Origin: Escherichia coli | GTDB taxonomy: Bacteria; Pseudomonadota; Gammaproteobacteria; Enterobacterales; Enterobacteriaceae | NCBI RefSeq assembly: GCF_965641715.1 | Contig: NZ_OZ282453.1 | Reading direction: 5' to 3' (one strand) | Length of the DNA: 64,000 nucleotides | Made by a program: the position numbers and the translations under genes | The notes under the pieces: model-generated | The model's database searches: none | The model's input: the letters and a program-made list of their open reading frames with translations, nothing else | Told to the model about the DNA's origin: nothing | Shown here: one piece after another, positions 1 to 64,000 of the stretch | Layout of the letters: each line of letters begins with the position of its first letter | How positions within the stretch are numbered: the stretch's first letter is position 1

Positions 1-163
1 AGCCGAGATCATCCGCAGCATAGCCCAGTCGGGCACGCTCACGCGCTTCCCCCTTAAGGCGGGACAGAGCCAGTTCGCGCTTGCTGTTATTCAGTGCGGT
101 CTGCTGTTTATCATCCAGGGTTGCCTGTGGTAGCCGTAACGGTACATTCACCAGCCCCTGTCG

Positions 164-1990
164 CTATTGAAGTAATTCATTACCAAGCCCAAGAAGGCGA
201 TTAAACTCGGTATGCTGCCCATTCATGATCAACAGGGACTGATACGCTTTGTTTTGTTCCGCCGCCTGTTGACGGATCAACGCCACCCGTCGCTCCTCCA
301 GCCCGGCAAGCACATCCTGAATGGATTGCGCTTTACCCTGCATTTGAGTGAGGCGAGACTGTTCAACTGCCAGTTGATTTGTTGCTTCTGCAAGCCCTTC
401 TGTGACAGTTTTTACCGACGTCATGTGGTTAATCATAAAACCGTTATCGGTTGTCCAGCCCGGATTTGCCAGCACATACTGATAGCCAGCAATTTTTTCC
501 TGTAAGGATTTAATCTTACTTTTCTGCTCGTCAATTAACCTGTTCTGCTCCTTCAGTGCCTGTCGCGTCTTTTCCTCATTATCTGACGCTTCAGGAAGCG
601 ACATTGCCGACGTTTTCTGGCGAATTTCGTCGATTGTTGCGGCATACTGGCGTGCAGATTCTCTGGCCTGCTCCTGATTCTGATACATCGTGTACCAGGC
701 CGCAGCCCCCAGCATGACGAGTCCCGGCACACCACCAACCAGCCCCAGCGCGCCACTTAATAAACGACTCCCCACTGACGTAACATTATTCAGCGTTGTC
801 TGTGCCGCTGTTCTGGCCGCAATATTACGGGTAAGTGACGCCTGGGCAGCTGTCAGCTTCGCTTCTGCTGCGGCCTGCCTTTCGGTACCGCGAGCAGCAA
901 CAACCGCCTGTTGCGCACGATAAACCGCCGCACGCGCCCTGGCGGTTGCTATCTGTGTCCCCCGAAGTTGCACTTCAGCAAGAGCCACTTCGTTTCTGGC
1001 TGCAGTAATTAATCCGGCAGTTGCAGATCCAGCAGACGACGCCATATTGCCAAAATATCGGGCTACCCCGACGGCAACCAGAGCACCGGCAGCGGTTGCC
1101 ACGGTGTCAATATTGCCTGCAATACCATTCAGCACACCGGAGAGCGTCTTCGTCACTCCGCTTGCCTCGTTCGCACCACCGACCCAGGCCATAAAGGCGT
1201 TTTCAACTTTGGTTGCAGAGGATGAAACCGTATCAGGCATTGCCGCATATTCATCACGTAATGCCCCAAGCTGACTAATCAGTGCAGGAACAACCTTATC
1301 GGCGGTCAACTTTCCGTTATCCGCCATGGCCTTCAGATCCTTACGGGCAACCCCCATTCCCGCAGCCAGCGCACGAATAACACGATCGCCGTTCTCATTC
1401 ACCGAGTTAAACTCTTCACCGCGCAGCACTCCCTGCGCCAGTGCCTGACTGAACTGCGTGATCACCGAACTGGCTTCTGCTGTACTGGCACCGGATAATT
1501 TCAGGCCCGTGGAGATCGCCTCGGTGACTTTCAGTACCTCCTCAGAACTGTAACCATACTCCCGCATGGAAGCTGCAGAACGGGCAAAAAGGCTGGCGTT
1601 ATCAGAAAACGCCGTCCCCGTTCTCTGGCTGATCGCCATTAATTCACGCTGTGATGCCTGAAAATCATCACTGGACTGTGAGGCCTGCTTCAGACGGGCA
1701 TTTACTGAATTCCACTCATCGGCGAGAGAAATAAGATGACCGGTAGCAAAAGCCCCGGCAAATGCCCCCGCCATATTCAGTGCCGAAGATTTAGCTGTAT
1801 TTATCTGATCCGTCACTTCTGCCAGTGCACGCCGCATTTCACGGGATGCAGCAGCGGACTGCCGGCCCCCGTTCTGCATGGTACGGTAGTAATCCTGCCC
1901 CATACGCGAAGCCCGGGAGATCTCTGACTGGAATGACCGGGAATTTGCCGAGATTTTAATAATCAGTTCACGTAGTGTCGCCACACTCAT
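164..1990 (-). CDS. Tail tape measure protein
   Basis: Long Ala/Gln-rich protein directly downstream of G/T chaperone pair; internal ATG (MSVATLREL) preceded by GGAG; ORF track extends to 2110. Confidence 0.7.
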   Translation of the reverse strand: MSVATLRELIIKISANSRSFQSEISRASRMGQDYYRTMQNGGRQSAAASREMRRALAEVTDQINTAKSSALNMAGAFAGAFATGHLISLADEWNSVNARLKQASQSSDDFQASQRELMAISQRTGTAFSDNASLFARSAASMREYGYSSEEVLKVTEAISTGLKLSGASTAEASSVITQFSQALAQGVLRGEEFNSVNENGDRVIRALAAGMGVARKDLKAMADNGKLTADKVVPALISQLGALRDEYAAMPDTVSSSATKVENAFMAWVGGANEASGVTKTLSGVLNGIAGNIDTVATAAGALVAVGVARYFGNMASSAGSATAGLITAARNEVALAEVQLRGTQIATARARAAVYRAQQAVVAARGTERQAAAEAKLTAAQASLTRNIAARTAAQTTLNNVTSVGSRLLSGALGLVGGVPGLVMLGAAAWYTMYQNQEQARESARQYAATIDEIRQKTSAMSLPEASDNEEKTRQALKEQNRLIDEQKSKIKSLQEKIAGYQYVLANPGWTTDNGFMINHMTSVKTVTEGLAEATNQLAVEQSRLTQMQGKAQSIQDVLAGLEERRVALIRQQAAEQNKAYQSLLIMNGQHTEFNRLLGLGNELLQ

Positions 1991-2031
1991 TCTCCGGACG
2001 AAAAAAAAACCGCCGAAGCGGTTATATTGAC

Positions 2032-2322
2032 TCACTGAGACACTATTAAAAGCGCGTTTTCCAGTCCGGCAAATGGATCTGATACGCCTTCTGTCTGCTC
2101 TTGTCCCCACTGAAGAAGCGCATCATTCAGTGGTACTTTGACACCCTGTGCACCGTAAACCGCAGAAACTATCTGGGCAGCCCGGATATCAGCCCGCTCG
2201 TCACCCAGCGGGCTGAACCTGTCAAATTCTGCCCACATCATGATTTCTGATGCGGACATTTCCCTGCGTAACTCTGACAATGTGCGCCCCATCCTGAGCG
2301 CCAGCATCATCAGAAAACGCAT
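2032..2322 (-). CDS. Tail assembly chaperone, T-frame segment (made as G-T fusion by -1 frameshift)
   Basis: ORF in -1 frame relative to upstream G-like ORF, immediately after slippery site. Confidence 0.6.
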   Translation of the reverse strand: MRFLMMLALRMGRTLSELRREMSASEIMMWAEFDRFSPLGDERADIRAAQIVSAVYGAQGVKVPLNDALLQWGQEQTEGVSDPFAGLENALLIVSQ

Positions 2323-2333
2323 CCCCGGAAGCG

Positions 2334-2720
2334 CTACTTTTTTTTAACCTCGCCGGCATCACTGATCAGTTCCAGAGACTGCCGAAGAAGCCGCGCATGC
2401 ACCGGGCCATACACGGCAATCACCTGTTCACGATCATCCTCTGAAAATACAGGTTGCAGTCCGGTATCACACAGAACATCAATGAACAGTTCAACATCTG
2501 CCTCCAGATTTCGGCGGGCGCGCTCCGCTACGGATAACGGTGTCTCATCATCTTTTGCTTTAACGATCTCCTGCCAGCGCAACCAGGCTTCTGCAGAAGG
2601 TTCCCGTAACACAACCGTTGCTCCCTCCCATTCAGGCACATCAACGGTTTTATGGCGAAACCCCGACATCGTTGCCAGTGCCAGATTACGGATATTTTTA
2701 GTCATCACATCTATCCTCAT
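2334..2720 (-). CDS. Tail assembly chaperone, G-like
   Basis: Position between major tail and tape measure genes; ends ..GEVKKK-stop on A AAA AAG. Confidence 0.6.
   Translation of the reverse strand: MRIDVMTKNIRNLALATMSGFRHKTVDVPEWEGATVVLREPSAEAWLRWQEIVKAKDDETPLSVAERARRNLEADVELFIDVLCDTGLQPVFSEDDREQVIAVYGPVHARLLRQSLELISDAGEVKKK
2337..2345 (-). promoter_or_regulatory. Programmed -1 ribosomal frameshift site (A AAA AAG)
   Basis: mRNA reads gtt aaa aaa aag tag; -1 frame continues VALPGMRFLMM.. into the T ORF. Confidence 0.6.
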
Positions 2721-3424
2721 TAACTGACGGTAACAGTGCAGGAAGTGGAGGTCACCTTGTTAACAGGGCTTGCTGAATCAGAAATCTCGCAGGTATATGC
2801 ACCCGCATCACCGGATACTGCGGATGCCTTACTGAACGTTGCCGCCGTCTGTCCGGAAACAGGAGAACCACCTTTTTTCCAGGCATAAGAATAAGGCGGC
2901 ACACCACCCGCAGCCTCAACCGCCATTTCAAGTTTCGCTCCGGCAGAAATCTGCAGCGTGCTGTTTAAATCGACCTTCACTTTTAGCGGCTCTGTCGTCA
3001 GCACAGGTTTACCTTTCAGACGCAGGGAAAACGTTGCAGCCACAACACCATTGGTTCCTGCAGACCAAGTATGCTGACGCACCTCTGCCATAAAGGTAAA
3101 TCCGTTGCCTGACGGAAAAATAACTTTAAAGCCATACGTGGTGTCATTGTCATAGGCACTACGCAACGCGTTCTGGGCAGCATTGAGGTAAAAGTTGCCT
3201 GACATGGAAATCTCTGACGCGGCACCAAGACCGTTAATATTTTCCTGCTCAACAGAACACAGCGTGGTGACATCAATATCCTGCTTTTGTCCTGCGGTAA
3301 ACTGCACTTCTTTGATTGTACAGCTCAGCCCAAGAAAGCTGGCAGAATCCAGGGTTTCTGCTGTTACCGGTGCAGACGAAATCATAATTTTCGTCAGTTG
3401 CGAACGCTCAAAATTAGAGGACAT
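2720..3424 (-). CDS. Major tail protein with C-terminal Ig-like domain
   Basis: Lambda gpV-like position upstream of G/T; C-terminal Big_2-like segment (..VPPYSYAWKKGG..YTCEISD..). Confidence 0.7.
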   Translation of the reverse strand: MSSNFERSQLTKIMISSAPVTAETLDSASFLGLSCTIKEVQFTAGQKQDIDVTTLCSVEQENINGLGAASEISMSGNFYLNAAQNALRSAYDNDTTYGFKVIFPSGNGFTFMAEVRQHTWSAGTNGVVAATFSLRLKGKPVLTTEPLKVKVDLNSTLQISAGAKLEMAVEAAGGVPPYSYAWKKGGSPVSGQTAATFSKASAVSGDAGAYTCEISDSASPVNKVTSTSCTVTVS

Positions 3425-3485
3425 ACTCGTCTCCTGAAAATAAAAAAGCCCGCCAGCGGCGGGGGGGGTAAAATCATTAACGACC

Positions 3486-3830
3486 TCAGGCTATTACCTG
3501 AAATTCAAGCGTGGCTCTGCTCAGACGGGAATCAGGATCATAACCCTGCGTTTTAGAAATAACGGAGGGTGCCAGTTGCCTTACCGCATCAAGTGCCTGC
3601 TCACGGATATCATCTGCGTCATCAGGTACTGTTGCCCAGACATCGATCTGCACGGTAATTCTGGATTCAGCCTGACCATCAAGCACATCAGACGCAGTGT
3701 CAGAGACCACAGAAAATACCAGCCATGGCGGAGATACCGCAGGCTTTCCCTCCGTCAGCGGGACCACATAAGGATAAACCTGTCCTCCGGCCAGTTTAGA
3801 CAGCAGGGAATACAGTGTGGTCTCTCTCAT
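3486..3830 (-). CDS. Tail terminator/completion-like protein
   Basis: 114 aa ORF between head-tail joining genes and major tail gene. Confidence 0.4.
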   Translation of the reverse strand: MRETTLYSLLSKLAGGQVYPYVVPLTEGKPAVSPPWLVFSVVSDTASDVLDGQAESRITVQIDVWATVPDDADDIREQALDAVRQLAPSVISKTQGYDPDSRLSRATLEFQVIA

Positions 3831-4276
3831 TTGCTTAAGACCTCATCAATAGCCTGATTCATTCGCTGTATGGCAACCTGCGCCGCCAGTTCTTCTGTCG
3901 TATCAAACGCCGGACGAATGAACGGGTGAGCAGGCATGTTTACCGTTCCCAGTTCGACAAAGCGCCAGTAAAACGCATTTCGGGGATCGCTGGCTTTCAT
4001 GCTGTTATCACTGTTTCCGGTTCGCAGATTTCGTCCACGAATGTGGACACCCGAGATAATTTCCCCCCGACGTTTTGATCGCTGAGTGAGAACAACCACA
4101 TTTTTCTTCAGTTTTCCGGTTCGCTCCGGCGCTCGCTCAACAACCGCATCCCGCATAGCTTCAGCACCGGCACGGGTGGCATCGCGCAGTACCTTATTGT
4201 TTTCTGCCCTGCTGAGCGTCTCCAGATCCCGTGCAATATCCGCCAGACCTGAAAAATCAAGACTGAAATCCATCAC
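3827..4276 (-). CDS. HK97 gp10-like tail component
   Basis: Position and family-like sequence (..GKLKKNVVV..AHPFIRPAFD..). Confidence 0.5.
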   Translation of the reverse strand: MMDFSLDFSGLADIARDLETLSRAENNKVLRDATRAGAEAMRDAVVERAPERTGKLKKNVVVLTQRSKRRGEIISGVHIRGRNLRTGNSDNSMKASDPRNAFYWRFVELGTVNMPAHPFIRPAFDTTEELAAQVAIQRMNQAIDEVLSK

Positions 4277-4611
4277 ACATTCCCCTTCTGAGAACAGAGT
4301 ATCTCAAGCCGGGTAGCACGAGCATCCGGTATCGGCGGACCGTCTATACTCAGAATCGCGCCTTTGAATGCACCAGTCAGCACTTTCAGACATGAAGTTG
4401 CTGTCACATCTCGCCGGAATCTCATCCAGACCCTCACTGTAGCCTGAGCAGTTTCTGCACCTCCGGATATTCTCTCCCTGCCACTGATCCCCTTAACTTC
4501 TGCCCATATGGTTGCCCCCTCCGTCATTGTTTCCACAGGGTGCCCTGACGGAGACCGAACGGTGGTGGCATTCAGAATAACCACACGATCACGTAATCTT
4601 CCTGCCTGCAT
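4273..4611 (-). CDS. Head-tail adaptor / head closure protein
   Basis: 112 aa, overlapping stop/start with neighbours, downstream of connector. Confidence 0.5.
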   Translation of the reverse strand: MQAGRLRDRVVILNATTVRSPSGHPVETMTEGATIWAEVKGISGRERISGGAETAQATVRVWMRFRRDVTATSCLKVLTGAFKGAILSIDGPPIPDARATRLEILCSQKGNV

Positions 4612-4619
4612 GAATCCCC

Positions 4620-4925
4620 CTATGTTCCGGGATGAAACCGATACATCCGCAGTCCGGTGTAGAAAAAATCAGGCACTGCATCCTGCATTTCCCTGTTCTC
4701 GTACCAGTAGCCAACCAGTTGCATAAGACGCAGCTTTATCAGCGGTGTTATTACAAGCCCGGTCGTATCCTGCTCAGAAACAGTTTCATCGTAAAGCGTC
4801 CGGTTTAAAAACTTTTCAGCCTCTTCCCTGGCAGCAGCCAGATACATCATAAGAAGAGCATTCTCCTGTTCATTGTCATCATCAATCCGGCACTGAACAC
4901 GAAGCTCTTCCAGAGTGGGCATCAT
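4620..4925 (-). CDS. gp6-like head-tail connector protein
   Basis: N-terminal TLEELRVQCRIDDD motif typical of gp6-like connectors. Confidence 0.6.
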   Translation of the reverse strand: MMPTLEELRVQCRIDDDNEQENALLMMYLAAAREEAEKFLNRTLYDETVSEQDTTGLVITPLIKLRLMQLVGYWYENREMQDAVPDFFYTGLRMYRFHPGT

Positions 4926-4936
4926 TTGGGCAACCT

Positions 4937-5125
4937 CTATGAATGCTGTTTTTTAGACTTATCAGCCCCCCGCGCAACAGGTGTTCTCTTATCAGAGACA
5001 ATCCCAGCTGCAGTGGCAATTTCGCGTACCCGTTCGGGTAATTCTTTATCTTCATACTCACCGGCCCGAATAACCTCAACACGCATACCGTCCGGTGACC
5101 ATTTCAGATCTTGTTTCAGGATCAT
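4937..5125 (-). CDS. Small hypothetical protein between capsid and connector genes
   Basis: 62 aa ORF in operon phase; no recognised domain. Confidence 0.3.
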   Translation of the reverse strand: MILKQDLKWSPDGMRVEVIRAGEYEDKELPERVREIATAAGIVSDKRTPVARGADKSKKQHS

Positions 5126-5175
5126 GATTCTTTCACCTGTCAGAACAGGGGCGCACTTCTGCGCCCCCTGAATGA

Positions 5176-6381
5176 TTACGCCGCTGCAATCTTCAGCAGT
5201 TTAATGGCCTGCGAATCGACCAGCATGCCGCCGGTGCGCTTGGTGGTATAAAAACCGACAAACGGTTTATTGGTGTACGGGTCACGCAGAATGCGGGTGC
5301 CGATACGGTCAACGATGGTGTAACCCCGTTTGAAGTTACCAAATGCAATGGCTTTCGCATCAGCGGCGATATCCGGCATCTGTTCGTTTTCAGCGATACC
5401 GTAACCCGCCAGAGAGGACGGCTGCCCCAGCTCCAGCCCCGGACGCCACAGATAGTTACCCTCGCTGTCTTTCAGCAGACGGATGGCAAACAGGCTGTTG
5501 TTGTTCATCATGAACTTCGCGCCAGTGCGGTGTGCCTTACGCAGCGTGTAAATCAGTTTGATAATGGCGTCTGCGGTCACCGTCGTCGCTTCGCCGGATA
5601 CAATATGCTGAAGTTTGCCGAACGCCCGGACCTTATCGGTTTCATCGGTGGATTCATACGCCAGGAACCCTTTTGGCTTCTTGGTACCATCGCCGGAGGT
5701 AAAGGCAATTTCTTCCTGTTCGGCAAATTCGGTTGCCAGCTCGCTGTTGATCCAGGCCTCCACGTTGAAGAAAGCATCATCCAGCATTTTCTGGGTGGCC
5801 TGCGGGTTACCGTAGATTTCCCCCATGAAAGGTTCAATCAGTCCCAGTTTTGAGGTGGCAGTCTGGGAGCGCGCGTCAGTCTCGCCCACCCACCCGGAAG
5901 CCGTGCCGCCCAGATTCACCAGTTTTTTGTAGTCGGAACCGCCAACGGTGATCACCGTGGCTTCCTGGCGCATCACCACTTCATCTTTCAGCAGGGTGAG
6001 AATGTTGCGATCCAGTGCTTCCGGCACGGCATAGCCGCCGTCTTCATCGGTGCCCACCTGTAATGCCTTGCGCTCCAGATCGCGCAGACCATCTTCACGG
6101 CCTTTACGCAGGAAGCCCACAAACGCTTCTTTATGCTCGGTGGCCAGTTTATTTTGCGCACCACCTGCCGGACGTTTCAGCTCAAGCAGCTCTTTTTCAA
6201 GATCGCTTTTGAGATTTTCCAGCTCGCTGAGTTTCCCGTTCAGGGTTTCCACCTGCCCGGCAAGTTTGCCTTTTTCCTGCTCAATCGCATCCACGCGCTT
6301 GTCGTTCTTTGCTTTGAAGTCGTCAAACTTCTGCTGCAGCTCCTGCGCGACCTGTTCGACATCTTTAATATCTACCGCCAT
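5176..6381 (-). CDS. Major capsid protein (HK97 fold), helper prophage
   Basis: 401 aa with N-terminal coiled delta-like region, follows protease and portal. Confidence 0.85.
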   Translation of the reverse strand: MAVDIKDVEQVAQELQQKFDDFKAKNDKRVDAIEQEKGKLAGQVETLNGKLSELENLKSDLEKELLELKRPAGGAQNKLATEHKEAFVGFLRKGREDGLRDLERKALQVGTDEDGGYAVPEALDRNILTLLKDEVVMRQEATVITVGGSDYKKLVNLGGTASGWVGETDARSQTATSKLGLIEPFMGEIYGNPQATQKMLDDAFFNVEAWINSELATEFAEQEEIAFTSGDGTKKPKGFLAYESTDETDKVRAFGKLQHIVSGEATTVTADAIIKLIYTLRKAHRTGAKFMMNNNSLFAIRLLKDSEGNYLWRPGLELGQPSSLAGYGIAENEQMPDIAADAKAIAFGNFKRGYTIVDRIGTRILRDPYTNKPFVGFYTTKRTGGMLVDSQAIKLLKIAAA

Positions 6382-6395
6382 CGTATTTCTCCTGA

Positions 6396-7046
6396 TTAGA
6401 AGTTCAGATTTTTCAGTGCATTCAGTGCAGAGCCCACATCCTCAGCGTCGCGCAGGGACAGTGCGCCATAGCCCCCGGCCATGAATGCTTTGGCCTGGGT
6501 ACGGGAGAGTCCGACATCACGCAGGACTCTTTCGATTTTTTTCTGTTCGGGGATTTCCCCGCGGGCCAGCGCGTTCTTGACGTCGCTGATCCGCGCCTCG
6601 TCGTTAGACGGAAACGTCACCAGACTGACTTCCCAGAGGTCGATTTCTTTCAGCAGAAAGGCTTCTTTCGTCCGGTCGTATTCCCAGTCCTTCAGGACGT
6701 ACCCAATAGAAAGGCCGGTTAACGAACCGGCCTTCATGTGTGCATGTGCGCGTTTTGCCAGGGGATCATCATCAATGAGCAACCGCCCCCTGACGTAAAG
6801 CCCGACATCGTCTTCCTTCATTTCGGTGTAAACACCGATGGGCTCATCCATGCGGTGCTGCCAGAGCAGCGCAGGCAACGCTTTTCTGTCACTCCACGCC
6901 CGCAGGGAAGCAGCAAATGCCCCGGACATCACCACATCATCGTGACTGTCCTTTACACCAAAGACGGAGCCATATCCTTCAAACTCACCGGAGTCACTGA
7001 CAGATTTCAGACTCAGCGGTACATCAAGACGTTGTTTCGTCTGCAT
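6396..7046 (-). CDS. Prohead protease (HK97 family)
   Basis: ..GYGSVFG.. motif region; ORF track start 7082, internal ATG 7046 reduces overlap with portal. Confidence 0.8.
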   Translation of the reverse strand: MQTKQRLDVPLSLKSVSDSGEFEGYGSVFGVKDSHDDVVMSGAFAASLRAWSDRKALPALLWQHRMDEPIGVYTEMKEDDVGLYVRGRLLIDDDPLAKRAHAHMKAGSLTGLSIGYVLKDWEYDRTKEAFLLKEIDLWEVSLVTFPSNDEARISDVKNALARGEIPEQKKIERVLRDVGLSRTQAKAFMAGGYGALSLRDAEDVGSALNALKNLNF

Positions 7047-8265
7047 TGGCGTTATCCTTCTGCTTACCGGCTTTACTGCCATCGGAGGGTTTCGTGGTCA
7101 TGTTCATCGGTGTGAGATAGACATCACCACCGGGACGCGGATTCATATCTTCCAGGTCACGGCAGTCATTGGGAGAGTAAATTCCCCAGTTAATCCCGGT
7201 GGCGTAGGCTTCAAAACGGGACTTCATATCCCCGCGCAGTAACGCCCCGGCGTTAAATTTGGCGTAATAAACGCCCTGCTTACTTTTTCGTACCAGTCCG
7301 GTGTTGATCCGCTGTTCGATGCGGGTCAGATACGGCACCAGTGAATAGTTGATAAATCCGAGCCCCAGTTCTTCGATATTGTTGAAGGTGGCGCGATCGG
7401 TGTTCTGTACCATGTGCAACGGCACCCGGAACAAACGACAGATTTCTTCAAGCTGAAACTTGCGGGTTTCCAGGAACTGGCTGTCCTCGGCGTTCAGCGC
7501 CATCGACTTCCAGTCCAGCCCCATCTCAAGGATCATCGGGCGGTGAGCATTGCCAAGCCCGGTGTGGCGCTCCTCAAAATCTTTCTTCAGGCGCTCATAA
7601 GCCTGATCCGACAGCGTCTGCTCTGTACGCAATACACCCGACGTCACCGCGCCATTGCTGAACAGTCTGGCCCCGTGCTCTTCGGTCGCTGCCGCCAGCG
7701 ATATTGCCTCGCGGGCATAGGCGATGGGATTCAGTCCCACCAGGCCGTCCAGCGTCAGCGTGCGCACATGCCAGATATCCTCCTGGGTCAGCACATCCGT
7801 GGAGCCGTCCGGGAATGTGACCTGATAGACCGGCTCCCAGCTACTGTTAAGCTTCGGTACCACACAGCCAGGATCGACGGGCAGCAGTTCAGCCACTTCG
7901 CCAAATGCTTTCACTTTGTAGGCGTAAAAGTTCCCCCTCAGGCACAGACAGGTGACCACCAGCTCCCAGAACTCCTGCGGCGTCATATATCCATTGGGAT
8001 GCGTGGAGATCAGCTTATGCAGACGTTCGCCGGTGGCTCTCTGTTTCAGGCTGCCGTTCAGGTGATACAGATTGCAGGGCAACATCCCGACCGACTCTGC
8101 CAGCACCCTGACGCAGGAAAAAACCGCCGTCAGTCGCATGGCCCGCTGGCTGCTGATCTGCTTTCCGGTATAGGTGTCGTATGACAGCCCGATAGCATCT
8201 GCCAGCTCTGCTGGCGTGGTCACCGGCGCGTCACTTTTTCGTTGAAATAATCCCGAAAAGAACAC
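7024..8265 (-). CDS. Portal protein (HK97 family)
   Basis: 413 aa portal-like sequence directly upstream of protease and capsid. Confidence 0.85.
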   Translation of the reverse strand: MFFSGLFQRKSDAPVTTPAELADAIGLSYDTYTGKQISSQRAMRLTAVFSCVRVLAESVGMLPCNLYHLNGSLKQRATGERLHKLISTHPNGYMTPQEFWELVVTCLCLRGNFYAYKVKAFGEVAELLPVDPGCVVPKLNSSWEPVYQVTFPDGSTDVLTQEDIWHVRTLTLDGLVGLNPIAYAREAISLAAATEEHGARLFSNGAVTSGVLRTEQTLSDQAYERLKKDFEERHTGLGNAHRPMILEMGLDWKSMALNAEDSQFLETRKFQLEEICRLFRVPLHMVQNTDRATFNNIEELGLGFINYSLVPYLTRIEQRINTGLVRKSKQGVYYAKFNAGALLRGDMKSRFEAYATGINWGIYSPNDCRDLEDMNPRPGGDVYLTPMNMTTKPSDGSKAGKQKDNANADETTS

Positions 8266-8447
8266 TATTTACCTCCGCCGACAGACGGCTGTGTACGGTC
8301 GAGATATCGCGCCACCAGCCACGACCAGAACAGGCACAGCCCCCCGGCAACAACAAAACCCGCCGGGGGATAAATCAGCCAGGCACCATACGCCAGCAAA
8401 AGCGCACCCAGCACGCCCACCAGTGGTGCGAGAATTATCAGAAACAT
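8265..8447 (-). CDS. Small membrane protein
   Basis: 60 aa, two hydrophobic helices, sits between terL and portal. Confidence 0.35.
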
Positions 8448-8458
8448 AATGACCTCGG

Positions 8459-9184
8459 TTAAAGCGAGCGGATGCCCACGCTGACCAGATGTTCAGACAG
8501 ATCCGGCTCCGGTTCACCACCATTGACCAGCATCCGGCTCATTGCTGTAAACATCGCAACAGGGCCGTCGATTTTGGCTTCCAGCGTGGATTTATTCGGG
8601 AAGATATTGTCGTTTTTGTCCGGTTTTACCGTAACGTTAGACATCATCCAGTTCATGACCGGATGATTGCTGTGATGGAAACGCCCGGCATAGACCAGTG
8701 ATTCCGTTTCCTTCATGGCCTCTGACAGATTGCGAACCGTCTGCGGAACCTCCACCAGCGGTATCCCTTCTTCAGCCAGTGCCAGGCTGAACTGCATCGC
8801 GCTCCACGGGTCAAATCCCAGCTCCCTGAGGTTTTCACCACCAATCCATTCCAGTAAGTCACTTTTTATCTGAGCATGATCGATAACATCACCATCCGTC
8901 AGAATCAGCTTATCCATCTCCGCCCACTTCCGGTAAAGTTCTGCCTGCTGCCGCGAGCATCGTTCCAGCCGTCCTTCCGGAAGCCAGAATTTAAAATCGG
9001 CATGAACATGCCCGTTATCCGTTCGCCAGAGTTTTGCCGCCGCACAGATATCAATCTTATGAGCAAGGTCAACGCCGACCCACATGGGATACGTTTTCAG
9101 CTCATGTCGTGGGGCAATGTATTCGCACTTCTCCCACTTAATCATGTCCATCCAGGCAGACTCTGCTGTTACCCACACATTCAT
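8459..9184 (-). pseudogene. Terminase large subunit, C-terminal nuclease fragment (gene split by satellite)
   Basis: Aligns to C-terminal half of intact TerL 9715..11376; upstream in-frame sequence runs into the satellite junction. Confidence 0.8.
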
Positions 9185-9188
9185 GTGT

Positions 9189-9202
9189 TTTGTGAGAATA
9201 TT
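9189..9202. repeat. Satellite junction core, left copy (tttgtgagaatatt)
   Basis: First 7 bp identical to 24246..24252, 11/14 over 14 bp; same codon phase in terL. Confidence 0.55.
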
Positions 9203-9270
9203 TCAAGTTTTTTAAAATCACCTGTATATCAATCATTTAAAATGAAAAAACAGTCTTTATAAATCATCGA

Positions 9271-9291
9271 GCAATACACAGCGCAATACAC
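9271..9291. repeat. Tandem GCAATACAC motifs, candidate integrase arm-type sites (left arm)
   Basis: gcaatacacagcgcaatacac; near-identical copy at 24095..24115 beside int. Confidence 0.4.
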
Positions 9292-9480
9292 GTATCTGTA
9301 TTGTTTTAATGCTGATACACACCGTTTTTTGATACAGTGATTCGACCTACCATCGCGAAGCATTTTTTATTTCTTGTGTGTAACAATCTGACGAGGTGAG
9401 CACTCAAAGAGATAAGAGGCAGTAGAAATTTCGATCCCCCCCCTGAATGCAATTTTTCGTATATATATATACAAAACAGT

Positions 9481-9632
9481 GCGGGTTATGCGGGTTAGCG
9501 GGTTATCTTCGCGTGCTAAGTATTTTTTACTCTTTAATATCAATACGTTAAAAAACAACGTATCTAAATATCAGCCAGAATGTAACCCGCAAGACATTCA
9601 AAATAACCCGCAAACACCACTCAAATAACCCG
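9481..9632. repeat. Iteron cluster (3 direct GCGGGTTAT + 3 inverted copies around AT-rich spacer)
   Basis: Same 9-mer family as the cluster next to the primase gene. Confidence 0.55.
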
Positions 9633-9714
9633 CAAAAACATCCCTGAAAGTGGGTGCCGATAATACTGAAAATTTATTCCATTAAATGAGCATTGTCCTC
9701 TCTCATCCATTCCG

Positions 9715-11376
9715 TTACACACCATCAAACGTCGCAAGCCGCTCTTTGTGGCTGTCGCTCATATCGAATGCAAATTCCTCATGCTCTGCCTGGAATGTGC
9801 CAAACGCCATCAGCGCCGCAACGCTCGGGTCTATCTTGTTGGATGATTTTTTCTTGTTCGGCTTGATATTGGCGTTCGCGTCACTCTGCATCACAACATT
9901 ACTCATTGACCAGGCCAGCACCGGATCACCACGATGCACAATCACCTTCCGGTTAACAAAAACTTCGAACGATTTCGCCGCCGGACTGAAACGAAGGTAC
10001 GTTTGCGGGAACGGCTCCACCTCAAATCCCGCCCCCTGTAGCTGTGTTCTCAGGTGAGTGGCGTTCCATGTATCGAAGCCCACCAGCCTGATACTGAAAT
10101 TCTCTGCATCCACCATGATGTCATCACGGATACGGTCATAATCAATGCAGTCACCCGGTGTTGTGCGTATCCAGCCCGCCTTTACCCACTGGCGATAAAT
10201 GGCGCGGTTTTTATTGGCGGGGTTCTGTAACTGAAATTCCGGCAGATAGTGACGGGAAACCAGCATAATCTTTTTACCGACCGGAAAGGCATAGCACACG
10301 CTGGAAATATCGCTGGTTGATGATAAGTCCAGCCCCACGTAGCACTCCTGCCCGTATAAATCCGCCTCCGCGAACGTTCCGGCGCACTCCGCCCATGCAC
10401 CGTTACCCATCCACGGCGTAGCCCCCTGACACCAGATATTGAATCGCTTGGTGAGCATTTCCACCCACTGCGACGGAATACCCCGCGCTTTCTGGATGGT
10501 TGAGGCCAGTTTTTCACGATCGACGGAAACATCGATATTGGGATTCGCCTTTATCCACATCGCCGGATCGTCAACCTCGCTTTCATCATCCAGCTCGTAA
10601 ATCAGTACGAACATGGATTCGTTCACCTCTTCACCATCCAGTATCTGGCAGCAATAGTCGTAGTGTTGTTTACAGGCTGAAACAACGTTGCTCCCCGATG
10701 TGGTGATGGCAAATAATAACCCCTCCGGACGCGCCCCCATTCCCAGTTCAAGCGCGGAATAAACCCCGTTGTCAGGGTGCAGGTGATATTCATCTACAAT
10801 GGCAAGACTCGGGTTTGTACCTTCAATGGTTGCCGCTTTTGCTGCCAGTGGCTTTAACAGGCTGTTGGTTTTCGGGTGTATCACCTTGTGTGCCTGAATA
10901 TTTACCCGCTTTCGTAACGGTCGGGATAAAAGGCACATCTGACGCGCATCATCAAACACGATCCGCGCCTGATCACGACTCACGGCGGCGGTGTAAATAT
11001 CCTGCTGCCCGTTTTCCATAACCAGAAACCAGTTAGCCAGGATAGCGGCGACCGTGGATTTGGCATTTTTTCGCGGTACTTCAATGAATGCGCTGGTGTA
11101 TTTGCGCCGTCCGGTGGCCTTAACCTTAAAGCCCAGGATGCACGCAAAGGCGAACTGCTGCCACGGCTCCAGCTCAATGGGGCTACCGCGCATTGCGCCT
11201 TTTACGTGCGGACACACCCTGGAAAAGGCAATAAACTGCTCCACGACCTCCGGATCGAACGTGTAAAGGGGGTTTTCAAGGTCAGAAAAATACCGTTTAA
11301 CGGCCTGTTTCAGTCGTTTACAGGCCGTAATTTTGCCGTTTTTTACGCCTTCTGCGTACTCATGCCAGGCGGTCAA
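9715..11376 (-). CDS. Terminase large subunit (satellite, intact)
   Basis: 553 aa with ATPase motifs (VPRKNAKST, AIVDEYH) and C-terminal nuclease region. Confidence 0.85.
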   Translation of the reverse strand: MTAWHEYAEGVKNGKITACKRLKQAVKRYFSDLENPLYTFDPEVVEQFIAFSRVCPHVKGAMRGSPIELEPWQQFAFACILGFKVKATGRRKYTSAFIEVPRKNAKSTVAAILANWFLVMENGQQDIYTAAVSRDQARIVFDDARQMCLLSRPLRKRVNIQAHKVIHPKTNSLLKPLAAKAATIEGTNPSLAIVDEYHLHPDNGVYSALELGMGARPEGLLFAITTSGSNVVSACKQHYDYCCQILDGEEVNESMFVLIYELDDESEVDDPAMWIKANPNIDVSVDREKLASTIQKARGIPSQWVEMLTKRFNIWCQGATPWMGNGAWAECAGTFAEADLYGQECYVGLDLSSTSDISSVCYAFPVGKKIMLVSRHYLPEFQLQNPANKNRAIYRQWVKAGWIRTTPGDCIDYDRIRDDIMVDAENFSIRLVGFDTWNATHLRTQLQGAGFEVEPFPQTYLRFSPAAKSFEVFVNRKVIVHRGDPVLAWSMSNVVMQSDANANIKPNKKKSSNKIDPSVAALMAFGTFQAEHEEFAFDMSDSHKERLATFDGV

Positions 11377-11716
11377 GCTCGTCCTCTTCCTCTGTTTCCG
11401 GTGGATTTCTGCGGCGACTTACCGGGTCAAAACCCAGCAAAGAAGCCATTTTGATCATTATTCTTTCAGCGTCAGCCTTTGCGCTCAGGGCGGGGTTTCT
11501 GCTCTCGCTGCCCTGACTGTTAACAATGCTGAACCCGCGCGTGGCAAGGTCTTCGACGGCTTTGCGGTATATGGAGTAGTTAACGCAATACAGCTCCAGA
11601 TTGCTCCAGTCGGCGGGGGTAAGGTCTTCCCGTCCGGAAAGCTGGCGCGATTTTTCCTTCCACTGCCTGACCGCGATTTCATCCAGGTAAGCGGGGGCTT
11701 TTGGTGGTCTTGCCAT
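11360..11716 (-). CDS. Terminase small subunit (satellite)
   Basis: Starts MARPPKAPAYLDE..; overlaps terL start; ORF track extends to 11857. Confidence 0.7.
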   Translation of the reverse strand: MARPPKAPAYLDEIAVRQWKEKSRQLSGREDLTPADWSNLELYCVNYSIYRKAVEDLATRGFSIVNSQGSESRNPALSAKADAERIMIKMASLLGFDPVSRRRNPPETEEEDELDRLA

Positions 11717-12004
11717 GTTCTTTTTTCGCCCAATTATTTTCAAAAAAATTCCCGTGCACAAAAATTTGAGGAGGCGGTCGGTGTCCGGCAGGGACGGTTT
11801 TGTCCTGAAAACCTCCCCCCCCCCCTCTGACGGCCTCACCAGCGATTGCGAAAACATTCCATGACCTCGCGGTCACGGTCGGTTAATCGCTTCGCTGTGG
11901 TGCGTTCTGTGCGCCCTGTCCTGTTGGCTTTGTGCCCTGTCTCCTGTGTCTTCCATAAGTCACGCTGCCTTATCAGTCCACGTATCAGCCTGTTTTGCTC
12001 CTGT

Positions 12005-12445
12005 TCAGTCATCATCGCCATACATCCAGTCGTTACGGTGTGCCGCCCGTTCTTCCTGCTCGCGATACATACCCGCCTTACGGTTCGCTTTCGTGGCTGG
12101 ATCTTCCCGTGTTGTCTTACGGTTATGGCACGTCTGGCACAATGCCTGGTGGTTCCACTCAGGCCAGAAGAGAACATCACCGCCGCCATTGATGGGAATG
12201 ATGTGATCCACCACAAGAGCTGGCGTATAAATCCCCTTAGCCAGACAACGCACGCATAACGGATTTTTGCTCAGGTACAGGGCGCGGTATTTGTCCCACT
12301 GTCGGGAATACCCGCGCGCGCGGCGGTGTCCCCGTCTGGCATCCTCTGCACGCCATGCAGCCCGCCTGTGATCTTCGCACTTGCCGGACTTCACGCGCTT
12401 ATTACAGCCCGGCTCAGTGCATCGCCTTAATGGTTGCCACGGCAT
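12005..12445 (-). CDS. HNH endonuclease (packaging-associated)
   Basis: Cys-rich N-terminus and HNH motif (..DHIIPINGGG..H..C..CH). Confidence 0.8.
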   Translation of the reverse strand: MPWQPLRRCTEPGCNKRVKSGKCEDHRRAAWRAEDARRGHRRARGYSRQWDKYRALYLSKNPLCVRCLAKGIYTPALVVDHIIPINGGGDVLFWPEWNHQALCQTCHNRKTTREDPATKANRKAGMYREQEERAAHRNDWMYGDDD

Positions 12446-12744
12446 CAGTACACCCCTACATCACGATAAACCGACCAGAGCGCAGAAATAGCCATAGGCA
12501 GTTCAGACTGCTCCACAGGTGAAACCGCTTCCCTGTTCTCGTACAGGAAAGCGATGTACATCAGGCAACCAACACGTATTGCCGGGGTAAATTCCAGCCC
12601 GTCTTCAAAACGTTTCCCGATATGCTTCTGGCAGGCTTCCAGCGCCGCATCGGTATACATTTTCAGAAGTTCGCCCTCACCTGAGAAGTCATCAAGGCGA
12701 AGATGTGCCCTGACTTCATCAGGTGTAATTTTTTCTTCACTCAT
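12445..12744 (-). CDS. gp6-like head-tail connector (satellite)
   Basis: MSEEKITPDEVRAHLRLDD.. N-terminus; internal ATG, ORF track start 12825. Confidence 0.55.
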   Translation of the reverse strand: MSEEKITPDEVRAHLRLDDFSGEGELLKMYTDAALEACQKHIGKRFEDGLEFTPAIRVGCLMYIAFLYENREAVSPVEQSELPMAISALWSVYRDVGVY

Positions 12745-13951
12745 CTTTTTCACCTTTAATTTCCACCGTCTGCTTCCATGCCTGGCTGAACTCGTCACCA
12801 CCTTCACGCGGCGGCATCCCCTCACGTTCGCGGGCTTCGTTCGGATTCATGATCCCGTTCTTAATCCCTTTCTCATACGTGGCGTAACGCTCGGTTGGAG
12901 TAGCGCGCAGTAAATCGGCTGAATCAAACTCAACCAGATAACGGGTACCAGGTATGGGAGAAGCCACCAGCAAAGCGGCCTTAATTTGCTGTTCGAAGTT
13001 CGCCAGCCATGGGCGCATTGTCATGGTCAGAAACGCGCGGCTTGCCTCACTGAAATTGCTGTAGGTGCTGTTGCTGTATTCCTGAAGAAAAATCGGCGAC
13101 ACGTTGAACATCCGGGCGATGTCTTCAATGGAGAAGCGACGGGAGGCCAGCCATTCTGCATCCTGGTTACTCATCCCCAGTTGCTTGTAATCCATACCCC
13201 CTTCAAGGATTGGCGTTTTTCCGGCATTTTTCGCCCCCTTGTAGCGTTCCAGGGCGTCTAATGCCTGTTTACCTTTCACGCCGTCCAGCCATTCGCCTGA
13301 CGTGATAATCCCTGCCGCCATCATGCCATCTTTCATAATGCTGGCTCCGTGACGCTGTTGAGCAAGGCCAAGCCCCAGCGCCTCACGGCAAATCGTGACA
13401 GGGGAGCGCCCCAGAAAGCCATCATCCGAGGCATAGCGGAGATGCAGAACTTCTTCCTGCAAATACGTGCGCACCGTTCCTGTATAGGGTTCGGTGATGG
13501 TATAGCGGTATTTGTGTGCGCCAGTGCGTTCCGGTACAACACACCCCGGCGCATAAGGATGAAGTGATTTTGGCTGACCGTCCCGCCCCCACTCAATAAC
13601 CGCATAGGCGTTACCGTTCAGCAGGCAGTGACGCATCATTGTGCGTTTAAACTGGTAAGGTGTCTGGCACGAATTAGGCTGCTCATTCAGCAGAATATCG
13701 ACCGGGTGACTGTCCAGCCATTCCCGCGCCTCCCTGCCCTTGTCATTGCGTACCAGATACAGATAACACGGCATCGTGGCCACCGCCTCAGCGATGACAG
13801 AAACCGCGTTCATCACAGCAGGCAATGATTCAGCCGTCCCGGCAGAAACATATTCTCCGGATCCGGTATTCGGTACGCCGGACAGCGCCAGAAAATCATC
13901 AATGGACAGGTTACGCAGATCGCTTTTTTTACGACTAAAAGGCCACCACAT
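12737..13951 (-). CDS. Portal protein (satellite, HK97 family)
   Basis: Portal-like sequence; ATG at 13951 abuts protease stop; ORF track start 14041. Confidence 0.8.
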   Translation of the reverse strand: MWWPFSRKKSDLRNLSIDDFLALSGVPNTGSGEYVSAGTAESLPAVMNAVSVIAEAVATMPCYLYLVRNDKGREAREWLDSHPVDILLNEQPNSCQTPYQFKRTMMRHCLLNGNAYAVIEWGRDGQPKSLHPYAPGCVVPERTGAHKYRYTITEPYTGTVRTYLQEEVLHLRYASDDGFLGRSPVTICREALGLGLAQQRHGASIMKDGMMAAGIITSGEWLDGVKGKQALDALERYKGAKNAGKTPILEGGMDYKQLGMSNQDAEWLASRRFSIEDIARMFNVSPIFLQEYSNSTYSNFSEASRAFLTMTMRPWLANFEQQIKAALLVASPIPGTRYLVEFDSADLLRATPTERYATYEKGIKNGIMNPNEAREREGMPPREGGDEFSQAWKQTVEIKGEKDE

Positions 13952-13952
13952 A

Positions 13953-14513
13953 TCACAACCCCGCCAGTTCAGCCCAGCGATGACGATTATTTCCTGTCGG
14001 GCGTAATTCAGGGTGCTGTGCAAACAACGAACGGTGGGCAATCTCCACGCCGGATTCGGGATAAGCAGGCATCGACGTTATCGTGATTTCACGGAGTTCT
14101 GCGGCGGTAACAGTGCGCAGATACGGTTTTTGCGCGATATTCCACTCTTCGCATAATGCGCGAAAGCCAAAGCTCATTCCTGTAATGTCGCCACGCTCCA
14201 CCAGCGTAAGCACATCTTTTCCAAGCTGGGTATCAGGCGGTGTCAGTTCAAAACGTAGCCCGGTGTTGTCCTCAGTCAGTACCAGTGTTCCGGATTTGGT
14301 GCGCCCCAGCAGTCGGGTATAGTCATGCTCATACAGGCAGCGCACATCATTACCCGCCGCCAGATAGTCAGCAAAAGCCCCCGGCGTGAACTGTTCGCGG
14401 AATTCGTCCCAGATAATTTCTGAAAGGCTGTTCCAGCGAACGGCATACCCCACCAGCTTTTTATTGCTGGCGGTCAGTTCAGATGTGCGGATTTCAAAAT
14501 CGGTGTTTTTCAT
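13953..14513 (-). CDS. Prohead protease (satellite)
   Basis: 186 aa, ..GYAVRWNS.. region matching HK97 protease pattern. Confidence 0.8.
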   Translation of the reverse strand: MKNTDFEIRTSELTASNKKLVGYAVRWNSLSEIIWDEFREQFTPGAFADYLAAGNDVRCLYEHDYTRLLGRTKSGTLVLTEDNTGLRFELTPPDTQLGKDVLTLVERGDITGMSFGFRALCEEWNIAQKPYLRTVTAAELREITITSMPAYPESGVEIAHRSLFAQHPELRPTGNNRHRWAELAGL

Positions 14514-14567
14514 CGGTGTACTCCATAAAGCTGAAAAAGGAGGCCGCAGCCTCCTCCTTACTCATGA

Positions 14568-15737
14568 CTAGCCAGCTTTCATTTCCAGAATTTTGATGGC
14601 GTTTGAATCCACCACACCACCGCCCAGATATTTATCCGTGTGGACCTTGTAGAATCCGGGCTCAGTAATGTTGTCCGGTCGGGTGCGAATCCCTGTTACA
14701 TGATCAACGATGAAATAACCACGACTGAAATCGCCAACCGCTAGCGGTGCTTTTCCTGCGCCGATGTCCGGCATGGACTCCAGGCAGAAAACAGGACGAC
14801 CAAGCAACATATCCGGCGCACCTTCTTTAAGGCTGTCGCGCCAGATATAATCGCCATTCTCATTTTTCAGCTTCTGTAGTGTCCCTGCCGTGCCCGAGTT
14901 CATCACCCAGACGGCATTTTTGCGGTATTTCGCTTTCAGCTTGTAGAGAATGTCGATCAGTTCGTCCGCTGTAATGGCGGTTCCACTTGCCGCTACCACT
15001 TTTTCAATGGTGCCAAAAGCGCGGGTTTTGTCACTGGTCGCCGCACGGGTGTAAGCCATGAAGCCTTTCGGCTTGCCGTTACCGTCGCCATTAACAAAAT
15101 CATCCTCTTCGGTGCTGGCGAACGTGTCGGCAATTTCGGAGGATAACCAGCCCAGAATATCCACCTCTGAAAAATCCAGGATTTCCTGCGTGGTTTTCGG
15201 GTAGGCGTAGATCGGATTCAGCTTGATGGTTACACGTTCAATTTTCGGGGTGTTGGTTTCACTACGTGCGCAGCCTTCTGTGCCTCGTCCTACAGTTGCG
15301 CCGCCAGTGGAAACCAGTTTCTGAAACTCATTTGATTTTGCGGTCTTCACGGTCGCGATCACGCGCATAACACTGTCATCCTGTAGCTGGCGCATGACTT
15401 CGCGATCAAGCTCAGGAATTACGGTATATCCGCCATCCCTGCCGCTGTCAGTGCTGGTGGACAGTGATCGCACATCTCCGGTTACGATGTAGTTACGCAA
15501 TTCATCAGATGATAATTTCTGGATGCCCGTTCCTGGCTTGCTGCGTTCTTCATCAGCCACAGACTCGAGGCGGTAAATTTCTGTGTCGAGGGAATCGGCT
15601 TTTGCACGCAGTTCATCAAACTGTTTGCCCTCGTCATCGTTCAGGCTGCGGTTTTCACTGTCGGCTTTTTCCAGCAGGGATCGCATCTGGTTTTTCAGGG
15701 CGGTTTTTTGCTGGCGGAGTTCGATTAATTTCTTCAT
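14568..15737 (-). CDS. Major capsid protein (satellite, HK97 fold)
   Basis: 389 aa, coiled N-terminal segment, homologous architecture to 5176..6381. Confidence 0.85.
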   Translation of the reverse strand: MKKLIELRQQKTALKNQMRSLLEKADSENRSLNDDEGKQFDELRAKADSLDTEIYRLESVADEERSKPGTGIQKLSSDELRNYIVTGDVRSLSTSTDSGRDGGYTVIPELDREVMRQLQDDSVMRVIATVKTAKSNEFQKLVSTGGATVGRGTEGCARSETNTPKIERVTIKLNPIYAYPKTTQEILDFSEVDILGWLSSEIADTFASTEEDDFVNGDGNGKPKGFMAYTRAATSDKTRAFGTIEKVVAASGTAITADELIDILYKLKAKYRKNAVWVMNSGTAGTLQKLKNENGDYIWRDSLKEGAPDMLLGRPVFCLESMPDIGAGKAPLAVGDFSRGYFIVDHVTGIRTRPDNITEPGFYKVHTDKYLGGGVVDSNAIKILEMKAG

Positions 15738-15974
15738 GAAGGTTTTCTCGTATTGGTTAAGATTCAGGACGTGAAACCAACACGGAGGGAGCGCCGCCCG
15801 ACACTCTCGGCATCTCGCAGATCAACCCGGCATCGCGCAGGGGGTCAGGCGGCATTGTGGCGGCTCACGTCTGAGTGCCACACGCCAACATATACATAAA
15901 AATCAGTATGTAAACATCAGCCAGAATCACCGAACAACCTGGAACAACCACGAACAAATAATTTACAAAACCTG

Positions 15975-16000
15975 AAAAAAAGACCTGGAGAAAATCCAGG
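15975..16000 (-). terminator. Intrinsic terminator upstream of satellite capsid operon
   Basis: Hairpin cctgga/tccagg followed by T-run on minus strand, directly after ORF 16012..16260. Confidence 0.5.
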
Positions 16001-16011
16001 CCTTTATCGCT

Positions 16012-16260
16012 TTATTGTTTCACTGGATCCCGCATTCTGCGTCTTATTTTCCACAGATATTCGATCATCGCTTCCACCTGCTCACGATTGGTTGCGAAAA
16101 TTTCCCCGGTCAGTGAGCTGCGCAGAAAATCATGATGATCCACAACAAACAACGCATCGGAAGAAAGCAGACGGCGATATTTTTTTGCTGTCGTGGTTTC
16201 CAGATCATCAAAACCATGAAACTTTTTATGTTGCTGGACTTCTTCAAATGTCACTGGCAT
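16012..16260 (-). CDS. Hypothetical protein
   Basis: 82 aa ORF, 4-nt overlap with upstream ProQ-like gene. Confidence 0.4.
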   Translation of the reverse strand: MPVTFEEVQQHKKFHGFDDLETTTAKKYRRLLSSDALFVVDHHDFLRSSLTGEIFATNREQVEAMIEYLWKIRRRMRDPVKQ

Positions 16261-16793
16261 GTATCCCCCTTTGCCGCCCGGCGCTGGCGCTTGTGCTTCT
16301 CATTCAGCGCCATCAGCCGCGTTTCTGCCTCCTGCTGTTCCTGTGGTGTCACTTCCCCACATGGCTGGCCTTTCAGGTCGTATCGTACCCCACCAGCAAC
16401 CAGGGCGCGGTAATAGCGCGGAGACTGCGCATAAGATGCCAGCGTCGCACGTAATGCCCCCGGCCCGAATGCCAGCCCCCTGACGGCGAGATCCTGCATC
16501 AGGTCGTCGAATATCCCCACCTTAAGCGGCTTCGGTGCTTCCCTGTTGAATAAGTCAGGCCACATCTCAGTGAGGCGGTTAACGCGCCTGCGGTTTTTGC
16601 GCTGGCGTTTGGTCATATGCCGCCACGGTGTCACCCCTGTGGGCTGCCCTTTGCGGCTCTGCTGTGCGTTCTGATTGCCGGGTATCACTTTATGCGCCGA
16701 TGTGGTTTTATCCCGCTCTTGCGCCGCCTGCGTCGTTTTCTGCGGCGTGCCGTAAATGCCTTTCGGTTTTCGGTTAATGGTCAGCTTTGTCAT
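16251..16793 (-). CDS. ProQ/FinO-domain RNA-binding protein with basic N-terminal extension
   Basis: ..PLKVGIFDDL..RATLASYAQSPRYYRAL..RYDLKGQPCGEV.. parallels ProQ N-terminal domain. Confidence 0.6.
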   Translation of the reverse strand: MTKLTINRKPKGIYGTPQKTTQAAQERDKTTSAHKVIPGNQNAQQSRKGQPTGVTPWRHMTKRQRKNRRRVNRLTEMWPDLFNREAPKPLKVGIFDDLMQDLAVRGLAFGPGALRATLASYAQSPRYYRALVAGGVRYDLKGQPCGEVTPQEQQEAETRLMALNEKHKRQRRAAKGDTCQ

Positions 16794-16957
16794 GCCTTCC
16801 CCTGTAATTACTCTGTTCGCTGTTGTGAATTAAAACGGTATGTTATCCCCGTACAGGTCATCGTGCTGGCCTGTCTGTTGTTTTGCCCTGTTCAGTGCGT
16901 CAGTGGCCTGCCCCTGTTGGCCTTTTTTGCCGCCCGGTCGCGCCGTTCTCGCACTGA

Positions 16958-17254
16958 TTACGCTGTCTGCGATGACCTGCCAGCCCTGCCGCGTTTCGCC
17001 GTTCTGCCCTGTCCACTGCTTACCTGCATGTTACCCGCCACGCTCACCAGTTCGCCTTTGCGGTGTTTTGCCAGTGCGTCGGCCTGTCTGCCAAACGCCA
17101 GGACGGATAACCACATCGTCGCCGTTCCGTCATCTGCCTGGCTGCATGGCAGGGGAACCGCCATACTCGCCATCGCCATTTGTGTTCCCTTGCTGGTGGT
17201 CTTTAACTGCGGGTCAGCCACCAGCCGCCCGTAAGCCGCTATCTGTGCTGTCAT
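16958..17254 (-). CDS. SSB-like OB-fold protein (tentative)
   Basis: 98 aa, ..GRLVADPQLKTT..TATMWLSVLAFGRQA..KGELVSVAG.. resembles short phage SSBs. Confidence 0.35.
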   Translation of the reverse strand: MTAQIAAYGRLVADPQLKTTSKGTQMAMASMAVPLPCSQADDGTATMWLSVLAFGRQADALAKHRKGELVSVAGNMQVSSGQGRTAKRGRAGRSSQTA

Positions 17255-17318
17255 GCTGTCTGCTCTCCGGTTTTAACGTTGATGGTTACGCTTGTTTACA
17301 CCCTTACGGTGAAATTCT

Positions 17319-17441
17319 GCGGGTTATAATCGCACTTTTGCGGGTTATAACTGCCGTTTTGCGGGTTACGTGCGGGTTATTGATTTCCTTTTTATTCATA
17401 CAGTTAATGCACTTATATACATGATAACCCGCATAACCCGC
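17319..17441. repeat. Iteron cluster, candidate satellite origin (4 direct GCGGGTTAT + 2 inverted, AT-rich centre)
   Basis: Immediately downstream of primase/helicase gene. Confidence 0.6.
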
Positions 17442-17464
17442 AACTTTTCACCTCACACAGGGGG

Positions 17465-19588
17465 TTAATCTTCTGCCTCAGGCTGGAACATCAGCACGTA
17501 AAAAACATGCTGCTTCCCCCCAATTTTGCCGAGCGCCTTTTTCTTGTAACGGCGATCGTTACCCGCTTCCAGCATTCCGGCAGCACTCAACGCGCGGGCA
17601 AAGTGAGACGGATTAAATCCCTGTGCTATCTCACCCTCAAATACATGCGGGAACGTGTAAAAACGGAACTCGTCATCTTCGTTTCTGATACTCCCCTTTC
17701 TGTATCCGGCAAGTTCTTTAATCGATAAATCACGCTCGTCGGTATTGGGCCACGGAAGGTATCTGCTGAATCCGAACGACGCTAAAAAAGCTTCTGCCTG
17801 TTCAACCATCTGTTTAAATTCCCTGTTACCCGTGCCGAACTCCTTCACCCAGGCATTAAAATTATGCTGTATGGCATCGCGGCATTCCTGCTCATCCCAG
17901 CCAGTAACATGACCTGAAAGCACAAGCGCGGCCTCCAGTATGGCAAATCGCTCCCCCACACGGTGAACCTGTTCGCCGTAGCTCTCCGGTATCAGGTTGC
18001 GCCACCGCTCACGGCATGTCCTTACCGTGTCCTTTGCCTCCTGCTGGTGTTCTGCCAGCCATTTAACCCACTCACGACCCGCCGCCCCGTGATTTTCTGT
18101 CCAGGCATCCTTTAACGCGTCTGCGTGCGCCTTTCCGGTGCTGTATTCGTGAAATTGCGTGGCTTTTTCCATCGGAACGTTAAGCAGGCGGACAAGCTGC
18201 CCCGCTTTGACTTTTATCCCCTCCGTTTTGAGGAATGTCTCAACGTCCATTTCTCCGGTGCTGATTGCCACCGTGCGCCAGTGTTTGATCTCCCTGTTGC
18301 CGCCGTCCTTCGCCCCCTGTAATTTCCCCGAACCGTTAAACAGCGTATAGGCTGACGTGGACACCTCCCGCGCGTTTCCGGCCTGGCCTATTTCATCCAG
18401 GGGTAAAAGCCCGTCATTGTGTGCCTCTGCTTCGTTGGCGATACCTAACGCTGTGCCGTACCAGGTCAGCCGCTGCGCGTCCGGCTCTCCCCATAAACTT
18501 GATGCGATGTTCTGTGTGGTGGTTTTCCCTGCCGATGACTGTTCGAAAAGATGTACCCCGAAGCCGTCAGCGCCCACCAGCCCGATTAATGGTGCGGATA
18601 ACGATACCGCCACACCCAGCATCATGGACGGATTACCACCAGCCAGCCGCGCAACGGTATCGCGCCAGCCCTCCGCCGTTCCTGCCACGGAATAGCCATT
18701 AACAGCAGCCGTTTTTCCGGTAAACAGGACTGGCTTTTCGCAATCACCAATGACCGAACCGTCCGGCATGATGTACGCGCCAAAATGCCAGCCCGTTGTT
18801 GTGCTTAACTGCCATTCCTCATGGCTTCCGCTTAACTGCATCCAGTCAGCCAGGATAGCCCTGTATTTACCGTTGGTTGTTACGTTCAGTCCGTGGTCTT
18901 TCAGCAACCGCCAGCCGTCACGGTCGCCAATGCCACCGCACGGAACCGCCATTGTGATGACTTCATGGTTTGCTAATTTTTTCCAGCGCATCACGCGGTA
19001 ATGCTCTTTACCGATTGTCCCCGTTCCCAGTAGTTCAAGCGGGGAACATAACCACGTCTCAGGCCGGATAATTTCGCCTGACTGCTTATCCACTTTTGGC
19101 GTTACCCAGAAAACACCATCGGCGCGACTTTCAACGCGGGGCTTTAATTCATCATCGCCCTGGATTTCTGTGATTTTTTTCTTTAAGGGCAACACCAGAC
19201 TTTCCCCGCGCTCGTATTCGTCTTTGAGGCGAGGCAACTGGTCGGATAAATCCGCCGGGCTGATGTCAGTTATCCCCGCGTATTCGTATACGGTCTTCAC
19301 GCCAGCCACAGCCAGCAACGTGACGATCTGTGTAAGGCTACGTTCAGTGATGTGCCCTGCGCGGTAAACACGCACACACTGACGGCTATCATCAATAATT
19401 TGATAACCGGTAATATCTTTCAGGTGTTCATCTGACAGAACGACAGGCGGCACATTGTCGGCGGCAATATGCTTACCTGCCCATTCCTGCCACTCTTTCG
19501 CATGGCTCCACGCATCACTACCCGCAAAGATGATAACCTCCGTCATTTTGTCGGCTGGCTGGTGCTTTAAGTTTGGTGCGCGCTTCAT
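17465..19588 (-). CDS. Primase/helicase-type replication protein
   Basis: 707 aa with Walker A (SSAGKTT), P4-alpha/PICI pri-rep-like position next to iterons. Confidence 0.65.
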   Translation of the reverse strand: MKRAPNLKHQPADKMTEVIIFAGSDAWSHAKEWQEWAGKHIAADNVPPVVLSDEHLKDITGYQIIDDSRQCVRVYRAGHITERSLTQIVTLLAVAGVKTVYEYAGITDISPADLSDQLPRLKDEYERGESLVLPLKKKITEIQGDDELKPRVESRADGVFWVTPKVDKQSGEIIRPETWLCSPLELLGTGTIGKEHYRVMRWKKLANHEVITMAVPCGGIGDRDGWRLLKDHGLNVTTNGKYRAILADWMQLSGSHEEWQLSTTTGWHFGAYIMPDGSVIGDCEKPVLFTGKTAAVNGYSVAGTAEGWRDTVARLAGGNPSMMLGVAVSLSAPLIGLVGADGFGVHLFEQSSAGKTTTQNIASSLWGEPDAQRLTWYGTALGIANEAEAHNDGLLPLDEIGQAGNAREVSTSAYTLFNGSGKLQGAKDGGNREIKHWRTVAISTGEMDVETFLKTEGIKVKAGQLVRLLNVPMEKATQFHEYSTGKAHADALKDAWTENHGAAGREWVKWLAEHQQEAKDTVRTCRERWRNLIPESYGEQVHRVGERFAILEAALVLSGHVTGWDEQECRDAIQHNFNAWVKEFGTGNREFKQMVEQAEAFLASFGFSRYLPWPNTDERDLSIKELAGYRKGSIRNEDDEFRFYTFPHVFEGEIAQGFNPSHFARALSAAGMLEAGNDRRYKKKALGKIGGKQHVFYVLMFQPEAED

Positions 19589-19899
19589 TTTGCCTTTCCC
19601 CGTTCACGAATAATTTCACGTACTGCCTTAATGCGTTCCATTCCTGTAACGCGCATGATTCTGTCGATGTCGCTTAATTCTGCTGGTGGTGCTTTACTTA
19701 CCAAGGTGAACTCCCTGTCAAAGCGCATATGTGACGACACGCAGGGATGCGCATAACCTTCGCGGATATAGGTCACACGAAAATCATCGACGGTTTTGAT
19801 CGTTATCGTGCTGCCGTATTTATCCTGGAAAATATCGCCGGGGCGGATTTCAGGCCGAGCGGGGCCGCTGGCAGTAAAGCCAGAATTTTTCTTTTTCAT
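19585..19899 (-). CDS. Hypothetical protein
   Basis: 104 aa, 4-nt overlap with primase gene. Confidence 0.4.
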   Translation of the reverse strand: MKKKNSGFTASGPARPEIRPGDIFQDKYGSTITIKTVDDFRVTYIREGYAHPCVSSHMRFDREFTLVSKAPPAELSDIDRIMRVTGMERIKAVREIIRERGKAK

Positions 19900-19904
19900 G
19901 TTTT

Positions 19905-20153
19905 TTACTCCAGAGGCAGCTTTTTAGCGGCGAGCTCAATATCAGATGTCAGAGAAACCTGTGTATTTGCCAGGTCTAACAACAAAGAAATAAGAATTTC
20001 TTCTCTGCTATCGGATTTATCGGTGCTAAGGCTGTTCATCCACATATTGACGACTTCCCTGATTTTTTTCGCAGAGTGCAGGGCTTCAAATGCCAGGTCT
20101 TCAATATCATGTTTATTTCGCATAATCGCCCCCGCCATTTTCACAATCAGCAA
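19905..20153 (-). CDS. Hypothetical protein
   Basis: 82 aa ORF in early leftward operon. Confidence 0.3.
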   Translation of the reverse strand: MLIVKMAGAIMRNKHDIEDLAFEALHSAKKIREVVNMWMNSLSTDKSDSREEILISLLLDLANTQVSLTSDIELAAKKLPLE

Positions 20154-20358
20154 TCAGGATGGCTTTTGCCTCATTCAGCGCCATATCAGCACTAAATTGC
20201 ATAACAGCCAGTGAGTGAGGAACGAAAGCCCCGGCATATTCTGTTTCGCTGGTGGCGTGCTTATGCGCCTTGTCTGCGATAACAGAAATATCAATCAGCG
20301 CGTGCATCAGCGTTTTGATGGCTTCGGCGGCTGCGTCCGGACGGGTGTTATTGCACAT
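20113..20358 (-). CDS. Hypothetical protein
   Basis: 81 aa ORF, first gene of leftward operon. Confidence 0.3.
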   Translation of the reverse strand: MCNNTRPDAAAEAIKTLMHALIDISVIADKAHKHATSETEYAGAFVPHSLAVMQFSADMALNEAKAILIADCENGGGDYAK

Positions 20359-20651
20359 GGCGCACCTCCTGACGAATACGGGCAGCGAATACCATCACGC
20401 AGCCAGCCGGGGATTGCTGGCGTGCTTCCTGTTCGCTAGTGGCCTCAATGGTAATCACACGCGGTTGTGCCGTGCTCAGGGCGATAAAACGCCAGATGTA
20501 TTTATTCAGGTTGTGCGAGTCCCGCCCTTGCGGGTGTGTGGTATGATTTAACATAGCTACCTCGATAATCTTGCTATCGTTGGTGGTTAGAAGCCCGGTT
20601 AGTGTTAGCGCACTGCCGGGTTTCGTCGTTTGTATTTCAATAAAACCATTG

Positions 20652-20729
20652 GTGTGTTTCATGTTATTTTGGAGTGAAACACACGTCAAGCCTTTTTTGT
20701 ATTTCTTTTTTGTGTATACTGAAACACAC
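20652..20729. promoter_or_regulatory. Divergent promoter/operator region with three TGAAACACAC half-sites
   Basis: Perfect 10-bp inverted repeat GTGTGTTTCA..TGAAACACAC plus third copy overlapping a TATACT -10. Confidence 0.45.
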
Positions 20730-20750
20730 CAAATTTGAGGAGTTTCAGTT

Positions 20751-21056
20751 ATGGCGACTACCAACAAAAACGCTAAATCACAATTGACCACCGTCAGAGT
20801 CCCCCACGATGTTATGGAGGGCATGGAATCCGTAAAACTGGACGGCGAAAGCAACGCCGGATTCATAGTAACCGCCATGCGCGGTGAGATCGCCCGCCGC
20901 CAGGCAGAAGGAAGCGGAGAAAATCCCCTGGTTTCTTCGCTCGATGCACTGGCGCAGGTGGAAAAAATTGGAGTCAAGGCTGCCGAGGAGATCGGGCAAC
21001 TCGTCACCGTCGCGCGTGAAGAACTCCAGCGACGCAAGGTCAAAGAGCAGGAATAG
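20751..21056 (+). CDS. Ribbon-helix-helix-like regulator (tentative)
   Basis: GAGGAG RBS; N-terminal TTVRVPHDVMEGMESV..AGFIVTAMRGEI pattern. Confidence 0.45.
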   Translation: MATTNKNAKSQLTTVRVPHDVMEGMESVKLDGESNAGFIVTAMRGEIARRQAEGSGENPLVSSLDALAQVEKIGVKAAEEIGQLVTVAREELQRRKVKEQE

Positions 21057-21113
21057 CCACTATCAGCGCCATAGTTTGAGGAACGCAGGCGCATTGCTTT
21101 ACAGGACAGCACC

Positions 21114-21293
21114 ATGAGCGACACAGAATCAACCAAAACACCATCACCAACTCGTAAGAGACGACGCAAAAATATAGCGCATGAACATGAATCAGAAAGA
21201 TTCGCACCTTGTTCGTTTGCTCTTGAGAAATTCCTTAAAGAGCACAGGAAAAAGCTCTCGTTGCAAACCTTGGAACGAACCAAATCTGACTGA
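21114..21293 (+). CDS. Small basic protein (59 aa)
   Basis: ORF below track cutoff, followed by two intrinsic terminators. Confidence 0.25.
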   Translation: MSDTESTKTPSPTRKRRRKNIAHEHESERFAPCSFALEKFLKEHRKKLSLQTLERTKSD

Positions 21294-21359
21294 TCACATT
21301 GCCCACCAGCCGCAAATGTGGCATTGTTGGTGATGCTTTTGTTTTCCCTTGTTCCCACT

Positions 21360-21388
21360 GGCGACCCTTTTGCGGTCGCCTTTGTTTT
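21360..21388 (+). terminator. Intrinsic terminator
   Basis: ggcgaccc tttt gcggtcgcc followed by T-rich run. Confidence 0.45.
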
Positions 21389-21483
21389 GCCTGTTATCCG
21401 GCAATAGTGGCGCTTCGTCACCTGTCTGATATAATTCCACAGCTTATATTCATTTTTTGCGCAGTAGGTTAATTGTTCGCAAG

Positions 21484-21515
21484 GGCGCTCCGGCAACGGG
21501 GCGCTTTTTGTTTTT
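21484..21515 (+). terminator. Intrinsic terminator with GCAA tetraloop
   Basis: gcgctccg GCAA cggggcgc then tttttgttttt. Confidence 0.4.
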
Positions 21516-21673
21516 ACCCACCAGCACAATAAAAATCTTCATTTTCCATTTTTGTAAAATTTCATGCTTTCCGGACGACTGGTCATATGTCATTTTTTAG
21601 CAGAAGATTTTGCCTTGCTGGTGGGTAGCTTCCCGGTCAACACGATGTACCGTATAATCAACACCGCGTGTGG

Positions 21674-22252
21674 TTACTGAATACGCTCACCAAAGTAAAA
21701 CTCAGGCTGGTATTCACGTATCAGCCTTTTTTCTTCTTCCTCCAGCTCACGCTTTTTGCGCTTACATGCCTGTAGCTCCCTCCCCTTCTCACTGGCACTT
21801 ATCTGGTATTGCTCTTTGCGGCGGGAAAAATCCTGTAATGCGCCCCACGGGATACCATAAGCCCCCGTTTTTCTGATACCCGGTATCACATTTCTGAATA
21901 CCCAGTTACTGAAACGATGAGCAAATGTGCCAGGCGTCGTTGCTTTGCGGCTGCGGGCTATTAGTTTGTAGAAACCTGACTCGGAGATAATGCTCATATT
22001 CTGATTTCCTCCGGGGGTGTAAGTTAAATTTACTCCCTTTTCGTCATCATCAAGCATCTGCAACGCCGTACGCGAATTGGTCAATTCCAGCGCAGCACAA
22101 ACATCCTTTGCAACAAACCACGGATCGCCGTTTAGATACACCACACGAACATCCACGCCATCAAAGCGCAGAACGACCAGATCACGAATATCACAGAATT
22201 TTTTCACATGACGTGCGTCACCCTTGCCCGTCACGGCAATATTTTTATTCAT
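21674..22252 (-). CDS. Bro-N domain protein (antirepressor-like)
   Basis: ..FDGVDVRVVYLNGDPWFVAKDVCAALE.. matches Bro-N consensus. Confidence 0.7.
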   Translation of the reverse strand: MNKNIAVTGKGDARHVKKFCDIRDLVVLRFDGVDVRVVYLNGDPWFVAKDVCAALELTNSRTALQMLDDDEKGVNLTYTPGGNQNMSIISESGFYKLIARSRKATTPGTFAHRFSNWVFRNVIPGIRKTGAYGIPWGALQDFSRRKEQYQISASEKGRELQACKRKKRELEEEEKRLIREYQPEFYFGERIQ

Positions 22253-22309
22253 TGCTTTTTACCTCACATACAAAAAACCCCGCATTGCGTGGTGCGGGGT
22301 TGTCGGTAA

Positions 22310-22588
22310 TTACTTATTGGCGTTTTTGTATGGGCTGTTTACTTCCTTTACTCCTGGCGGATGCATAACCCACCAGAGCACATCAGAGAGCAACCAGGAA
22401 ACAGACACTTTCCCTAAATGAGCACGAGCAGGAAATGCTCCCTCCTGTTCAAGTACCCAACGTCTGCTTCTTGAAAGCCCGGTACGATTGGCACACTCAT
22501 GTTCGCGTATACGGCGATCATACGGTTCGCCATGATCTTTCAGAATCTGAATGCGTTCTTCGGGTGTAGGATAAATAAATTTTTGCAT
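22310..22588 (-). CDS. AlpA-family regulator / excisionase-like
   Basis: HECANRTGLSRSRRWVLEQEGAFP..VSWLLSDVLWWV; internal ATG, ORF track start 22618 is TTG. Confidence 0.6.
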   Translation of the reverse strand: MQKFIYPTPEERIQILKDHGEPYDRRIREHECANRTGLSRSRRWVLEQEGAFPARAHLGKVSVSWLLSDVLWWVMHPPGVKEVNSPYKNANK

Positions 22589-22651
22589 AAAAATATCACC
22601 TATAAAAAAACCCGCCAAAAGACGGGTTGATTATATCTCATTTAATTTAGC

Positions 22652-22873
22652 TCAGGGTTTCCATTCACCTTTTACCCATTCCAGCACCTCAGATAAGCGC
22701 CAGACTTTTGTTTGTGGGCCAATACATATTTTTCGTGGAAATTTTCCTTCCTTTTCAAGTAACGATCTGTGTCTCCTGCCAAGAGCGGTTAACCATGCAC
22801 ATTCATCCTCCTTAATCATCCTGTCGATTGTTTCATCATTTTCAAGTTCTTCACGCGTAACTATTTGAATCAT
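22652..22873 (-). CDS. AlpA-family regulator / excisionase-like
   Basis: DECAWLTALGRRHRSLLEKEGKFP..VWRLSEVLEWV; start uncertain (22885, 22873 or 22819). Confidence 0.6.
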   Translation of the reverse strand: MIQIVTREELENDETIDRMIKEDECAWLTALGRRHRSLLEKEGKFPRKICIGPQTKVWRLSEVLEWVKGEWKP

Positions 22874-24074
22874 TACTGTCACCACTAATTTGCTTATTCA
22901 GATAGTCGTACCACCAGTTCATAGCTTCTTTTTTTCTGTCCATATACTGGCTTCTGTTATAAACCCCGGCAACACCGCCTAATGTGTGCCCAAGCAACTG
23001 TTCAACCACATTATGTTCAAAACCATGATCACTTAGTTTTGTGGCAAACACTCTTCGCATATCATGCGCCGTCCATTTCTCCGAGTGTTTCATCCTTTTC
23101 CATGTCTTACCGATAGTTACGCTTGCCGTACACTGACGCATATCAAACCCAATCACATTTTCTTTGTTACCTGTTATTTTTTTTAACGTAACTAACCAGT
23201 TAAACATGCCATCAGGAATCGGTCTGATTATTTCCCTGCCATTTTTGCTATGATCAGCGGGAACGCGCCATAATTTCTTATCAAAATCCCACTCTACCCA
23301 GGACGACAGTAATACTTCTGACAGTCGACAACCAAAAACTACCAGGAAACGTAAAATAATTCGGTTTTCATATGATAATTCGTGATTGTCATAATCAGTA
23401 TTAATACTTCGCCATAAATCTCTGATTTCATCATCTGTTAAAACCCTGCTTCTTCGCGCAGACTTTTTTCCCACATCACAGACCTCAAGATCATCAATTT
23501 CATGACTAATCGCGTATTTTCTTACCCTACAAAATTTAAGCGCCTGTTTTGATATACGCAACAAAGCTCCGGCCTGTACAGGTGCTACTTTTTTTATTTT
23601 GTCAAAACACTTAATCCACATAGATATAGAGCAATCACTAAGTGGTACATGACCAATCACCGGATAAATATGTTTACCAAAGCACTGCCTGATATGTTCT
23701 GCTCCCCTACGCTTATCCATTGCATAATTATCAAGCCAGTATTCAAGTGCCTCACGAACGGTAACAGGTTGCAAGGTGGCTTCCCGTTCAATTTTTATCT
23801 GAATCCGTGGATCTCTGCCCTCCGCAAGCCAGGTTCGACACTGATCGCGCATCTCTCTCGCTGATTTGAGACTCAGATCAGGATATTTTCCAAGTGTCAG
23901 CCAGATGGGCGCGGTTCCCCTTCCCGCCAGTCTGTAAAAGAAAACAAAACTAACACATCCGTATTTACTGACCCGTACCGAAAGCCCGTTACCATCAGCG
24001 ATGGTTTCCTGCCTCTCACTCCTGCGCCCAAGCAGGGAACGAAGTTTTTTATCGCTCAGTTTGTTTAGCGCCAT
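22851..24074 (-). CDS. Tyrosine integrase, P4 type (satellite)
   Basis: MALNKLSDKKLRSL.. N-terminus, C-terminal HxxR..Y catalytic region; ORF track start 24110. Confidence 0.85.
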   Translation of the reverse strand: MALNKLSDKKLRSLLGRRSERQETIADGNGLSVRVSKYGCVSFVFFYRLAGRGTAPIWLTLGKYPDLSLKSAREMRDQCRTWLAEGRDPRIQIKIEREATLQPVTVREALEYWLDNYAMDKRRGAEHIRQCFGKHIYPVIGHVPLSDCSISMWIKCFDKIKKVAPVQAGALLRISKQALKFCRVRKYAISHEIDDLEVCDVGKKSARRSRVLTDDEIRDLWRSINTDYDNHELSYENRIILRFLVVFGCRLSEVLLSSWVEWDFDKKLWRVPADHSKNGREIIRPIPDGMFNWLVTLKKITGNKENVIGFDMRQCTASVTIGKTWKRMKHSEKWTAHDMRRVFATKLSDHGFEHNVVEQLLGHTLGGVAGVYNRSQYMDRKKEAMNWWYDYLNKQISGDSNDSNSYA

Positions 24075-24094
24075 GTGATTTATAACCCGTTTTT

Positions 24095-24115
24095 GCAATA
24101 CACAGTGCAATACAC
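24095..24115. repeat. Tandem GCAATACAC motifs, candidate integrase arm-type sites (right arm)
   Basis: gcaatacacagtgcaatacac just upstream of int; copy at 9271..9291. Confidence 0.4.
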
Positions 24116-24245
24116 AAATGATGAAAACAGCCAGAACCTTCCAGAAAAAACAAAAACGACGAACAAGAAAAAATCTTTTTCTTTCATTTGGTTACTAAAA
24201 AAATCAGGACAGGTCGCACTGTTGTTACGGCGTGATGTTACTTTC

Positions 24246-24259
24246 TTTGTGAAAAAATT
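24246..24259. repeat. Satellite junction core, right copy (tttgtgaaaaaatt)
   Basis: First 7 bp identical to 9189..9195; encodes ..FTK of the terL N-terminal fragment. Confidence 0.55.
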
Positions 24260-25273
24260 CACCCGCGCCGAGACCTGCTCCTTCGCCTTTTTCGCCAGAC
24301 GACGCAGATCATCCCAGCGTTTACAGATGCCCAGGCCGGGATTCGCTTTCTGCCAGACCGTTTCATCAAACGGATCATCTCCCTCATCGAGCGTGTAAAT
24401 GATCGCAAAGTAAGAGTCGTCTTTTACCGCGCCCTCCACGTCACTGTTATAGCCACGCAATACCTTAATGGCGTAATCACGCTGCTCGTAACAAATCCCT
24501 TCCTTGTTAAACCCTGCCGTGGTGATACCAAATAAAAGGGACTGCAGACGGGCACCGGTTGCCGTTTCCAGAACGTCCCACACGTCACGGGTTTTATGTG
24601 CATGCAGCTCATCAATAATGGCGCAGTGGATGTTCAGACCGTCCAGGTTGTTTGCATCCGAGGAAAGCGGTTCAAATTTTGATGCGCTCTGCTCCTGGTA
24701 GATCGCCAGCTTGTTGAAATCAAATAACCGCCCGAGTGTCGACCGGGCTTTTCTGACCATATTTTTGGCGTCTTCAAACACGATTCTGGCCTGGTCACGC
24801 GTGGTTGCGGCTGAATACACCTCAGCTCCACCTTCACCATCTGCCCCCGTCATATACAGGCCGATACCCGATGACAGAGTTGATTTTGCGTTTTTACGGG
24901 CGACTTCGTTGTACGCCGTCCGGAACCGGCGCACCATCACCGGACGTCCGCTGCCATCGCTGCGCATGACAACTTCCCCGGTCTCTTCATTCACCAGCGG
25001 AATGACAAAACCAAAAATATTAATGAGGATAAATACATGCCAGTCCATCAACTCAATGGGCTGGCCTGCCAGCGCCCCTTTTACATGAGGCACAAATTTG
25101 TAGAAATTCAGGATGTGCTGCGCACGGGGTTCACTGAAATAAATCCCCCGCTCTTCGCCGTACTTCAGATCATCAAGAAAACGCTGGCAGGCCAGACGGA
25201 CAAATTCCCCAGCAACAATTTCTCCTGCAACAACACGTTCGGCGTAGCGGATCCCGTCAGCCACTTTTGCCAT
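24253..25273 (-). pseudogene. Terminase large subunit, N-terminal ATPase fragment (gene split by satellite)
   Basis: ORF 24080..25273: first ~340 aa align to TerL N-terminus (VARKNAKST, AIIDELH), then 54 unrelated residues read into the satellite. Confidence 0.8.
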
Positions 25274-25755
25274 CAGTCTCTCGCTTTTAAAAGCTCTGCC
25301 AGCGGATCAACATCATCCGGTCCGGCGATATTTACTTTCGCCCGGCTTGCCGGTGACATACCAAACTCTGCAAGCATTGCCCGGATCCGCTTCCAGGCAT
25401 CCGCTTTCATTGCCGCCGCGGGGTGCGCCTTAATCAGTACATCACCGCTCTGCGTTTCCGTGCGGTAGGTATACCCCTCAACATCGAGTGTTTCGCAGTG
25501 ATGCCGATATTCGGTGTAGGCTTCCACCAGCAACTCGAGCGCACGCGCATCAAGCTGAGAAATGATCCCTTCCGCATTCAGCTCTTCCGCCATTCGCCTG
25601 AACCAGTACTTCCCCTGAGCCCCTAAATGCTGCGGAATTTTAGGAAGACCTTTTTCATCCTTTTTAGCGGTTTTTTTGGGGTCTTTAACGGGGCGCTTTG
25701 AGGGATTGCCTCGTATCAAATGCAGGCGTGGCGGGGTTTTCGGAGGTCCTGACAT
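25273..25755 (-). CDS. Terminase small subunit (helper prophage)
   Basis: 160 aa, MSGPPKTPPRL.. start, stop overlaps terL start. Confidence 0.7.
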   Translation of the reverse strand: MSGPPKTPPRLHLIRGNPSKRPVKDPKKTAKKDEKGLPKIPQHLGAQGKYWFRRMAEELNAEGIISQLDARALELLVEAYTEYRHHCETLDVEGYTYRTETQSGDVLIKAHPAAAMKADAWKRIRAMLAEFGMSPASRAKVNIAGPDDVDPLAELLKARD

Positions 25756-25903
25756 AATCGGTTTTACCTATCAATCATTTAATCACATTCCCAAAAAAAA
25801 GTTTTCGAACCTGCGGCGATGCGAGGAAAGGTCAGGCGGCGGTACTGAGCAGCCAGGGCTGCAGAGATTTGACCCGCCCCTCCCCTACAGATGGGAACTG
25901 TTA

Positions 25904-26254
25904 TCAATTGATGCGTTCGCGTGCTGTTTTTGCTTTATGACAGGGGCAGCACAGACTCTGCAGGTTACTGTCTGCATCCGTGCCACCATGAGCTTTCGGA
26001 ATGATGTGGTCCACAGTTCTGGCTTCAACGGCTCTCCCATTGCGCATGCAGTTCTGACACAGATGATTATCACGCTTCAGTATGCGCGCACGTATGGCAT
26101 CCCATTTCGAGCCATAGCCACGCTGGTGGCGGCTCAGTCCGCGCTGATGCTGTACCCATCCTTCGCCACGATGTTTATCGCAGTAACCAGAACTGTCTGT
26201 GGTTGTACCTGCACATCCACGCTTACGGCAGGCGCGGGGGATTTGTGATGGCAT
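25904..26254 (-). CDS. HNH endonuclease (helper prophage)
   Basis: Cys-rich N-terminus and ..DHIIPKAHGGTD..CCPCH motif; ORF track start 26290. Confidence 0.75.
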   Translation of the reverse strand: MPSQIPRACRKRGCAGTTTDSSGYCDKHRGEGWVQHQRGLSRHQRGYGSKWDAIRARILKRDNHLCQNCMRNGRAVEARTVDHIIPKAHGGTDADSNLQSLCCPCHKAKTARERIN

Positions 26255-26296
26255 AGAATTTCGCTCCGCTAAAAAATATTCTGCTCTCACCGTCGG

Positions 26297-26479
26297 TCAG
26301 TTCTGCAGACACTGCCGGACACTATCAACAATTTCGCAGACCTGAGAAGCTGTATCGAAAAGCTGACGCGCCTTATCCAGGCTGACGCATCCCGCCAAGA
26401 AAAAAGGCACCAGTATCGCTACCAGTGCCCATTTCGCCGCCACTCGTGGCATTCTGTGTGTCCAGTGTTTTCTGCTCAT
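26297..26479 (-). CDS. Lipoprotein, possible outer-membrane spanin
   Basis: Signal peptide with lipobox ..FFLAGC; last gene of lysis cassette; ORF track start 26551. Confidence 0.4.
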   Translation of the reverse strand: MSRKHWTHRMPRVAAKWALVAILVPFFLAGCVSLDKARQLFDTASQVCEIVDSVRQCLQN

Positions 26480-26493
26480 AACACACCTGGTTA

Positions 26494-26877
26494 TCAGCGT
26501 TTCAACTGAAAGTGAGGCCCGTCTTTCAGTGTTTTCCAGTCCCCGCCCCATTCGATGGCAGTTCCCAGCTCTGCGGCAGCCTGCTTAAATGCCTGCGCGA
26601 TTTTCTCGTACAGAGCCCAGTCCCATGACACCTGGCTGCCAACGTAAGCCACAACATCCACCGCATCACCGGTCAGGTGACGACTGTTCATGGTCTGGCT
26701 CTTGCCTTCTGCAACCAGCTGTTTCTGGCGTTCTTTCGTGCGCAGGCCTTCCGTAATACCGAAATCAACCTCCGTCAGCTCCAGCGCACGGCGAACCACG
26801 GCAACCAGCTGTGGTTTGACGCCCTCCAGATTCTTTTCGCTGCGACGACTAAATCTGAATTTACCCGACATATTCAC
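26494..26877 (-). CDS. Endolysin, M15-type peptidase
   Basis: SRHLTGDAVDV matches SxHxxGxAxD zinc-peptidase motif; follows membrane proteins. Confidence 0.65.
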   Translation of the reverse strand: MNMSGKFRFSRRSEKNLEGVKPQLVAVVRRALELTEVDFGITEGLRTKERQKQLVAEGKSQTMNSRHLTGDAVDVVAYVGSQVSWDWALYEKIAQAFKQAAAELGTAIEWGGDWKTLKDGPHFQLKR

Positions 26878-27149
26878 CTCAACAATGGAAAGATTTTTGT
26901 GACGTTCCCGCGTGCGCGTATTACCAGTACGCAGAACAACAGATTAAAAAACACGACCAGCCAGTTACCGGGAAGAATGGTGCCACAGAGAAAGGCAAGT
27001 GGCGGAAGCGCATATACCGTCATCAACAACCAGGCCAGCCATGACATCAGCGGTTTGTGTCTGGAGTCACGACGGCGATAAAAAAAGAGCGTCGGCACGA
27101 TAAACGAGCACAACGCCACATTCAGCAATCCGGGAAGGTTATTTAACAT
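26874..27149 (-). CDS. Membrane protein of lysis cassette (holin/antiholin-like)
   Basis: ~91 aa, three hydrophobic segments; ORF track start 27203. Confidence 0.4.
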   Translation of the reverse strand: MLNNLPGLLNVALCSFIVPTLFFYRRRDSRHKPLMSWLAWLLMTVYALPPLAFLCGTILPGNWLVVFFNLLFCVLVIRARGNVTKIFPLLR

Positions 27150-27531
27150 TGCCGCCTCCTCCGCCCCGCAGGCGGGAGAACAGGCCGGACACCAGTGATG
27201 CAATATCCTGCTGGTGGATGAACGACAGAATCTTTACCGACACCACTGACACCAGTACTGCACACAATGCGTCAACAGGTGCACCGTCAAACCCTGTATG
27301 CTTTACCAGCCAGGACGCCAGAACCTCTGCGCCCAGCACGCCGATAATGAACGACACAAGAAAATGCGCCACCACACGCCAGGCTGAAAGCGCCTGCGGC
27401 ATCGTTGCCACAAATAACGCCCCGGCGAACGCACCAAACACAATCCCGAAATCCGTTCCGGTAAACAGCCCGAAGACCGTCGCTCCACCGAGCGCCGCAG
27501 CCGTGCCGGAACCGGATAAGGGTTCAGACAT
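27139..27531 (-). CDS. Holin-like membrane protein
   Basis: Gly/Ala-rich TM helices, AGGAG RBS before ATG at 27531; ORF track start 27654. Confidence 0.45.
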   Translation of the reverse strand: MSEPLSGSGTAAALGGATVFGLFTGTDFGIVFGAFAGALFVATMPQALSAWRVVAHFLVSFIIGVLGAEVLASWLVKHTGFDGAPVDALCAVLVSVVSVKILSFIHQQDIASLVSGLFSRLRGGGGGNVK

Positions 27532-27898
27532 ACTTTTTCTCCTGTAAATAAAAAAGGGCCACCAGCGGCCCGTAAAAAACACCCCGTCAAAAGCACCGGC
27601 ATCCGCAGATGCCCTTTGTGTGGCGTTATTTGATGCGCACCAGATGTGGCGCAAAGAAATGAAATAAGACTTACCGAAAATTAAGGTTAATTTGAGGATT
27701 TAAACCACTTCTGAAGCTTAGTAGTATGAACATGTCCCCGGAAGGGGGCCAATACTTATTATTCTTCATGGACTTTGTCCCGCGGTCTTAATCCGACGAC
27801 CGCGCTACTTTTTACCCTCTCGCAAATTGCTATCTAAAGGACGTTGTCCCACGAGTATTCCTGGATGCTCGTGTCTTTTTTTGTCCTGAGAAAGGAAT

Positions 27899-27922
27899 AA
27901 AAAAAACCGCCAGATATGGCGG
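27899..27922 (-). terminator. Intrinsic terminator upstream of lysis genes
   Basis: ccgccatatctggcgg hairpin followed by T8 on minus strand. Confidence 0.45.
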
Positions 27923-28858
27923 TTGGTCAATGCAAGGGATGAATTTTTTAATTGTTATTAAACCGAGGCGCCGGGTGCCTCCCGAAGTATTCCGTGCTGT
28001 ATGGATACTGTGGTTTCCCGCTAAACCGACTCTATAAACCACCCTCGCGCTGAGGAACGCCCCAATTCATGTTTTTCAACACAGAGAAGCGCATCACTGG
28101 TTACTCAACGCTAAATCCGGCTTCCTGTCGTGGGCAATGCGCCATTTCTGTGTCATAAAAAAATACAGCACTGAATCCGTAACCGATCTCCATTACAGAA
28201 TGAGGCCCAACAAAGGAATTAACGAGATCTGTTCCTCACAAAAAACGCCAGTGCTGTAAAAACTCATCAAAGAACAATGAAGGTACGGAGAACAGGAATC
28301 GAACCAGTATCACTAACCTAAAAGGCTGAAGTAATAGCCACTGTACGATACCTGTATATAGAGCGGGCCTCCGTAACCACAGTAATGATACTATAACAAT
28401 ATGATTAAACGGATGCCAGCAATGACCCGCGAGGCAGCTGGTCATGCGCCAGTGAACACAGACTCGCTGCCTTTTGGGTCGGGAGTAATATTACCGATAA
28501 ATCATATGACATCAAAAAATAATTGGTTTTAAGATTTTAATATGTGTATAAATATGTATCAGATAAATACAAATTATTTTATTTCATCCAGAATTCTGAT
28601 TTTACGCAAGAGATTGCTAAAAAATAACACAAACATGATCAGTTTGGGAACAAACCAATTCCGTTGTCGCAATAAATAACAGGAAATACTCCGGGAACAA
28701 CGGAGCGCAAGAATTACATCAGCAGTGGTTTTTGTAACGTTTAACGTTAATTGTATCGTTGATAGAAAAGCTTTGACGCAATATAGTGAACTAACAGGGC
28801 CTGACGAATAGCCCTATTACGCCGAGCTAATAGCGCTGCCAGCTAAACTTGCATGGAA

Positions 28859-28935
28859 TGGTCCGCCACCGAGGACTCGAACCTCGCACCATCAACTTAG
28901 AAGGTTGATGCTCTATCCCGATGAGCTAGTGGCGG
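28859..28935 (-). tRNA. tRNA-Arg (anticodon UCU)
   Basis: Cloverleaf with acceptor CCGCCAC/GTGGCGG, anticodon loop CTTCTAA, TTCGAGT T-loop, encoded CCA. Confidence 0.8.
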
Positions 28936-28936
28936 T

Positions 28937-29012
28937 TGGTGGCCCTTGCTGGATTTGAACCAGCGACCTGGCGATTATGAGTCGCTCGCTCTCACCACTG
29001 AGCTAAAGGGCC
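28937..29012 (-). tRNA. tRNA-Ile2 (anticodon CAU, ileX/ileZ-like)
   Basis: GGCCCTTTAGCTCAGTGG..CTCATAA..GGTTCAAATCC..CCA, near-identical to E. coli ileX as recalled. Confidence 0.8.
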
Positions 29013-29131
29013 GGGCGCAGGATAATAACGTTACAAAATCAATGTTGCAAGCATTCAAAAATCACCTGGTTAAAAATCCCCCTTACTTCCTCCACCAGCG
29101 CATTCACCATGTCTATCCGAGATAAGTGGCA

Positions 29132-29154
29132 CAAAAAACCCGCATTTCGGCGGG
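29132..29154 (-). terminator. Candidate tR-prime terminator downstream of late promoter
   Basis: cccgccgaaatgcggg hairpin then T6 on minus strand (also reads as terminator on plus strand). Confidence 0.5.
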
Positions 29155-29204
29155 TTTTGTTTGCTTTTGCCATCACGTACAAAATCGGCAAAATATCAGA
29201 TTTG

Positions 29205-29240
29205 CGTGAAATATATGCCTTTCAATCTACTTTTGCAACA
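29205..29240 (-). promoter_or_regulatory. Candidate late promoter (pR-prime-like) overlapping 3' end of Q-like gene
   Basis: TTGCAA, 17-bp spacer, TATATT on minus strand, ~50 nt upstream of the terminator. Confidence 0.35.
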
Positions 29241-29917
29241 CTTTGCTTTGAAAATGCCGCCTTTTGTTTTGAACGCGTTCTCATTACAAACAATAAAGCC
29301 CCACTATCCAGTCGGTAAAAAATGTGTTTCATTGCAACCCAGTGACGAGTAAATGTTTTGGACCAGTTTTTAGTTGTCACTCCCGCCAGTAATGCCAGCT
29401 CCTGGTATTCATAACCTTCCCCACCAAAAAGTTCTGCTTTTACTGCCTGCGCCGCCAGCCAGATTAATTTTTTCAGGCGTTCCTGCGTTTTCCCTGCAAT
29501 TTTTCTGGTACCGGATTGAGTATTAAATTCATTCCACGCCCACTGTGTTATCGCGATCTGATATTCCCAACAAATACTCCCGCTGTAACACCACAACAAC
29601 CAGGCTTTATGATGTTCTTCAAGAGACAGAACAGCCCGCCGCCACGATGATGTCGAAAACTCAACCGGACTGACCAGAGGAATTGACGTCCCCTTCGCCA
29701 GCGATTGCTTTCCCGGAATTGGTGGATTATCCCGCGTTATCATTTTTCCAGTCACTTCATCGCGGTACCGGATTTTTTTTCGCCTGTAACGCCCTGTATC
29801 GAACATGGCATTCTCTTGCCAGGCTTCAAGCTGACCTTTTGTTGCCCCACTCAAATCAGCGGTGGCGATAATGAGCTGCTCACGCACAAACTGTAAATAC
29901 TGGTTATTCATGCGCAC
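29222..29917 (-). CDS. Putative late antiterminator Q-like protein
   Basis: Call by position only: between rusA and late promoter/tRNAs/lysis; 231 aa. Confidence 0.4.
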   Translation of the reverse strand: MRMNNQYLQFVREQLIIATADLSGATKGQLEAWQENAMFDTGRYRRKKIRYRDEVTGKMITRDNPPIPGKQSLAKGTSIPLVSPVEFSTSSWRRAVLSLEEHHKAWLLWCYSGSICWEYQIAITQWAWNEFNTQSGTRKIAGKTQERLKKLIWLAAQAVKAELFGGEGYEYQELALLAGVTTKNWSKTFTRHWVAMKHIFYRLDSGALLFVMRTRSKQKAAFSKQSVAKVD

Positions 29918-30273
29918 TCCAGTTCTGTGATTTTTATCCCCAGCCGCCCACCAGGAACGAGCTGACCGCGCACAATATTGATTTCATCAAACTGCTCGTC
30001 GTCTATAAGTAGTCCGGCATGCGTCAGCGCATCCAGTGGTGCCTTCAGGATATTGTCCAGGTCGCGGCGGCGCTTATCCGGTGGCTCTGCAATAATCTTT
30101 ATCGCCAGCCTTCCGGACAGGCTTAATTTCAGCCGCTGCTGGCGAACAATTAGCGCCACATCACGGCGATAACGCTTTCCGGCTTCCGAGATGAAATACG
30201 TATTGCCATGACGTCGCCAGTAGGTATTCACCGTCGGCGGGTAAGGCAAAACAAATTCTATGCGTTCAGTCAT
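29908..30273 (-). CDS. rusA: Holliday junction resolvase RusA
   Basis: 121 aa, ..YPPTVNTYWR..RRDLDNILKAPLDAL.. RusA signature. Confidence 0.85.
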   Translation of the reverse strand: MTERIEFVLPYPPTVNTYWRRHGNTYFISEAGKRYRRDVALIVRQQRLKLSLSGRLAIKIIAEPPDKRRRDLDNILKAPLDALTHAGLLIDDEQFDEINIVRGQLVPGGRLGIKITELECA

Positions 30274-31329
30274 TCATGCTTTCCACTTCAGGACACCCGA
30301 ATTTCTCGCGTGCATTAAAAAACGAATCAGCAACAACAGCTGGCTGCCGTGTTTTTCTTCAAAATCTTTTACCCCGGCGTGCAGTTCGTTATGACATTTA
30401 CGGCACAGCGGAATAACAAACAAATCATCAGCCTTTGTTCCCATCCCTCCCAGTCCATGACCAATGATGTGATGCGGATCATCTGCCTGATTACCGCACG
30501 TCATGCATTTCTGCGTTTTTACCCAACGCGTGTATACAGGCATCTCTTCCCGTTGTGGTTTCTGGCGCTGGAGATACTGAGCCGGTGACTCCGGATCAAC
30601 GGCAATGCTGACCACCGTCTTTTCCTGTGGCGGGTTTTGCTGGTGGGCGTGAGGCAGCGGCGCAAGATTTTTTGTGCACTGCTTCAGTATGCTGGTGGCG
30701 GTCTGCTCTCCCGGTACGATGTCGCTTTCACGGTACATTGGGCGGATTTTTTCCGCACGCAACCCCAGCGAACGACGTAATACCGCTTCCGGTAGCGCGT
30801 CCGCCACCTGATTGCGGACCGCCCACCAGGATAATTCAGCCAGCGATAATTCCCGCTCCTGTGTGCCATTCATTGCGTGACGGATGACGTCAATCATCCA
30901 TGCTGACAGGTTTTGTTGAGCAAGTTGCCCGAGTGACTCTGATGTCTGGTCGCGCAGCTGGTTGTCACAGTGCCAGCACAATACCATCGCGCCAGTACCG
31001 TAACGATGTATGACGGTTTCACTGTGATGGTAGTCACCATGAGGCCACTGGCAGGATTTAATATGACGCAGGAGCCAGTCAGACAATGCGCCTGCGCCGC
31101 CAGCAGCACGAATCACCCGTTCGTCGCTGAAAAATGGCAGTAATGATTTATCTTCCATCAGTGGCTGGCGAACGGCAGGAACAATCCCGGATGGCAGACC
31201 GCGCATGCTTTTCGGTTCCGGCTCCACCAGCACTCGAGGGTTATGAAATACCTGCATGGATTCACGGCCCGGCTTTAGCACCACCAGCCCAAGTTCCGGT
31301 ACCGGAACAGGTCGAAGTAATACCCGCAC
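30274..31329 (-). CDS. DUF968-type nin-region protein with C-terminal Cys/His cluster
   Basis: 351 aa; C-terminal CMTCGNQADDPHHIIGH..CRKCHNELH. Confidence 0.55.
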   Translation of the reverse strand: MRVLLRPVPVPELGLVVLKPGRESMQVFHNPRVLVEPEPKSMRGLPSGIVPAVRQPLMEDKSLLPFFSDERVIRAAGGAGALSDWLLRHIKSCQWPHGDYHHSETVIHRYGTGAMVLCWHCDNQLRDQTSESLGQLAQQNLSAWMIDVIRHAMNGTQERELSLAELSWWAVRNQVADALPEAVLRRSLGLRAEKIRPMYRESDIVPGEQTATSILKQCTKNLAPLPHAHQQNPPQEKTVVSIAVDPESPAQYLQRQKPQREEMPVYTRWVKTQKCMTCGNQADDPHHIIGHGLGGMGTKADDLFVIPLCRKCHNELHAGVKDFEEKHGSQLLLLIRFLMHARNSGVLKWKA

Positions 31330-31330
31330 G

Positions 31331-31609
31331 TTACCTCCAGATCCGTTGCTGGAATGTGCGGGACGGACGCGGTGGGCGTTCGGAGTAAGGAAGCCTGACG
31401 GAGATTATCCAGTGACGATAATCGAGGCTGAGGGCTTTCTTAATCTCGTATCCGTGTCTGCGGTAGCACTGAATTAGCCATTCAGCTTGTTCTTCAGTAC
31501 ATGGGGGATGCTGGTACCAATCAGATTTAAATGCGTGAGAGCGCCGCCCGTGCCTGCTGGCAAAGACGGCTGAATTATCAGAATTGTGTAATTTGGTATC
31601 GTGCGCCAT
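31331..31609 (-). CDS. Hypothetical protein
   Basis: Internal ATG (MAHDTKLH..); ORF track start 31738. Confidence 0.3.
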   Translation of the reverse strand: MAHDTKLHNSDNSAVFASRHGRRSHAFKSDWYQHPPCTEEQAEWLIQCYRRHGYEIKKALSLDYRHWIISVRLPYSERPPRPSRTFQQRIWR

Positions 31610-31776
31610 CGGTTGTCTCTGCTGGCGCAGCAGGTGCCAGTTGTTCAGGCTGGCGTGCGAATTGTAAACCAGAATGCCAGGAAAAAACAAAACCCGCCGA
31701 AGCGGGTTAAGTGCGGGTGCGTTGAGGATGCCTGACACATCAGAGGTGGCGAGGGATTTCTCCCCCGCCAGGTCTC

Positions 31777-31932
31777 TTACTCCTCAGGTTCGTAAGCTGT
31801 GAAGACAGCGACCCCCGTCTGGCCGGTTCGGATTCGTACCTCGCAGAGGTCTTTCCTCGTTACCAGTGCCGTCACAATGACGGTTAAACAGATGACGATC
31901 AGGGCGATTAACATCGCCTTTTGCTGCTTCAT
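31777..31932 (-). CDS. hokD: Hok-family type I toxin (HokD/RelF-like), 51 aa
   Basis: MKQQKAMLIALIVICLTVIVTALVTRKDLCEVRIRTGQT.. near-identical to HokD as recalled. Confidence 0.8.
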   Translation of the reverse strand: MKQQKAMLIALIVICLTVIVTALVTRKDLCEVRIRTGQTGVAVFTAYEPEE

Positions 31933-32185
31933 AGCCTGCTTCTCCTTGCCTTTCGGCACGTAAGAGGCTAACCTAGATTTGCCGTTCATAGATTGAGCCT
32001 CAGATTAATGTTAAGCGTCTTGCAGGACGCGTAATGTTAACTGGGGCTTTTCTCTATCTGCCTTTGGTGTTCATGCCTGAGGCAGATAGCCTCAAGCACC
32101 CGCAGCAATTCTACTTAAGTTAGATAAGCTTTTCTATGGTATTCTCTCAGCGTCCCGTAAATACAGTCTCGGCTCATCATTTTTA

Positions 32186-32449
32186 TCACAGGTGCGAGGA
32201 AAATATATAGCGCCCTCCATCAAGCATAACGAAATACATTTTCCATTCATCGCCATTCCTCAATTTAATACGAAGACTTTCCCCGCAAGTGTATTTATTA
32301 AACAACTGTTCCGATGTGCTAGTAAGAGGTATTTTTACCGTTATTACAACTACTGCCCCACCATTTAACTCTCGAAGTTCAGCATCCGCATCCACAAAAG
32401 ATGAATAAATGTTATGATCTGGGTAATCAACAATTAACTGCATATTCAC
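32186..32449 (-). CDS. Hypothetical protein
   Basis: 87 aa ORF in nin-like region. Confidence 0.35.
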   Translation of the reverse strand: MNMQLIVDYPDHNIYSSFVDADAELRELNGGAVVVITVKIPLTSTSEQLFNKYTCGESLRIKLRNGDEWKMYFVMLDGGRYIFSSHL

Positions 32450-32582
32450 TCCTTAAATATAGCAACTAAAACAAACAACGATTTAACAGTAGGAATTGTT
32501 TTTATAACATATGAACGGTGCAAGATCTATCCAGATGAAGCCTCCCCTCACCCCCCCCGTCTCATTACATGCATTTACTATC

Positions 32583-33098
32583 TCACCGTAAAACATCCTC
32601 CACGCTTATCAGTCCGTTTCGCTTCAGGTAGTCCATCGCCTTCTCCGGTAATTTGCAGTCCGGCTTGGCTTTTTTCAGTTGGCTGACCAGTCGTTTAACC
32701 CACATTGTTAATTCGCTAACCTGATTGCCGGAAGCTGGTGGGTTGTCGGCTTTACCCAGAATGACAGCACTGCAGGCCTCTTTGAGTACCCAATCAACAG
32801 CATCTTTCCATGCTCCTGTTTCGACTGGTGGATTCTCACGCTTTACCTGTTCATAAAAGCGCACGGCTTTAACCAGTCCTTCTGATGTCAGTGGCACAGG
32901 CGGGGCAGTGAATAACGCCTGAATTTCATAGCTCGGCCTGTCGTTGCAATCCTCTTTTGTCGGTACATATTTCCAGTCACCAACCCACGGCTCCCCCTGT
33001 GAGTCCGTAATGCCTTTTTTCACGTAGCGATATCGCCATGCAACTGGTTTTGCCTGCCCTGCCGTTTCATGTCCTTCCTGATAATTAATCTCGCTCAT
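32583..33098 (-). CDS. Hypothetical protein
   Basis: 171 aa ORF, operon phase with downstream small ORFs. Confidence 0.4.
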   Translation of the reverse strand: MSEINYQEGHETAGQAKPVAWRYRYVKKGITDSQGEPWVGDWKYVPTKEDCNDRPSYEIQALFTAPPVPLTSEGLVKAVRFYEQVKRENPPVETGAWKDAVDWVLKEACSAVILGKADNPPASGNQVSELTMWVKRLVSQLKKAKPDCKLPEKAMDYLKRNGLISVEDVLR

Positions 33099-33289
33099 TC
33101 ATCGCCCCACTCATCACAATATGCTTCGACCGGAGTTTTTCCTGCTTCGTAGTCATAACGCCATGCTTCAGCATCAGCGGCACTTCCACCGCGTAACTCT
33201 GCATAGTCCATTAACAGTTCATGCCATTCTTCAAAACTGACGTTGTATTTAGTTGAACCAAAATCAGCCATTTTGTTCTTCCTCCTCAT
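33095..33289 (-). CDS. Hypothetical small acidic protein
   Basis: 64 aa, start overlaps neighbour. Confidence 0.3.
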   Translation of the reverse strand: MRRKNKMADFGSTKYNVSFEEWHELLMDYAELRGGSAADAEAWRYDYEAGKTPVEAYCDEWGDE

Positions 33290-33446
33290 CTTTTATTTCG
33301 TGATATGAGTAATTGCAGTAGTTAAAGAAAATTTCTTTTGCTTCGTCCTGTATTTCATCTGGTGTCGCACCATCATCCACTTCGAATACATCCTCAAAAT
33401 CTCCACCAGCTATTCCCGTTTCAATAATTATTCTGAACTTTCGCAT
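33264..33446 (-). CDS. Hypothetical small acidic protein
   Basis: 60 aa ORF. Confidence 0.3.
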   Translation of the reverse strand: MRKFRIIIETGIAGGDFEDVFEVDDGATPDEIQDEAKEIFFNYCNYSYHEIKDEEEEQNG

Positions 33447-33541
33447 TTCATTACCGCCCTTTCGGGCGGCCTCCTGATGTTCTGAGGGTGCAGAAATCCC
33501 TCCGGTTAAGGATTAAATTTTATTTACAACACTAAATTTAA

Positions 33542-33742
33542 TTATTCAGGCGCGCGAATCTGTTCCGCACAATGCAACAATGCTTCTGTCACTTCCTTAA
33601 GCGTTACGGTATCGGCATCATCCAGTCCTGCAACTTTTGCGTGCCTGGCAAACGCCGCGCAAAGGTCGTTAAACGCCACCGCCCGTACATCAGCCAGGAA
33701 AGCGTTAGCAGCAGCCAATTCCTGGTAGTCAATCCTGCTCAC
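33542..33742 (-). CDS. Hypothetical protein
   Basis: 66 aa ORF with overlapping stop/start. Confidence 0.3.
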   Translation of the reverse strand: MSRIDYQELAAANAFLADVRAVAFNDLCAAFARHAKVAGLDDADTVTLKEVTEALLHCAEQIRAPE

Positions 33743-34164
33743 TGCGCCGCCTCCTGAAAATTCCCCTGATAGAAAGCCAGTACACGCTGCATAACTTCAC
33801 TATTCCGGCACTCGCGACAGATTATGTTCAGACGCCTGTCATAGCGGCGTATTTCTCCGTCTGGTAACGACCAGATAAGGTCCGGATCAACCACAGATGT
33901 TTTTTTCTTCAGCTTTGCCCTTGAGAGTTTTTTGCGGGCATTTTGCCAGTCCTTACGAGCCTGTTCAGACGGGAATAACCCGTAACCAGAGTTGTATACA
34001 TCGCCACTGGCAACCAGCTCTCTGGCAAGAACGCTCATCAGATATCTTGTTGCCCCAGTTTTAGCTTCCAGTTGTCGTAACGTCTCGCGCCCACTCTGGC
34101 GTACGAGTTCAACAACCTGCCCTTTAATTTTTTCCCGCTCTTCTTGTGTAAAAACTTTTGCCAC
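33739..34164 (-). CDS. Hypothetical protein downstream of replication initiator
   Basis: 141 aa, basic, CRECRN motif; too short for lambda P or DnaC. Confidence 0.35.
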   Translation of the reverse strand: MAKVFTQEEREKIKGQVVELVRQSGRETLRQLEAKTGATRYLMSVLARELVASGDVYNSGYGLFPSEQARKDWQNARKKLSRAKLKKKTSVVDPDLIWSLPDGEIRRYDRRLNIICRECRNSEVMQRVLAFYQGNFQEAAQ

Positions 34165-34204
34165 AAGCCCTCCTGAAAATTACCTCATGACCAGAAATTA
34201 ACAC

Positions 34205-35281
34205 TTACCCCCTGAAGCCCGGCGGAATTTCGTTATCCGGTTCAGAAATATGATTCACACAACGCTGGTTGTTCGTGCCGCTTACCGGGAGCAACCAGGG
34301 GTTCTCAAAATTCCGGTCCGGTCCAAAAAACGTCGTCGCTCGCTGAACAAATTCCGTTCCCGTTTTCCCGGTAGCCGCCAAGTATCTTGCGTAACGCCTC
34401 ACGCCATCCAGCATGGCCTCTGGTGGCACCCCCTCGCGTAATCTGGCCTTCCAGGCACTGAAAGCGGATTTCTTCGGGTTTGCTCCGGCACGCAACGGGT
34501 ACTCCCGCCAGACCTGTTCGAACGCATCCGGATAATCCACTCGTCCCACAGACAGCCCGGTGTTTTCCGGGACTACCCGATCGGCTTTCCGCTGAATGGC
34601 GGAATCGGCTTCAGGCTGCTGCAGTTGGTGTGATTGCTCCGGCCTTGGGGTCATCACCTGCTGCACAGCGCCCGAATCGGCTTTCAGCGCATACGCTGAA
34701 TCGGCTTCCGGTGTCGTGCCTGCTGGCTGACCAGGATTGACGGTCTGAACATCCCCTGCCTGGTTCGTGGCGTTTTTTACGCCATGGACCATAGTGTTTT
34801 GATCTTCTTGATCTGTATCTTTATCTGTATCTTTATCTGTCGTGACTCGTCGTGACATGTGCGTGACATTTCGTGACGCGCCGTGACAATCGCCATTTTG
34901 TTCCCGCTTTCTTTCCCTCTCTCGCTGCGCCCTCTTGCGCTCTGCAGGAGATTTTGCGGTTTGCGAAATATTGCCGTTGTCCTCTTTAAGCACCTGGCGT
35001 TTTTCCCATCCAGTGATTAAATCACCATCAAGTACCCGCCCCTGCATCGTCTGCAAAATTGAATCAATTACCTCTTCTGTCACGTCGAGCGCACTTGCCA
35101 AATCTTCTGTCGTGACATCAATGTGACCTCGCGTGACATTTCGTGACGCGCTCACCAGGAGGTGGATATACACTGCCATCACTGTTGCAATTGGCTGCCC
35201 TGACACCCTGGCAATTGTTCGCCACTTAGGGTCATTTGGCATGTCATGCCATAATCTGAGCCAGGCGTTAGCCATACTCAC
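34205..35281 (-). CDS. Replication initiator (O-like / replisome organiser) with internal iterons
   Basis: N-terminal replisome-organiser-like region; CGTGAC and ATCTGTATCTTT repeats inside the ORF. Confidence 0.55.
   Translation of the reverse strand: MSMANAWLRLWHDMPNDPKWRTIARVSGQPIATVMAVYIHLLVSASRNVTRGHIDVTTEDLASALDVTEEVIDSILQTMQGRVLDGDLITGWEKRQVLKEDNGNISQTAKSPAERKRAQRERERKREQNGDCHGASRNVTHMSRRVTTDKDTDKDTDQEDQNTMVHGVKNATNQAGDVQTVNPGQPAGTTPEADSAYALKADSGAVQQVMTPRPEQSHQLQQPEADSAIQRKADRVVPENTGLSVGRVDYPDAFEQVWREYPLRAGANPKKSAFSAWKARLREGVPPEAMLDGVRRYARYLAATGKTGTEFVQRATTFFGPDRNFENPWLLPVSGTNNQRCVNHISEPDNEIPPGFRG
34811..34892. repeat. Candidate prophage origin: 12-bp tandem repeats plus five CGTGAC iterons inside O-like gene
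   Basis: atctgtatcttt x2.5 then cgtgac x5; second CGTGAC cluster at ~35110..35150. Confidence 0.5.
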
Positions 35282-35346
35282 CTCTTCTGATACCGAATCT
35301 TTTTACTCACGAGTTGCCGGAAGCGATTCGATATGGCTATTATCAC

Positions 35347-35772
35347 TCAATGCACTGCCACAGCATTTCCTGCCGGGCCACCACGGTTCATCTGATTGAA
35401 ACCGGCGATTGCCACTGCGACAAAATCATCGGCGTCTCTCACCAGTCGCTCCCGCGTCTCCACCAGCTCCCGAAAATAAGCTGAACTGTGGCTACGCATT
35501 CTGGCCACCAGCAAAGGTGGCATTGCCTTTTCGATCGCTGGTAACAACGCCTGAATTTTTTCAACTGCATCAGGGGTGTCTTTCTCTACCCAGCGGAAAA
35601 TTTTCTGGGTATTGCGAGCCAGGGCTTCCGGATGGCTGTCGTCGTACAGTTCAGGAAACGTCATACCCAACTCAAAATAAGCCTGGGTTATTCCAGCTGC
35701 CGGAACTTTTTCGCCATCAGGACGCGCCCAGGCATTCATCGCCATGCGGATGTGTTCATGCTTGATTTTCAT
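35347..35772 (-). CDS. CII-like regulatory protein (tentative)
   Basis: Position immediately downstream of cro-like gene; ORF track start 35844. Confidence 0.35.
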   Translation of the reverse strand: MKIKHEHIRMAMNAWARPDGEKVPAAGITQAYFELGMTFPELYDDSHPEALARNTQKIFRWVEKDTPDAVEKIQALLPAIEKAMPPLLVARMRSHSSAYFRELVETRERLVRDADDFVAVAIAGFNQMNRGGPAGNAVAVH

Positions 35773-35998
35773 GAATCCCCCCTTGGTTAGAAGGCGGATT
35801 ATGATCAGAACCGGGAATGACAACCGTCGGTATGTGTAACTCATATTTGAGCGCCCCGGCAGTGACTGCCTGAATTAGCAACGCCCATTTCCACGGAACC
35901 TCTTCCCCCCACATGCTGACTGTGGTTTTTGACGTTCCTAGAGCTGCGGCTGTTTTAACAACTCCGCCAAAATAGCCTAATACTTCTGATTTTTTCAT
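35756..35998 (-). CDS. Cro-like HTH regulator
   Basis: Small HTH protein (..TAAALGTSKTTVSMW..) divergent from cI. Confidence 0.5.
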   Translation of the reverse strand: MKKSEVLGYFGGVVKTAAALGTSKTTVSMWGEEVPWKWALLIQAVTAGALKYELHIPTVVIPGSDHNPPSNQGGIHENQA

Positions 35999-36089
35999 GA
36001 GTCGCTCCATAAAACTGAACGCCAAAAGTTTAATAATCAAAACCAAAGAAAGTCAAGAAACAAAACCATCTGTGTTTTAAAATCAAAAC

Positions 36090-36728
36090 ATGAGCAAGCA
36101 AACAATATCTGAACGCATAACCCAACGTATGCATGCGCTAAACCTGAAAGGCAAAGACCTTGTCAATGCCACTGGCGCATCAAAAGGCTCCGTAAGTCAA
36201 TGGATGAACGGTGGAGGAGCGCCGTCCTCGCGTTACATAAGTTCACTGGCAAAAATATTGAAAGTAAACGAAAATTGGCTTCTTAATGGAGGAGAGTTAA
36301 ATACAGGTGATTCGCTTGATCTATCTTTACCGCCGATAAAAACGGTTCCGCTACTATCACTTCAGCAGGCAGCAAGCTGGAGTGATTATATGAAAAATTC
36401 CTCAATAACCTCTTGTGTGCAGCTTGTCGGAGAAATCCCGGCCAATACCTTTGCAGTTGTTCTAGAGAGTGACAGTATGTCAACATCTGGTGGGGGAGTT
36501 TCCATCCCAAATGGTTCAACAGTTTTTGTTGATCCCGATCGAACCGTACAACCAGGAAATATTGTCCTTGCCTTACCCAAAGGGACCACAACACCTGTCA
36601 TTCGTAAACTGGAGATAGAAGGGCCGGATATTCTTTTAGTCCCCACGAATCCTCGCTACCCTTCAATTATGCTGGATGATCTATCTTGCATATTGGGCGT
36701 ATGCTTTAAAATTCAACAAGATATTTAA
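36090..36728 (+). CDS. CI-type repressor (HTH + S24 LexA-like peptidase)
   Basis: N-terminal HTH (..KGKDLVNATGASKGSVSQW..), C-terminal S24 domain. Confidence 0.8.
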   Translation: MSKQTISERITQRMHALNLKGKDLVNATGASKGSVSQWMNGGGAPSSRYISSLAKILKVNENWLLNGGELNTGDSLDLSLPPIKTVPLLSLQQAASWSDYMKNSSITSCVQLVGEIPANTFAVVLESDSMSTSGGGVSIPNGSTVFVDPDRTVQPGNIVLALPKGTTTPVIRKLEIEGPDILLVPTNPRYPSIMLDDLSCILGVCFKIQQDI

Positions 36729-37159
36729 CCGACCTCATCTATTTGATTAACTGTATGCCATCGTGGTGATGGCTTAACAGCTGCCTGCTTAAAATGTTTT
36801 GATAAAAAAACATTGACCTGAAAAGTTCATTTTTCTAAACTTCATTCATTCCCTCTCCCCACCCCACAGAATGCAGGGCAATACTTCGAGTTACCAGGCA
36901 GTGGTCAGGGGTTAAGTAGCCAGCCTGAGGCGTAAGAACATGACGGCAGGGTCCAACTTTAATAACTATGCAGCAGGTTTTTGTTCCGCTACCCCGGCGT
37001 TAAGGGGAAACAGAGGATTTCTCAGTGGGCGAAGTCAAACATCAGAATGGAAGGCATCACGGGATCGGCAAAGAAGCAGCAATGGCGCTTTATATTGACA
37101 TCAGCGCCATTGCCGGACAGGTAAGAGTTATCAGAGCGGTAACTAAGCGGTATGCGTCT

Positions 37160-37366
37160 TTATTTCAGAAAGTCTCTGGTGAGTGCACCGAAGATATTGT
37201 CAACGATTTCGTCATCGAACTGCGAGGACTCATCTTCAGTTACAAGGTGACCACAATTTTTGCAGATGGCTCCCGCGAAACTGTCAGAGCCCTGCGGCTT
37301 AAAGGATGTGTCAAAGACTTCGCCACCACATTCTGGGCAAGAAAACTTGATTGTATTCATAACCAA
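37160..37366 (-). CDS. Zinc-ribbon small protein (tentative)
   Basis: CPECGG..CKNCGH; overlaps an alternative plus-strand ORF 37025..37381. Confidence 0.3.
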   Translation of the reverse strand: MVMNTIKFSCPECGGEVFDTSFKPQGSDSFAGAICKNCGHLVTEDESSQFDDEIVDNIFGALTRDFLK

Positions 37367-37452
37367 TTTCCTCTCGAGTAACAGACCCCTCAGAGGATAC
37401 CACCTCGCCTGACGTGGTTAAAAGCAGGCAATGCGAACCACAAGGAGCTGAC

Positions 37453-37671
37453 ATGCAGAAACGAGAACCTGTCATCATCGCGCCAGACTATACCGATGAT
37501 GAACTTTATGAGTGGATGCGCCAGAAAATTAATGCAGCGCAGGATCTGAAATGGGCTAATGAAGCCAGGGCTAAGCAGGCTGAAAATCTGTTCTCTCTGG
37601 AGCAGGATATCACCAATCTGGAAAAAGCAGCGGCATTAAGCATTGCCAGAATGATTACATACCCACGTTAA
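37453..37671 (+). CDS. YdfC-like protein (72 aa)
   Basis: AAGGAG RBS before ATG; size and position as in Qin dicB operon; ORF track start 37414. Confidence 0.4.
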   Translation: MQKREPVIIAPDYTDDELYEWMRQKINAAQDLKWANEARAKQAENLFSLEQDITNLEKAAALSIARMITYPR

Positions 37672-37693
37672 TAGCTAACCAACGAGGCTAATA

Positions 37694-38101
37694 ATGGAAT
37701 TTAAAGATTTACCAAAAGAAATCCAGACAATTGCTGCAACGACTCTCGGTGATAGTCTGGTGAAAATTGACCCGGCATACACCAAAAAAGAAACCATCGA
37801 TAATATGGTTCGTAATGTGCGCAATGCTTTTTCTGGGCTATATGGTTCTGATAATCAAAAGCAGGAAAGCGATGTTAATGAACGGGTAATTTCTGTTTGC
37901 GTGAATGGCCATGTTCTTTCATCAATCAAAACAGAAACAGCGACAGTCTTCGATTGCCTTTGCATTGTACAGAGCCTTGTTGATGCCCTGTTTCGTTCAG
38001 TGAATTTAGAAAATGATGCAAATCTGCGAGGGCGCACAATAGCACATCCATATGCACATACTTTAGGCTCTGTGGATATCAAAGATCCCACAAATCTTTA
38101 A
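37694..38101 (+). CDS. Hypothetical protein
   Basis: 135 aa ORF in pL-type operon. Confidence 0.4.
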   Translation: MEFKDLPKEIQTIAATTLGDSLVKIDPAYTKKETIDNMVRNVRNAFSGLYGSDNQKQESDVNERVISVCVNGHVLSSIKTETATVFDCLCIVQSLVDALFRSVNLENDANLRGRTIAHPYAHTLGSVDIKDPTNL

Positions 38102-38645
38102 TGAAATAGTTAACGCGAATTGTACTTGCTCTTTCAGTTGCTTTCAGAATACGCGTTGAAACTGCTGGCGGTAATTTGGTATTCCATTTATTAAAATCAT
38201 GCCCGGGGAAGTACTCTTCGAAAATACTTTTAACTGCAGACTCGCCTATTGAAATGCTGCTTACCATGCGATTTTGATAAAGGCATTTAGCAATAAGAGT
38301 TGATTTTAACATTCACCCTCCTGAGGGTTGGTAATTAAGGAGTTCTCCACGGGTGAGGTGGAGTGCGTGCGCCGGACACGGGTGAACATCCGGCACTGAC
38401 AGTTTACTGAAAGGATATTTCCCTGAAAAGTCAGACCATAACGCGAAAGCGCACGGCGAGGTAGCTGGTTCATAGATAGCCTGTCGTTAAATTTTCGTCG
38501 ACCGTGCGCTTCCGGTTGTGGCAACCCGCGAAATGGCGCGGCGGTAAGTATGGCGGGGTTATTCCTTCCCCGTTGAGGACACCGGGTTGTCAGGTTGACC
38601 ATACGCTTAAGTGACAACCCCGCTGCAACGCCCTCTGTTATCAAT

Positions 38646-38698
38646 TTTCTGGTGACGTTTGGCGGTATCAGTTTTACTCCGTGACTGCTCTGCCGCCC
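38646..38698 (+). ncRNA. dicF: DicF small RNA (cell-division inhibitor sRNA)
   Basis: tttctggtgacgtttggcggtatcagttttactccgtgactgctctgccgccc + T-run matches DicF as recalled. Confidence 0.65.
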
Positions 38699-38872
38699 TT
38701 TTTAAAGTGAATTTTGTGATGCGGTGAATGCGGCTAAGCGCACGCGGAACAGTTAAAACCAAAAACAGTGTTATGGGTGGATTCTCTGTATCCGGCGTTA
38801 ATTGTTAACTGGTTAACGTCACCTGGAGGCACCAGGCACTGCATCACAAAATTCATTGTTGAGGACGCGATA

Positions 38873-39061
38873 ATGAAAACGTTATTACCAAACGTTAATA
38901 CGTCTGAAGGTTGTTTTGAAATTGGTGTCACTATCAGTAACCCTGTATTTACTGAAGATGCCATTAACAAGAGAAAACAAGAACGGGAGCTATTAAATAA
39001 AATATGCATTGTTTCAATGCTGGCTCGTTTACGTCTGATGCCAAAAGGATGTGCACAATGA
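38873..39061 (+). CDS. dicB: Cell division inhibitor DicB (62 aa)
   Basis: MKTLLPNVNTSEGCFEIGVT.. directly downstream of DicF; ORF track start 38768. Confidence 0.7.
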   Translation: MKTLLPNVNTSEGCFEIGVTISNPVFTEDAINKRKQERELLNKICIVSMLARLRLMPKGCAQ

Positions 39062-39249
39062 ATTCAGCATTTGCGCTTGTTCTGACAGTTTTTCTTGTTT
39101 CCGGAGAGCCAGTTGATATTGCAGTCAGTGTTCACAGGACAATGCAGGAGTGTATGACTGCAGCAACCGAACAGAAAATTCCCGGTAACTGTTACCCGGT
39201 CGATAAAGTTATTCACCAGGATAATATCGAAATCCCGGCAGGTCTTTAA
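39058..39249 (+). CDS. ydfD: YdfD-like protein (63 aa)
   Basis: MNSAFALVLTVFLVSGEPV.. follows dicB with ATGA overlap. Confidence 0.55.
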   Translation: MNSAFALVLTVFLVSGEPVDIAVSVHRTMQECMTAATEQKIPGNCYPVDKVIHQDNIEIPAGL

Positions 39250-39342
39250 AACAGTTCCGTAATAAATATCCGGTTTCATTCTTATATGCCAGCAATGGCA
39301 GGGATTTGTTCATCCTTAAATCTGTCATGAGGTTAAAACAAA

Positions 39343-41814
39343 ATGAGTAAAGTCTTTATTTGCGCCGCTATTCCTGACGAACTGGCAACAAGGGAAGAAG
39401 GCGCTGTGGCTGTAGCCACAGCCATTGAAGCTGGCGACGAACGCCGTGCTCGAGCAAAATTTCACTGGCAGTTCCTGGAACATTATCCGGCTGCTCAGGA
39501 CTGCGCTTATAAATTTATTGTCTGCGAGGATAAACCTGGCATACCCCGCCATGCCCTCGATTCATGGGATGCTGAATATATGCAGGAAAACCGCTGGGAT
39601 GAGGAGTCTGCTTCTTTTGTCCCGGTTGAGACTGAATCCGATCCGATGAACGTCACTTTTGACAAGCTGGCCCCTGAAGTACAGAACGCTGTCATGGTTA
39701 AGTTCGACACATGTGAAAACATCACCGTTGATATGGTTATTAGCGCACAGGAATTGTTGCAGGAAGACATGGCAACATTCGACGGACATATCGTTGAAGC
39801 GTTGATGAAAATGCCAGAAGTTAACGCCATGTATCCGGAGCTTAAGTTGCACGCCATTGGGTGGGTTAAGCATAAATGTATTCCTGGTGCTAAATGGCCC
39901 GAAATTCAGGCAGAGATGCGCATCTGGAAAAAACGTCGCGAAGGTGAACGCAAGGAAACCGGAAAATACACGTCTGTTGTTGATCTCGCCCGCGCCAGAG
40001 CCAATCAACAGAACACTGAAAATTCAACAGGAAAAATCAGCCCGGTCATTGCTGCCACTCATCGCGAATACAAGCAGACATGGAAAACACTGGATGACGA
40101 ACTGGCCTACGCTCTCTGGCCTGGTGATGTGGATGCCGGAAACATTGACGGCAGCATCCATCGCTGGGCAAAAAAAGAAGTTATCGACAACGACCGCGAA
40201 GACTGGAAGCGTATCTCGGCATCAATGCGCAAACAGCCTGATGCCCTTCGCTACGACCGCCAGACTATTTTTGGCCTTGTCCGTGAACGTCCGATCGACA
40301 TTCACAAAGACCCTGTGGCACTGAACAAATACATTACTGAATACCTGACTACAAAGGGCGTGTTTGAAGATGAAGGAAGAAATCAGAGCGCAACTGATAC
40401 TCTCTCGTCGCCAGTACCAGAAACTGATGCAGTGGAAACGGCAATTCCGGACAACGAAAAAACCGAATGCAAAGTGGAAGTCGAACCATCTGTAGAGCGT
40501 GAAGGGCCGTTCTACTTCCTCTTCACCGACAAGGATAGCGAAAAATACGGTCGCGCAAACAAACTTTCTGGTCTGGATAAGGCACTGGCTGCAGGGGCTA
40601 CTGAAATCACGAAAGAAGAATATTTCGCCCGCAAAAACGGTACATACTCAGGTTCACAACAAAATACTGGTGCATCTGACACGACCGCACAACCAGGGCC
40701 GGTAAAAGTTACCGCTGACGAAGTAAACAAAATTATGCAGGCAGCCAATATCAGCCAGCCTGACGCCGATGAACTGCTTGCAGTATCACGTGGTGAATTT
40801 GTTGCAGGGATTAGCGATCCGAATGATCCGAAATGGGTGAAGGGGATTGAAACCCGCGATTCTGTGAACCAGAACCAGCAAGAAACGGAACAGAACGACC
40901 AGAAAGCGGAACAAAACAGCCCAAATACGCCACAAAACGAGCCAGAAACGAAACTACCTGAACCAGTAGTGCAACAGGAAGTGGAAAAAGTCTGCACCGC
41001 CTGCGGTCAGACCGGCGGCGGCAACTGCCCTGATTGTGGTGCGGTGATGGGCGACGCAACATACCAAGAAACATTCGATGAAGAGTATCAGGTTGAAGTT
41101 CAGGAAGATGATCCGGAGGAAATGGAAGGCGCTGAACATCCACACAAGGAGAACACTGGCGGCAATCAGCATCACAATAGCGATAATGAGACTGGCGAGA
41201 CGGCAGATCACTCAATTAAGGTGAACGGTCATCACGAAATCACATCCACCAGCAGGACGTGTGACCATCTAATGATCGACCTTGAAACCATGGGAAAAAA
41301 TCCTGATGCCCCGATCATCTCAATAGGTGCAATATTTTTCGATCCGCAAACCGGAGATATGGGACCGGAATTTAGTAAGACTATCGATCTGGAAACTGCT
41401 GGCGGAGTCATTGATCGGGACACCATTAAATGGTGGCTTAAGCAATCACGCGAAGCGCAATCTGCCATTATGACCGATGAAATCCCGTTAGATGATGCAC
41501 TGTTACAATTGCGGGAATTTATCGACGAAAACTCCGGTGAATTTTTTGTTCAGGTTTGGGGAAATGGAGCCAACTTCGACAACACGATTTTGCGCCGTTC
41601 ATACGAACGGCAGGGGATCCCCTGCCCGTGGCGTTACTACAACGATCGCGATGTACGCACAATCGTTGAGCTGGGGAAAGCCATAGACTTCGATGCCAGA
41701 ACGGCTATTCCATTCGAAGGTGAGCGCCATAATGCACTTGATGACGCTCGTTACCAGGCAAAATACGTTTCAGCTATCTGGCAAAAACTGATCCCGAGTC
41801 AGGCTGATTTTTAA
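39343..41814 (+). CDS. RecE-like exonuclease with C-terminal DnaQ-type 3'-5' exonuclease domain
   Basis: 823 aa; ..SRGEFVAGISDPNDPKWVKGIETRD.. RecE-like segment, CxxC..CxxC ribbon, C-terminal DLETMG..H..D. Confidence 0.5.
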   Translation: MSKVFICAAIPDELATREEGAVAVATAIEAGDERRARAKFHWQFLEHYPAAQDCAYKFIVCEDKPGIPRHALDSWDAEYMQENRWDEESASFVPVETESDPMNVTFDKLAPEVQNAVMVKFDTCENITVDMVISAQELLQEDMATFDGHIVEALMKMPEVNAMYPELKLHAIGWVKHKCIPGAKWPEIQAEMRIWKKRREGERKETGKYTSVVDLARARANQQNTENSTGKISPVIAATHREYKQTWKTLDDELAYALWPGDVDAGNIDGSIHRWAKKEVIDNDREDWKRISASMRKQPDALRYDRQTIFGLVRERPIDIHKDPVALNKYITEYLTTKGVFEDEGRNQSATDTLSSPVPETDAVETAIPDNEKTECKVEVEPSVEREGPFYFLFTDKDSEKYGRANKLSGLDKALAAGATEITKEEYFARKNGTYSGSQQNTGASDTTAQPGPVKVTADEVNKIMQAANISQPDADELLAVSRGEFVAGISDPNDPKWVKGIETRDSVNQNQQETEQNDQKAEQNSPNTPQNEPETKLPEPVVQQEVEKVCTACGQTGGGNCPDCGAVMGDATYQETFDEEYQVEVQEDDPEEMEGAEHPHKENTGGNQHHNSDNETGETADHSIKVNGHHEITSTSRTCDHLMIDLETMGKNPDAPIISIGAIFFDPQTGDMGPEFSKTIDLETAGGVIDRDTIKWWLKQSREAQSAIMTDEIPLDDALLQLREFIDENSGEFFVQVWGNGANFDNTILRRSYERQGIPCPWRYYNDRDVRTIVELGKAIDFDARTAIPFEGERHNALDDARYQAKYVSAIWQKLIPSQADF

Positions 41815-41875
41815 TGTTCAACTGTCGCCAGTTGTCGTTGGTATTCTGCAACTGGCGCGTTCCGGAGTGATAGCC

Positions 41876-42145
41876 ATGAGCGAACAGTACCTGATAACGC
41901 TCGATGAGTGGAAGCCAAAACGGTTCAGTCTCCCAATAACAAACACTACCCTGGTGAAATACGGAAAACTAGGATACATCGTTCCAAGACCACAAAAAAT
42001 TCGTGGGCGTTGGCTGATAGATCGCCGGGCAGTATTTGTTGGACCTGGTGAAACGGGAATTGCGCCGGAAATTCATACTGGCGATGATGATGCACTGAAG
42101 GAGATTTTAACTCATGTCACCGAGGCCACGAAAAAACAGCACTGA
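41876..42145 (+). CDS. Excisionase-like protein
   Basis: Call by position only: small ORF immediately upstream of and overlapping int. Confidence 0.4.
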   Translation: MSEQYLITLDEWKPKRFSLPITNTTLVKYGKLGYIVPRPQKIRGRWLIDRRAVFVGPGETGIAPEIHTGDDDALKEILTHVTEATKKQH

Positions 42146-43232
42146 CGTAACCGGTCTTTACGAAAAGTTTGATCGCAGAACTGGCAGGGTTTACTACCAG
42201 TATAAAAACCCTGTGACTGGAAAATTTCACGGTCTCGGAACAGACAAAGGCAAAGCAGAAAAAATCGCTTCCACAGCCAATCAGCGAATAGCTGCAGCAG
42301 AAGCTGAATATTTCATGCGCAAAATTGATGAAAGTCCGTCAGCAACAAAACGTCGGGGTATCAGATTAAAGGCATGGGTTGATCGATATCTGAAAATACA
42401 GGACGCGCGACTGAAAAATGGAGATATTGCAGCTACAACTCACAAAGAAAAAGCCCGAATGGCTGCATACCTGGTTTCCCGTCTGGGAAACCACCCATTG
42501 AAAGAACTGGAAGTAAGAGACTTTGCATTAATACTGGATGAGTGGCTGGATAAAGACATGGTCAGCACAGCGAGAGTAAATCGTGGATTATGGGTTGATA
42601 TTTATAAAGAAGCACAGCATGCAGGGGAAGTTCCTCCTGGATGGAATCCTCCGGAGGCTACCCGTAAACCGATCCCTAAAGTAACCAGAGCCAGACTCAC
42701 CCTAGAGGACTGGCAAAAAATTTACAATTCAACACCAGAAAAACACTTTATCCGTAACGCAATGCTTCTTGCGATTGTTACTGGTCAGCGCCGTGATGAC
42801 ATTTGCCACATGCGTTTTTCAGATGTGTGGAACGAACACTTGCATATCACCCAGGGAAAAACCGGAATGCGTCTGGCGTTACCGCTTACGCTACGCTGTG
42901 ATGCCATTGGAATATCGCTAAAAGAAGTGATTGATGGATGCAAGGACAGAATATTGAGTCCATACCTGATTCATAGTCGGCACCAGAAACAACCAAAACC
43001 AATGAGTAAAGATAACCTGAGCGACTACTTTGCTAAAGCGCGGGATCTGGCAGGAATAACTCCACCAGCAGGAAAAACACCACCAACATTTCATGAACAA
43101 CGCTCCCTGTCAGAACGACTGTACCGCGCACAGGGTATCGATACAAAAACATTACTGGGACATAAAGTCCAAGCAACCACCGATCGTTATAACGATACTC
43201 GTGGTCAGGAATGGGTTAAATTGGTTGTTTGA
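42114..43232 (+). CDS. Tyrosine integrase (helper prophage)
   Basis: 372 aa lambda-family integrase at prophage end. Confidence 0.85.
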   Translation: MSPRPRKNSTDVTGLYEKFDRRTGRVYYQYKNPVTGKFHGLGTDKGKAEKIASTANQRIAAAEAEYFMRKIDESPSATKRRGIRLKAWVDRYLKIQDARLKNGDIAATTHKEKARMAAYLVSRLGNHPLKELEVRDFALILDEWLDKDMVSTARVNRGLWVDIYKEAQHAGEVPPGWNPPEATRKPIPKVTRARLTLEDWQKIYNSTPEKHFIRNAMLLAIVTGQRRDDICHMRFSDVWNEHLHITQGKTGMRLALPLTLRCDAIGISLKEVIDGCKDRILSPYLIHSRHQKQPKPMSKDNLSDYFAKARDLAGITPPAGKTPPTFHEQRSLSERLYRAQGIDTKTLLGHKVQATTDRYNDTRGQEWVKLVV

Positions 43233-43335
43233 CGAAATAAATACAGCTGTAACGTTGCCAGTAATTAACAACCGATAAAAATGTTGATATTGCTTTACTG
43301 ATGTAAAAACCCCGGCTGATGCCGGGGTTTGGAGA

Positions 43336-43803
43336 CTAATCTTGATCAGGTTCCTGCTTAGAATAATGTTTTCCAACAATAAATGCCGTAACCAATGCAA
43401 CAAGATCTATTGAAACGAGAGCTCCAGCAAGAACAGTCTCCCCCATGACACCAAAGACAGCAGCAACGAAGATAATCAATATCGCCAGCCAAAAAGCCTT
43501 TGTTTGACCATCTCTGGCAATATCAATGGTATCAGCCACCGTTTTGTGGCGATGAGCCTGCTCCTTTTCAGTCAACTCAACAAGCCTATTTGCAAGCCCT
43601 GGCATCAGTTGATCATACTTTTTAAGCATTGATGGCGGAGGAACCGGCCCCTGAAAATGCTGGCAAACAATAGCTCGCACCTGCGGGCTCTCCAAAACCC
43701 TGTTTAAGACTTCTGGATTTTCGATTACTCGAGAAACCAGTTCATTGTCCTTTTGTTCTTCACAAGTGAGTTTGGTGTTCTCACTTTCTTTTTGATCTGG
43801 CAT
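43336..43803 (-). CDS. Membrane protein (soluble N-domain + two C-terminal TM helices), possibly YmfA-like
   Basis: 155 aa cargo gene between int and chromosomal potC. Confidence 0.4.
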   Translation of the reverse strand: MPDQKESENTKLTCEEQKDNELVSRVIENPEVLNRVLESPQVRAIVCQHFQGPVPPPSMLKKYDQLMPGLANRLVELTEKEQAHRHKTVADTIDIARDGQTKAFWLAILIIFVAAVFGVMGETVLAGALVSIDLVALVTAFIVGKHYSKQEPDQD

Positions 43804-43984
43804 TGTTCAGCTTTTCAACGTTAACGGATACCATTGCTCTTTGGAAATCGCCTCTGATAGCCGCAGCATCCTGACGCAAAGCGGCAACTGGATTCGCTGG
43901 CATACCATTTGCTGAAACGACCGCTGGGCTCAGGGCTATAACCGAGCCAATGGCTTGCAACAAAGCCACTCTTTTACGCTTCAT
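43781..43984 (-). CDS. Small secreted protein
   Basis: Signal peptide MKRKRVALLQAIGSVIALSPAVVSA; ORF track start 44023. Confidence 0.3.
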   Translation of the reverse strand: MKRKRVALLQAIGSVIALSPAVVSANGMPANPVAALRQDAAAIRGDFQRAMVSVNVEKLNNARSKRK

Positions 43985-44291
43985 AGTCACTCCTGAGTTC
44001 AATGAGATTTCAAACGGATTCAAAGTGAATCATGTTAGGTAATTCTAATACCACATTATGTGTTTTTTCAACACGAAGAAATCGCATCAAAAATCTCATT
44101 CGGAAAGTGATATGGGTAAACAAACTGGAATACTTTTCTGTCCTAGTGTGCTCGCCATGTATAAAAATGCTGTAAAATGCGTGGTCCTGTTTTGGGGAAA
44201 AGTTTTGGAGAGATTTTGGAGAAAGGAAAAAATTGAATAAATTCAAAATCCTGAAAGTGCTCCACCTTATGAATAAGAAGGTAGAACTCGA

Positions 44292-45086
44292 ATGATCGGT
44301 CGACTGCTTCGCGGCGGTTTTATGACCGCTATCTACGCGTACCTGTATATCCCAATCATTATTTTGATTGTGAACTCTTTCAACAGCTCGCGCTTTGGCA
44401 TCAACTGGCAGGGTTTTACCACTAAATGGTATAGCCTGCTGATGAACAACGACAGTCTGTTGCAGGCAGCTCAGCATTCATTGACGATGGCGGTGTTTTC
44501 AGCGACGTTTGCTACGCTTATCGGTTCACTGACTGCAGTTGCGCTGTACCGTTATCGCTTTCGCGGTAAGCCGTTCGTTAGCGGAATGCTGTTTGTGGTG
44601 ATGATGTCGCCAGATATTGTGATGGCGATTTCGCTGCTGGTGCTGTTTATGCTGCTGGGTATTCAGCTTGGCTTCTGGTCGCTGCTGTTCTCGCATATCA
44701 CCTTCTGCCTGCCATTTGTGGTGGTGACGGTGTATTCGCGCCTGAAAGGTTTTGACGTGCGAATGCTGGAAGCGGCGAAAGATCTCGGTGCCAGCGAATT
44801 TACCATTCTGCGAAAAATCATTCTGCCACTGGCAATGCCAGCGGTGGCGGCGGGCTGGGTGTTAAGCTTTACCCTGTCGATGGACGATGTGGTGGTTTCT
44901 TCGTTCGTCACTGGGCCGAGTTATGAAATTCTGCCGTTAAAAATTTATTCGATGGTCAAAGTCGGCGTATCGCCGGAAGTTAACGCGCTGGCAACCATAT
45001 TACTGGTGCTGTCGCTGGTGATGGTTATTGCCAGCCAGCTTATTGCTCGTGATAAAACGAAAGGTAACACAGGGGACGTTAAATGA
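44292..45086 (+). CDS. potC: Spermidine/putrescine ABC transporter permease PotC
   Basis: 264 aa, sequence and length match PotC; overlaps potD start. Confidence 0.95.
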   Translation: MIGRLLRGGFMTAIYAYLYIPIIILIVNSFNSSRFGINWQGFTTKWYSLLMNNDSLLQAAQHSLTMAVFSATFATLIGSLTAVALYRYRFRGKPFVSGMLFVVMMSPDIVMAISLLVLFMLLGIQLGFWSLLFSHITFCLPFVVVTVYSRLKGFDVRMLEAAKDLGASEFTILRKIILPLAMPAVAAGWVLSFTLSMDDVVVSSFVTGPSYEILPLKIYSMVKVGVSPEVNALATILLVLSLVMVIASQLIARDKTKGNTGDVK

Positions 45087-46129
45087 AAAAATGGTCACGC
45101 CACCTGCTCGCGGCGGGTGCTCTGGCACTGGGCATGAGCGCCGCTCACGCCGATGACAACAATACGCTGTATTTCTACAACTGGACCGAGTACGTGCCGC
45201 CAGGACTGCTTGAACAGTTCACCAAAGAAACCGGTATTAAGGTTATCTATTCGACTTACGAGTCGAACGAAACCATGTACGCCAAGCTGAAAACGTACAA
45301 AGACGGTGCCTACGACCTGGTGGTTCCTTCAACCTATTACGTCGATAAAATGCGTAAAGAAGGGATGATCCAGAAGATCGACAAATCGAAGTTAAGCAAT
45401 TTCAGCAACCTCGATCCAGACATGCTCAACAAGCCGTTTGACCCAAATAACGACTACTCCATTCCGTATATCTGGGGGGCGACGGCGATTGGCGTTAACG
45501 GTGATGCGGTAGATCCGAAATCCGTTACCAGCTGGGCCGATCTGTGGAAGCCTGAGTACAAAGGCAGCCTGCTGCTGACCGACGATGCCCGTGAAGTGTT
45601 CCAGATGGCGCTGCGTAAGCTGGGCTACTCCGGTAACACCACCGATCCGAAAGAGATTGAAGCTGCATATAACGAGCTGAAAAAACTGATGCCAAACGTG
45701 GCAGCCTTTAACTCCGATAACCCGGCTAACCCGTACATGGAAGGCGAAGTTAACCTCGGCATGATCTGGAACGGTTCTGCTTTCGTTGCACGCCAGGCGG
45801 GTACGCCTATTGACGTGGTGTGGCCGAAAGAAGGCGGTATATTCTGGATGGACAGCCTGGCGATCCCGGCAAATGCCAAAAACAAAGAAGGCGCGCTGAA
45901 ATTGATCAACTTCCTGCTGCGCCCGGATGTGGCAAAACAGGTTGCTGAAACTATCGGTTATCCAACGCCAAACCTTGCGGCGCGTAAGCTGTTAAGTCCA
46001 GAAGTGGCGAACGATAAGACGCTCTACCCGGATGCTGAAACCATTAAAAATGGCGAATGGCAGAATGACGTTGGCGCAGCCAGCAGCATTTATGAAGAGT
46101 ATTATCAGAAGCTGAAAGCAGGACGTTAA
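45083..46129 (+). CDS. potD: Spermidine/putrescine-binding periplasmic protein PotD
   Basis: 348 aa with signal peptide, matches PotD. Confidence 0.95.
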   Translation: MKKWSRHLLAAGALALGMSAAHADDNNTLYFYNWTEYVPPGLLEQFTKETGIKVIYSTYESNETMYAKLKTYKDGAYDLVVPSTYYVDKMRKEGMIQKIDKSKLSNFSNLDPDMLNKPFDPNNDYSIPYIWGATAIGVNGDAVDPKSVTSWADLWKPEYKGSLLLTDDAREVFQMALRKLGYSGNTTDPKEIEAAYNELKKLMPNVAAFNSDNPANPYMEGEVNLGMIWNGSAFVARQAGTPIDVVWPKEGGIFWMDSLAIPANAKNKEGALKLINFLLRPDVAKQVAETIGYPTPNLAARKLLSPEVANDKTLYPDAETIKNGEWQNDVGAASSIYEEYYQKLKAGR

Positions 46130-46135
46130 TTCAGC

Positions 46136-46168
46136 AAACGGGCGGTGGTATTACCGCCCGTTTTTTAT
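46136..46168 (+). terminator. Intrinsic terminator after potD
   Basis: aacgggcggtggtattaccgcccgtt hairpin followed by tttttt. Confidence 0.6.
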
Positions 46169-46240
46169 TTAGCAAGGATGTGGTTAATGAGTCAGGACAG
46201 TAGAGTTTTATCCCGCTCTTTCGTCGGTATTGTGGTCCGC

Positions 46241-46275
46241 TTGTAGACCTGATAAGCGTAGCGCATCAGGCAATG
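46241..46275. repeat. REP element
   Basis: ttgtagacctgataagcgtagcgcatcaggc palindromic REP consensus overlapping cobB 3' end. Confidence 0.6.
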
Positions 46276-46284
46276 CTTCCTGCT

Positions 46285-47106
46285 TTATAATCCCTTCAGC
46301 AACTTTTCAACAAATTCTGGCACCACCTGGCTTGCCGGGCCGTAATATTTCTCGGCAAATTCATTACCAACCTGACTCGGTTCAAGATTCAGTTCCACGG
46401 TGTGCGCGCCATGCAGTTTCGCTTCGTGAACAAACCCAGCCGCCGGATAAACATGCCCCGAAGTACCAATGGCAATGAAAATATCGGCCATCGACAACGC
46501 CATATAAATTTCATCCATGCCGAGTGGCATTTCGCCAAACCACACTACATGCGGGCGCAAGGGTGCCGGGAACTGGCAGCAATGGCATTTATCTTCTGGG
46601 GTAACGTCTCCGGTCCAGTCGAGAACCTGACCACTTTGTGAACAACGAACTTTCAGCAGTTCCCCATGCATATGAATCACATTGGTATTACCTGCGCGTT
46701 CATGCAGGTTGTCTATATTCTGCGTCACCAGCAAAAAGCGATCGCCGAGAGCATCTTGCAGTTTAGCCAGCGCAAGATGCGCGGCGTTAGGCTGAATTTC
46801 TGGCTGCTGCAGCTGTCGACGACGGGCGTTATAAAACGCTTGCACCAGTTCAGGATCGCGATCGAAACCTTCCGGCGTTGCCACATCTTCAACCCGATGT
46901 TCTTCCCACAGGCCATCTGCGGCGCGAAAGGTACGAATACCTGATTCCGCAGAAATTCCTGCCCCTGTCAGTACGAGTACTCTTGGTTTTTCCATTGCTT
47001 CCGGCACCACTTTATCTCTGAAAAAAATACGCTGACGCAAACGCTCGCGCAGGCGGCGTTTATTTTTACGAAAACGACTTAACCGATGACCCCGACGCGA
47101 CAGCAT
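46285..47106 (-). CDS. cobB: NAD-dependent protein deacylase CobB (long isoform)
   Basis: [19 protein letters not shown].. N-terminus, sirtuin core; 273 aa. Confidence 0.9.
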
Positions 47107-47121
47107 AGCAACCTCTGTTGT

Positions 47122-48033
47122 TTAATCGGTTAGATGTAGGAAGGCCGCACCACGCATTCCTCCCGCATCACCGTGGCGCGCGCGTTCAATGCGCGGAACA
47201 CGAGCTACAGGTAAGAGATGACGAGGCAGCCTGTCCGCCAGTTGCGTTGTGATTGCCGGGAAATTCGATAAGCCACCACCAATGACGACCAGGTCAGGGT
47301 CAACAATGGTCAGGATATTTCCCAGACAAACCGCTAATAAATCCAGATAACGCTCAACGTGCGCCCTTGCCTGCTCATCGCCTTGATCATAAAGCGCAAT
47401 AATTTCGGGAGCCTGCAACGGTTGATGATAATAGTGTTGATACAGCCACGCAAAACCGCGACCAGACAGATAATTTTCAATGCAGCCATGCTGACCACAG
47501 CCGCAGCGGCGTAACGGGAAATCCAACACCATCATGGTTAACGCATCAACCGGCAGACGCATATGGCCAAACTCGCCGGTAATGTAGCTTTTACCGGTAA
47601 TCGGTTTGCCGTTGAAAATCAGCCCGCCGCCAACGCCGGTGCCGAGAATCAACCCCATCACCAACGGATATTGCGTAAATTCGTCATCCCAGGCTTCTGA
47701 AAGGGCAAAACAGTTGGCATCGTTATCAAGGCGTACATCGCGATCAAGACGTGCGCTCAGGTCGGCACGCAGCGGTTTGCCGCTGGCAGCGGGGACATTA
47801 GCGGCATACAGCGTACCATCTTCTGTTTCCGGCATTCCCGGAATACCGATGCCGACAGAACCTTTACAGCCAAAACGTTGATCAGCTTCAGCTACCAGCT
47901 CACACACTGCATCTAAAAATGCGTCATAGCTGTCACGCGGTGTCGGCAGCCGCTTTTCCCACTGCAACTGCCGACCGCTATCAAACACGCCAAGCGCAAT
48001 TTTTGTTCCACCAATATCAAACCCGTAATACAT
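47122..48033 (-). CDS. nagK: N-acetyl-D-glucosamine kinase NagK
   Basis: [17 protein letters not shown].. start; 303 aa; ORF track start 48093. Confidence 0.9.
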
Positions 48034-48061
48034 TGCCGCTCCTTGTTTTAATGTACTGCCT

Positions 48062-51310
<3,249 letters not shown>

Positions 51311-51460
51311 TCAATCGGCTAAATTGCCATGTTTTATCATCAATCTTGCCGCCTGATCTTAATCTGAAAAATCATCCAATACAGACAGATACCCATTACA
51401 CCTCGGGTCATAACCCGCAGGATCAACCGCATGTAAATTAAAAAAGAGCGTGTTGTCCTG

Positions 51461-52534
51461 ATGAAACAAAAAGAGCTATGGATTAACCAGATCAAAGGGT
51501 TATGTATTTGTCTGGTGGTGATTTATCACTCGGTCATTACCTTTTATCCGCATATGACCACTTTTCAGCATCCGTTATCGGAAGTCCTGAGCAAATGCTG
51601 GATCTATTTCAATCTTTACCTTTCACCCTTTCGTATGCCGGTTTTTTTCTTTATATCCGGCTATTTGATTCGCCGCTATATCGACAGCGTACCGTGGGGA
51701 AATTGTCTCGATAAACGGATCTGGAACATCTTCTGGGTGCTGGCGCTTTGGGGCGTGGTGCAGTGGCTGGCGTTAAGTGCGCTGAACCAGTGGCTGGCAC
51801 CTGAGCGCGATTTAAGCAATGCCTCCAATGCCGCTTATGCCGATTCCACCGGTGAGTTCCTGCACGGGATGATCACCGCCAGCACCAGCTTGTGGTATCT
51901 GTATGCGTTAATTGTCTATTTCGTGGTATGTAAAATTTTTAGCCGTCTGGCGCTGCCACTATTCGCCTTGTTTGTACTGCTGAGTGTGGCGGTTAATTTC
52001 GTTCCCACGCCGTGGTGGGGAATGAACAGTGTGATCCGCAATTTGCCTTATTACAGCCTTGGCGCATGGTTTGGCGCAACAATAATGACCTGTGTTAAAG
52101 AGGTGCCGTTGCGCCGCCATCTGCTGATGGCTTCTTTGCTTACCGTTCTGGCGGTCGGTGCCTGGTTGTTTACTATCTCGCTGCTGTTGTCGCTGGTATC
52201 GATTGTGGTGATCATGAAGCTGTTTTATCAATACGAGCAACGATTCGGTATGCGCTCCACCAGCCTGCTGAATGTGATTGGCTCCAACACCATTGCTATC
52301 TACACCACCCATCGCATTCTGGTTGAAATATTCAGCTTAACTCTACTTGCGCAAATGAACGCAGCACGCTGGTCGCCGCAAGTCGAACTGACACTCCTGC
52401 TGGTTTATCCCTTTGTCAGTTTGTTCATCTGTACTGTTGCGGGCTTGCTGGTAAGAAAACTTTCACAGCGTGCATTCAGCGATCTGTTGTTCTCCCCGCC
52501 TTCACTGCCCGCTGCCGTCAGTTACTCCCGCTAA
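51461..52534 (+). CDS. ycfT: Inner membrane acyltransferase-family protein YcfT
   Basis: 357 aa polytopic membrane protein between lolC and mfd. Confidence 0.85.
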   Translation: MKQKELWINQIKGLCICLVVIYHSVITFYPHMTTFQHPLSEVLSKCWIYFNLYLSPFRMPVFFFISGYLIRRYIDSVPWGNCLDKRIWNIFWVLALWGVVQWLALSALNQWLAPERDLSNASNAAYADSTGEFLHGMITASTSLWYLYALIVYFVVCKIFSRLALPLFALFVLLSVAVNFVPTPWWGMNSVIRNLPYYSLGAWFGATIMTCVKEVPLRRHLLMASLLTVLAVGAWLFTISLLLSLVSIVVIMKLFYQYEQRFGMRSTSLLNVIGSNTIAIYTTHRILVEIFSLTLLAQMNAARWSPQVELTLLLVYPFVSLFICTVAGLLVRKLSQRAFSDLLFSPPSLPAAVSYSR

Positions 52535-52661
52535 GCCATCGCCCCAGCCGGGGCGATTCAATTTGCTAAACCATGTCGATTACGGATAATGAACAGCATT
52601 GCTTATCAGAGATATGCCCCCATATGTTGAGGCATATCCTAACGAGAATCTGACAACCGTT

Positions 52662-55600
52662 ATGCCTGAACAATATCGTTATACGCTGCCCGTCAAAGCG
52701 GGTGAGCAGCGTCTGCTGGGCGAGTTAACCGGCGCTGCCTGCGCGACGCTGGTGGCGGAAATTGCCGAACGTCACGCCGGTCCGGTGGTACTCATTGCAC
52801 CAGATATGCAAAATGCTCTGCGTTTGCATGATGAAATCAGCCAGTTCACCGATCAGATGGTGATGAATCTGGCGGACTGGGAAACCCTCCCTTACGACAG
52901 TTTTTCGCCTCATCAGGACATTATCTCCTCGCGCCTTTCCACCCTTTACCAGCTACCGACGATGCAGCGTGGCGTACTGATTGTTCCGGTGAATACGCTT
53001 ATGCAGCGCGTTTGCCCACACAGTTTTCTCCACGGTCATGCGCTGGTGATGAAAAAAGGTCAGCGCCTGTCACGAGATGCATTACGAACCCAACTGGACA
53101 GCGCCGGTTATCGCCATGTTGACCAGGTGATGGAGCACGGCGAATACGCCACGCGCGGCGCGTTGCTGGATCTCTTCCCGATGGGGAGTGAGCTGCCTTA
53201 TCGTCTTGATTTCTTTGATGATGAAATCGACAGCCTGCGGGTGTTTGACGTCGACAGCCAGCGCACTCTGGAGGAAGTAGAAGCGATCAATCTGCTGCCC
53301 GCGCACGAATTTCCGACCGATAAAGCGGCAATTGAACTGTTCCGCAGCCAGTGGCGCGATACCTTCGAAGTGAAGCGCGATCCGGAACATATTTACCAGC
53401 AAGTGAGTAAAGGTACATTGCCTGCCGGGATCGAGTACTGGCAGCCGCTATTCTTCAGCGAACCGCTGCCGCCACTGTTCAGTTATTTCCCTGCCAATAC
53501 CTTGCTGGTGAATACTGGCGATCTGGAAAACAGTGCCGAACGTTTCCAGGCTGATACACTGGCGCGTTTTGAGAATCGCGGCGTCGATCCGATGCGCCCA
53601 CTGTTGCCACCACAATCGCTCTGGCTGCGGGTGGACGAGCTCTTCTCAGAGCTGAAAAACTGGCCCCGAGTGCAGCTAAAAACTGAACATTTACCGACAA
53701 AAGCCGCGAATGCCAATTTAGGTTTCCAGAAACTGCCAGACCTGGCCGTTCAGGCACAACAAAAAGCGCCGCTGGATGCGCTGCGTAAGTTCCTCGAGAC
53801 TTTCGACGGTCCGGTGGTGTTCTCGGTAGAAAGTGAAGGTCGCCGTGAAGCGCTGGGTGAACTGCTCGCACGAATTAAAATTGCTCCGCAACGCATTATG
53901 CGTCTTGATGAAGCCAGCGACCGTGGGCGTTATCTGATGATTGGCGCTGCCGAACATGGTTTTGTCGATACGGTGCGTAACCTGGCGCTGATTTGCGAAA
54001 GCGATCTGCTCGGTGAACGTGTTGCCCGCCGTCGTCAGGATTCTCGCCGCACCATCAACCCCGATACACTGATCCGCAACCTCGCGGAGCTGCATATTGG
54101 CCAGCCGGTGGTCCATCTGGAGCACGGCGTCGGTCGCTATGCCGGAATGACCACGCTGGAAGCTGGCGGCATTACTGGCGAGTACCTGATGCTCACCTAT
54201 GCCAACGACGCCAAACTGTATGTTCCGGTGTCGTCACTGCATCTGATTAGCCGTTACGCAGGTGGCGCGGAAGAAAACGCCCCGCTGCATAAACTTGGCG
54301 GCGATGCGTGGTCACGCGCGCGGCAGAAAGCGGCGGAAAAAGTGCGTGATGTGGCGGCGGAATTGCTGGATATCTACGCGCAACGCGCCGCCAAAGAGGG
54401 CTTCGCGTTTAAACACGATCGTGAGCAGTATCAGTTGTTCTGCGACAGCTTCCCGTTTGAAACCACGCCGGATCAGGCGCAGGCCATTAATGCGGTACTT
54501 AGCGACATGTGTCAGCCGCTGGCAATGGATCGTCTGGTGTGCGGCGATGTTGGCTTTGGTAAAACAGAAGTGGCGATGCGCGCCGCTTTCCTGGCAGTAG
54601 ATAACCACAAGCAGGTGGCGGTGCTGGTGCCTACCACCCTTCTCGCGCAGCAGCATTACGACAACTTCCGCGACCGTTTCGCCAACTGGCCGGTACGTAT
54701 CGAAATGATCTCCCGTTTCCGCAGCGCTAAAGAGCAGACGCAAATCCTTGCGGAAGTGGCGGAAGGGAAAATCGATATTCTGATCGGTACGCACAAACTG
54801 CTGCAAAGTGACGTCAAGTTTAAAGATTTAGGCCTGCTGATTGTCGATGAAGAACACCGCTTCGGGGTGCGTCATAAAGAGCGCATTAAAGCGATGCGCG
54901 CGAACGTGGATATTCTGACGCTTACTGCAACGCCGATCCCACGTACGCTGAATATGGCAATGAGCGGAATGCGTGACCTGTCGATTATCGCCACGCCGCC
55001 CGCCCGTCGTCTGGCAGTTAAAACCTTTGTCCGTGAGTATGACAGCCTGGTGGTCCGGGAGGCGATCCTGCGTGAAATTTTGCGCGGAGGACAGGTTTAT
55101 TATCTCTACAATGATGTGGAAAACATTCAGAAAGCCGCCGAACGGCTGGCAGAACTGGTGCCAGAAGCGCGGATCGCCATCGGTCACGGGCAGATGCGCG
55201 AGCGCGAACTGGAACGGGTGATGAATGATTTCCATCATCAACGTTTCAACGTGCTGGTTTGTACAACCATTATCGAAACCGGGATCGACATCCCGACAGC
55301 CAACACCATTATCATTGAACGCGCGGATCACTTCGGTCTGGCGCAACTGCACCAGTTACGCGGTCGCGTCGGACGTTCGCATCATCAGGCATATGCATGG
55401 CTGCTGACGCCGCATCCAAAAGCGATGACTACCGATGCACAAAAACGTCTTGAAGCGATTGCCTCGCTGGAAGATCTCGGGGCAGGTTTTGCGCTGGCAA
55501 CGCACGATCTGGAGATTCGCGGCGCGGGTGAACTGCTTGGCGAAGAACAAAGCGGCTCAATGGAAACCATCGGTTTCTCGCTGTATATGGAGTTGCTGGA

Positions 55601-56108
55601 AAACGCCGTCGATGCACTGAAAGCCGGACGCGAGCCGTCGCTGGAAGATCTCACCAGCCAGCAAACAGAAGTCGAGCTACGGATGCCGTCGCTATTGCCA
55701 GATGATTTCATTCCTGACGTGAATACGCGTTTGTCGTTCTATAAACGTATTGCCAGCGCCAAAACGGAAAACGAACTGGAAGAGATCAAAGTCGAGCTTA
55801 TCGATCGCTTCGGCCTGCTGCCGGATCCGGCGCGTACCCTGCTGGATATTGCCCGTCTACGCCAGCAAGCGCAGAAACTGGGGATCAGGAAGCTGGAAGG
55901 TAATGAGAAAGGCGGCGTGATCGAATTTGCCGAGAAGAATCACGTTAATCCGGCCTGGTTGATTGGTTTGCTGCAAAAACAGCCGCAGCATTACCGCCTT
56001 GATGGTCCGACGCGCCTGAAATTTATTCAGGATTTGAGTGAGCGGAAAACGCGTATCGAATGGGTACGCCAGTTTATGCGTGAACTGGAAGAGAACGCGA
56101 TCGCTTAA
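52662..56108 (+). CDS. mfd: Transcription-repair coupling factor Mfd
   Basis: 1148 aa from MPEQYRYTLPVK.., helicase motifs GFGKTEVA, DEEHRFG. Confidence 0.95.
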   Translation: MPEQYRYTLPVKAGEQRLLGELTGAACATLVAEIAERHAGPVVLIAPDMQNALRLHDEISQFTDQMVMNLADWETLPYDSFSPHQDIISSRLSTLYQLPTMQRGVLIVPVNTLMQRVCPHSFLHGHALVMKKGQRLSRDALRTQLDSAGYRHVDQVMEHGEYATRGALLDLFPMGSELPYRLDFFDDEIDSLRVFDVDSQRTLEEVEAINLLPAHEFPTDKAAIELFRSQWRDTFEVKRDPEHIYQQVSKGTLPAGIEYWQPLFFSEPLPPLFSYFPANTLLVNTGDLENSAERFQADTLARFENRGVDPMRPLLPPQSLWLRVDELFSELKNWPRVQLKTEHLPTKAANANLGFQKLPDLAVQAQQKAPLDALRKFLETFDGPVVFSVESEGRREALGELLARIKIAPQRIMRLDEASDRGRYLMIGAAEHGFVDTVRNLALICESDLLGERVARRRQDSRRTINPDTLIRNLAELHIGQPVVHLEHGVGRYAGMTTLEAGGITGEYLMLTYANDAKLYVPVSSLHLISRYAGGAEENAPLHKLGGDAWSRARQKAAEKVRDVAAELLDIYAQRAAKEGFAFKHDREQYQLFCDSFPFETTPDQAQAINAVLSDMCQPLAMDRLVCGDVGFGKTEVAMRAAFLAVDNHKQVAVLVPTTLLAQQHYDNFRDRFANWPVRIEMISRFRSAKEQTQILAEVAEGKIDILIGTHKLLQSDVKFKDLGLLIVDEEHRFGVRHKERIKAMRANVDILTLTATPIPRTLNMAMSGMRDLSIIATPPARRLAVKTFVREYDSLVVREAILREILRGGQVYYLYNDVENIQKAAERLAELVPEARIAIGHGQMRERELERVMNDFHHQRFNVLVCTTIIETGIDIPTANTIIIERADHFGLAQLHQLRGRVGRSHHQAYAWLLTPHPKAMTTDAQKRLEAIASLEDLGAGFALATHDLEIRGAGELLGEEQSGSMETIGFSLYMELLENAVDALKAGREPSLEDLTSQQTEVELRMPSLLPDDFIPDVNTRLSFYKRIASAKTENELEEIKVELIDRFGLLPDPARTLLDIARLRQQAQKLGIRKLEGNEKGGVIEFAEKNHVNPAWLIGLLQKQPQHYRLDGPTRLKFIQDLSERKTRIEWVRQFMRELEENAIA

Positions 56109-56248
56109 TGGTAAATCGGGGGCGTTTCTGCGCCCCCATCTGCAACATTTACAAATTCTTTGCACTTCCCTGCACTATCCGACACTGTCACCATCCATAA
56201 TTCAGGCTTATCTGTTTATTACAATAACCTTATATTTATTATGGATTT

Positions 56249-57214
56249 TTGGTGATGATCAAAACGCGTTTTTCTCGCTGGCTAACGTTTTTTACGTTCG
56301 CCGCTGCCGTGGCGCTGGCGCTACCGGCAAAAGCCAACACCTGGCCGCTGCCGCCAGCGGGCAGTCGTCTGGTTGGCGAAAACAAATTTCATGTGGTGGA
56401 AAATGACGGTGGTTCTCTGGAAGCCATCGCCAAAAAATATAACGTCGGCTTTCTCGCTCTGTTACAGGCTAACCCCGGCGTTGATCCTTACGTACCGCGC
56501 GCGGGTAGCGTGTTAACGATCCCGTTGCAAACCCTACTTCCAGATGCGCCGCGCGAAGGCATTGTGATCAATATTGCGGAGCTGCGTCTCTATTACTACC
56601 CGCCGGGTAAAAATTCGGTAACCGTGTATCCCATCGGCATTGGTCAGTTGGGTGGTGACACGCTGACACCGACAATGGTGACCACCGTTTCTGACAAGCG
56701 TGCAAACCCAACCTGGACGCCAACGGCAAACATCCGCGCCCGTTATAAAGCACAGGGAATTGAGTTGCCTGCGGTAGTGCCGGCTGGACCGGATAACCCA
56801 ATGGGCCATCATGCGATTCGTCTGGCGGCCTATGGCGGCGTTTATTTGCTTCATGGTACGAACGCCGATTTCGGCATTGGCATGCGGGTAAGTTCTGGCT
56901 GTATTCGTCTGCGGGATGACGATATCAAAACACTCTTTAGCCAGGTCACCCCAGGCACCAAAGTGAATATCATCAACACTCCGATAAAAGTCTCTGCCGA
57001 ACCAAACGGTGCGCGTCTGGTTGAAGTACATCAGCCGCTGTCAGAGAAGATTGATGACGATCCGCAGCTGCTGCCAATTACGCTGAATAGCGCAATGCAA
57101 TCATTTAAAAATGCAGCACAAACTGACGCTGAAGTGATGCAACATGTGATGGATGTCCGTTCCGGGATGCCGGTGGATGTTCGCCGTCATCAAGTGAGCC
57201 CACAAACCCTGTAA
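56249..57214 (+). CDS. ldtC: L,D-transpeptidase LdtC (YcfS)
   Basis: Signal peptide, LysM-like region, catalytic ..HGTN..SSGCIRL; start may be 56255. Confidence 0.85.
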   Translation: MVMIKTRFSRWLTFFTFAAAVALALPAKANTWPLPPAGSRLVGENKFHVVENDGGSLEAIAKKYNVGFLALLQANPGVDPYVPRAGSVLTIPLQTLLPDAPREGIVINIAELRLYYYPPGKNSVTVYPIGIGQLGGDTLTPTMVTTVSDKRANPTWTPTANIRARYKAQGIELPAVVPAGPDNPMGHHAIRLAAYGGVYLLHGTNADFGIGMRVSSGCIRLRDDDIKTLFSQVTPGTKVNIINTPIKVSAEPNGARLVEVHQPLSEKIDDDPQLLPITLNSAMQSFKNAAQTDAEVMQHVMDVRSGMPVDVRRHQVSPQTL

Positions 57215-57296
57215 AGCACGGATAAAAAAAATCCCCGCGACACGGCATGTCGCGGGGAAAAAATCAGCAGTAGCAGGCATTAATGAGGGTTAATGC

Positions 57297-57554
57297 TTAT
57301 TTATAAATTACTGCTGTTCCATGGAGGGTATTCGGACCGGTTACAGAAGTAATACGGAAAGATTTTGCGCCCATCTCATCCGCTTTTTGCGCCAGCTGCT
57401 CTTCCAGCGATCCCAGATTTGTCCCCGCGTTAGCACTGATTGTACCGACTTTTTGTTGGCCTTCTGGCGTTGACTGAACTTCGACAGCCGCAAAGCTGGC
57501 AAATGACATGGAGCTTAAAATCGCCGCAGCGATGAGGGTTTTTACGTTTTTCAT
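57297..57554 (-). CDS. bhsA: Multiple stress resistance protein BhsA (YcfR)
   Basis: 85 aa with signal peptide, DUF1471-like. Confidence 0.85.
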   Translation of the reverse strand: MKNVKTLIAAAILSSMSFASFAAVEVQSTPEGQQKVGTISANAGTNLGSLEEQLAQKADEMGAKSFRITSVTGPNTLHGTAVIYK

Positions 57555-57794
57555 AATAGTGGCCTTATGCAGATGAATGACGTCGCAAGAAATTACTTAA
57601 CGATCGATAACTAAATGATAGATGTGATCTGGATCACATACAAGATATTTTTTATAACAATCATTAATTAATTTAAAAATCTTTAAATTTCAGTTAAATA
57701 GAAAGCAATTATTTTTATGGGATCTGGACTGGTGAACGGAGGTGATTATTTTTATAATAACCTTTCATTCACAGTCACCAGGTATAACGGCATC

Positions 57795-58427
57795 ATGGCA
57801 ACTGACTCAACACAATGTGTAAAAAAAAGCCGTGGCCGCCCAAAAGTGTTCGACAGGGATGCCGCGCTTGATAAGGCCATGAAATTGTTCTGGCAACACG
57901 GTTATGAAGCGACTTCTCTTGCGGACCTCGTCGAAGCGACCGGAGCCAAAGCGCCCACGCTATACGCGGAATTTACCAACAAAGAGGGGTTATTTCGTGC
58001 CGTTCTCGACCGCTATATCGATCGTTTTGCCGCTAAGCATGAAGCACAGCTGTTTTGTGAAGAGAAAAGCGTGGAGTCTGCGCTGGCTGACTATTTTGCT
58101 GCCATCGCCAACTGCTTTACCAGCAAAGACACCCCGGCAGGCTGCTTCATGATCAACAACTGCACCACCCTCTCCCCAGATTCTGGAGATATCGCCAATA
58201 CGTTGAAATCACGCCATGCGATGCAAGAGCGCACTTTGCAGCAGTTTTTATGTCAACGACAAGCGCGCGGGGAAATCCCGACCCACTGTGACGTGACACA
58301 TCTGGCAGAATTCCTTAATTGTATTATTCAGGGGATGTCGATCAGCGCACGCGAAGGTGCATCGCTGGAAAAACTGATGCAGATTGCCGGAACGACTTTG
58401 CGTTTATGGCCCGAACTGGTGAAATAA
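57795..58427 (+). CDS. comR: TetR-family repressor ComR (YcfQ)
   Basis: 210 aa from MATDSTQCVKKSRGRPKV.., TetR N-terminal HTH. Confidence 0.8.
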   Translation: MATDSTQCVKKSRGRPKVFDRDAALDKAMKLFWQHGYEATSLADLVEATGAKAPTLYAEFTNKEGLFRAVLDRYIDRFAAKHEAQLFCEEKSVESALADYFAAIANCFTSKDTPAGCFMINNCTTLSPDSGDIANTLKSRHAMQERTLQQFLCQRQARGEIPTHCDVTHLAEFLNCIIQGMSISAREGASLEKLMQIAGTTLRLWPELVK

Positions 58428-58488
58428 GTCGCAAAAAAAGCCCCTCAGCCTGAGCGAATGAGGGGCCAAATTGCAGAGTACAGCCTTG

Positions 58489-59028
58489 TTATACTTTGTT
58501 ATTCAAAATCAGTTGCCCGTTACTATCTAGCGGGATCTGCGTACCCGGATCGCGGTCCATGCGGATTTTGCCCTGCTGATCGCCAATCTTATAGGTCACA
58601 TCATAACCGAGCATTTTTTCTGACTTGTCATACACCGTTTTACAACGCTGTTGCGTAGTCGTGTAAGTATCGCTTTCCTGGAGAGAGCCCTGGATCTGGT
58701 TACCGGCATATCCACCACCCAGCGCCCCCACAACAGTGGCGACATCTTTACCACGACCACCACCAAACTGATGCCCTATCACGCCGCCAGCAACAGCGCC
58801 GAGCACCGACCCGGTAATGCGATTTTCATCCTGCACCGGTCGACGATGGGTCACTGTGACGTTGCGACACTCCTGACGCGGTGTTTTAACCGTTTCCTTG
58901 ATTGGGATTGCAGAAACAACCTGAGCGTATTGCGGGCCACGTTCAAACACGTTCAGACTGGCCACTGCCGCTACGCCCAGCGCAGCTGCGACACCAATCC
59001 CGATACCCGCCAACATTGATTTATTCAC
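58489..59028 (-). CDS. ycfJ: Outer-membrane-associated protein YcfJ
   Basis: 179 aa; apparent GTG start (MNKSMLAGIGIG..), Gly-zipper region. Confidence 0.8.
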   Translation of the reverse strand: MNKSMLAGIGIGVAAALGVAAVASLNVFERGPQYAQVVSAIPIKETVKTPRQECRNVTVTHRRPVQDENRITGSVLGAVAGGVIGHQFGGGRGKDVATVVGALGGGYAGNQIQGSLQESDTYTTTQQRCKTVYDKSEKMLGYDVTYKIGDQQGKIRMDRDPGTQIPLDSNGQLILNNKV

Positions 59029-59155
59029 GGGAACACCTCCTTCTTTGCAGTTATGCCAATCATGCAAGCGAAGGAGAAAAGCAGCTATCAGACAGAAGAT
59101 GAAAAGCGCGGGAATGGCTGGAAATACTTAATGATTCGGAGGAGTCTGAAGGAAT

Positions 59156-59242
59156 GCCTGATGCGACGCTTAACGCGTCTTATCAGGCCTACCGCTCATA
59201 CCATTTGTCCAGGGCGGACATGGCGTTTATGCCACATCCGCC
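59156..59242. repeat. REP element region
   Basis: gcctgatgcgacgcttaacgcgtcttatcaggcctac palindrome between ycfJ and ndh. Confidence 0.5.
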
Positions 59243-59254
59243 AGTGTACGTCGA

Positions 59255-60559
59255 TTAATGCAACTTCAAACGTGGACGGATAACGCGGTTAATACTCCCC
59301 ACCAGCATCATTAATCCGGTTTTAAAGTAACCATGCAGCGCAATCTGATGCATTCGGTATAGCGAGATATATACAAAGCGCGCAATTCGTCCTTCAATCA
59401 TCATTGAGCCGCGCGTCAGGTTACCCATCAGGCTACCAACGGTGGAGAAGTTCGACAGCGATACCAGCGAACCATGATCTTTATACTGATAATTTTTCAG
59501 CGGCTTACCGTTCATCTGCGCCAGAATGTTGTTCATTGCGCAAGTCGCCATCTGGTGTGCAGCCTGAGCACGCGGCGGAACAAAGCCCCCTTCCGGACGC
59601 GGGCATGACGCGCAGTCGCCAATAGCGTAAATGTCTGGATCGCGGGTGGTTTGCAGCGTCGGTTCCACCACCAGCTGGTTGATACGGTTAGTTTCAAGAC
59701 CACCGATATCTTTCAGGAAGTCTGGCGCTTTGATCCCAGCTGCCCATACCATCAGATCAGCCTCAATATATTCGCCATCTTTAGTGTGCAGGCCGCCTTC
59801 ATCAGCACTGGTGACCATGGTTTGCGTCAGCACGCGAACGCCAAGTTTCGTTAGCTCGTTGTGGGCCGCAGCAGAGATACGTGGCGGTAATGCAGGCAAA
59901 ATACGTTCTCCCGCTTCTACCAGCGTTACGTTCAGGGCTTCGTTGGTCAGGCCTTTGTAACCGTAGCTGTGCAGTTGCTTGACCGCGTTGTGCAATTCAG
60001 CGGAGAGTTCTACACCCGTCGCGCCGCCGCCGACAATCGCAATGTTCACTTTGCCATTCGCGCCCAGGTTGGCGGAGTATTTCAGGAACAGATTCAGCAT
60101 CTCCTGGTGGAAGCGACGCGCCTGGTGCGGGTTATCGAGGAAAATGCAGTTCTCTTTGACACCTGGCGTATTGAAATCGTTAGAGGTGCTACCCAGCGCC
60201 ATTACCAGGGTGTCATAGGCGATTTTACGTTCCGGAACCAGCAGTTCACCTTTCTCATCGCGCAGTTCTGCAATAGTGATTGTTTTCGCTTCACGATCAA
60301 TATCAATGACGGAACCCAGCTGGAACTGGAAACCATGATTGCGCGCATGGGCCAGATAGCTCAACGCATCGACGCCTTCATCAAGCGAGCCAGTCGCCAC
60401 TTCGTGCAGCAGCGGTTTCCACAGGTGGCTGTGGTTACGATCGACCAGCGTAATTTTGGCTTTTTTCTTGCGTCCCAGCTTATGCCCCAGCTGTGTTGCC
60501 ATTTCCAGCCCACCAGCACCGCCGCCGACAATCACAATTTTTTTCAATGGCGTAGTCAA
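59255..60559 (-). CDS. ndh: NADH dehydrogenase II (Ndh)
   Basis: 434 aa from [16 protein letters not shown]..; apparent TTG start with AAGGGGG RBS. Confidence 0.9.
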
Positions 60560-60820
60560 CGTGACCCCCTTAAATTTATTAACCAATTGTTAATTAATGG
60601 TTATTAACATAGCTATTAATTAACAACAGGTTACAGCAATGAAAATGTTCTTCGCTATTGAGAATAACATGAATGGTGCATTGGTCATACCAAAATTGAT
60701 GTTAATCAAGTTTTGTTGCTGAAAAGATAGGCGACTTTACCGGGTGAGATCAAAAAACAGAGTTTATTGTTTATTATTTGAGCGTATTTGTGAGAGTGAT
60801 ATAGAGTGAGGGGCGTTCGG

Positions 60821-60940
<120 letters not shown>

Positions 60941-60947
60941 AGGGCAT

Positions 60948-61490
60948 TTACCCGAGGGTTTTGAACGCTTTAATGCGCTGCAAATGCGGGGAGATATTCT
61001 TGAATTTGTGCGTCTGCTCTTCGTCCCAGACAATCTCGTAATAATGATGCAACTCTTCAGATGTCCGCTGGCTGTTAAGCGCTTCATCATTACGCGACAA
61101 AATCACCAGGCAACGATCGCGATTCTTCTCGCGGAAGTTGGTCACACACTTAGTGGCAATATCGGCATACTCTTCCGGGCGATCAATCTTGCCTTCCATG
61201 TTCTCATAAGGGAACAAATTAGGGTTGAAGATCACCTGGCGGATATCGCAAAGAAAACCAATCCGTTCAGCCCAGTATCCGCCCAGGCCAACGCCGCAAA
61301 TTAGCGGACGCTCGTCAACGTTCAGTTGCAACATTTTGTCCACTTCTTTAAGCAGATGCTGCATATCATGTTTCGGATGCCGCGTACTGTAGCTTATCAA
61401 GCGTACATCCGGGTCAATAAACTGCAATTGTAAGACTTTCTCGTGGTTACCCGGACTGTTAGAGTCAAAACCGTGTAAATAGATAATCAT
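60948..61490 (-). CDS. ycfP: UPF0227 esterase-like protein YcfP
   Basis: 180 aa from [18 protein letters not shown].. Confidence 0.8.
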
Positions 61491-61512
61491 CGCTTCCTCA
61501 CATAAGCCAGGG

Positions 61513-63353
<1,841 letters not shown>

Positions 63354-63373
<20 letters not shown>

Positions 63374-63995
63374 CTTTACCTGACCAGATAATTTCGCCCG
63401 TCTGCACCAGCATCAGCTGCATTTGTAGGGTCGGAGCGTTAACGTTGCCAGAGGCGCTGGAGTACAGCACGTAATGAGCGCCGACATTACGGGCAATGCC
63501 TATGGCTTTACTACGGGTACCTAAACTGTCCTGCGGCGACAAACCTAACTGTTGCTTAGCCATCGACAGCTGCTGGGCGGAAACCAGGGTAAATTTACCG
63601 TTATTAGCCAGCGCATTTCGCAGCGTTTCGGTCGCTTCTGCGGCATTCAGCGAACCGTTAGTACGGTTGTTAACGCTATCAACCAGCAGGACGCTACCCG
63701 CAGTCACACCGTCAGCCCCAAGCATCTTACTGACCATCGGCTGCATTGCGCCATTCCAGTCATAATGGCGAATATGCGGCGCAGGCGGTGCAGTTTGATC
63801 TTCGTGCTCAATTGGGCCTGGCTGCTGCGGGATCGTCGGCACCGAGGGCACTGTGGGGACAGGCTGTTGTGGCTCGGCTGGTTGTTCCGGCGCTGGTTTC
63901 ACTTCTTCTACCGGTGCAGGTTCACGTTGCCCCACACACCCGGCGAGAAACATCGCCAGCGCGGTAATCAAGGCGTAGCGACTCATTTTTGTCAT
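63354..63995 (-). CDS. lpoB: Penicillin-binding protein activator LpoB (YcfM)
   Basis: 213 aa lipoprotein from [20 protein letters not shown]; Pro-rich linker. Confidence 0.85.
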
Positions 63996-64000
63996 CAAGA

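Follow-up and report, generated by a model that had tools for sequence, protein, structure and literature searches.

Very probable attR end of a Rac/lambda-like prophage at the potB/potC site of Escherichia coli, with a cargo cassette between int and the P arm

Phage integration at the potB/potC boundary of Escherichia coli is already known, and the arrangement described here belongs to that published insertion site. The locus has been named potC by some authors (PMC8065619; PMC11052207; PMC10925052) and potB by others (PMC9997748; PMC7067040), and phi-CFT073-potB is named in a further study (PMC4632033). In the annotation of the O157:H7 strain Sakai, prophage Sp6 begins 10 bp from potC; the equivalent prophage of EDL933 is CP-933N. 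Sp6 excises spontaneously, circularises and can be transferred to K-12, where it takes up the locus that it occupies in Sakai (Asadulghani et al., PMC2669165), which validates the Int/att system experimentally in a close relative of the prophage considered here. The site already serves as a marker locus in STEC genomics. Beyond correct annotation, the significance of the present locus is small: it is a textbook case of phage integration into the 3' end of a gene with repair of that gene. Two modest points are raised by it, namely how potCD are transcribed after loss of the potA promoter, a matter that touches O157:H7 and, in all, about 30% of sequenced E. coli, and what role is played by a widespread two-gene DUF2335 moron.

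The DNA analysed, referred to below as the window, is a stretch of 64,000 nucleotides from contig NZ_OZ282453.1 (E. coli assembly GCF_965641715.1). Positions 43233-44291 are very probably the attR end of a Rac/lambda-like prophage at the E. coli potB/potC site, with a cassette between int and the P arm. This end is followed by potC (44292-45086, plus strand, 264 aa) and potD (45083-46129, plus strand), both intact; their protein products match those of E. coli W at 100% identity. A preliminary description of the same DNA, made from the letters and their open reading frames, had stated that potC starts at 44292 with no potB upstream; the ORF map and the sequence agree on this. The sequence of the potB end and core occurs once in the window, so both potB and the left prophage end are absent from it. 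Neither a second core copy nor a potB remnant is found in the 64 kb, and a single 12-mer with one mismatch to the core, at 17387, is within chance expectation.

The junction is defined by alignment with the empty site and with relatives. The alignments took in the empty site of E. coli W (attB), the attR sequences of HCP5S3_I2, EC416, O157 Rafaela_II, Sakai and EDL933, and the attL sequences of HCP5S3_I2, EC416 and EDL933. In the three-way alignment of attL, attB and attR, the core copy next to potC is TGAATAAGAAGG(TA), at 44270-44283 on the plus strand. It lies within 44024-44291, where the preliminary description had expected it; the accompanying claim that the core is indefinable without the left end does not hold, as attB of E. 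coli W and attL of relatives suffice. The sequence TGAATAA(G/A)AAGG is common to attL, attR and attB, with TG added in EC416-type phages, and the three kinds of core differ solely by polymorphisms at positions 8 and 14. The core spans potB codons N-K-K-V, 9-22 bp 5' of the potC ATG, which puts the junction within the 3' end of potB and not in an intergenic gap.

Right of the core, the window sequence equals the empty site: the chromosomal B' bases at 44284-44291 (plus strand), which form the last native potB codons (E-L-E), are identical to those of E. coli W. The flanks of the window core are identical to those of the Sakai and EDL933 attR. Core position 14 (44283) is A in the window (AAGGTAGAA) and G (AAGGTGGAA) in all ten of the other attB, attL and attR copies compared. 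An alignment across the potB-potC junction had been proposed as a check on the core and on any change 5' of potC; run against the empty site of E. coli W, it finds the core and a potC that retains its start codon and native upstream bases save for this one core base. Position 44283, 9 nt ahead of the potC ATG, belongs to a stretch that resembles a Shine-Dalgarno sequence. At core position 8, EDL933 has G at attL and A at attR, which suggests that strand exchange takes place to the left of that position.

The phage base adjoining the core, an A at 44269, makes an in-frame mini-ORF of eight codons at 44269-44295 (ATG AAT AAG AAG GTA GAA CTC GAA TGA, encoding MNKKVELE), the stop of which bears exactly the same overlap with the potC ATG as the native potB stop. 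Its ATG is found in every attR copy examined and has no Shine-Dalgarno sequence before it; the mini-ORF may be a coincidence.

Occupied sites are common. Megablast of window 43100-44500 against 5426 complete E. coli genomes finds the whole interval, cargo genes included, in 209 genomes, and empty sites align solely from window position 44270 onward. Window 41800-47200 is covered to at least 80%, a threshold that demands xis and int adjoining potC, in 1615 of the 5426 genomes (30%), and the cargo is present in about 13% of occupied sites (209 of about 1615). Among the full-coverage matches listed for 41800-47200, identity to the window is 96.1-98.7%. The preliminary description had allowed that potB might stand intact immediately upstream of potC in the true genome, with the window misassembled. 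Recurrence of the junction in those 1615 complete genomes, and of the cargo arrangement in 209, leaves an assembly artefact with a negligible probability. The same holds for the reading that the two cargo ORFs form a separate, tandem element at this site: the core is not repeated near int, the P arm beyond the cargo aligns without a break with the P arm of prophages lacking it, and no recombinase gene is part of the cassette.

The other end of such prophages can be read in relatives. The two closest complete genomes have potB on the far side of the prophage, at a distance of 45-56 kb, which bears out the earlier statement that the prophage ends at potC and parts potCD from potAB. A left junction running from potB through the core into the P' arm is found in HCP5S3_I2, EC416 and EDL933. 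The P' arm replaces the native potB end, KKVELE and stop, with KKVSELDD and stop in EC416 and HCP5S3_I2 and with KKATEIDN and stop in EDL933; the resulting PotB has 287 aa and is intact in the RefSeq annotation. For the window, the left junction and potB tail are predicted from relatives with an identity of 98-99%. Judged by EC416, its attL is expected about 10.7 kb to the left of position 1, and it would read ...CTGAATAAGAAGGTG then AGCGAATTAGATGATTAA, or would give potB another short tail and stop. In the O157 prophages of EDL933 and Sakai at the same att site, the T3SS effector genes nleL, espN, espK and espX7 adjoin attL, so different lineages hold different accessory cargo at the two prophage ends.

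Integrase and excisionase genes stand beside the junction. The xis gene (41867-42145, plus strand) has a match to Pfam Exc (E 7.8e-5, at the gathering score) and is annotated as an excisionase gene in relatives. The int gene (42114-43232, plus strand) encodes a lambda-family tyrosine integrase of 372 aa in which the arm-binding N-terminal domain (PF09003, Arm-DNA-bind_1, E 4e-21) and the catalytic domain (PF00589, Phage_integrase, E 4e-19) both score above cut-offs. A PDB search aligns the whole of Int with lambda Int (structure 1z1b, E 9e-55); the alignment takes in the TGQR and FHE.RS motifs and the aligned tyrosine (YRD in lambda Int, YND here). It is 97% identical over 372 aa to the Sakai Sp6 Int, ECs_1501. 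Catalysis and arm and core binding by the window Int are candidate activities, supported indirectly by analogy with Sp6 Int.

The attP-derived P arm (44159-44269, plus strand, 111 bp, 34% G+C) is kept in the attR of O157:H7, Sakai and EDL933 and is conserved in prophages without cargo. It holds three tandem copies of a repeat with the consensus TTTTGG(A/G)GA: TTTTGGGGA at 44190, TTTTGGAGA at 44203 and TTTTGGAGA at 44214. The exact 9-mer is expected 0.6 times per window, and two copies stand 11 bp apart in the P arm; the motif recurs in the P' arm at attL of EC416 and EDL933. Their repetition makes them candidate arm-type Int sites. A free-phage attP was not found, the two matches in a phage collection being in-silico prophage cut-outs that retain potC and potD.

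In the mechanism that best explains the locus, a lambda-type Int with Xis would recombine the phage attP, through a core of 12-14 bp, TGAATAA(G/A)AAGG(TG), with the last potB codons, and tandem TTTTGGAGA-type repeats would flank the phage core on both arms. The P' arm would supply potB with a short acidic tail and a stop, as in the relatives with a readable left junction. Both the potB and the potC reading frames would survive, and potAB and potCD would become separate transcription units about 45-56 kb apart. The segment between int and the P arm is occupied by a cassette, convergent with int, of a predicted sigma-70 promoter, a 67-aa gene, an overlapping DUF2335 gene and a predicted terminator.

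This cassette corresponds to an extra segment of about 921 bp (43238-44158) in pairwise alignment with the O157:H7 prophage at the same site in Rafaela_II, where 166 bp separate the int stop from the potC ATG. The segment contains a terminator, two genes and a promoter. Both minus-strand ORFs noted in the preliminary description, one for a small signal-peptide protein and one for a 155-aa membrane protein, prove to be real genes. The first (43781-43984, minus strand) encodes a 67-aa protein with a signal-peptide-like N-terminus that is conserved directly upstream of DUF2335 in Salmonella prophages, and it overlaps the DUF2335 start by 23 nt. Read from a TTG, this ORF would span 43781-44023; the ATG at 43984, which gives 67 aa, is preferred because a conserved AGGAG Shine-Dalgarno sequence precedes it and because it is the RefSeq start in relatives. 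The stretch from Shine-Dalgarno to ATG, ACTCAGGAGTGACTATG, is nearly invariant, with one substitution in one of four sequences. The second gene (43336-43803, minus strand) encodes a 155-aa DUF2335 membrane protein (PF10097, 46.8 bits against a cut-off of 25; phrog_3996, E 1e-41, labelled 'moron... membrane protein'). Its N-terminal domain is conserved and its C-terminus is a hydrophobic hairpin of two helices; 29 homologues occur in Escherichia, Salmonella and Pantoea. The AlphaFold2 model of this protein is of low confidence (mean pLDDT 60, pTM 0.29).

A GC-rich hairpin (43307-43330) separates the convergent int and cargo genes. With the U5 tail that comes after it on the minus strand, it resembles an intrinsic terminator of that strand; its plus-strand version is followed by UUUGG only. 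Folding energies are -19.9 kcal/mol (minus) and -22.1 kcal/mol (plus), with z about -5.6 and none of 200 shuffles as stable. An Rfam search of 42900-44600 returns only sub-threshold matches to this hairpin, namely to the terminator part of RsmY. At the other end of the cassette, the predicted sigma-70 cargo promoter (44042-44071, minus strand) consists of TTGAAA, an 18-nt spacer and TAGAAT, with 10 of 12 consensus matches and a score of 13.85 bits; the top plus-strand score per 300 nt in the window is 13.9. Its -35, -10 and spacer are conserved in one Salmonella copy, and the -10 alone in another. The spacer also holds a perfect 5-1-5 palindrome, CACATTATGTG, at 44048-44058. The palindrome is partly conserved in a Salmonella copy (CACATGGTGTG) and could be an operator for some regulator.

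DNA homology to one Salmonella cassette runs from 44073 to 43333 and begins at the -35 box, which indicates that the promoter travels with the genes. The small protein shares 82% and 61% identity with its counterparts in Salmonella prophages, the DUF2335 protein 76% and 56%. These prophages carry the two-gene cassette behind their tail-fibre genes or within the nin/Q region, and Pantoea has DUF2335 alone, between cI and N. With 43.3% G+C, the cassette is only slightly apart from int (45.3%) and the prophage early region (48.3%). By its sequence features, the cassette has moron anatomy, with a predicted promoter and terminator of its own, variable presence and several slots.

The cargo matches no characterised moron, exclusion or defence family in PHROGs, PADLOC, NCBIfam or a PDB sequence search. 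PADLOC gives the DUF2335 protein a weak, partial, sub-threshold match to PD-T4-6 (E 0.0025, 15 bits) and the 67-aa protein none, and the NCBIfam and PDB sequence searches return nothing usable. A 'DUF2335 phospholipase' of a T6SS preprint was set aside as probably a slip for DUF2235. The cassette is probably expressed from the prophage and might alter the cell envelope or exclude other phages; an envelope-level role in lysogenic conversion or exclusion is a working guess, drawn from gene positions and membrane or secreted products.

Two other features of the window lie away from the junction. A 15-kb element (9203-24245) interrupts the large-terminase gene of the prophage, a gene that HCP5S3_I2 carries uninterrupted in its own prophage. 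An imperfect direct repeat of 14 bp, TTTGTGAGAATATT / TTTGTGAAAAAATT (9189-9202 and 24246-24259), borders the element on either side. The same element is present in EC416, where its annotation includes an integrase of its own, regulators, a DUF927 protein, SSB, ProQ/FinO, capsid, protease, portal, connector, HNH, terS, terL and IS1414; tail genes are absent. We take it to resemble a capsid-forming satellite of the PICI type, and it should leave the host prophage packaging-defective. Beyond potD, ymfA and ycfZ are missing between potD and cobB (46130-46284, a gap of 155 bp), as in O157:H7 Sakai and EDL933; both genes are present there in E. coli W, EC416 and HCP5S3_I2.

The source of potCD transcription is best approached through EDL933, whose attR is the same but for the missing cargo. 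RNA-seq of this strain in LB gives RPKM values of 46 for potD, 18 for potC, 11 for potB and 5 for potA over a background of about 0.14 (Table S4, PMC4048457). PotD is detected in the proteomes of three O157 strains, which may or may not carry the prophage (PMC9135228). The preliminary description had held that potCD must be expressed from phage-derived sequence in 44024-44291. Independent transcription of potCD is supported in EDL933 by the RNA-seq data; a promoter in that interval finds less favour. The best plus-strand sigma-70 score there is an unremarkable 8.6 bits, normal for any 300-nt stretch of the window (the best plus-strand score per 300 nt has a median of 6.9 and a 90th percentile of 9.2), and a consensus scan of the interval found none.

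A promoter within the AT-rich P arm that drives potCD is possible, if somewhat unlikely. The transcript levels in EDL933, which has the same P arm, argue for it, as do the 34% G+C and weak -10-like hexamers of 44024-44291 and a candidate of TTGGAG, a 16-nt spacer and TAAATT at 44216-44243 that is conserved in O157. Conservation of the interval is already accounted for by Int, Xis and arm binding, however, and the Cappable-seq data for EDL933 speak against such a promoter as well. Sheet 1 of Table S5 can serve as negative evidence in the portion around potD, which is ordered and complete: across eight conditions, that portion holds start sites for neighbouring genes and none for potC or int (PMC10469882). 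The same table gives potA a start site in seven of the eight conditions; for potD, two stationary-phase conditions show one at 1628426, which falls inside potC, 17 nt ahead of the potD ATG (PMC10469882). That the cassette is a self-promoted lysogenic-conversion or exclusion module moving among int-att, tail-fibre, nin/Q and cI-N slots is rather unlikely, as is the separate reading that the conserved AT-rich P arm doubles as a promoter that keeps potCD running after the split.

That internal start site is consistent with a second reading, in which potC is reached mainly by upstream plus-strand read-through from int/xis or early-left transcription and potD also has its own promoter inside potC. 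The int, xis and exonuclease genes are all oriented towards potC, and just three U residues follow the plus-strand hairpin after int. The missing int start site in the covered part of Table S5 counts against this reading, as do the 0 RPKM reported for int and xis in EDL933, a value that may reflect discarded multi-mapping reads (PMC4048457). In the window, the inserted cassette interposes a stable hairpin and a convergent transcription unit, so read-through would be hindered. Read-through as the main supply of potC is unlikely.

The insertion might instead act as an effective polar knock-out, with potCD not usefully expressed and the PotABCD transporter lost in lysogens. Neither a recognisable promoter in 44024-44291 nor, in the covered part of Table S5, a potC start site has been found, and E. 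coli has further routes of polyamine uptake and synthesis. Set against this are transcript levels of potC and potD in EDL933 that equal or exceed those of potA and potB, and the presence of PotD in O157 proteomes, albeit in strains that may or may not be occupied. The PotC and PotD proteins remain 100% identical to those of the unoccupied strain despite 23 nucleotide differences in potC relative to E. coli W, all of them synonymous, and about 30% of complete genomes retain the arrangement. A knock-out is very unlikely. For the window, low-level independent transcription of potCD from an unmapped promoter is the probable state; candidates for its source are weak promoter activity of the P arm, transcription running through from int and, in the case of potD, a promoter within potC.

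Among described systems, the prophage is closest to Sp6, CP-933N and phi-CFT073-potB (the 'PP_potB' or 'potC' site), which share its chromosomal site and core. The P arm is of the Sp6 type: over the 129 bp preceding potC, the cargo-less prophage cut-outs show about 92% identity, and their junction sequence equals that of O157 except at core position 8. Also common to the Sp6 type are an Int of 97% identity, the order xis-int-att, a Rac-like ExoVIII-type exonuclease gene upstream and a replacement potB tail. Sp6 and CP-933N differ in lacking the 921-bp cargo, with the int stop 166 bp from the potC ATG, in a P' arm that gives potB the tail ATEIDN instead of SELDD, and in their late regions and cargo (T3SS effectors); the window in turn has A at core position 14 (44283).

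The likeness to lambda Int, Xis and attP lies in full-length Int homology including the arm-binding domain, in the place of int beside attP, in the short core and in the repeat-bearing arms. Whereas lambda targets the intergenic attB between gal and bio, the phage of the window targets the end of a coding sequence, which is then repaired, and its candidate arm motif TTTTGGAGA is presumably unrelated in sequence to the lambda arm sites. For the cassette, the nearest parallel is the moron of lambdoid phages, a concept said to come from Juhala, Hendrix and colleagues. It is likewise a small autonomous unit with promoter and terminator, absent from some otherwise homologous prophages and found in typical accessory slots: between int and att, after tail-fibre genes, in nin/Q and between cI and N.

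Follow-up and report, generated by a model that had tools for sequence, protein, structure and literature searches.

Two probably independent, natural and widespread alleles at the potD-cobB locus of an Escherichia coli genome: deletion of ymfA-ycfZ and a 273-residue CobB

Why potD and cobB lie so close together in the stretch of Escherichia coli DNA analysed here (64,000 nucleotides in all, hereafter the window), and why its CobB ends six codons earlier than that of K-12, are the two questions raised by this locus. A preliminary description had put the interval at about 155 bp, had stated that K-12 carries ycfZ and ymfA there, and had given a K-12 CobB of 279 residues ending in KGLKAGSIA, against 273 residues here. 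The interval measured 155 bp (46130-46284), both genes were found in the MG1655 locus, and BLASTP and DNA alignment returned the 279 and 273 residues; aligned with K-12, the window differed in both its intergenic content and its CobB C-terminus. The observation was confirmed and its interpretation was partly supported. The preferred reading, held at a probability of roughly 95%, is that the window combines two independent, natural and widespread alleles, a deletion of ymfA-ycfZ and a cobB with its stop directly after Leu273, the latter being ancestral and the K-12 form derived.

The two genes were convergent. potD (45083-46129, + strand; 348 aa), the last gene of potABCD in the open reading frame list and so annotated in all matching genomes, had a stop codon ending at 46129. 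cobB (46285-47106, - strand), recognised from the open reading frame list and Pfam SIR2 as encoding a Sir2-family NAD+-dependent protein deacylase (long isoform, 273 aa), had a TAA stop at 46285-46287 ("tta" on the + strand), placed by alignment and allele-specific searches, and 46130-46284 was the stop-to-stop spacer. A pattern scan detected an intrinsic-terminator-like hairpin straight after the potD stop (46136-46173, + strand; hairpin 46136-46163 plus a T run), whose 12-bp stem, with seven G-C pairs, closed a 4-nt loop and was followed by the tail TTTATTT. By pattern match, the hairpin is a putative Rho-independent terminator; it was intact in the window and, by alignment, conserved in K-12, ET350, O157:H7 and N96.

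A REP-like palindrome (46243-46271, - strand) lay between the convergent genes, outside both, separated by 13 bp from the reverse-strand TAA of cobB. It matched the Z-type REP consensus at 28 of 29 positions (0 matches expected by chance), was the sole copy in the 64-kb window, and corresponded to the cobB-proximal of the two copies in K-12 by alignment with K-12, N96 and MS7163. For 46225-46290 the folding energy was -14.4 kcal/mol, not significantly different from that of shuffled sequences (z = -1.1); identification as a REP is therefore based on agreement with the consensus and on homology of position with the K-12 copy. The preliminary description had listed only a terminator and one REP in the spacer; both were present, but it had overlooked a 44-bp 5' remnant of ymfA.

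This remnant (46187-46230, + strand) was delimited by alignment as the end of a K-12 homology continuous from potC, and consisted of the start codon and first 14 codons of ymfA, with an AAGGA ribosome-binding site 5' of the ATG. In the spacer, AAGGATGTGGTTAATG preceded a short reading frame (46187-46249); fused to the sequence beyond, the stub read as a 19-codon open reading frame, MSQDSRVLSRSFVGIVVRL and a stop, ending at 46249. Its translation, MSQDSRVLSRSFVG..., was compared with the YmfA N-termini of STEC383 (MSQDSKVLSRAFLG...) and K-12 (MSQDSKVFFRIFLG...), and agreed with that of STEC383 (MSQDSKVLSRAFLGI..). The stub may be just debris; less probably, as it has its own ribosome-binding site, it could be translated into a putative small peptide. 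Among the rows examined from the 555 genomes that share the junction described below, the 19-codon frame carried no annotation.

The short gap between potD and cobB is very probably the product of a natural 1.29-kb deletion of two membrane-protein genes. The MG1655 locus (b1120-b1123; L001) had lolCDE-nagK-cobB followed by ycfZ and ymfA, and then potD, potC, potB and potA on the other strand. Against it, BLASTN of the window returned two collinear blocks with 97-98% identity in the flanking genes. The first (44270-46230 = L001 9643-7683) comprised the last potB bases, potC, potD, the terminator and the 44 bp of ymfA, and the second (46235-52626 = L001 6391-1) ran through to ycfT, resuming 31 bp past the K-12 cobB stop, which is 51 bp past the cobB stop of the window. 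Absent relative to K-12 were 1,291 bp (L001 6392-7682) holding ymfA from codon 15, the whole of ycfZ and the ycfZ-proximal REP. The products lost are a DUF3592 protein (YmfA) and a TPM-domain protein (YcfZ), both inner-membrane proteins of uncharacterised function.

The deletion junction was placed at 46230-46235 by the BLASTN map, the alignments and a search with a junction 55-mer. Four bases (46231-46234) aligned to neither block. Microhomology at the breakpoints amounted to about 2 bp (AT), or ATTG vs ATCG if one mismatch is allowed, and longer direct repeats were not visible at the breakpoints in the alignments. The exact breakpoint and the microhomology are uncertain within a few bases because the 16 bp to the right of the junction (TGTGGTCCGCTTGTAG) differed from K-12 at about four positions. 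The deletion took out ymfA from its codon 15 onward together with the whole of ycfZ and one of the two REPs, and left the 5' stub of ymfA fused to the REP lying 13 bp beyond the cobB stop. With microhomology of only about 2 bp at the junction, it probably arose by illegitimate recombination. Neither the potD terminator nor the coding sequence of cobB was touched, and loss of the two inner-membrane proteins is the expected consequence.

The deletion was shared with many other genomes. Of 5,426 complete E. coli genomes, 576 had potD and cobB contiguous when searched with a 1-kb query across the interval. The junction-centred 55-mer found the same junction, in full-length matches (all with at least 80% coverage), in 555 of the 5,426, so that the window-type deletion occurs in about a tenth of E. 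coli genomes. Its carriers included O157:H7, O145:H28, O157:H16 Santai, PCN061 and the commensal HS. ET350 and O157:H7 Z1767 had the identical junction, and their RefSeq annotation places potD beside an 822-bp cobB. O157:H7 and ET350 agreed with the window in gene order and in the CobB protein (WP_000952736.1, 273 aa) as well; cobB differed by 2-8 nt, and the window had 4 SNPs in the 155-bp spacer.

A second deletion allele was found in 15 genomes. The N96-type resembled the window in having lost both genes and in encoding a CobB of 273 aa, but its breakpoints were different, the ymfA ATG running straight into the final 27 bp of ycfZ (L004 3487-3516), and both REPs were kept in a spacer of 212 bp. 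The N96-type deletion is an independent event, and ymfA-ycfZ has been lost at least twice. The pair is dispensable in nature, which bears on the assignment of function to either gene. It is improbable that the loss was favoured by selection and was not neutral, an idea suggested by at least two independent deletions (555 + 15 genomes). In PMC10304320, YcfZ and YmfA appear only as table entries and the deletion is not mentioned. The locus is an ordinary presence/absence polymorphism, which hundreds of RefSeq genomes, O157:H7 among them, already show in their annotation; it involves no new mechanism and its biological weight is small. A further rearrangement was seen in FDAARGOS_1286, in which an IS200C copy was inserted between potD and ymfA (L012 3604-4062). 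The potD-cobB interval is a modest hot-spot of structural polymorphism.

Instead of having lost the two genes, the window might preserve an ancestral empty site, ymfA-ycfZ having been gained by insertion in K-12-like strains. The order lolCDE-nagK-cobB was kept across Kosakonia, Raoultella and Cronobacter (L008, L009, L010), but what followed cobB differed in each: MipA with a two-component system, a sugar-binding regulator, or potD itself. The site occupied by ymfA-ycfZ is thus an evolutionarily variable junction. In line with an empty site, Cronobacter had cobB adjoining potD without ymfA-ycfZ, and Kosakonia and Raoultella had unrelated genes at the junction. However, the window retained the ribosome-binding site, start codon and 14 codons of ymfA, which are not expected in an empty site; in strains that still have ymfA, the 44-bp stub was shown to belong to its coding sequence, the N96-type allele kept both ends of the gene pair, and B2 strains carried ymfA-ycfZ. 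An ancestral empty site is therefore very unlikely, and the stub with its continuous K-12 homology argues for a secondary deletion. Further back in evolution, ymfA-ycfZ may have been gained in the Escherichia lineage, which would leave the secondary-deletion reading of the window unaltered. In S. enterica LT2, cobB is adjacent to potD.

The CobB of the window was identical to K-12 CobB over 273 of 273 residues (BLASTP) and ended in ..EKLLKGL, whereas K-12 adds KAGSIA (279 aa; gene of 840 bp). Relative to K-12, with its collinear flanks and 1,291 additional bp, one base alone accounted for the different length of CobB: the + strand read GCTTTATAAT in the window and GCTTT-TAAT in K-12. The base missing in K-12 is 46287 (a on the + strand, T on the coding strand), and the coding strand read TTA TAA AGC AGG.. 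in the window and TTA AAA GCG GGA AGC ATT GCC TGA in K-12. The length difference had been ascribed to insertion of a T; a single T on the coding strand does account for it, but the direction of the change is the reverse, since CobB of the outgroups ends at 273-274 aa.

Frequencies of the two cobB alleles were obtained with megablast queries of 55 nt (window allele) and 54 nt (K-12 allele), placed so that no 28-nt seed could match without covering the indel. At least 3,279 of the 5,426 complete genomes had the window allele, all full length (O157:H7, O103:H2 and B2 strains among them), and 1,708 (about 31%) had the K-12 allele; 439 genomes fitted neither query, presumably owing to nearby SNPs that break the seeds, and are outside both counts. 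Protein search gave an E. coli cluster of 273 aa with 3,707 members and one of 279 aa with 904. In other genera, CobB orthologues were mostly 273-274 aa among the matches listed. In an alignment of 13 sequences (the window and 12 cluster representatives), 11 of the 12 others ended in ..LLK(G/D/S)L and only the K-12-type sequence (P0001) ran on. The ten orthologue clusters from outside Escherichia (Trabulsiella, Kosakonia, Enterobacter, Cronobacter, Franconibacter, Entomohabitans, Siccibacter, Raoultella and Klebsiella) all had ..K(G/D/S)L ends and 273-274 aa, and in Kosakonia, Raoultella and Cronobacter DNA a stop codon came straight after that of the C-terminal Leu. Salmonella CobB-L is likewise 273 aa (PMC10965786, PMC8603916).

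Together, the outgroup C-termini, the Salmonella length and the allele counts point to loss of a T in K-12 and to no gain in the window. The 273-aa CobB is, on these comparisons, probably the ancestral majority form, and K-12 probably carries an unusual derived one. In the K-12 type, loss of one T from TTA-T-AAA would have turned the TAA stop into a Lys codon, and the reading frame would then have extended by six codons (KAGSIA, 18 nt of read-through) to a TGA inside the REP. In a comparison of the K-12 cobB 3' end (L001 6337-6360) with 46262-46290 of the window, the KAGSIA tail was seen to end in the adjacent REP. K-12 is an unsafe "wild-type" yardstick here, the tail being a lineage-specific read-through into a REP; for CobB numbering, for engineering and for "frameshift" flags raised against K-12, the 273-aa form is to be taken as ancestral and commoner.

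In CobB, Pfam SIR2 (PF02146) matched residues 48-221 (E = 4.3e-54) over the full profile (1-180 of 180). The KAGSIA tail lay outside this domain and the catalytic core, and extended beyond the crystallised chain 1S5P (K-12 residues 40-274). H147, C155, C174 and H175-C176-C177 were invariant columns of the 13-sequence alignment; catalysis is assigned to His147 and Zn binding to cysteines C155, C174 and C176/C177 (PMC10965786). The 37-residue basic N-terminal extension and the internal Met38 start were identical to those of K-12, in which CobB-S is annotated from codon 38. The same arrangement, 273 aa with a 37-residue arginine-rich N-terminal extension and an internal Met38 start, is reported for CobB-L/CobB-S of Salmonella enterica (Tucker & Escalante-Semerena 2010, as cited in PMC10965786 and PMC8603916, to whose account this likeness is limited). 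The CobB of the window is predicted to be neither truncated nor defective.

Little credence can be given to the contrary idea that the 273-aa CobB is a truncated protein of impaired function confined to the lineage with the deletion, arising for instance as a side effect of it. The indel does lie just 57 bp from the deletion junction. The deletion, however, stopped 51 bp short of the cobB stop, MS7163 combined a 273-aa CobB with intact ymfA-ycfZ and HS a 279-aa CobB with the deletion, and outgroup CobB proteins had 273-274 aa. Impairment would also be unexpected because the Salmonella CobB-L of 273 aa is reported to be an active deacetylase (PMC10965786).

The two alleles occurred in every combination. 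ymfA-ycfZ was present together with a 279-aa CobB in K-12, STEC383 and EC416 (for EC416, the length comes from the 840-bp span 3508504-3509343 of its record and from the protein accession WP_000952737.1, which is shared), and with a 273-aa CobB (822-bp cobB) in the B2 strains MS7163 and FDAARGOS_1286. The pair was deleted together with a 273-aa CobB in the window, ET350, O157:H7 and N96, and with a 279-aa CobB in HS, which had the junction of the window. Linkage of the deletion to the cobB allele was rejected, as all four deletion-by-indel haplotypes were found. Four haplotypes within the 57 bp between junction and indel imply recombination (or recurrent mutation) very near the junction, at the REP. 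When HS was aligned (L007 2420-2600 vs window 46123-46303), K-12-type SNPs began a few bases past the right edge of the junction. Occurrence of the deletion allele on both O157:H7-like and HS-like flanks suggests that it may have spread by recombination across phylogroups.

That sequencing or assembly error produced both features, a spurious T truncating cobB and a mis-assembly collapsing ymfA-ycfZ, is extremely improbable. One-base indels beside A/T-rich runs are typical of such errors, and a read-level error at the T had been suspected; but at least 3,279 complete genomes, each assembled independently, had the same base, the stop was likewise placed in other genera, and the deletion junction recurred in 555 complete genomes.

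The housekeeping backbone around the locus (44292-52534; 8.2 kb) had no match above 99.0% identity in a complete RefSeq E. coli genome. Mismatches against K-12, ET350 and O157:H7 Z1767 clustered in patches of 3-4% divergence, at the potC 5' end, in potD (45292-45791) and in lolE/lolD (48792-49791), and the sequence was near-identical between the patches. The backbone is either mosaic or comes from a lineage whose genomes do not go by the name E. coli.

The preliminary description had further placed a ymfA-like membrane gene beside the prophage integrase. Relocation of ymfA to that site is scarcely tenable: the gene (43336-43803, - strand) and ymfA encode predicted membrane proteins of similar size (155 vs 153 aa), but they belong to DUF2335/phrog_3996 and DUF3592, respectively, with a BLASTP E of 0.38, and the DUF2335 gene occurred together with intact ymfA-ycfZ in EC416 and STEC383. 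The 155-aa product matched DUF2335 (PF10097; E = 2.8e-12) and PHROG 3996, "moron ... membrane protein" (E = 1e-41); that E of 0.38 was obtained against K-12 YmfA, and Pfam returned no DUF3592 match for it. By these profile matches the gene appears to be prophage cargo, a moron, and not a displaced ymfA. The order integrase-DUF2335-small ORF-potC was that of STEC383 and EC416 also, and this module was present in about 209 genomes. In O157:H7 a prophage integrase likewise adjoined potC; compared with O157:H7 Z1767, the window was about 890 bp longer between integrase and potC, where it had the DUF2335 gene and the small ORF.

The integrase (42114-43232, + strand) was identified from the open reading frame list and the comparison with K-12. 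K-12 homology began at 44270, where the prophage end abutted the last 22 bp or so of potB; to the left of 44270 everything was prophage, without homology to K-12 potA/potB, the prophage being integrated at the potB 3' end, and potC-potD lay more than 44 kb away from potA and the bulk of potB. The last 130 bp or so before potC (44163-44291) were common to 1,634 E. coli genomes, so the potB integration site appears to be commonly occupied.

Within the prophage, the large-terminase gene was apparently split into an N-terminal part (24080-25273; phrog_9 169-448) and a C-terminal part (8459-9184; phrog_9 449-673). Between the halves (region 8459-25755) was an element of about 15 kb with its own integrase (22851-24110), a primase (17465-19588), an anti-repressor, a repressor-like gene, a protease, a head-tail adaptor, an HNH endonuclease, a major head protein (14568-15737), a portal (12737-14041), and small (11360-11857) and large (9715-11376) terminase subunits. 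The host prophage itself carried another portal (7024-8265) and another major head gene (5176-6381). The element looks like a capsid-encoding satellite or a second phage inserted into terL. A tRNA-Arg(tct) and a tRNA-Met(cat) were found in tandem within the prophage (28859-29012).
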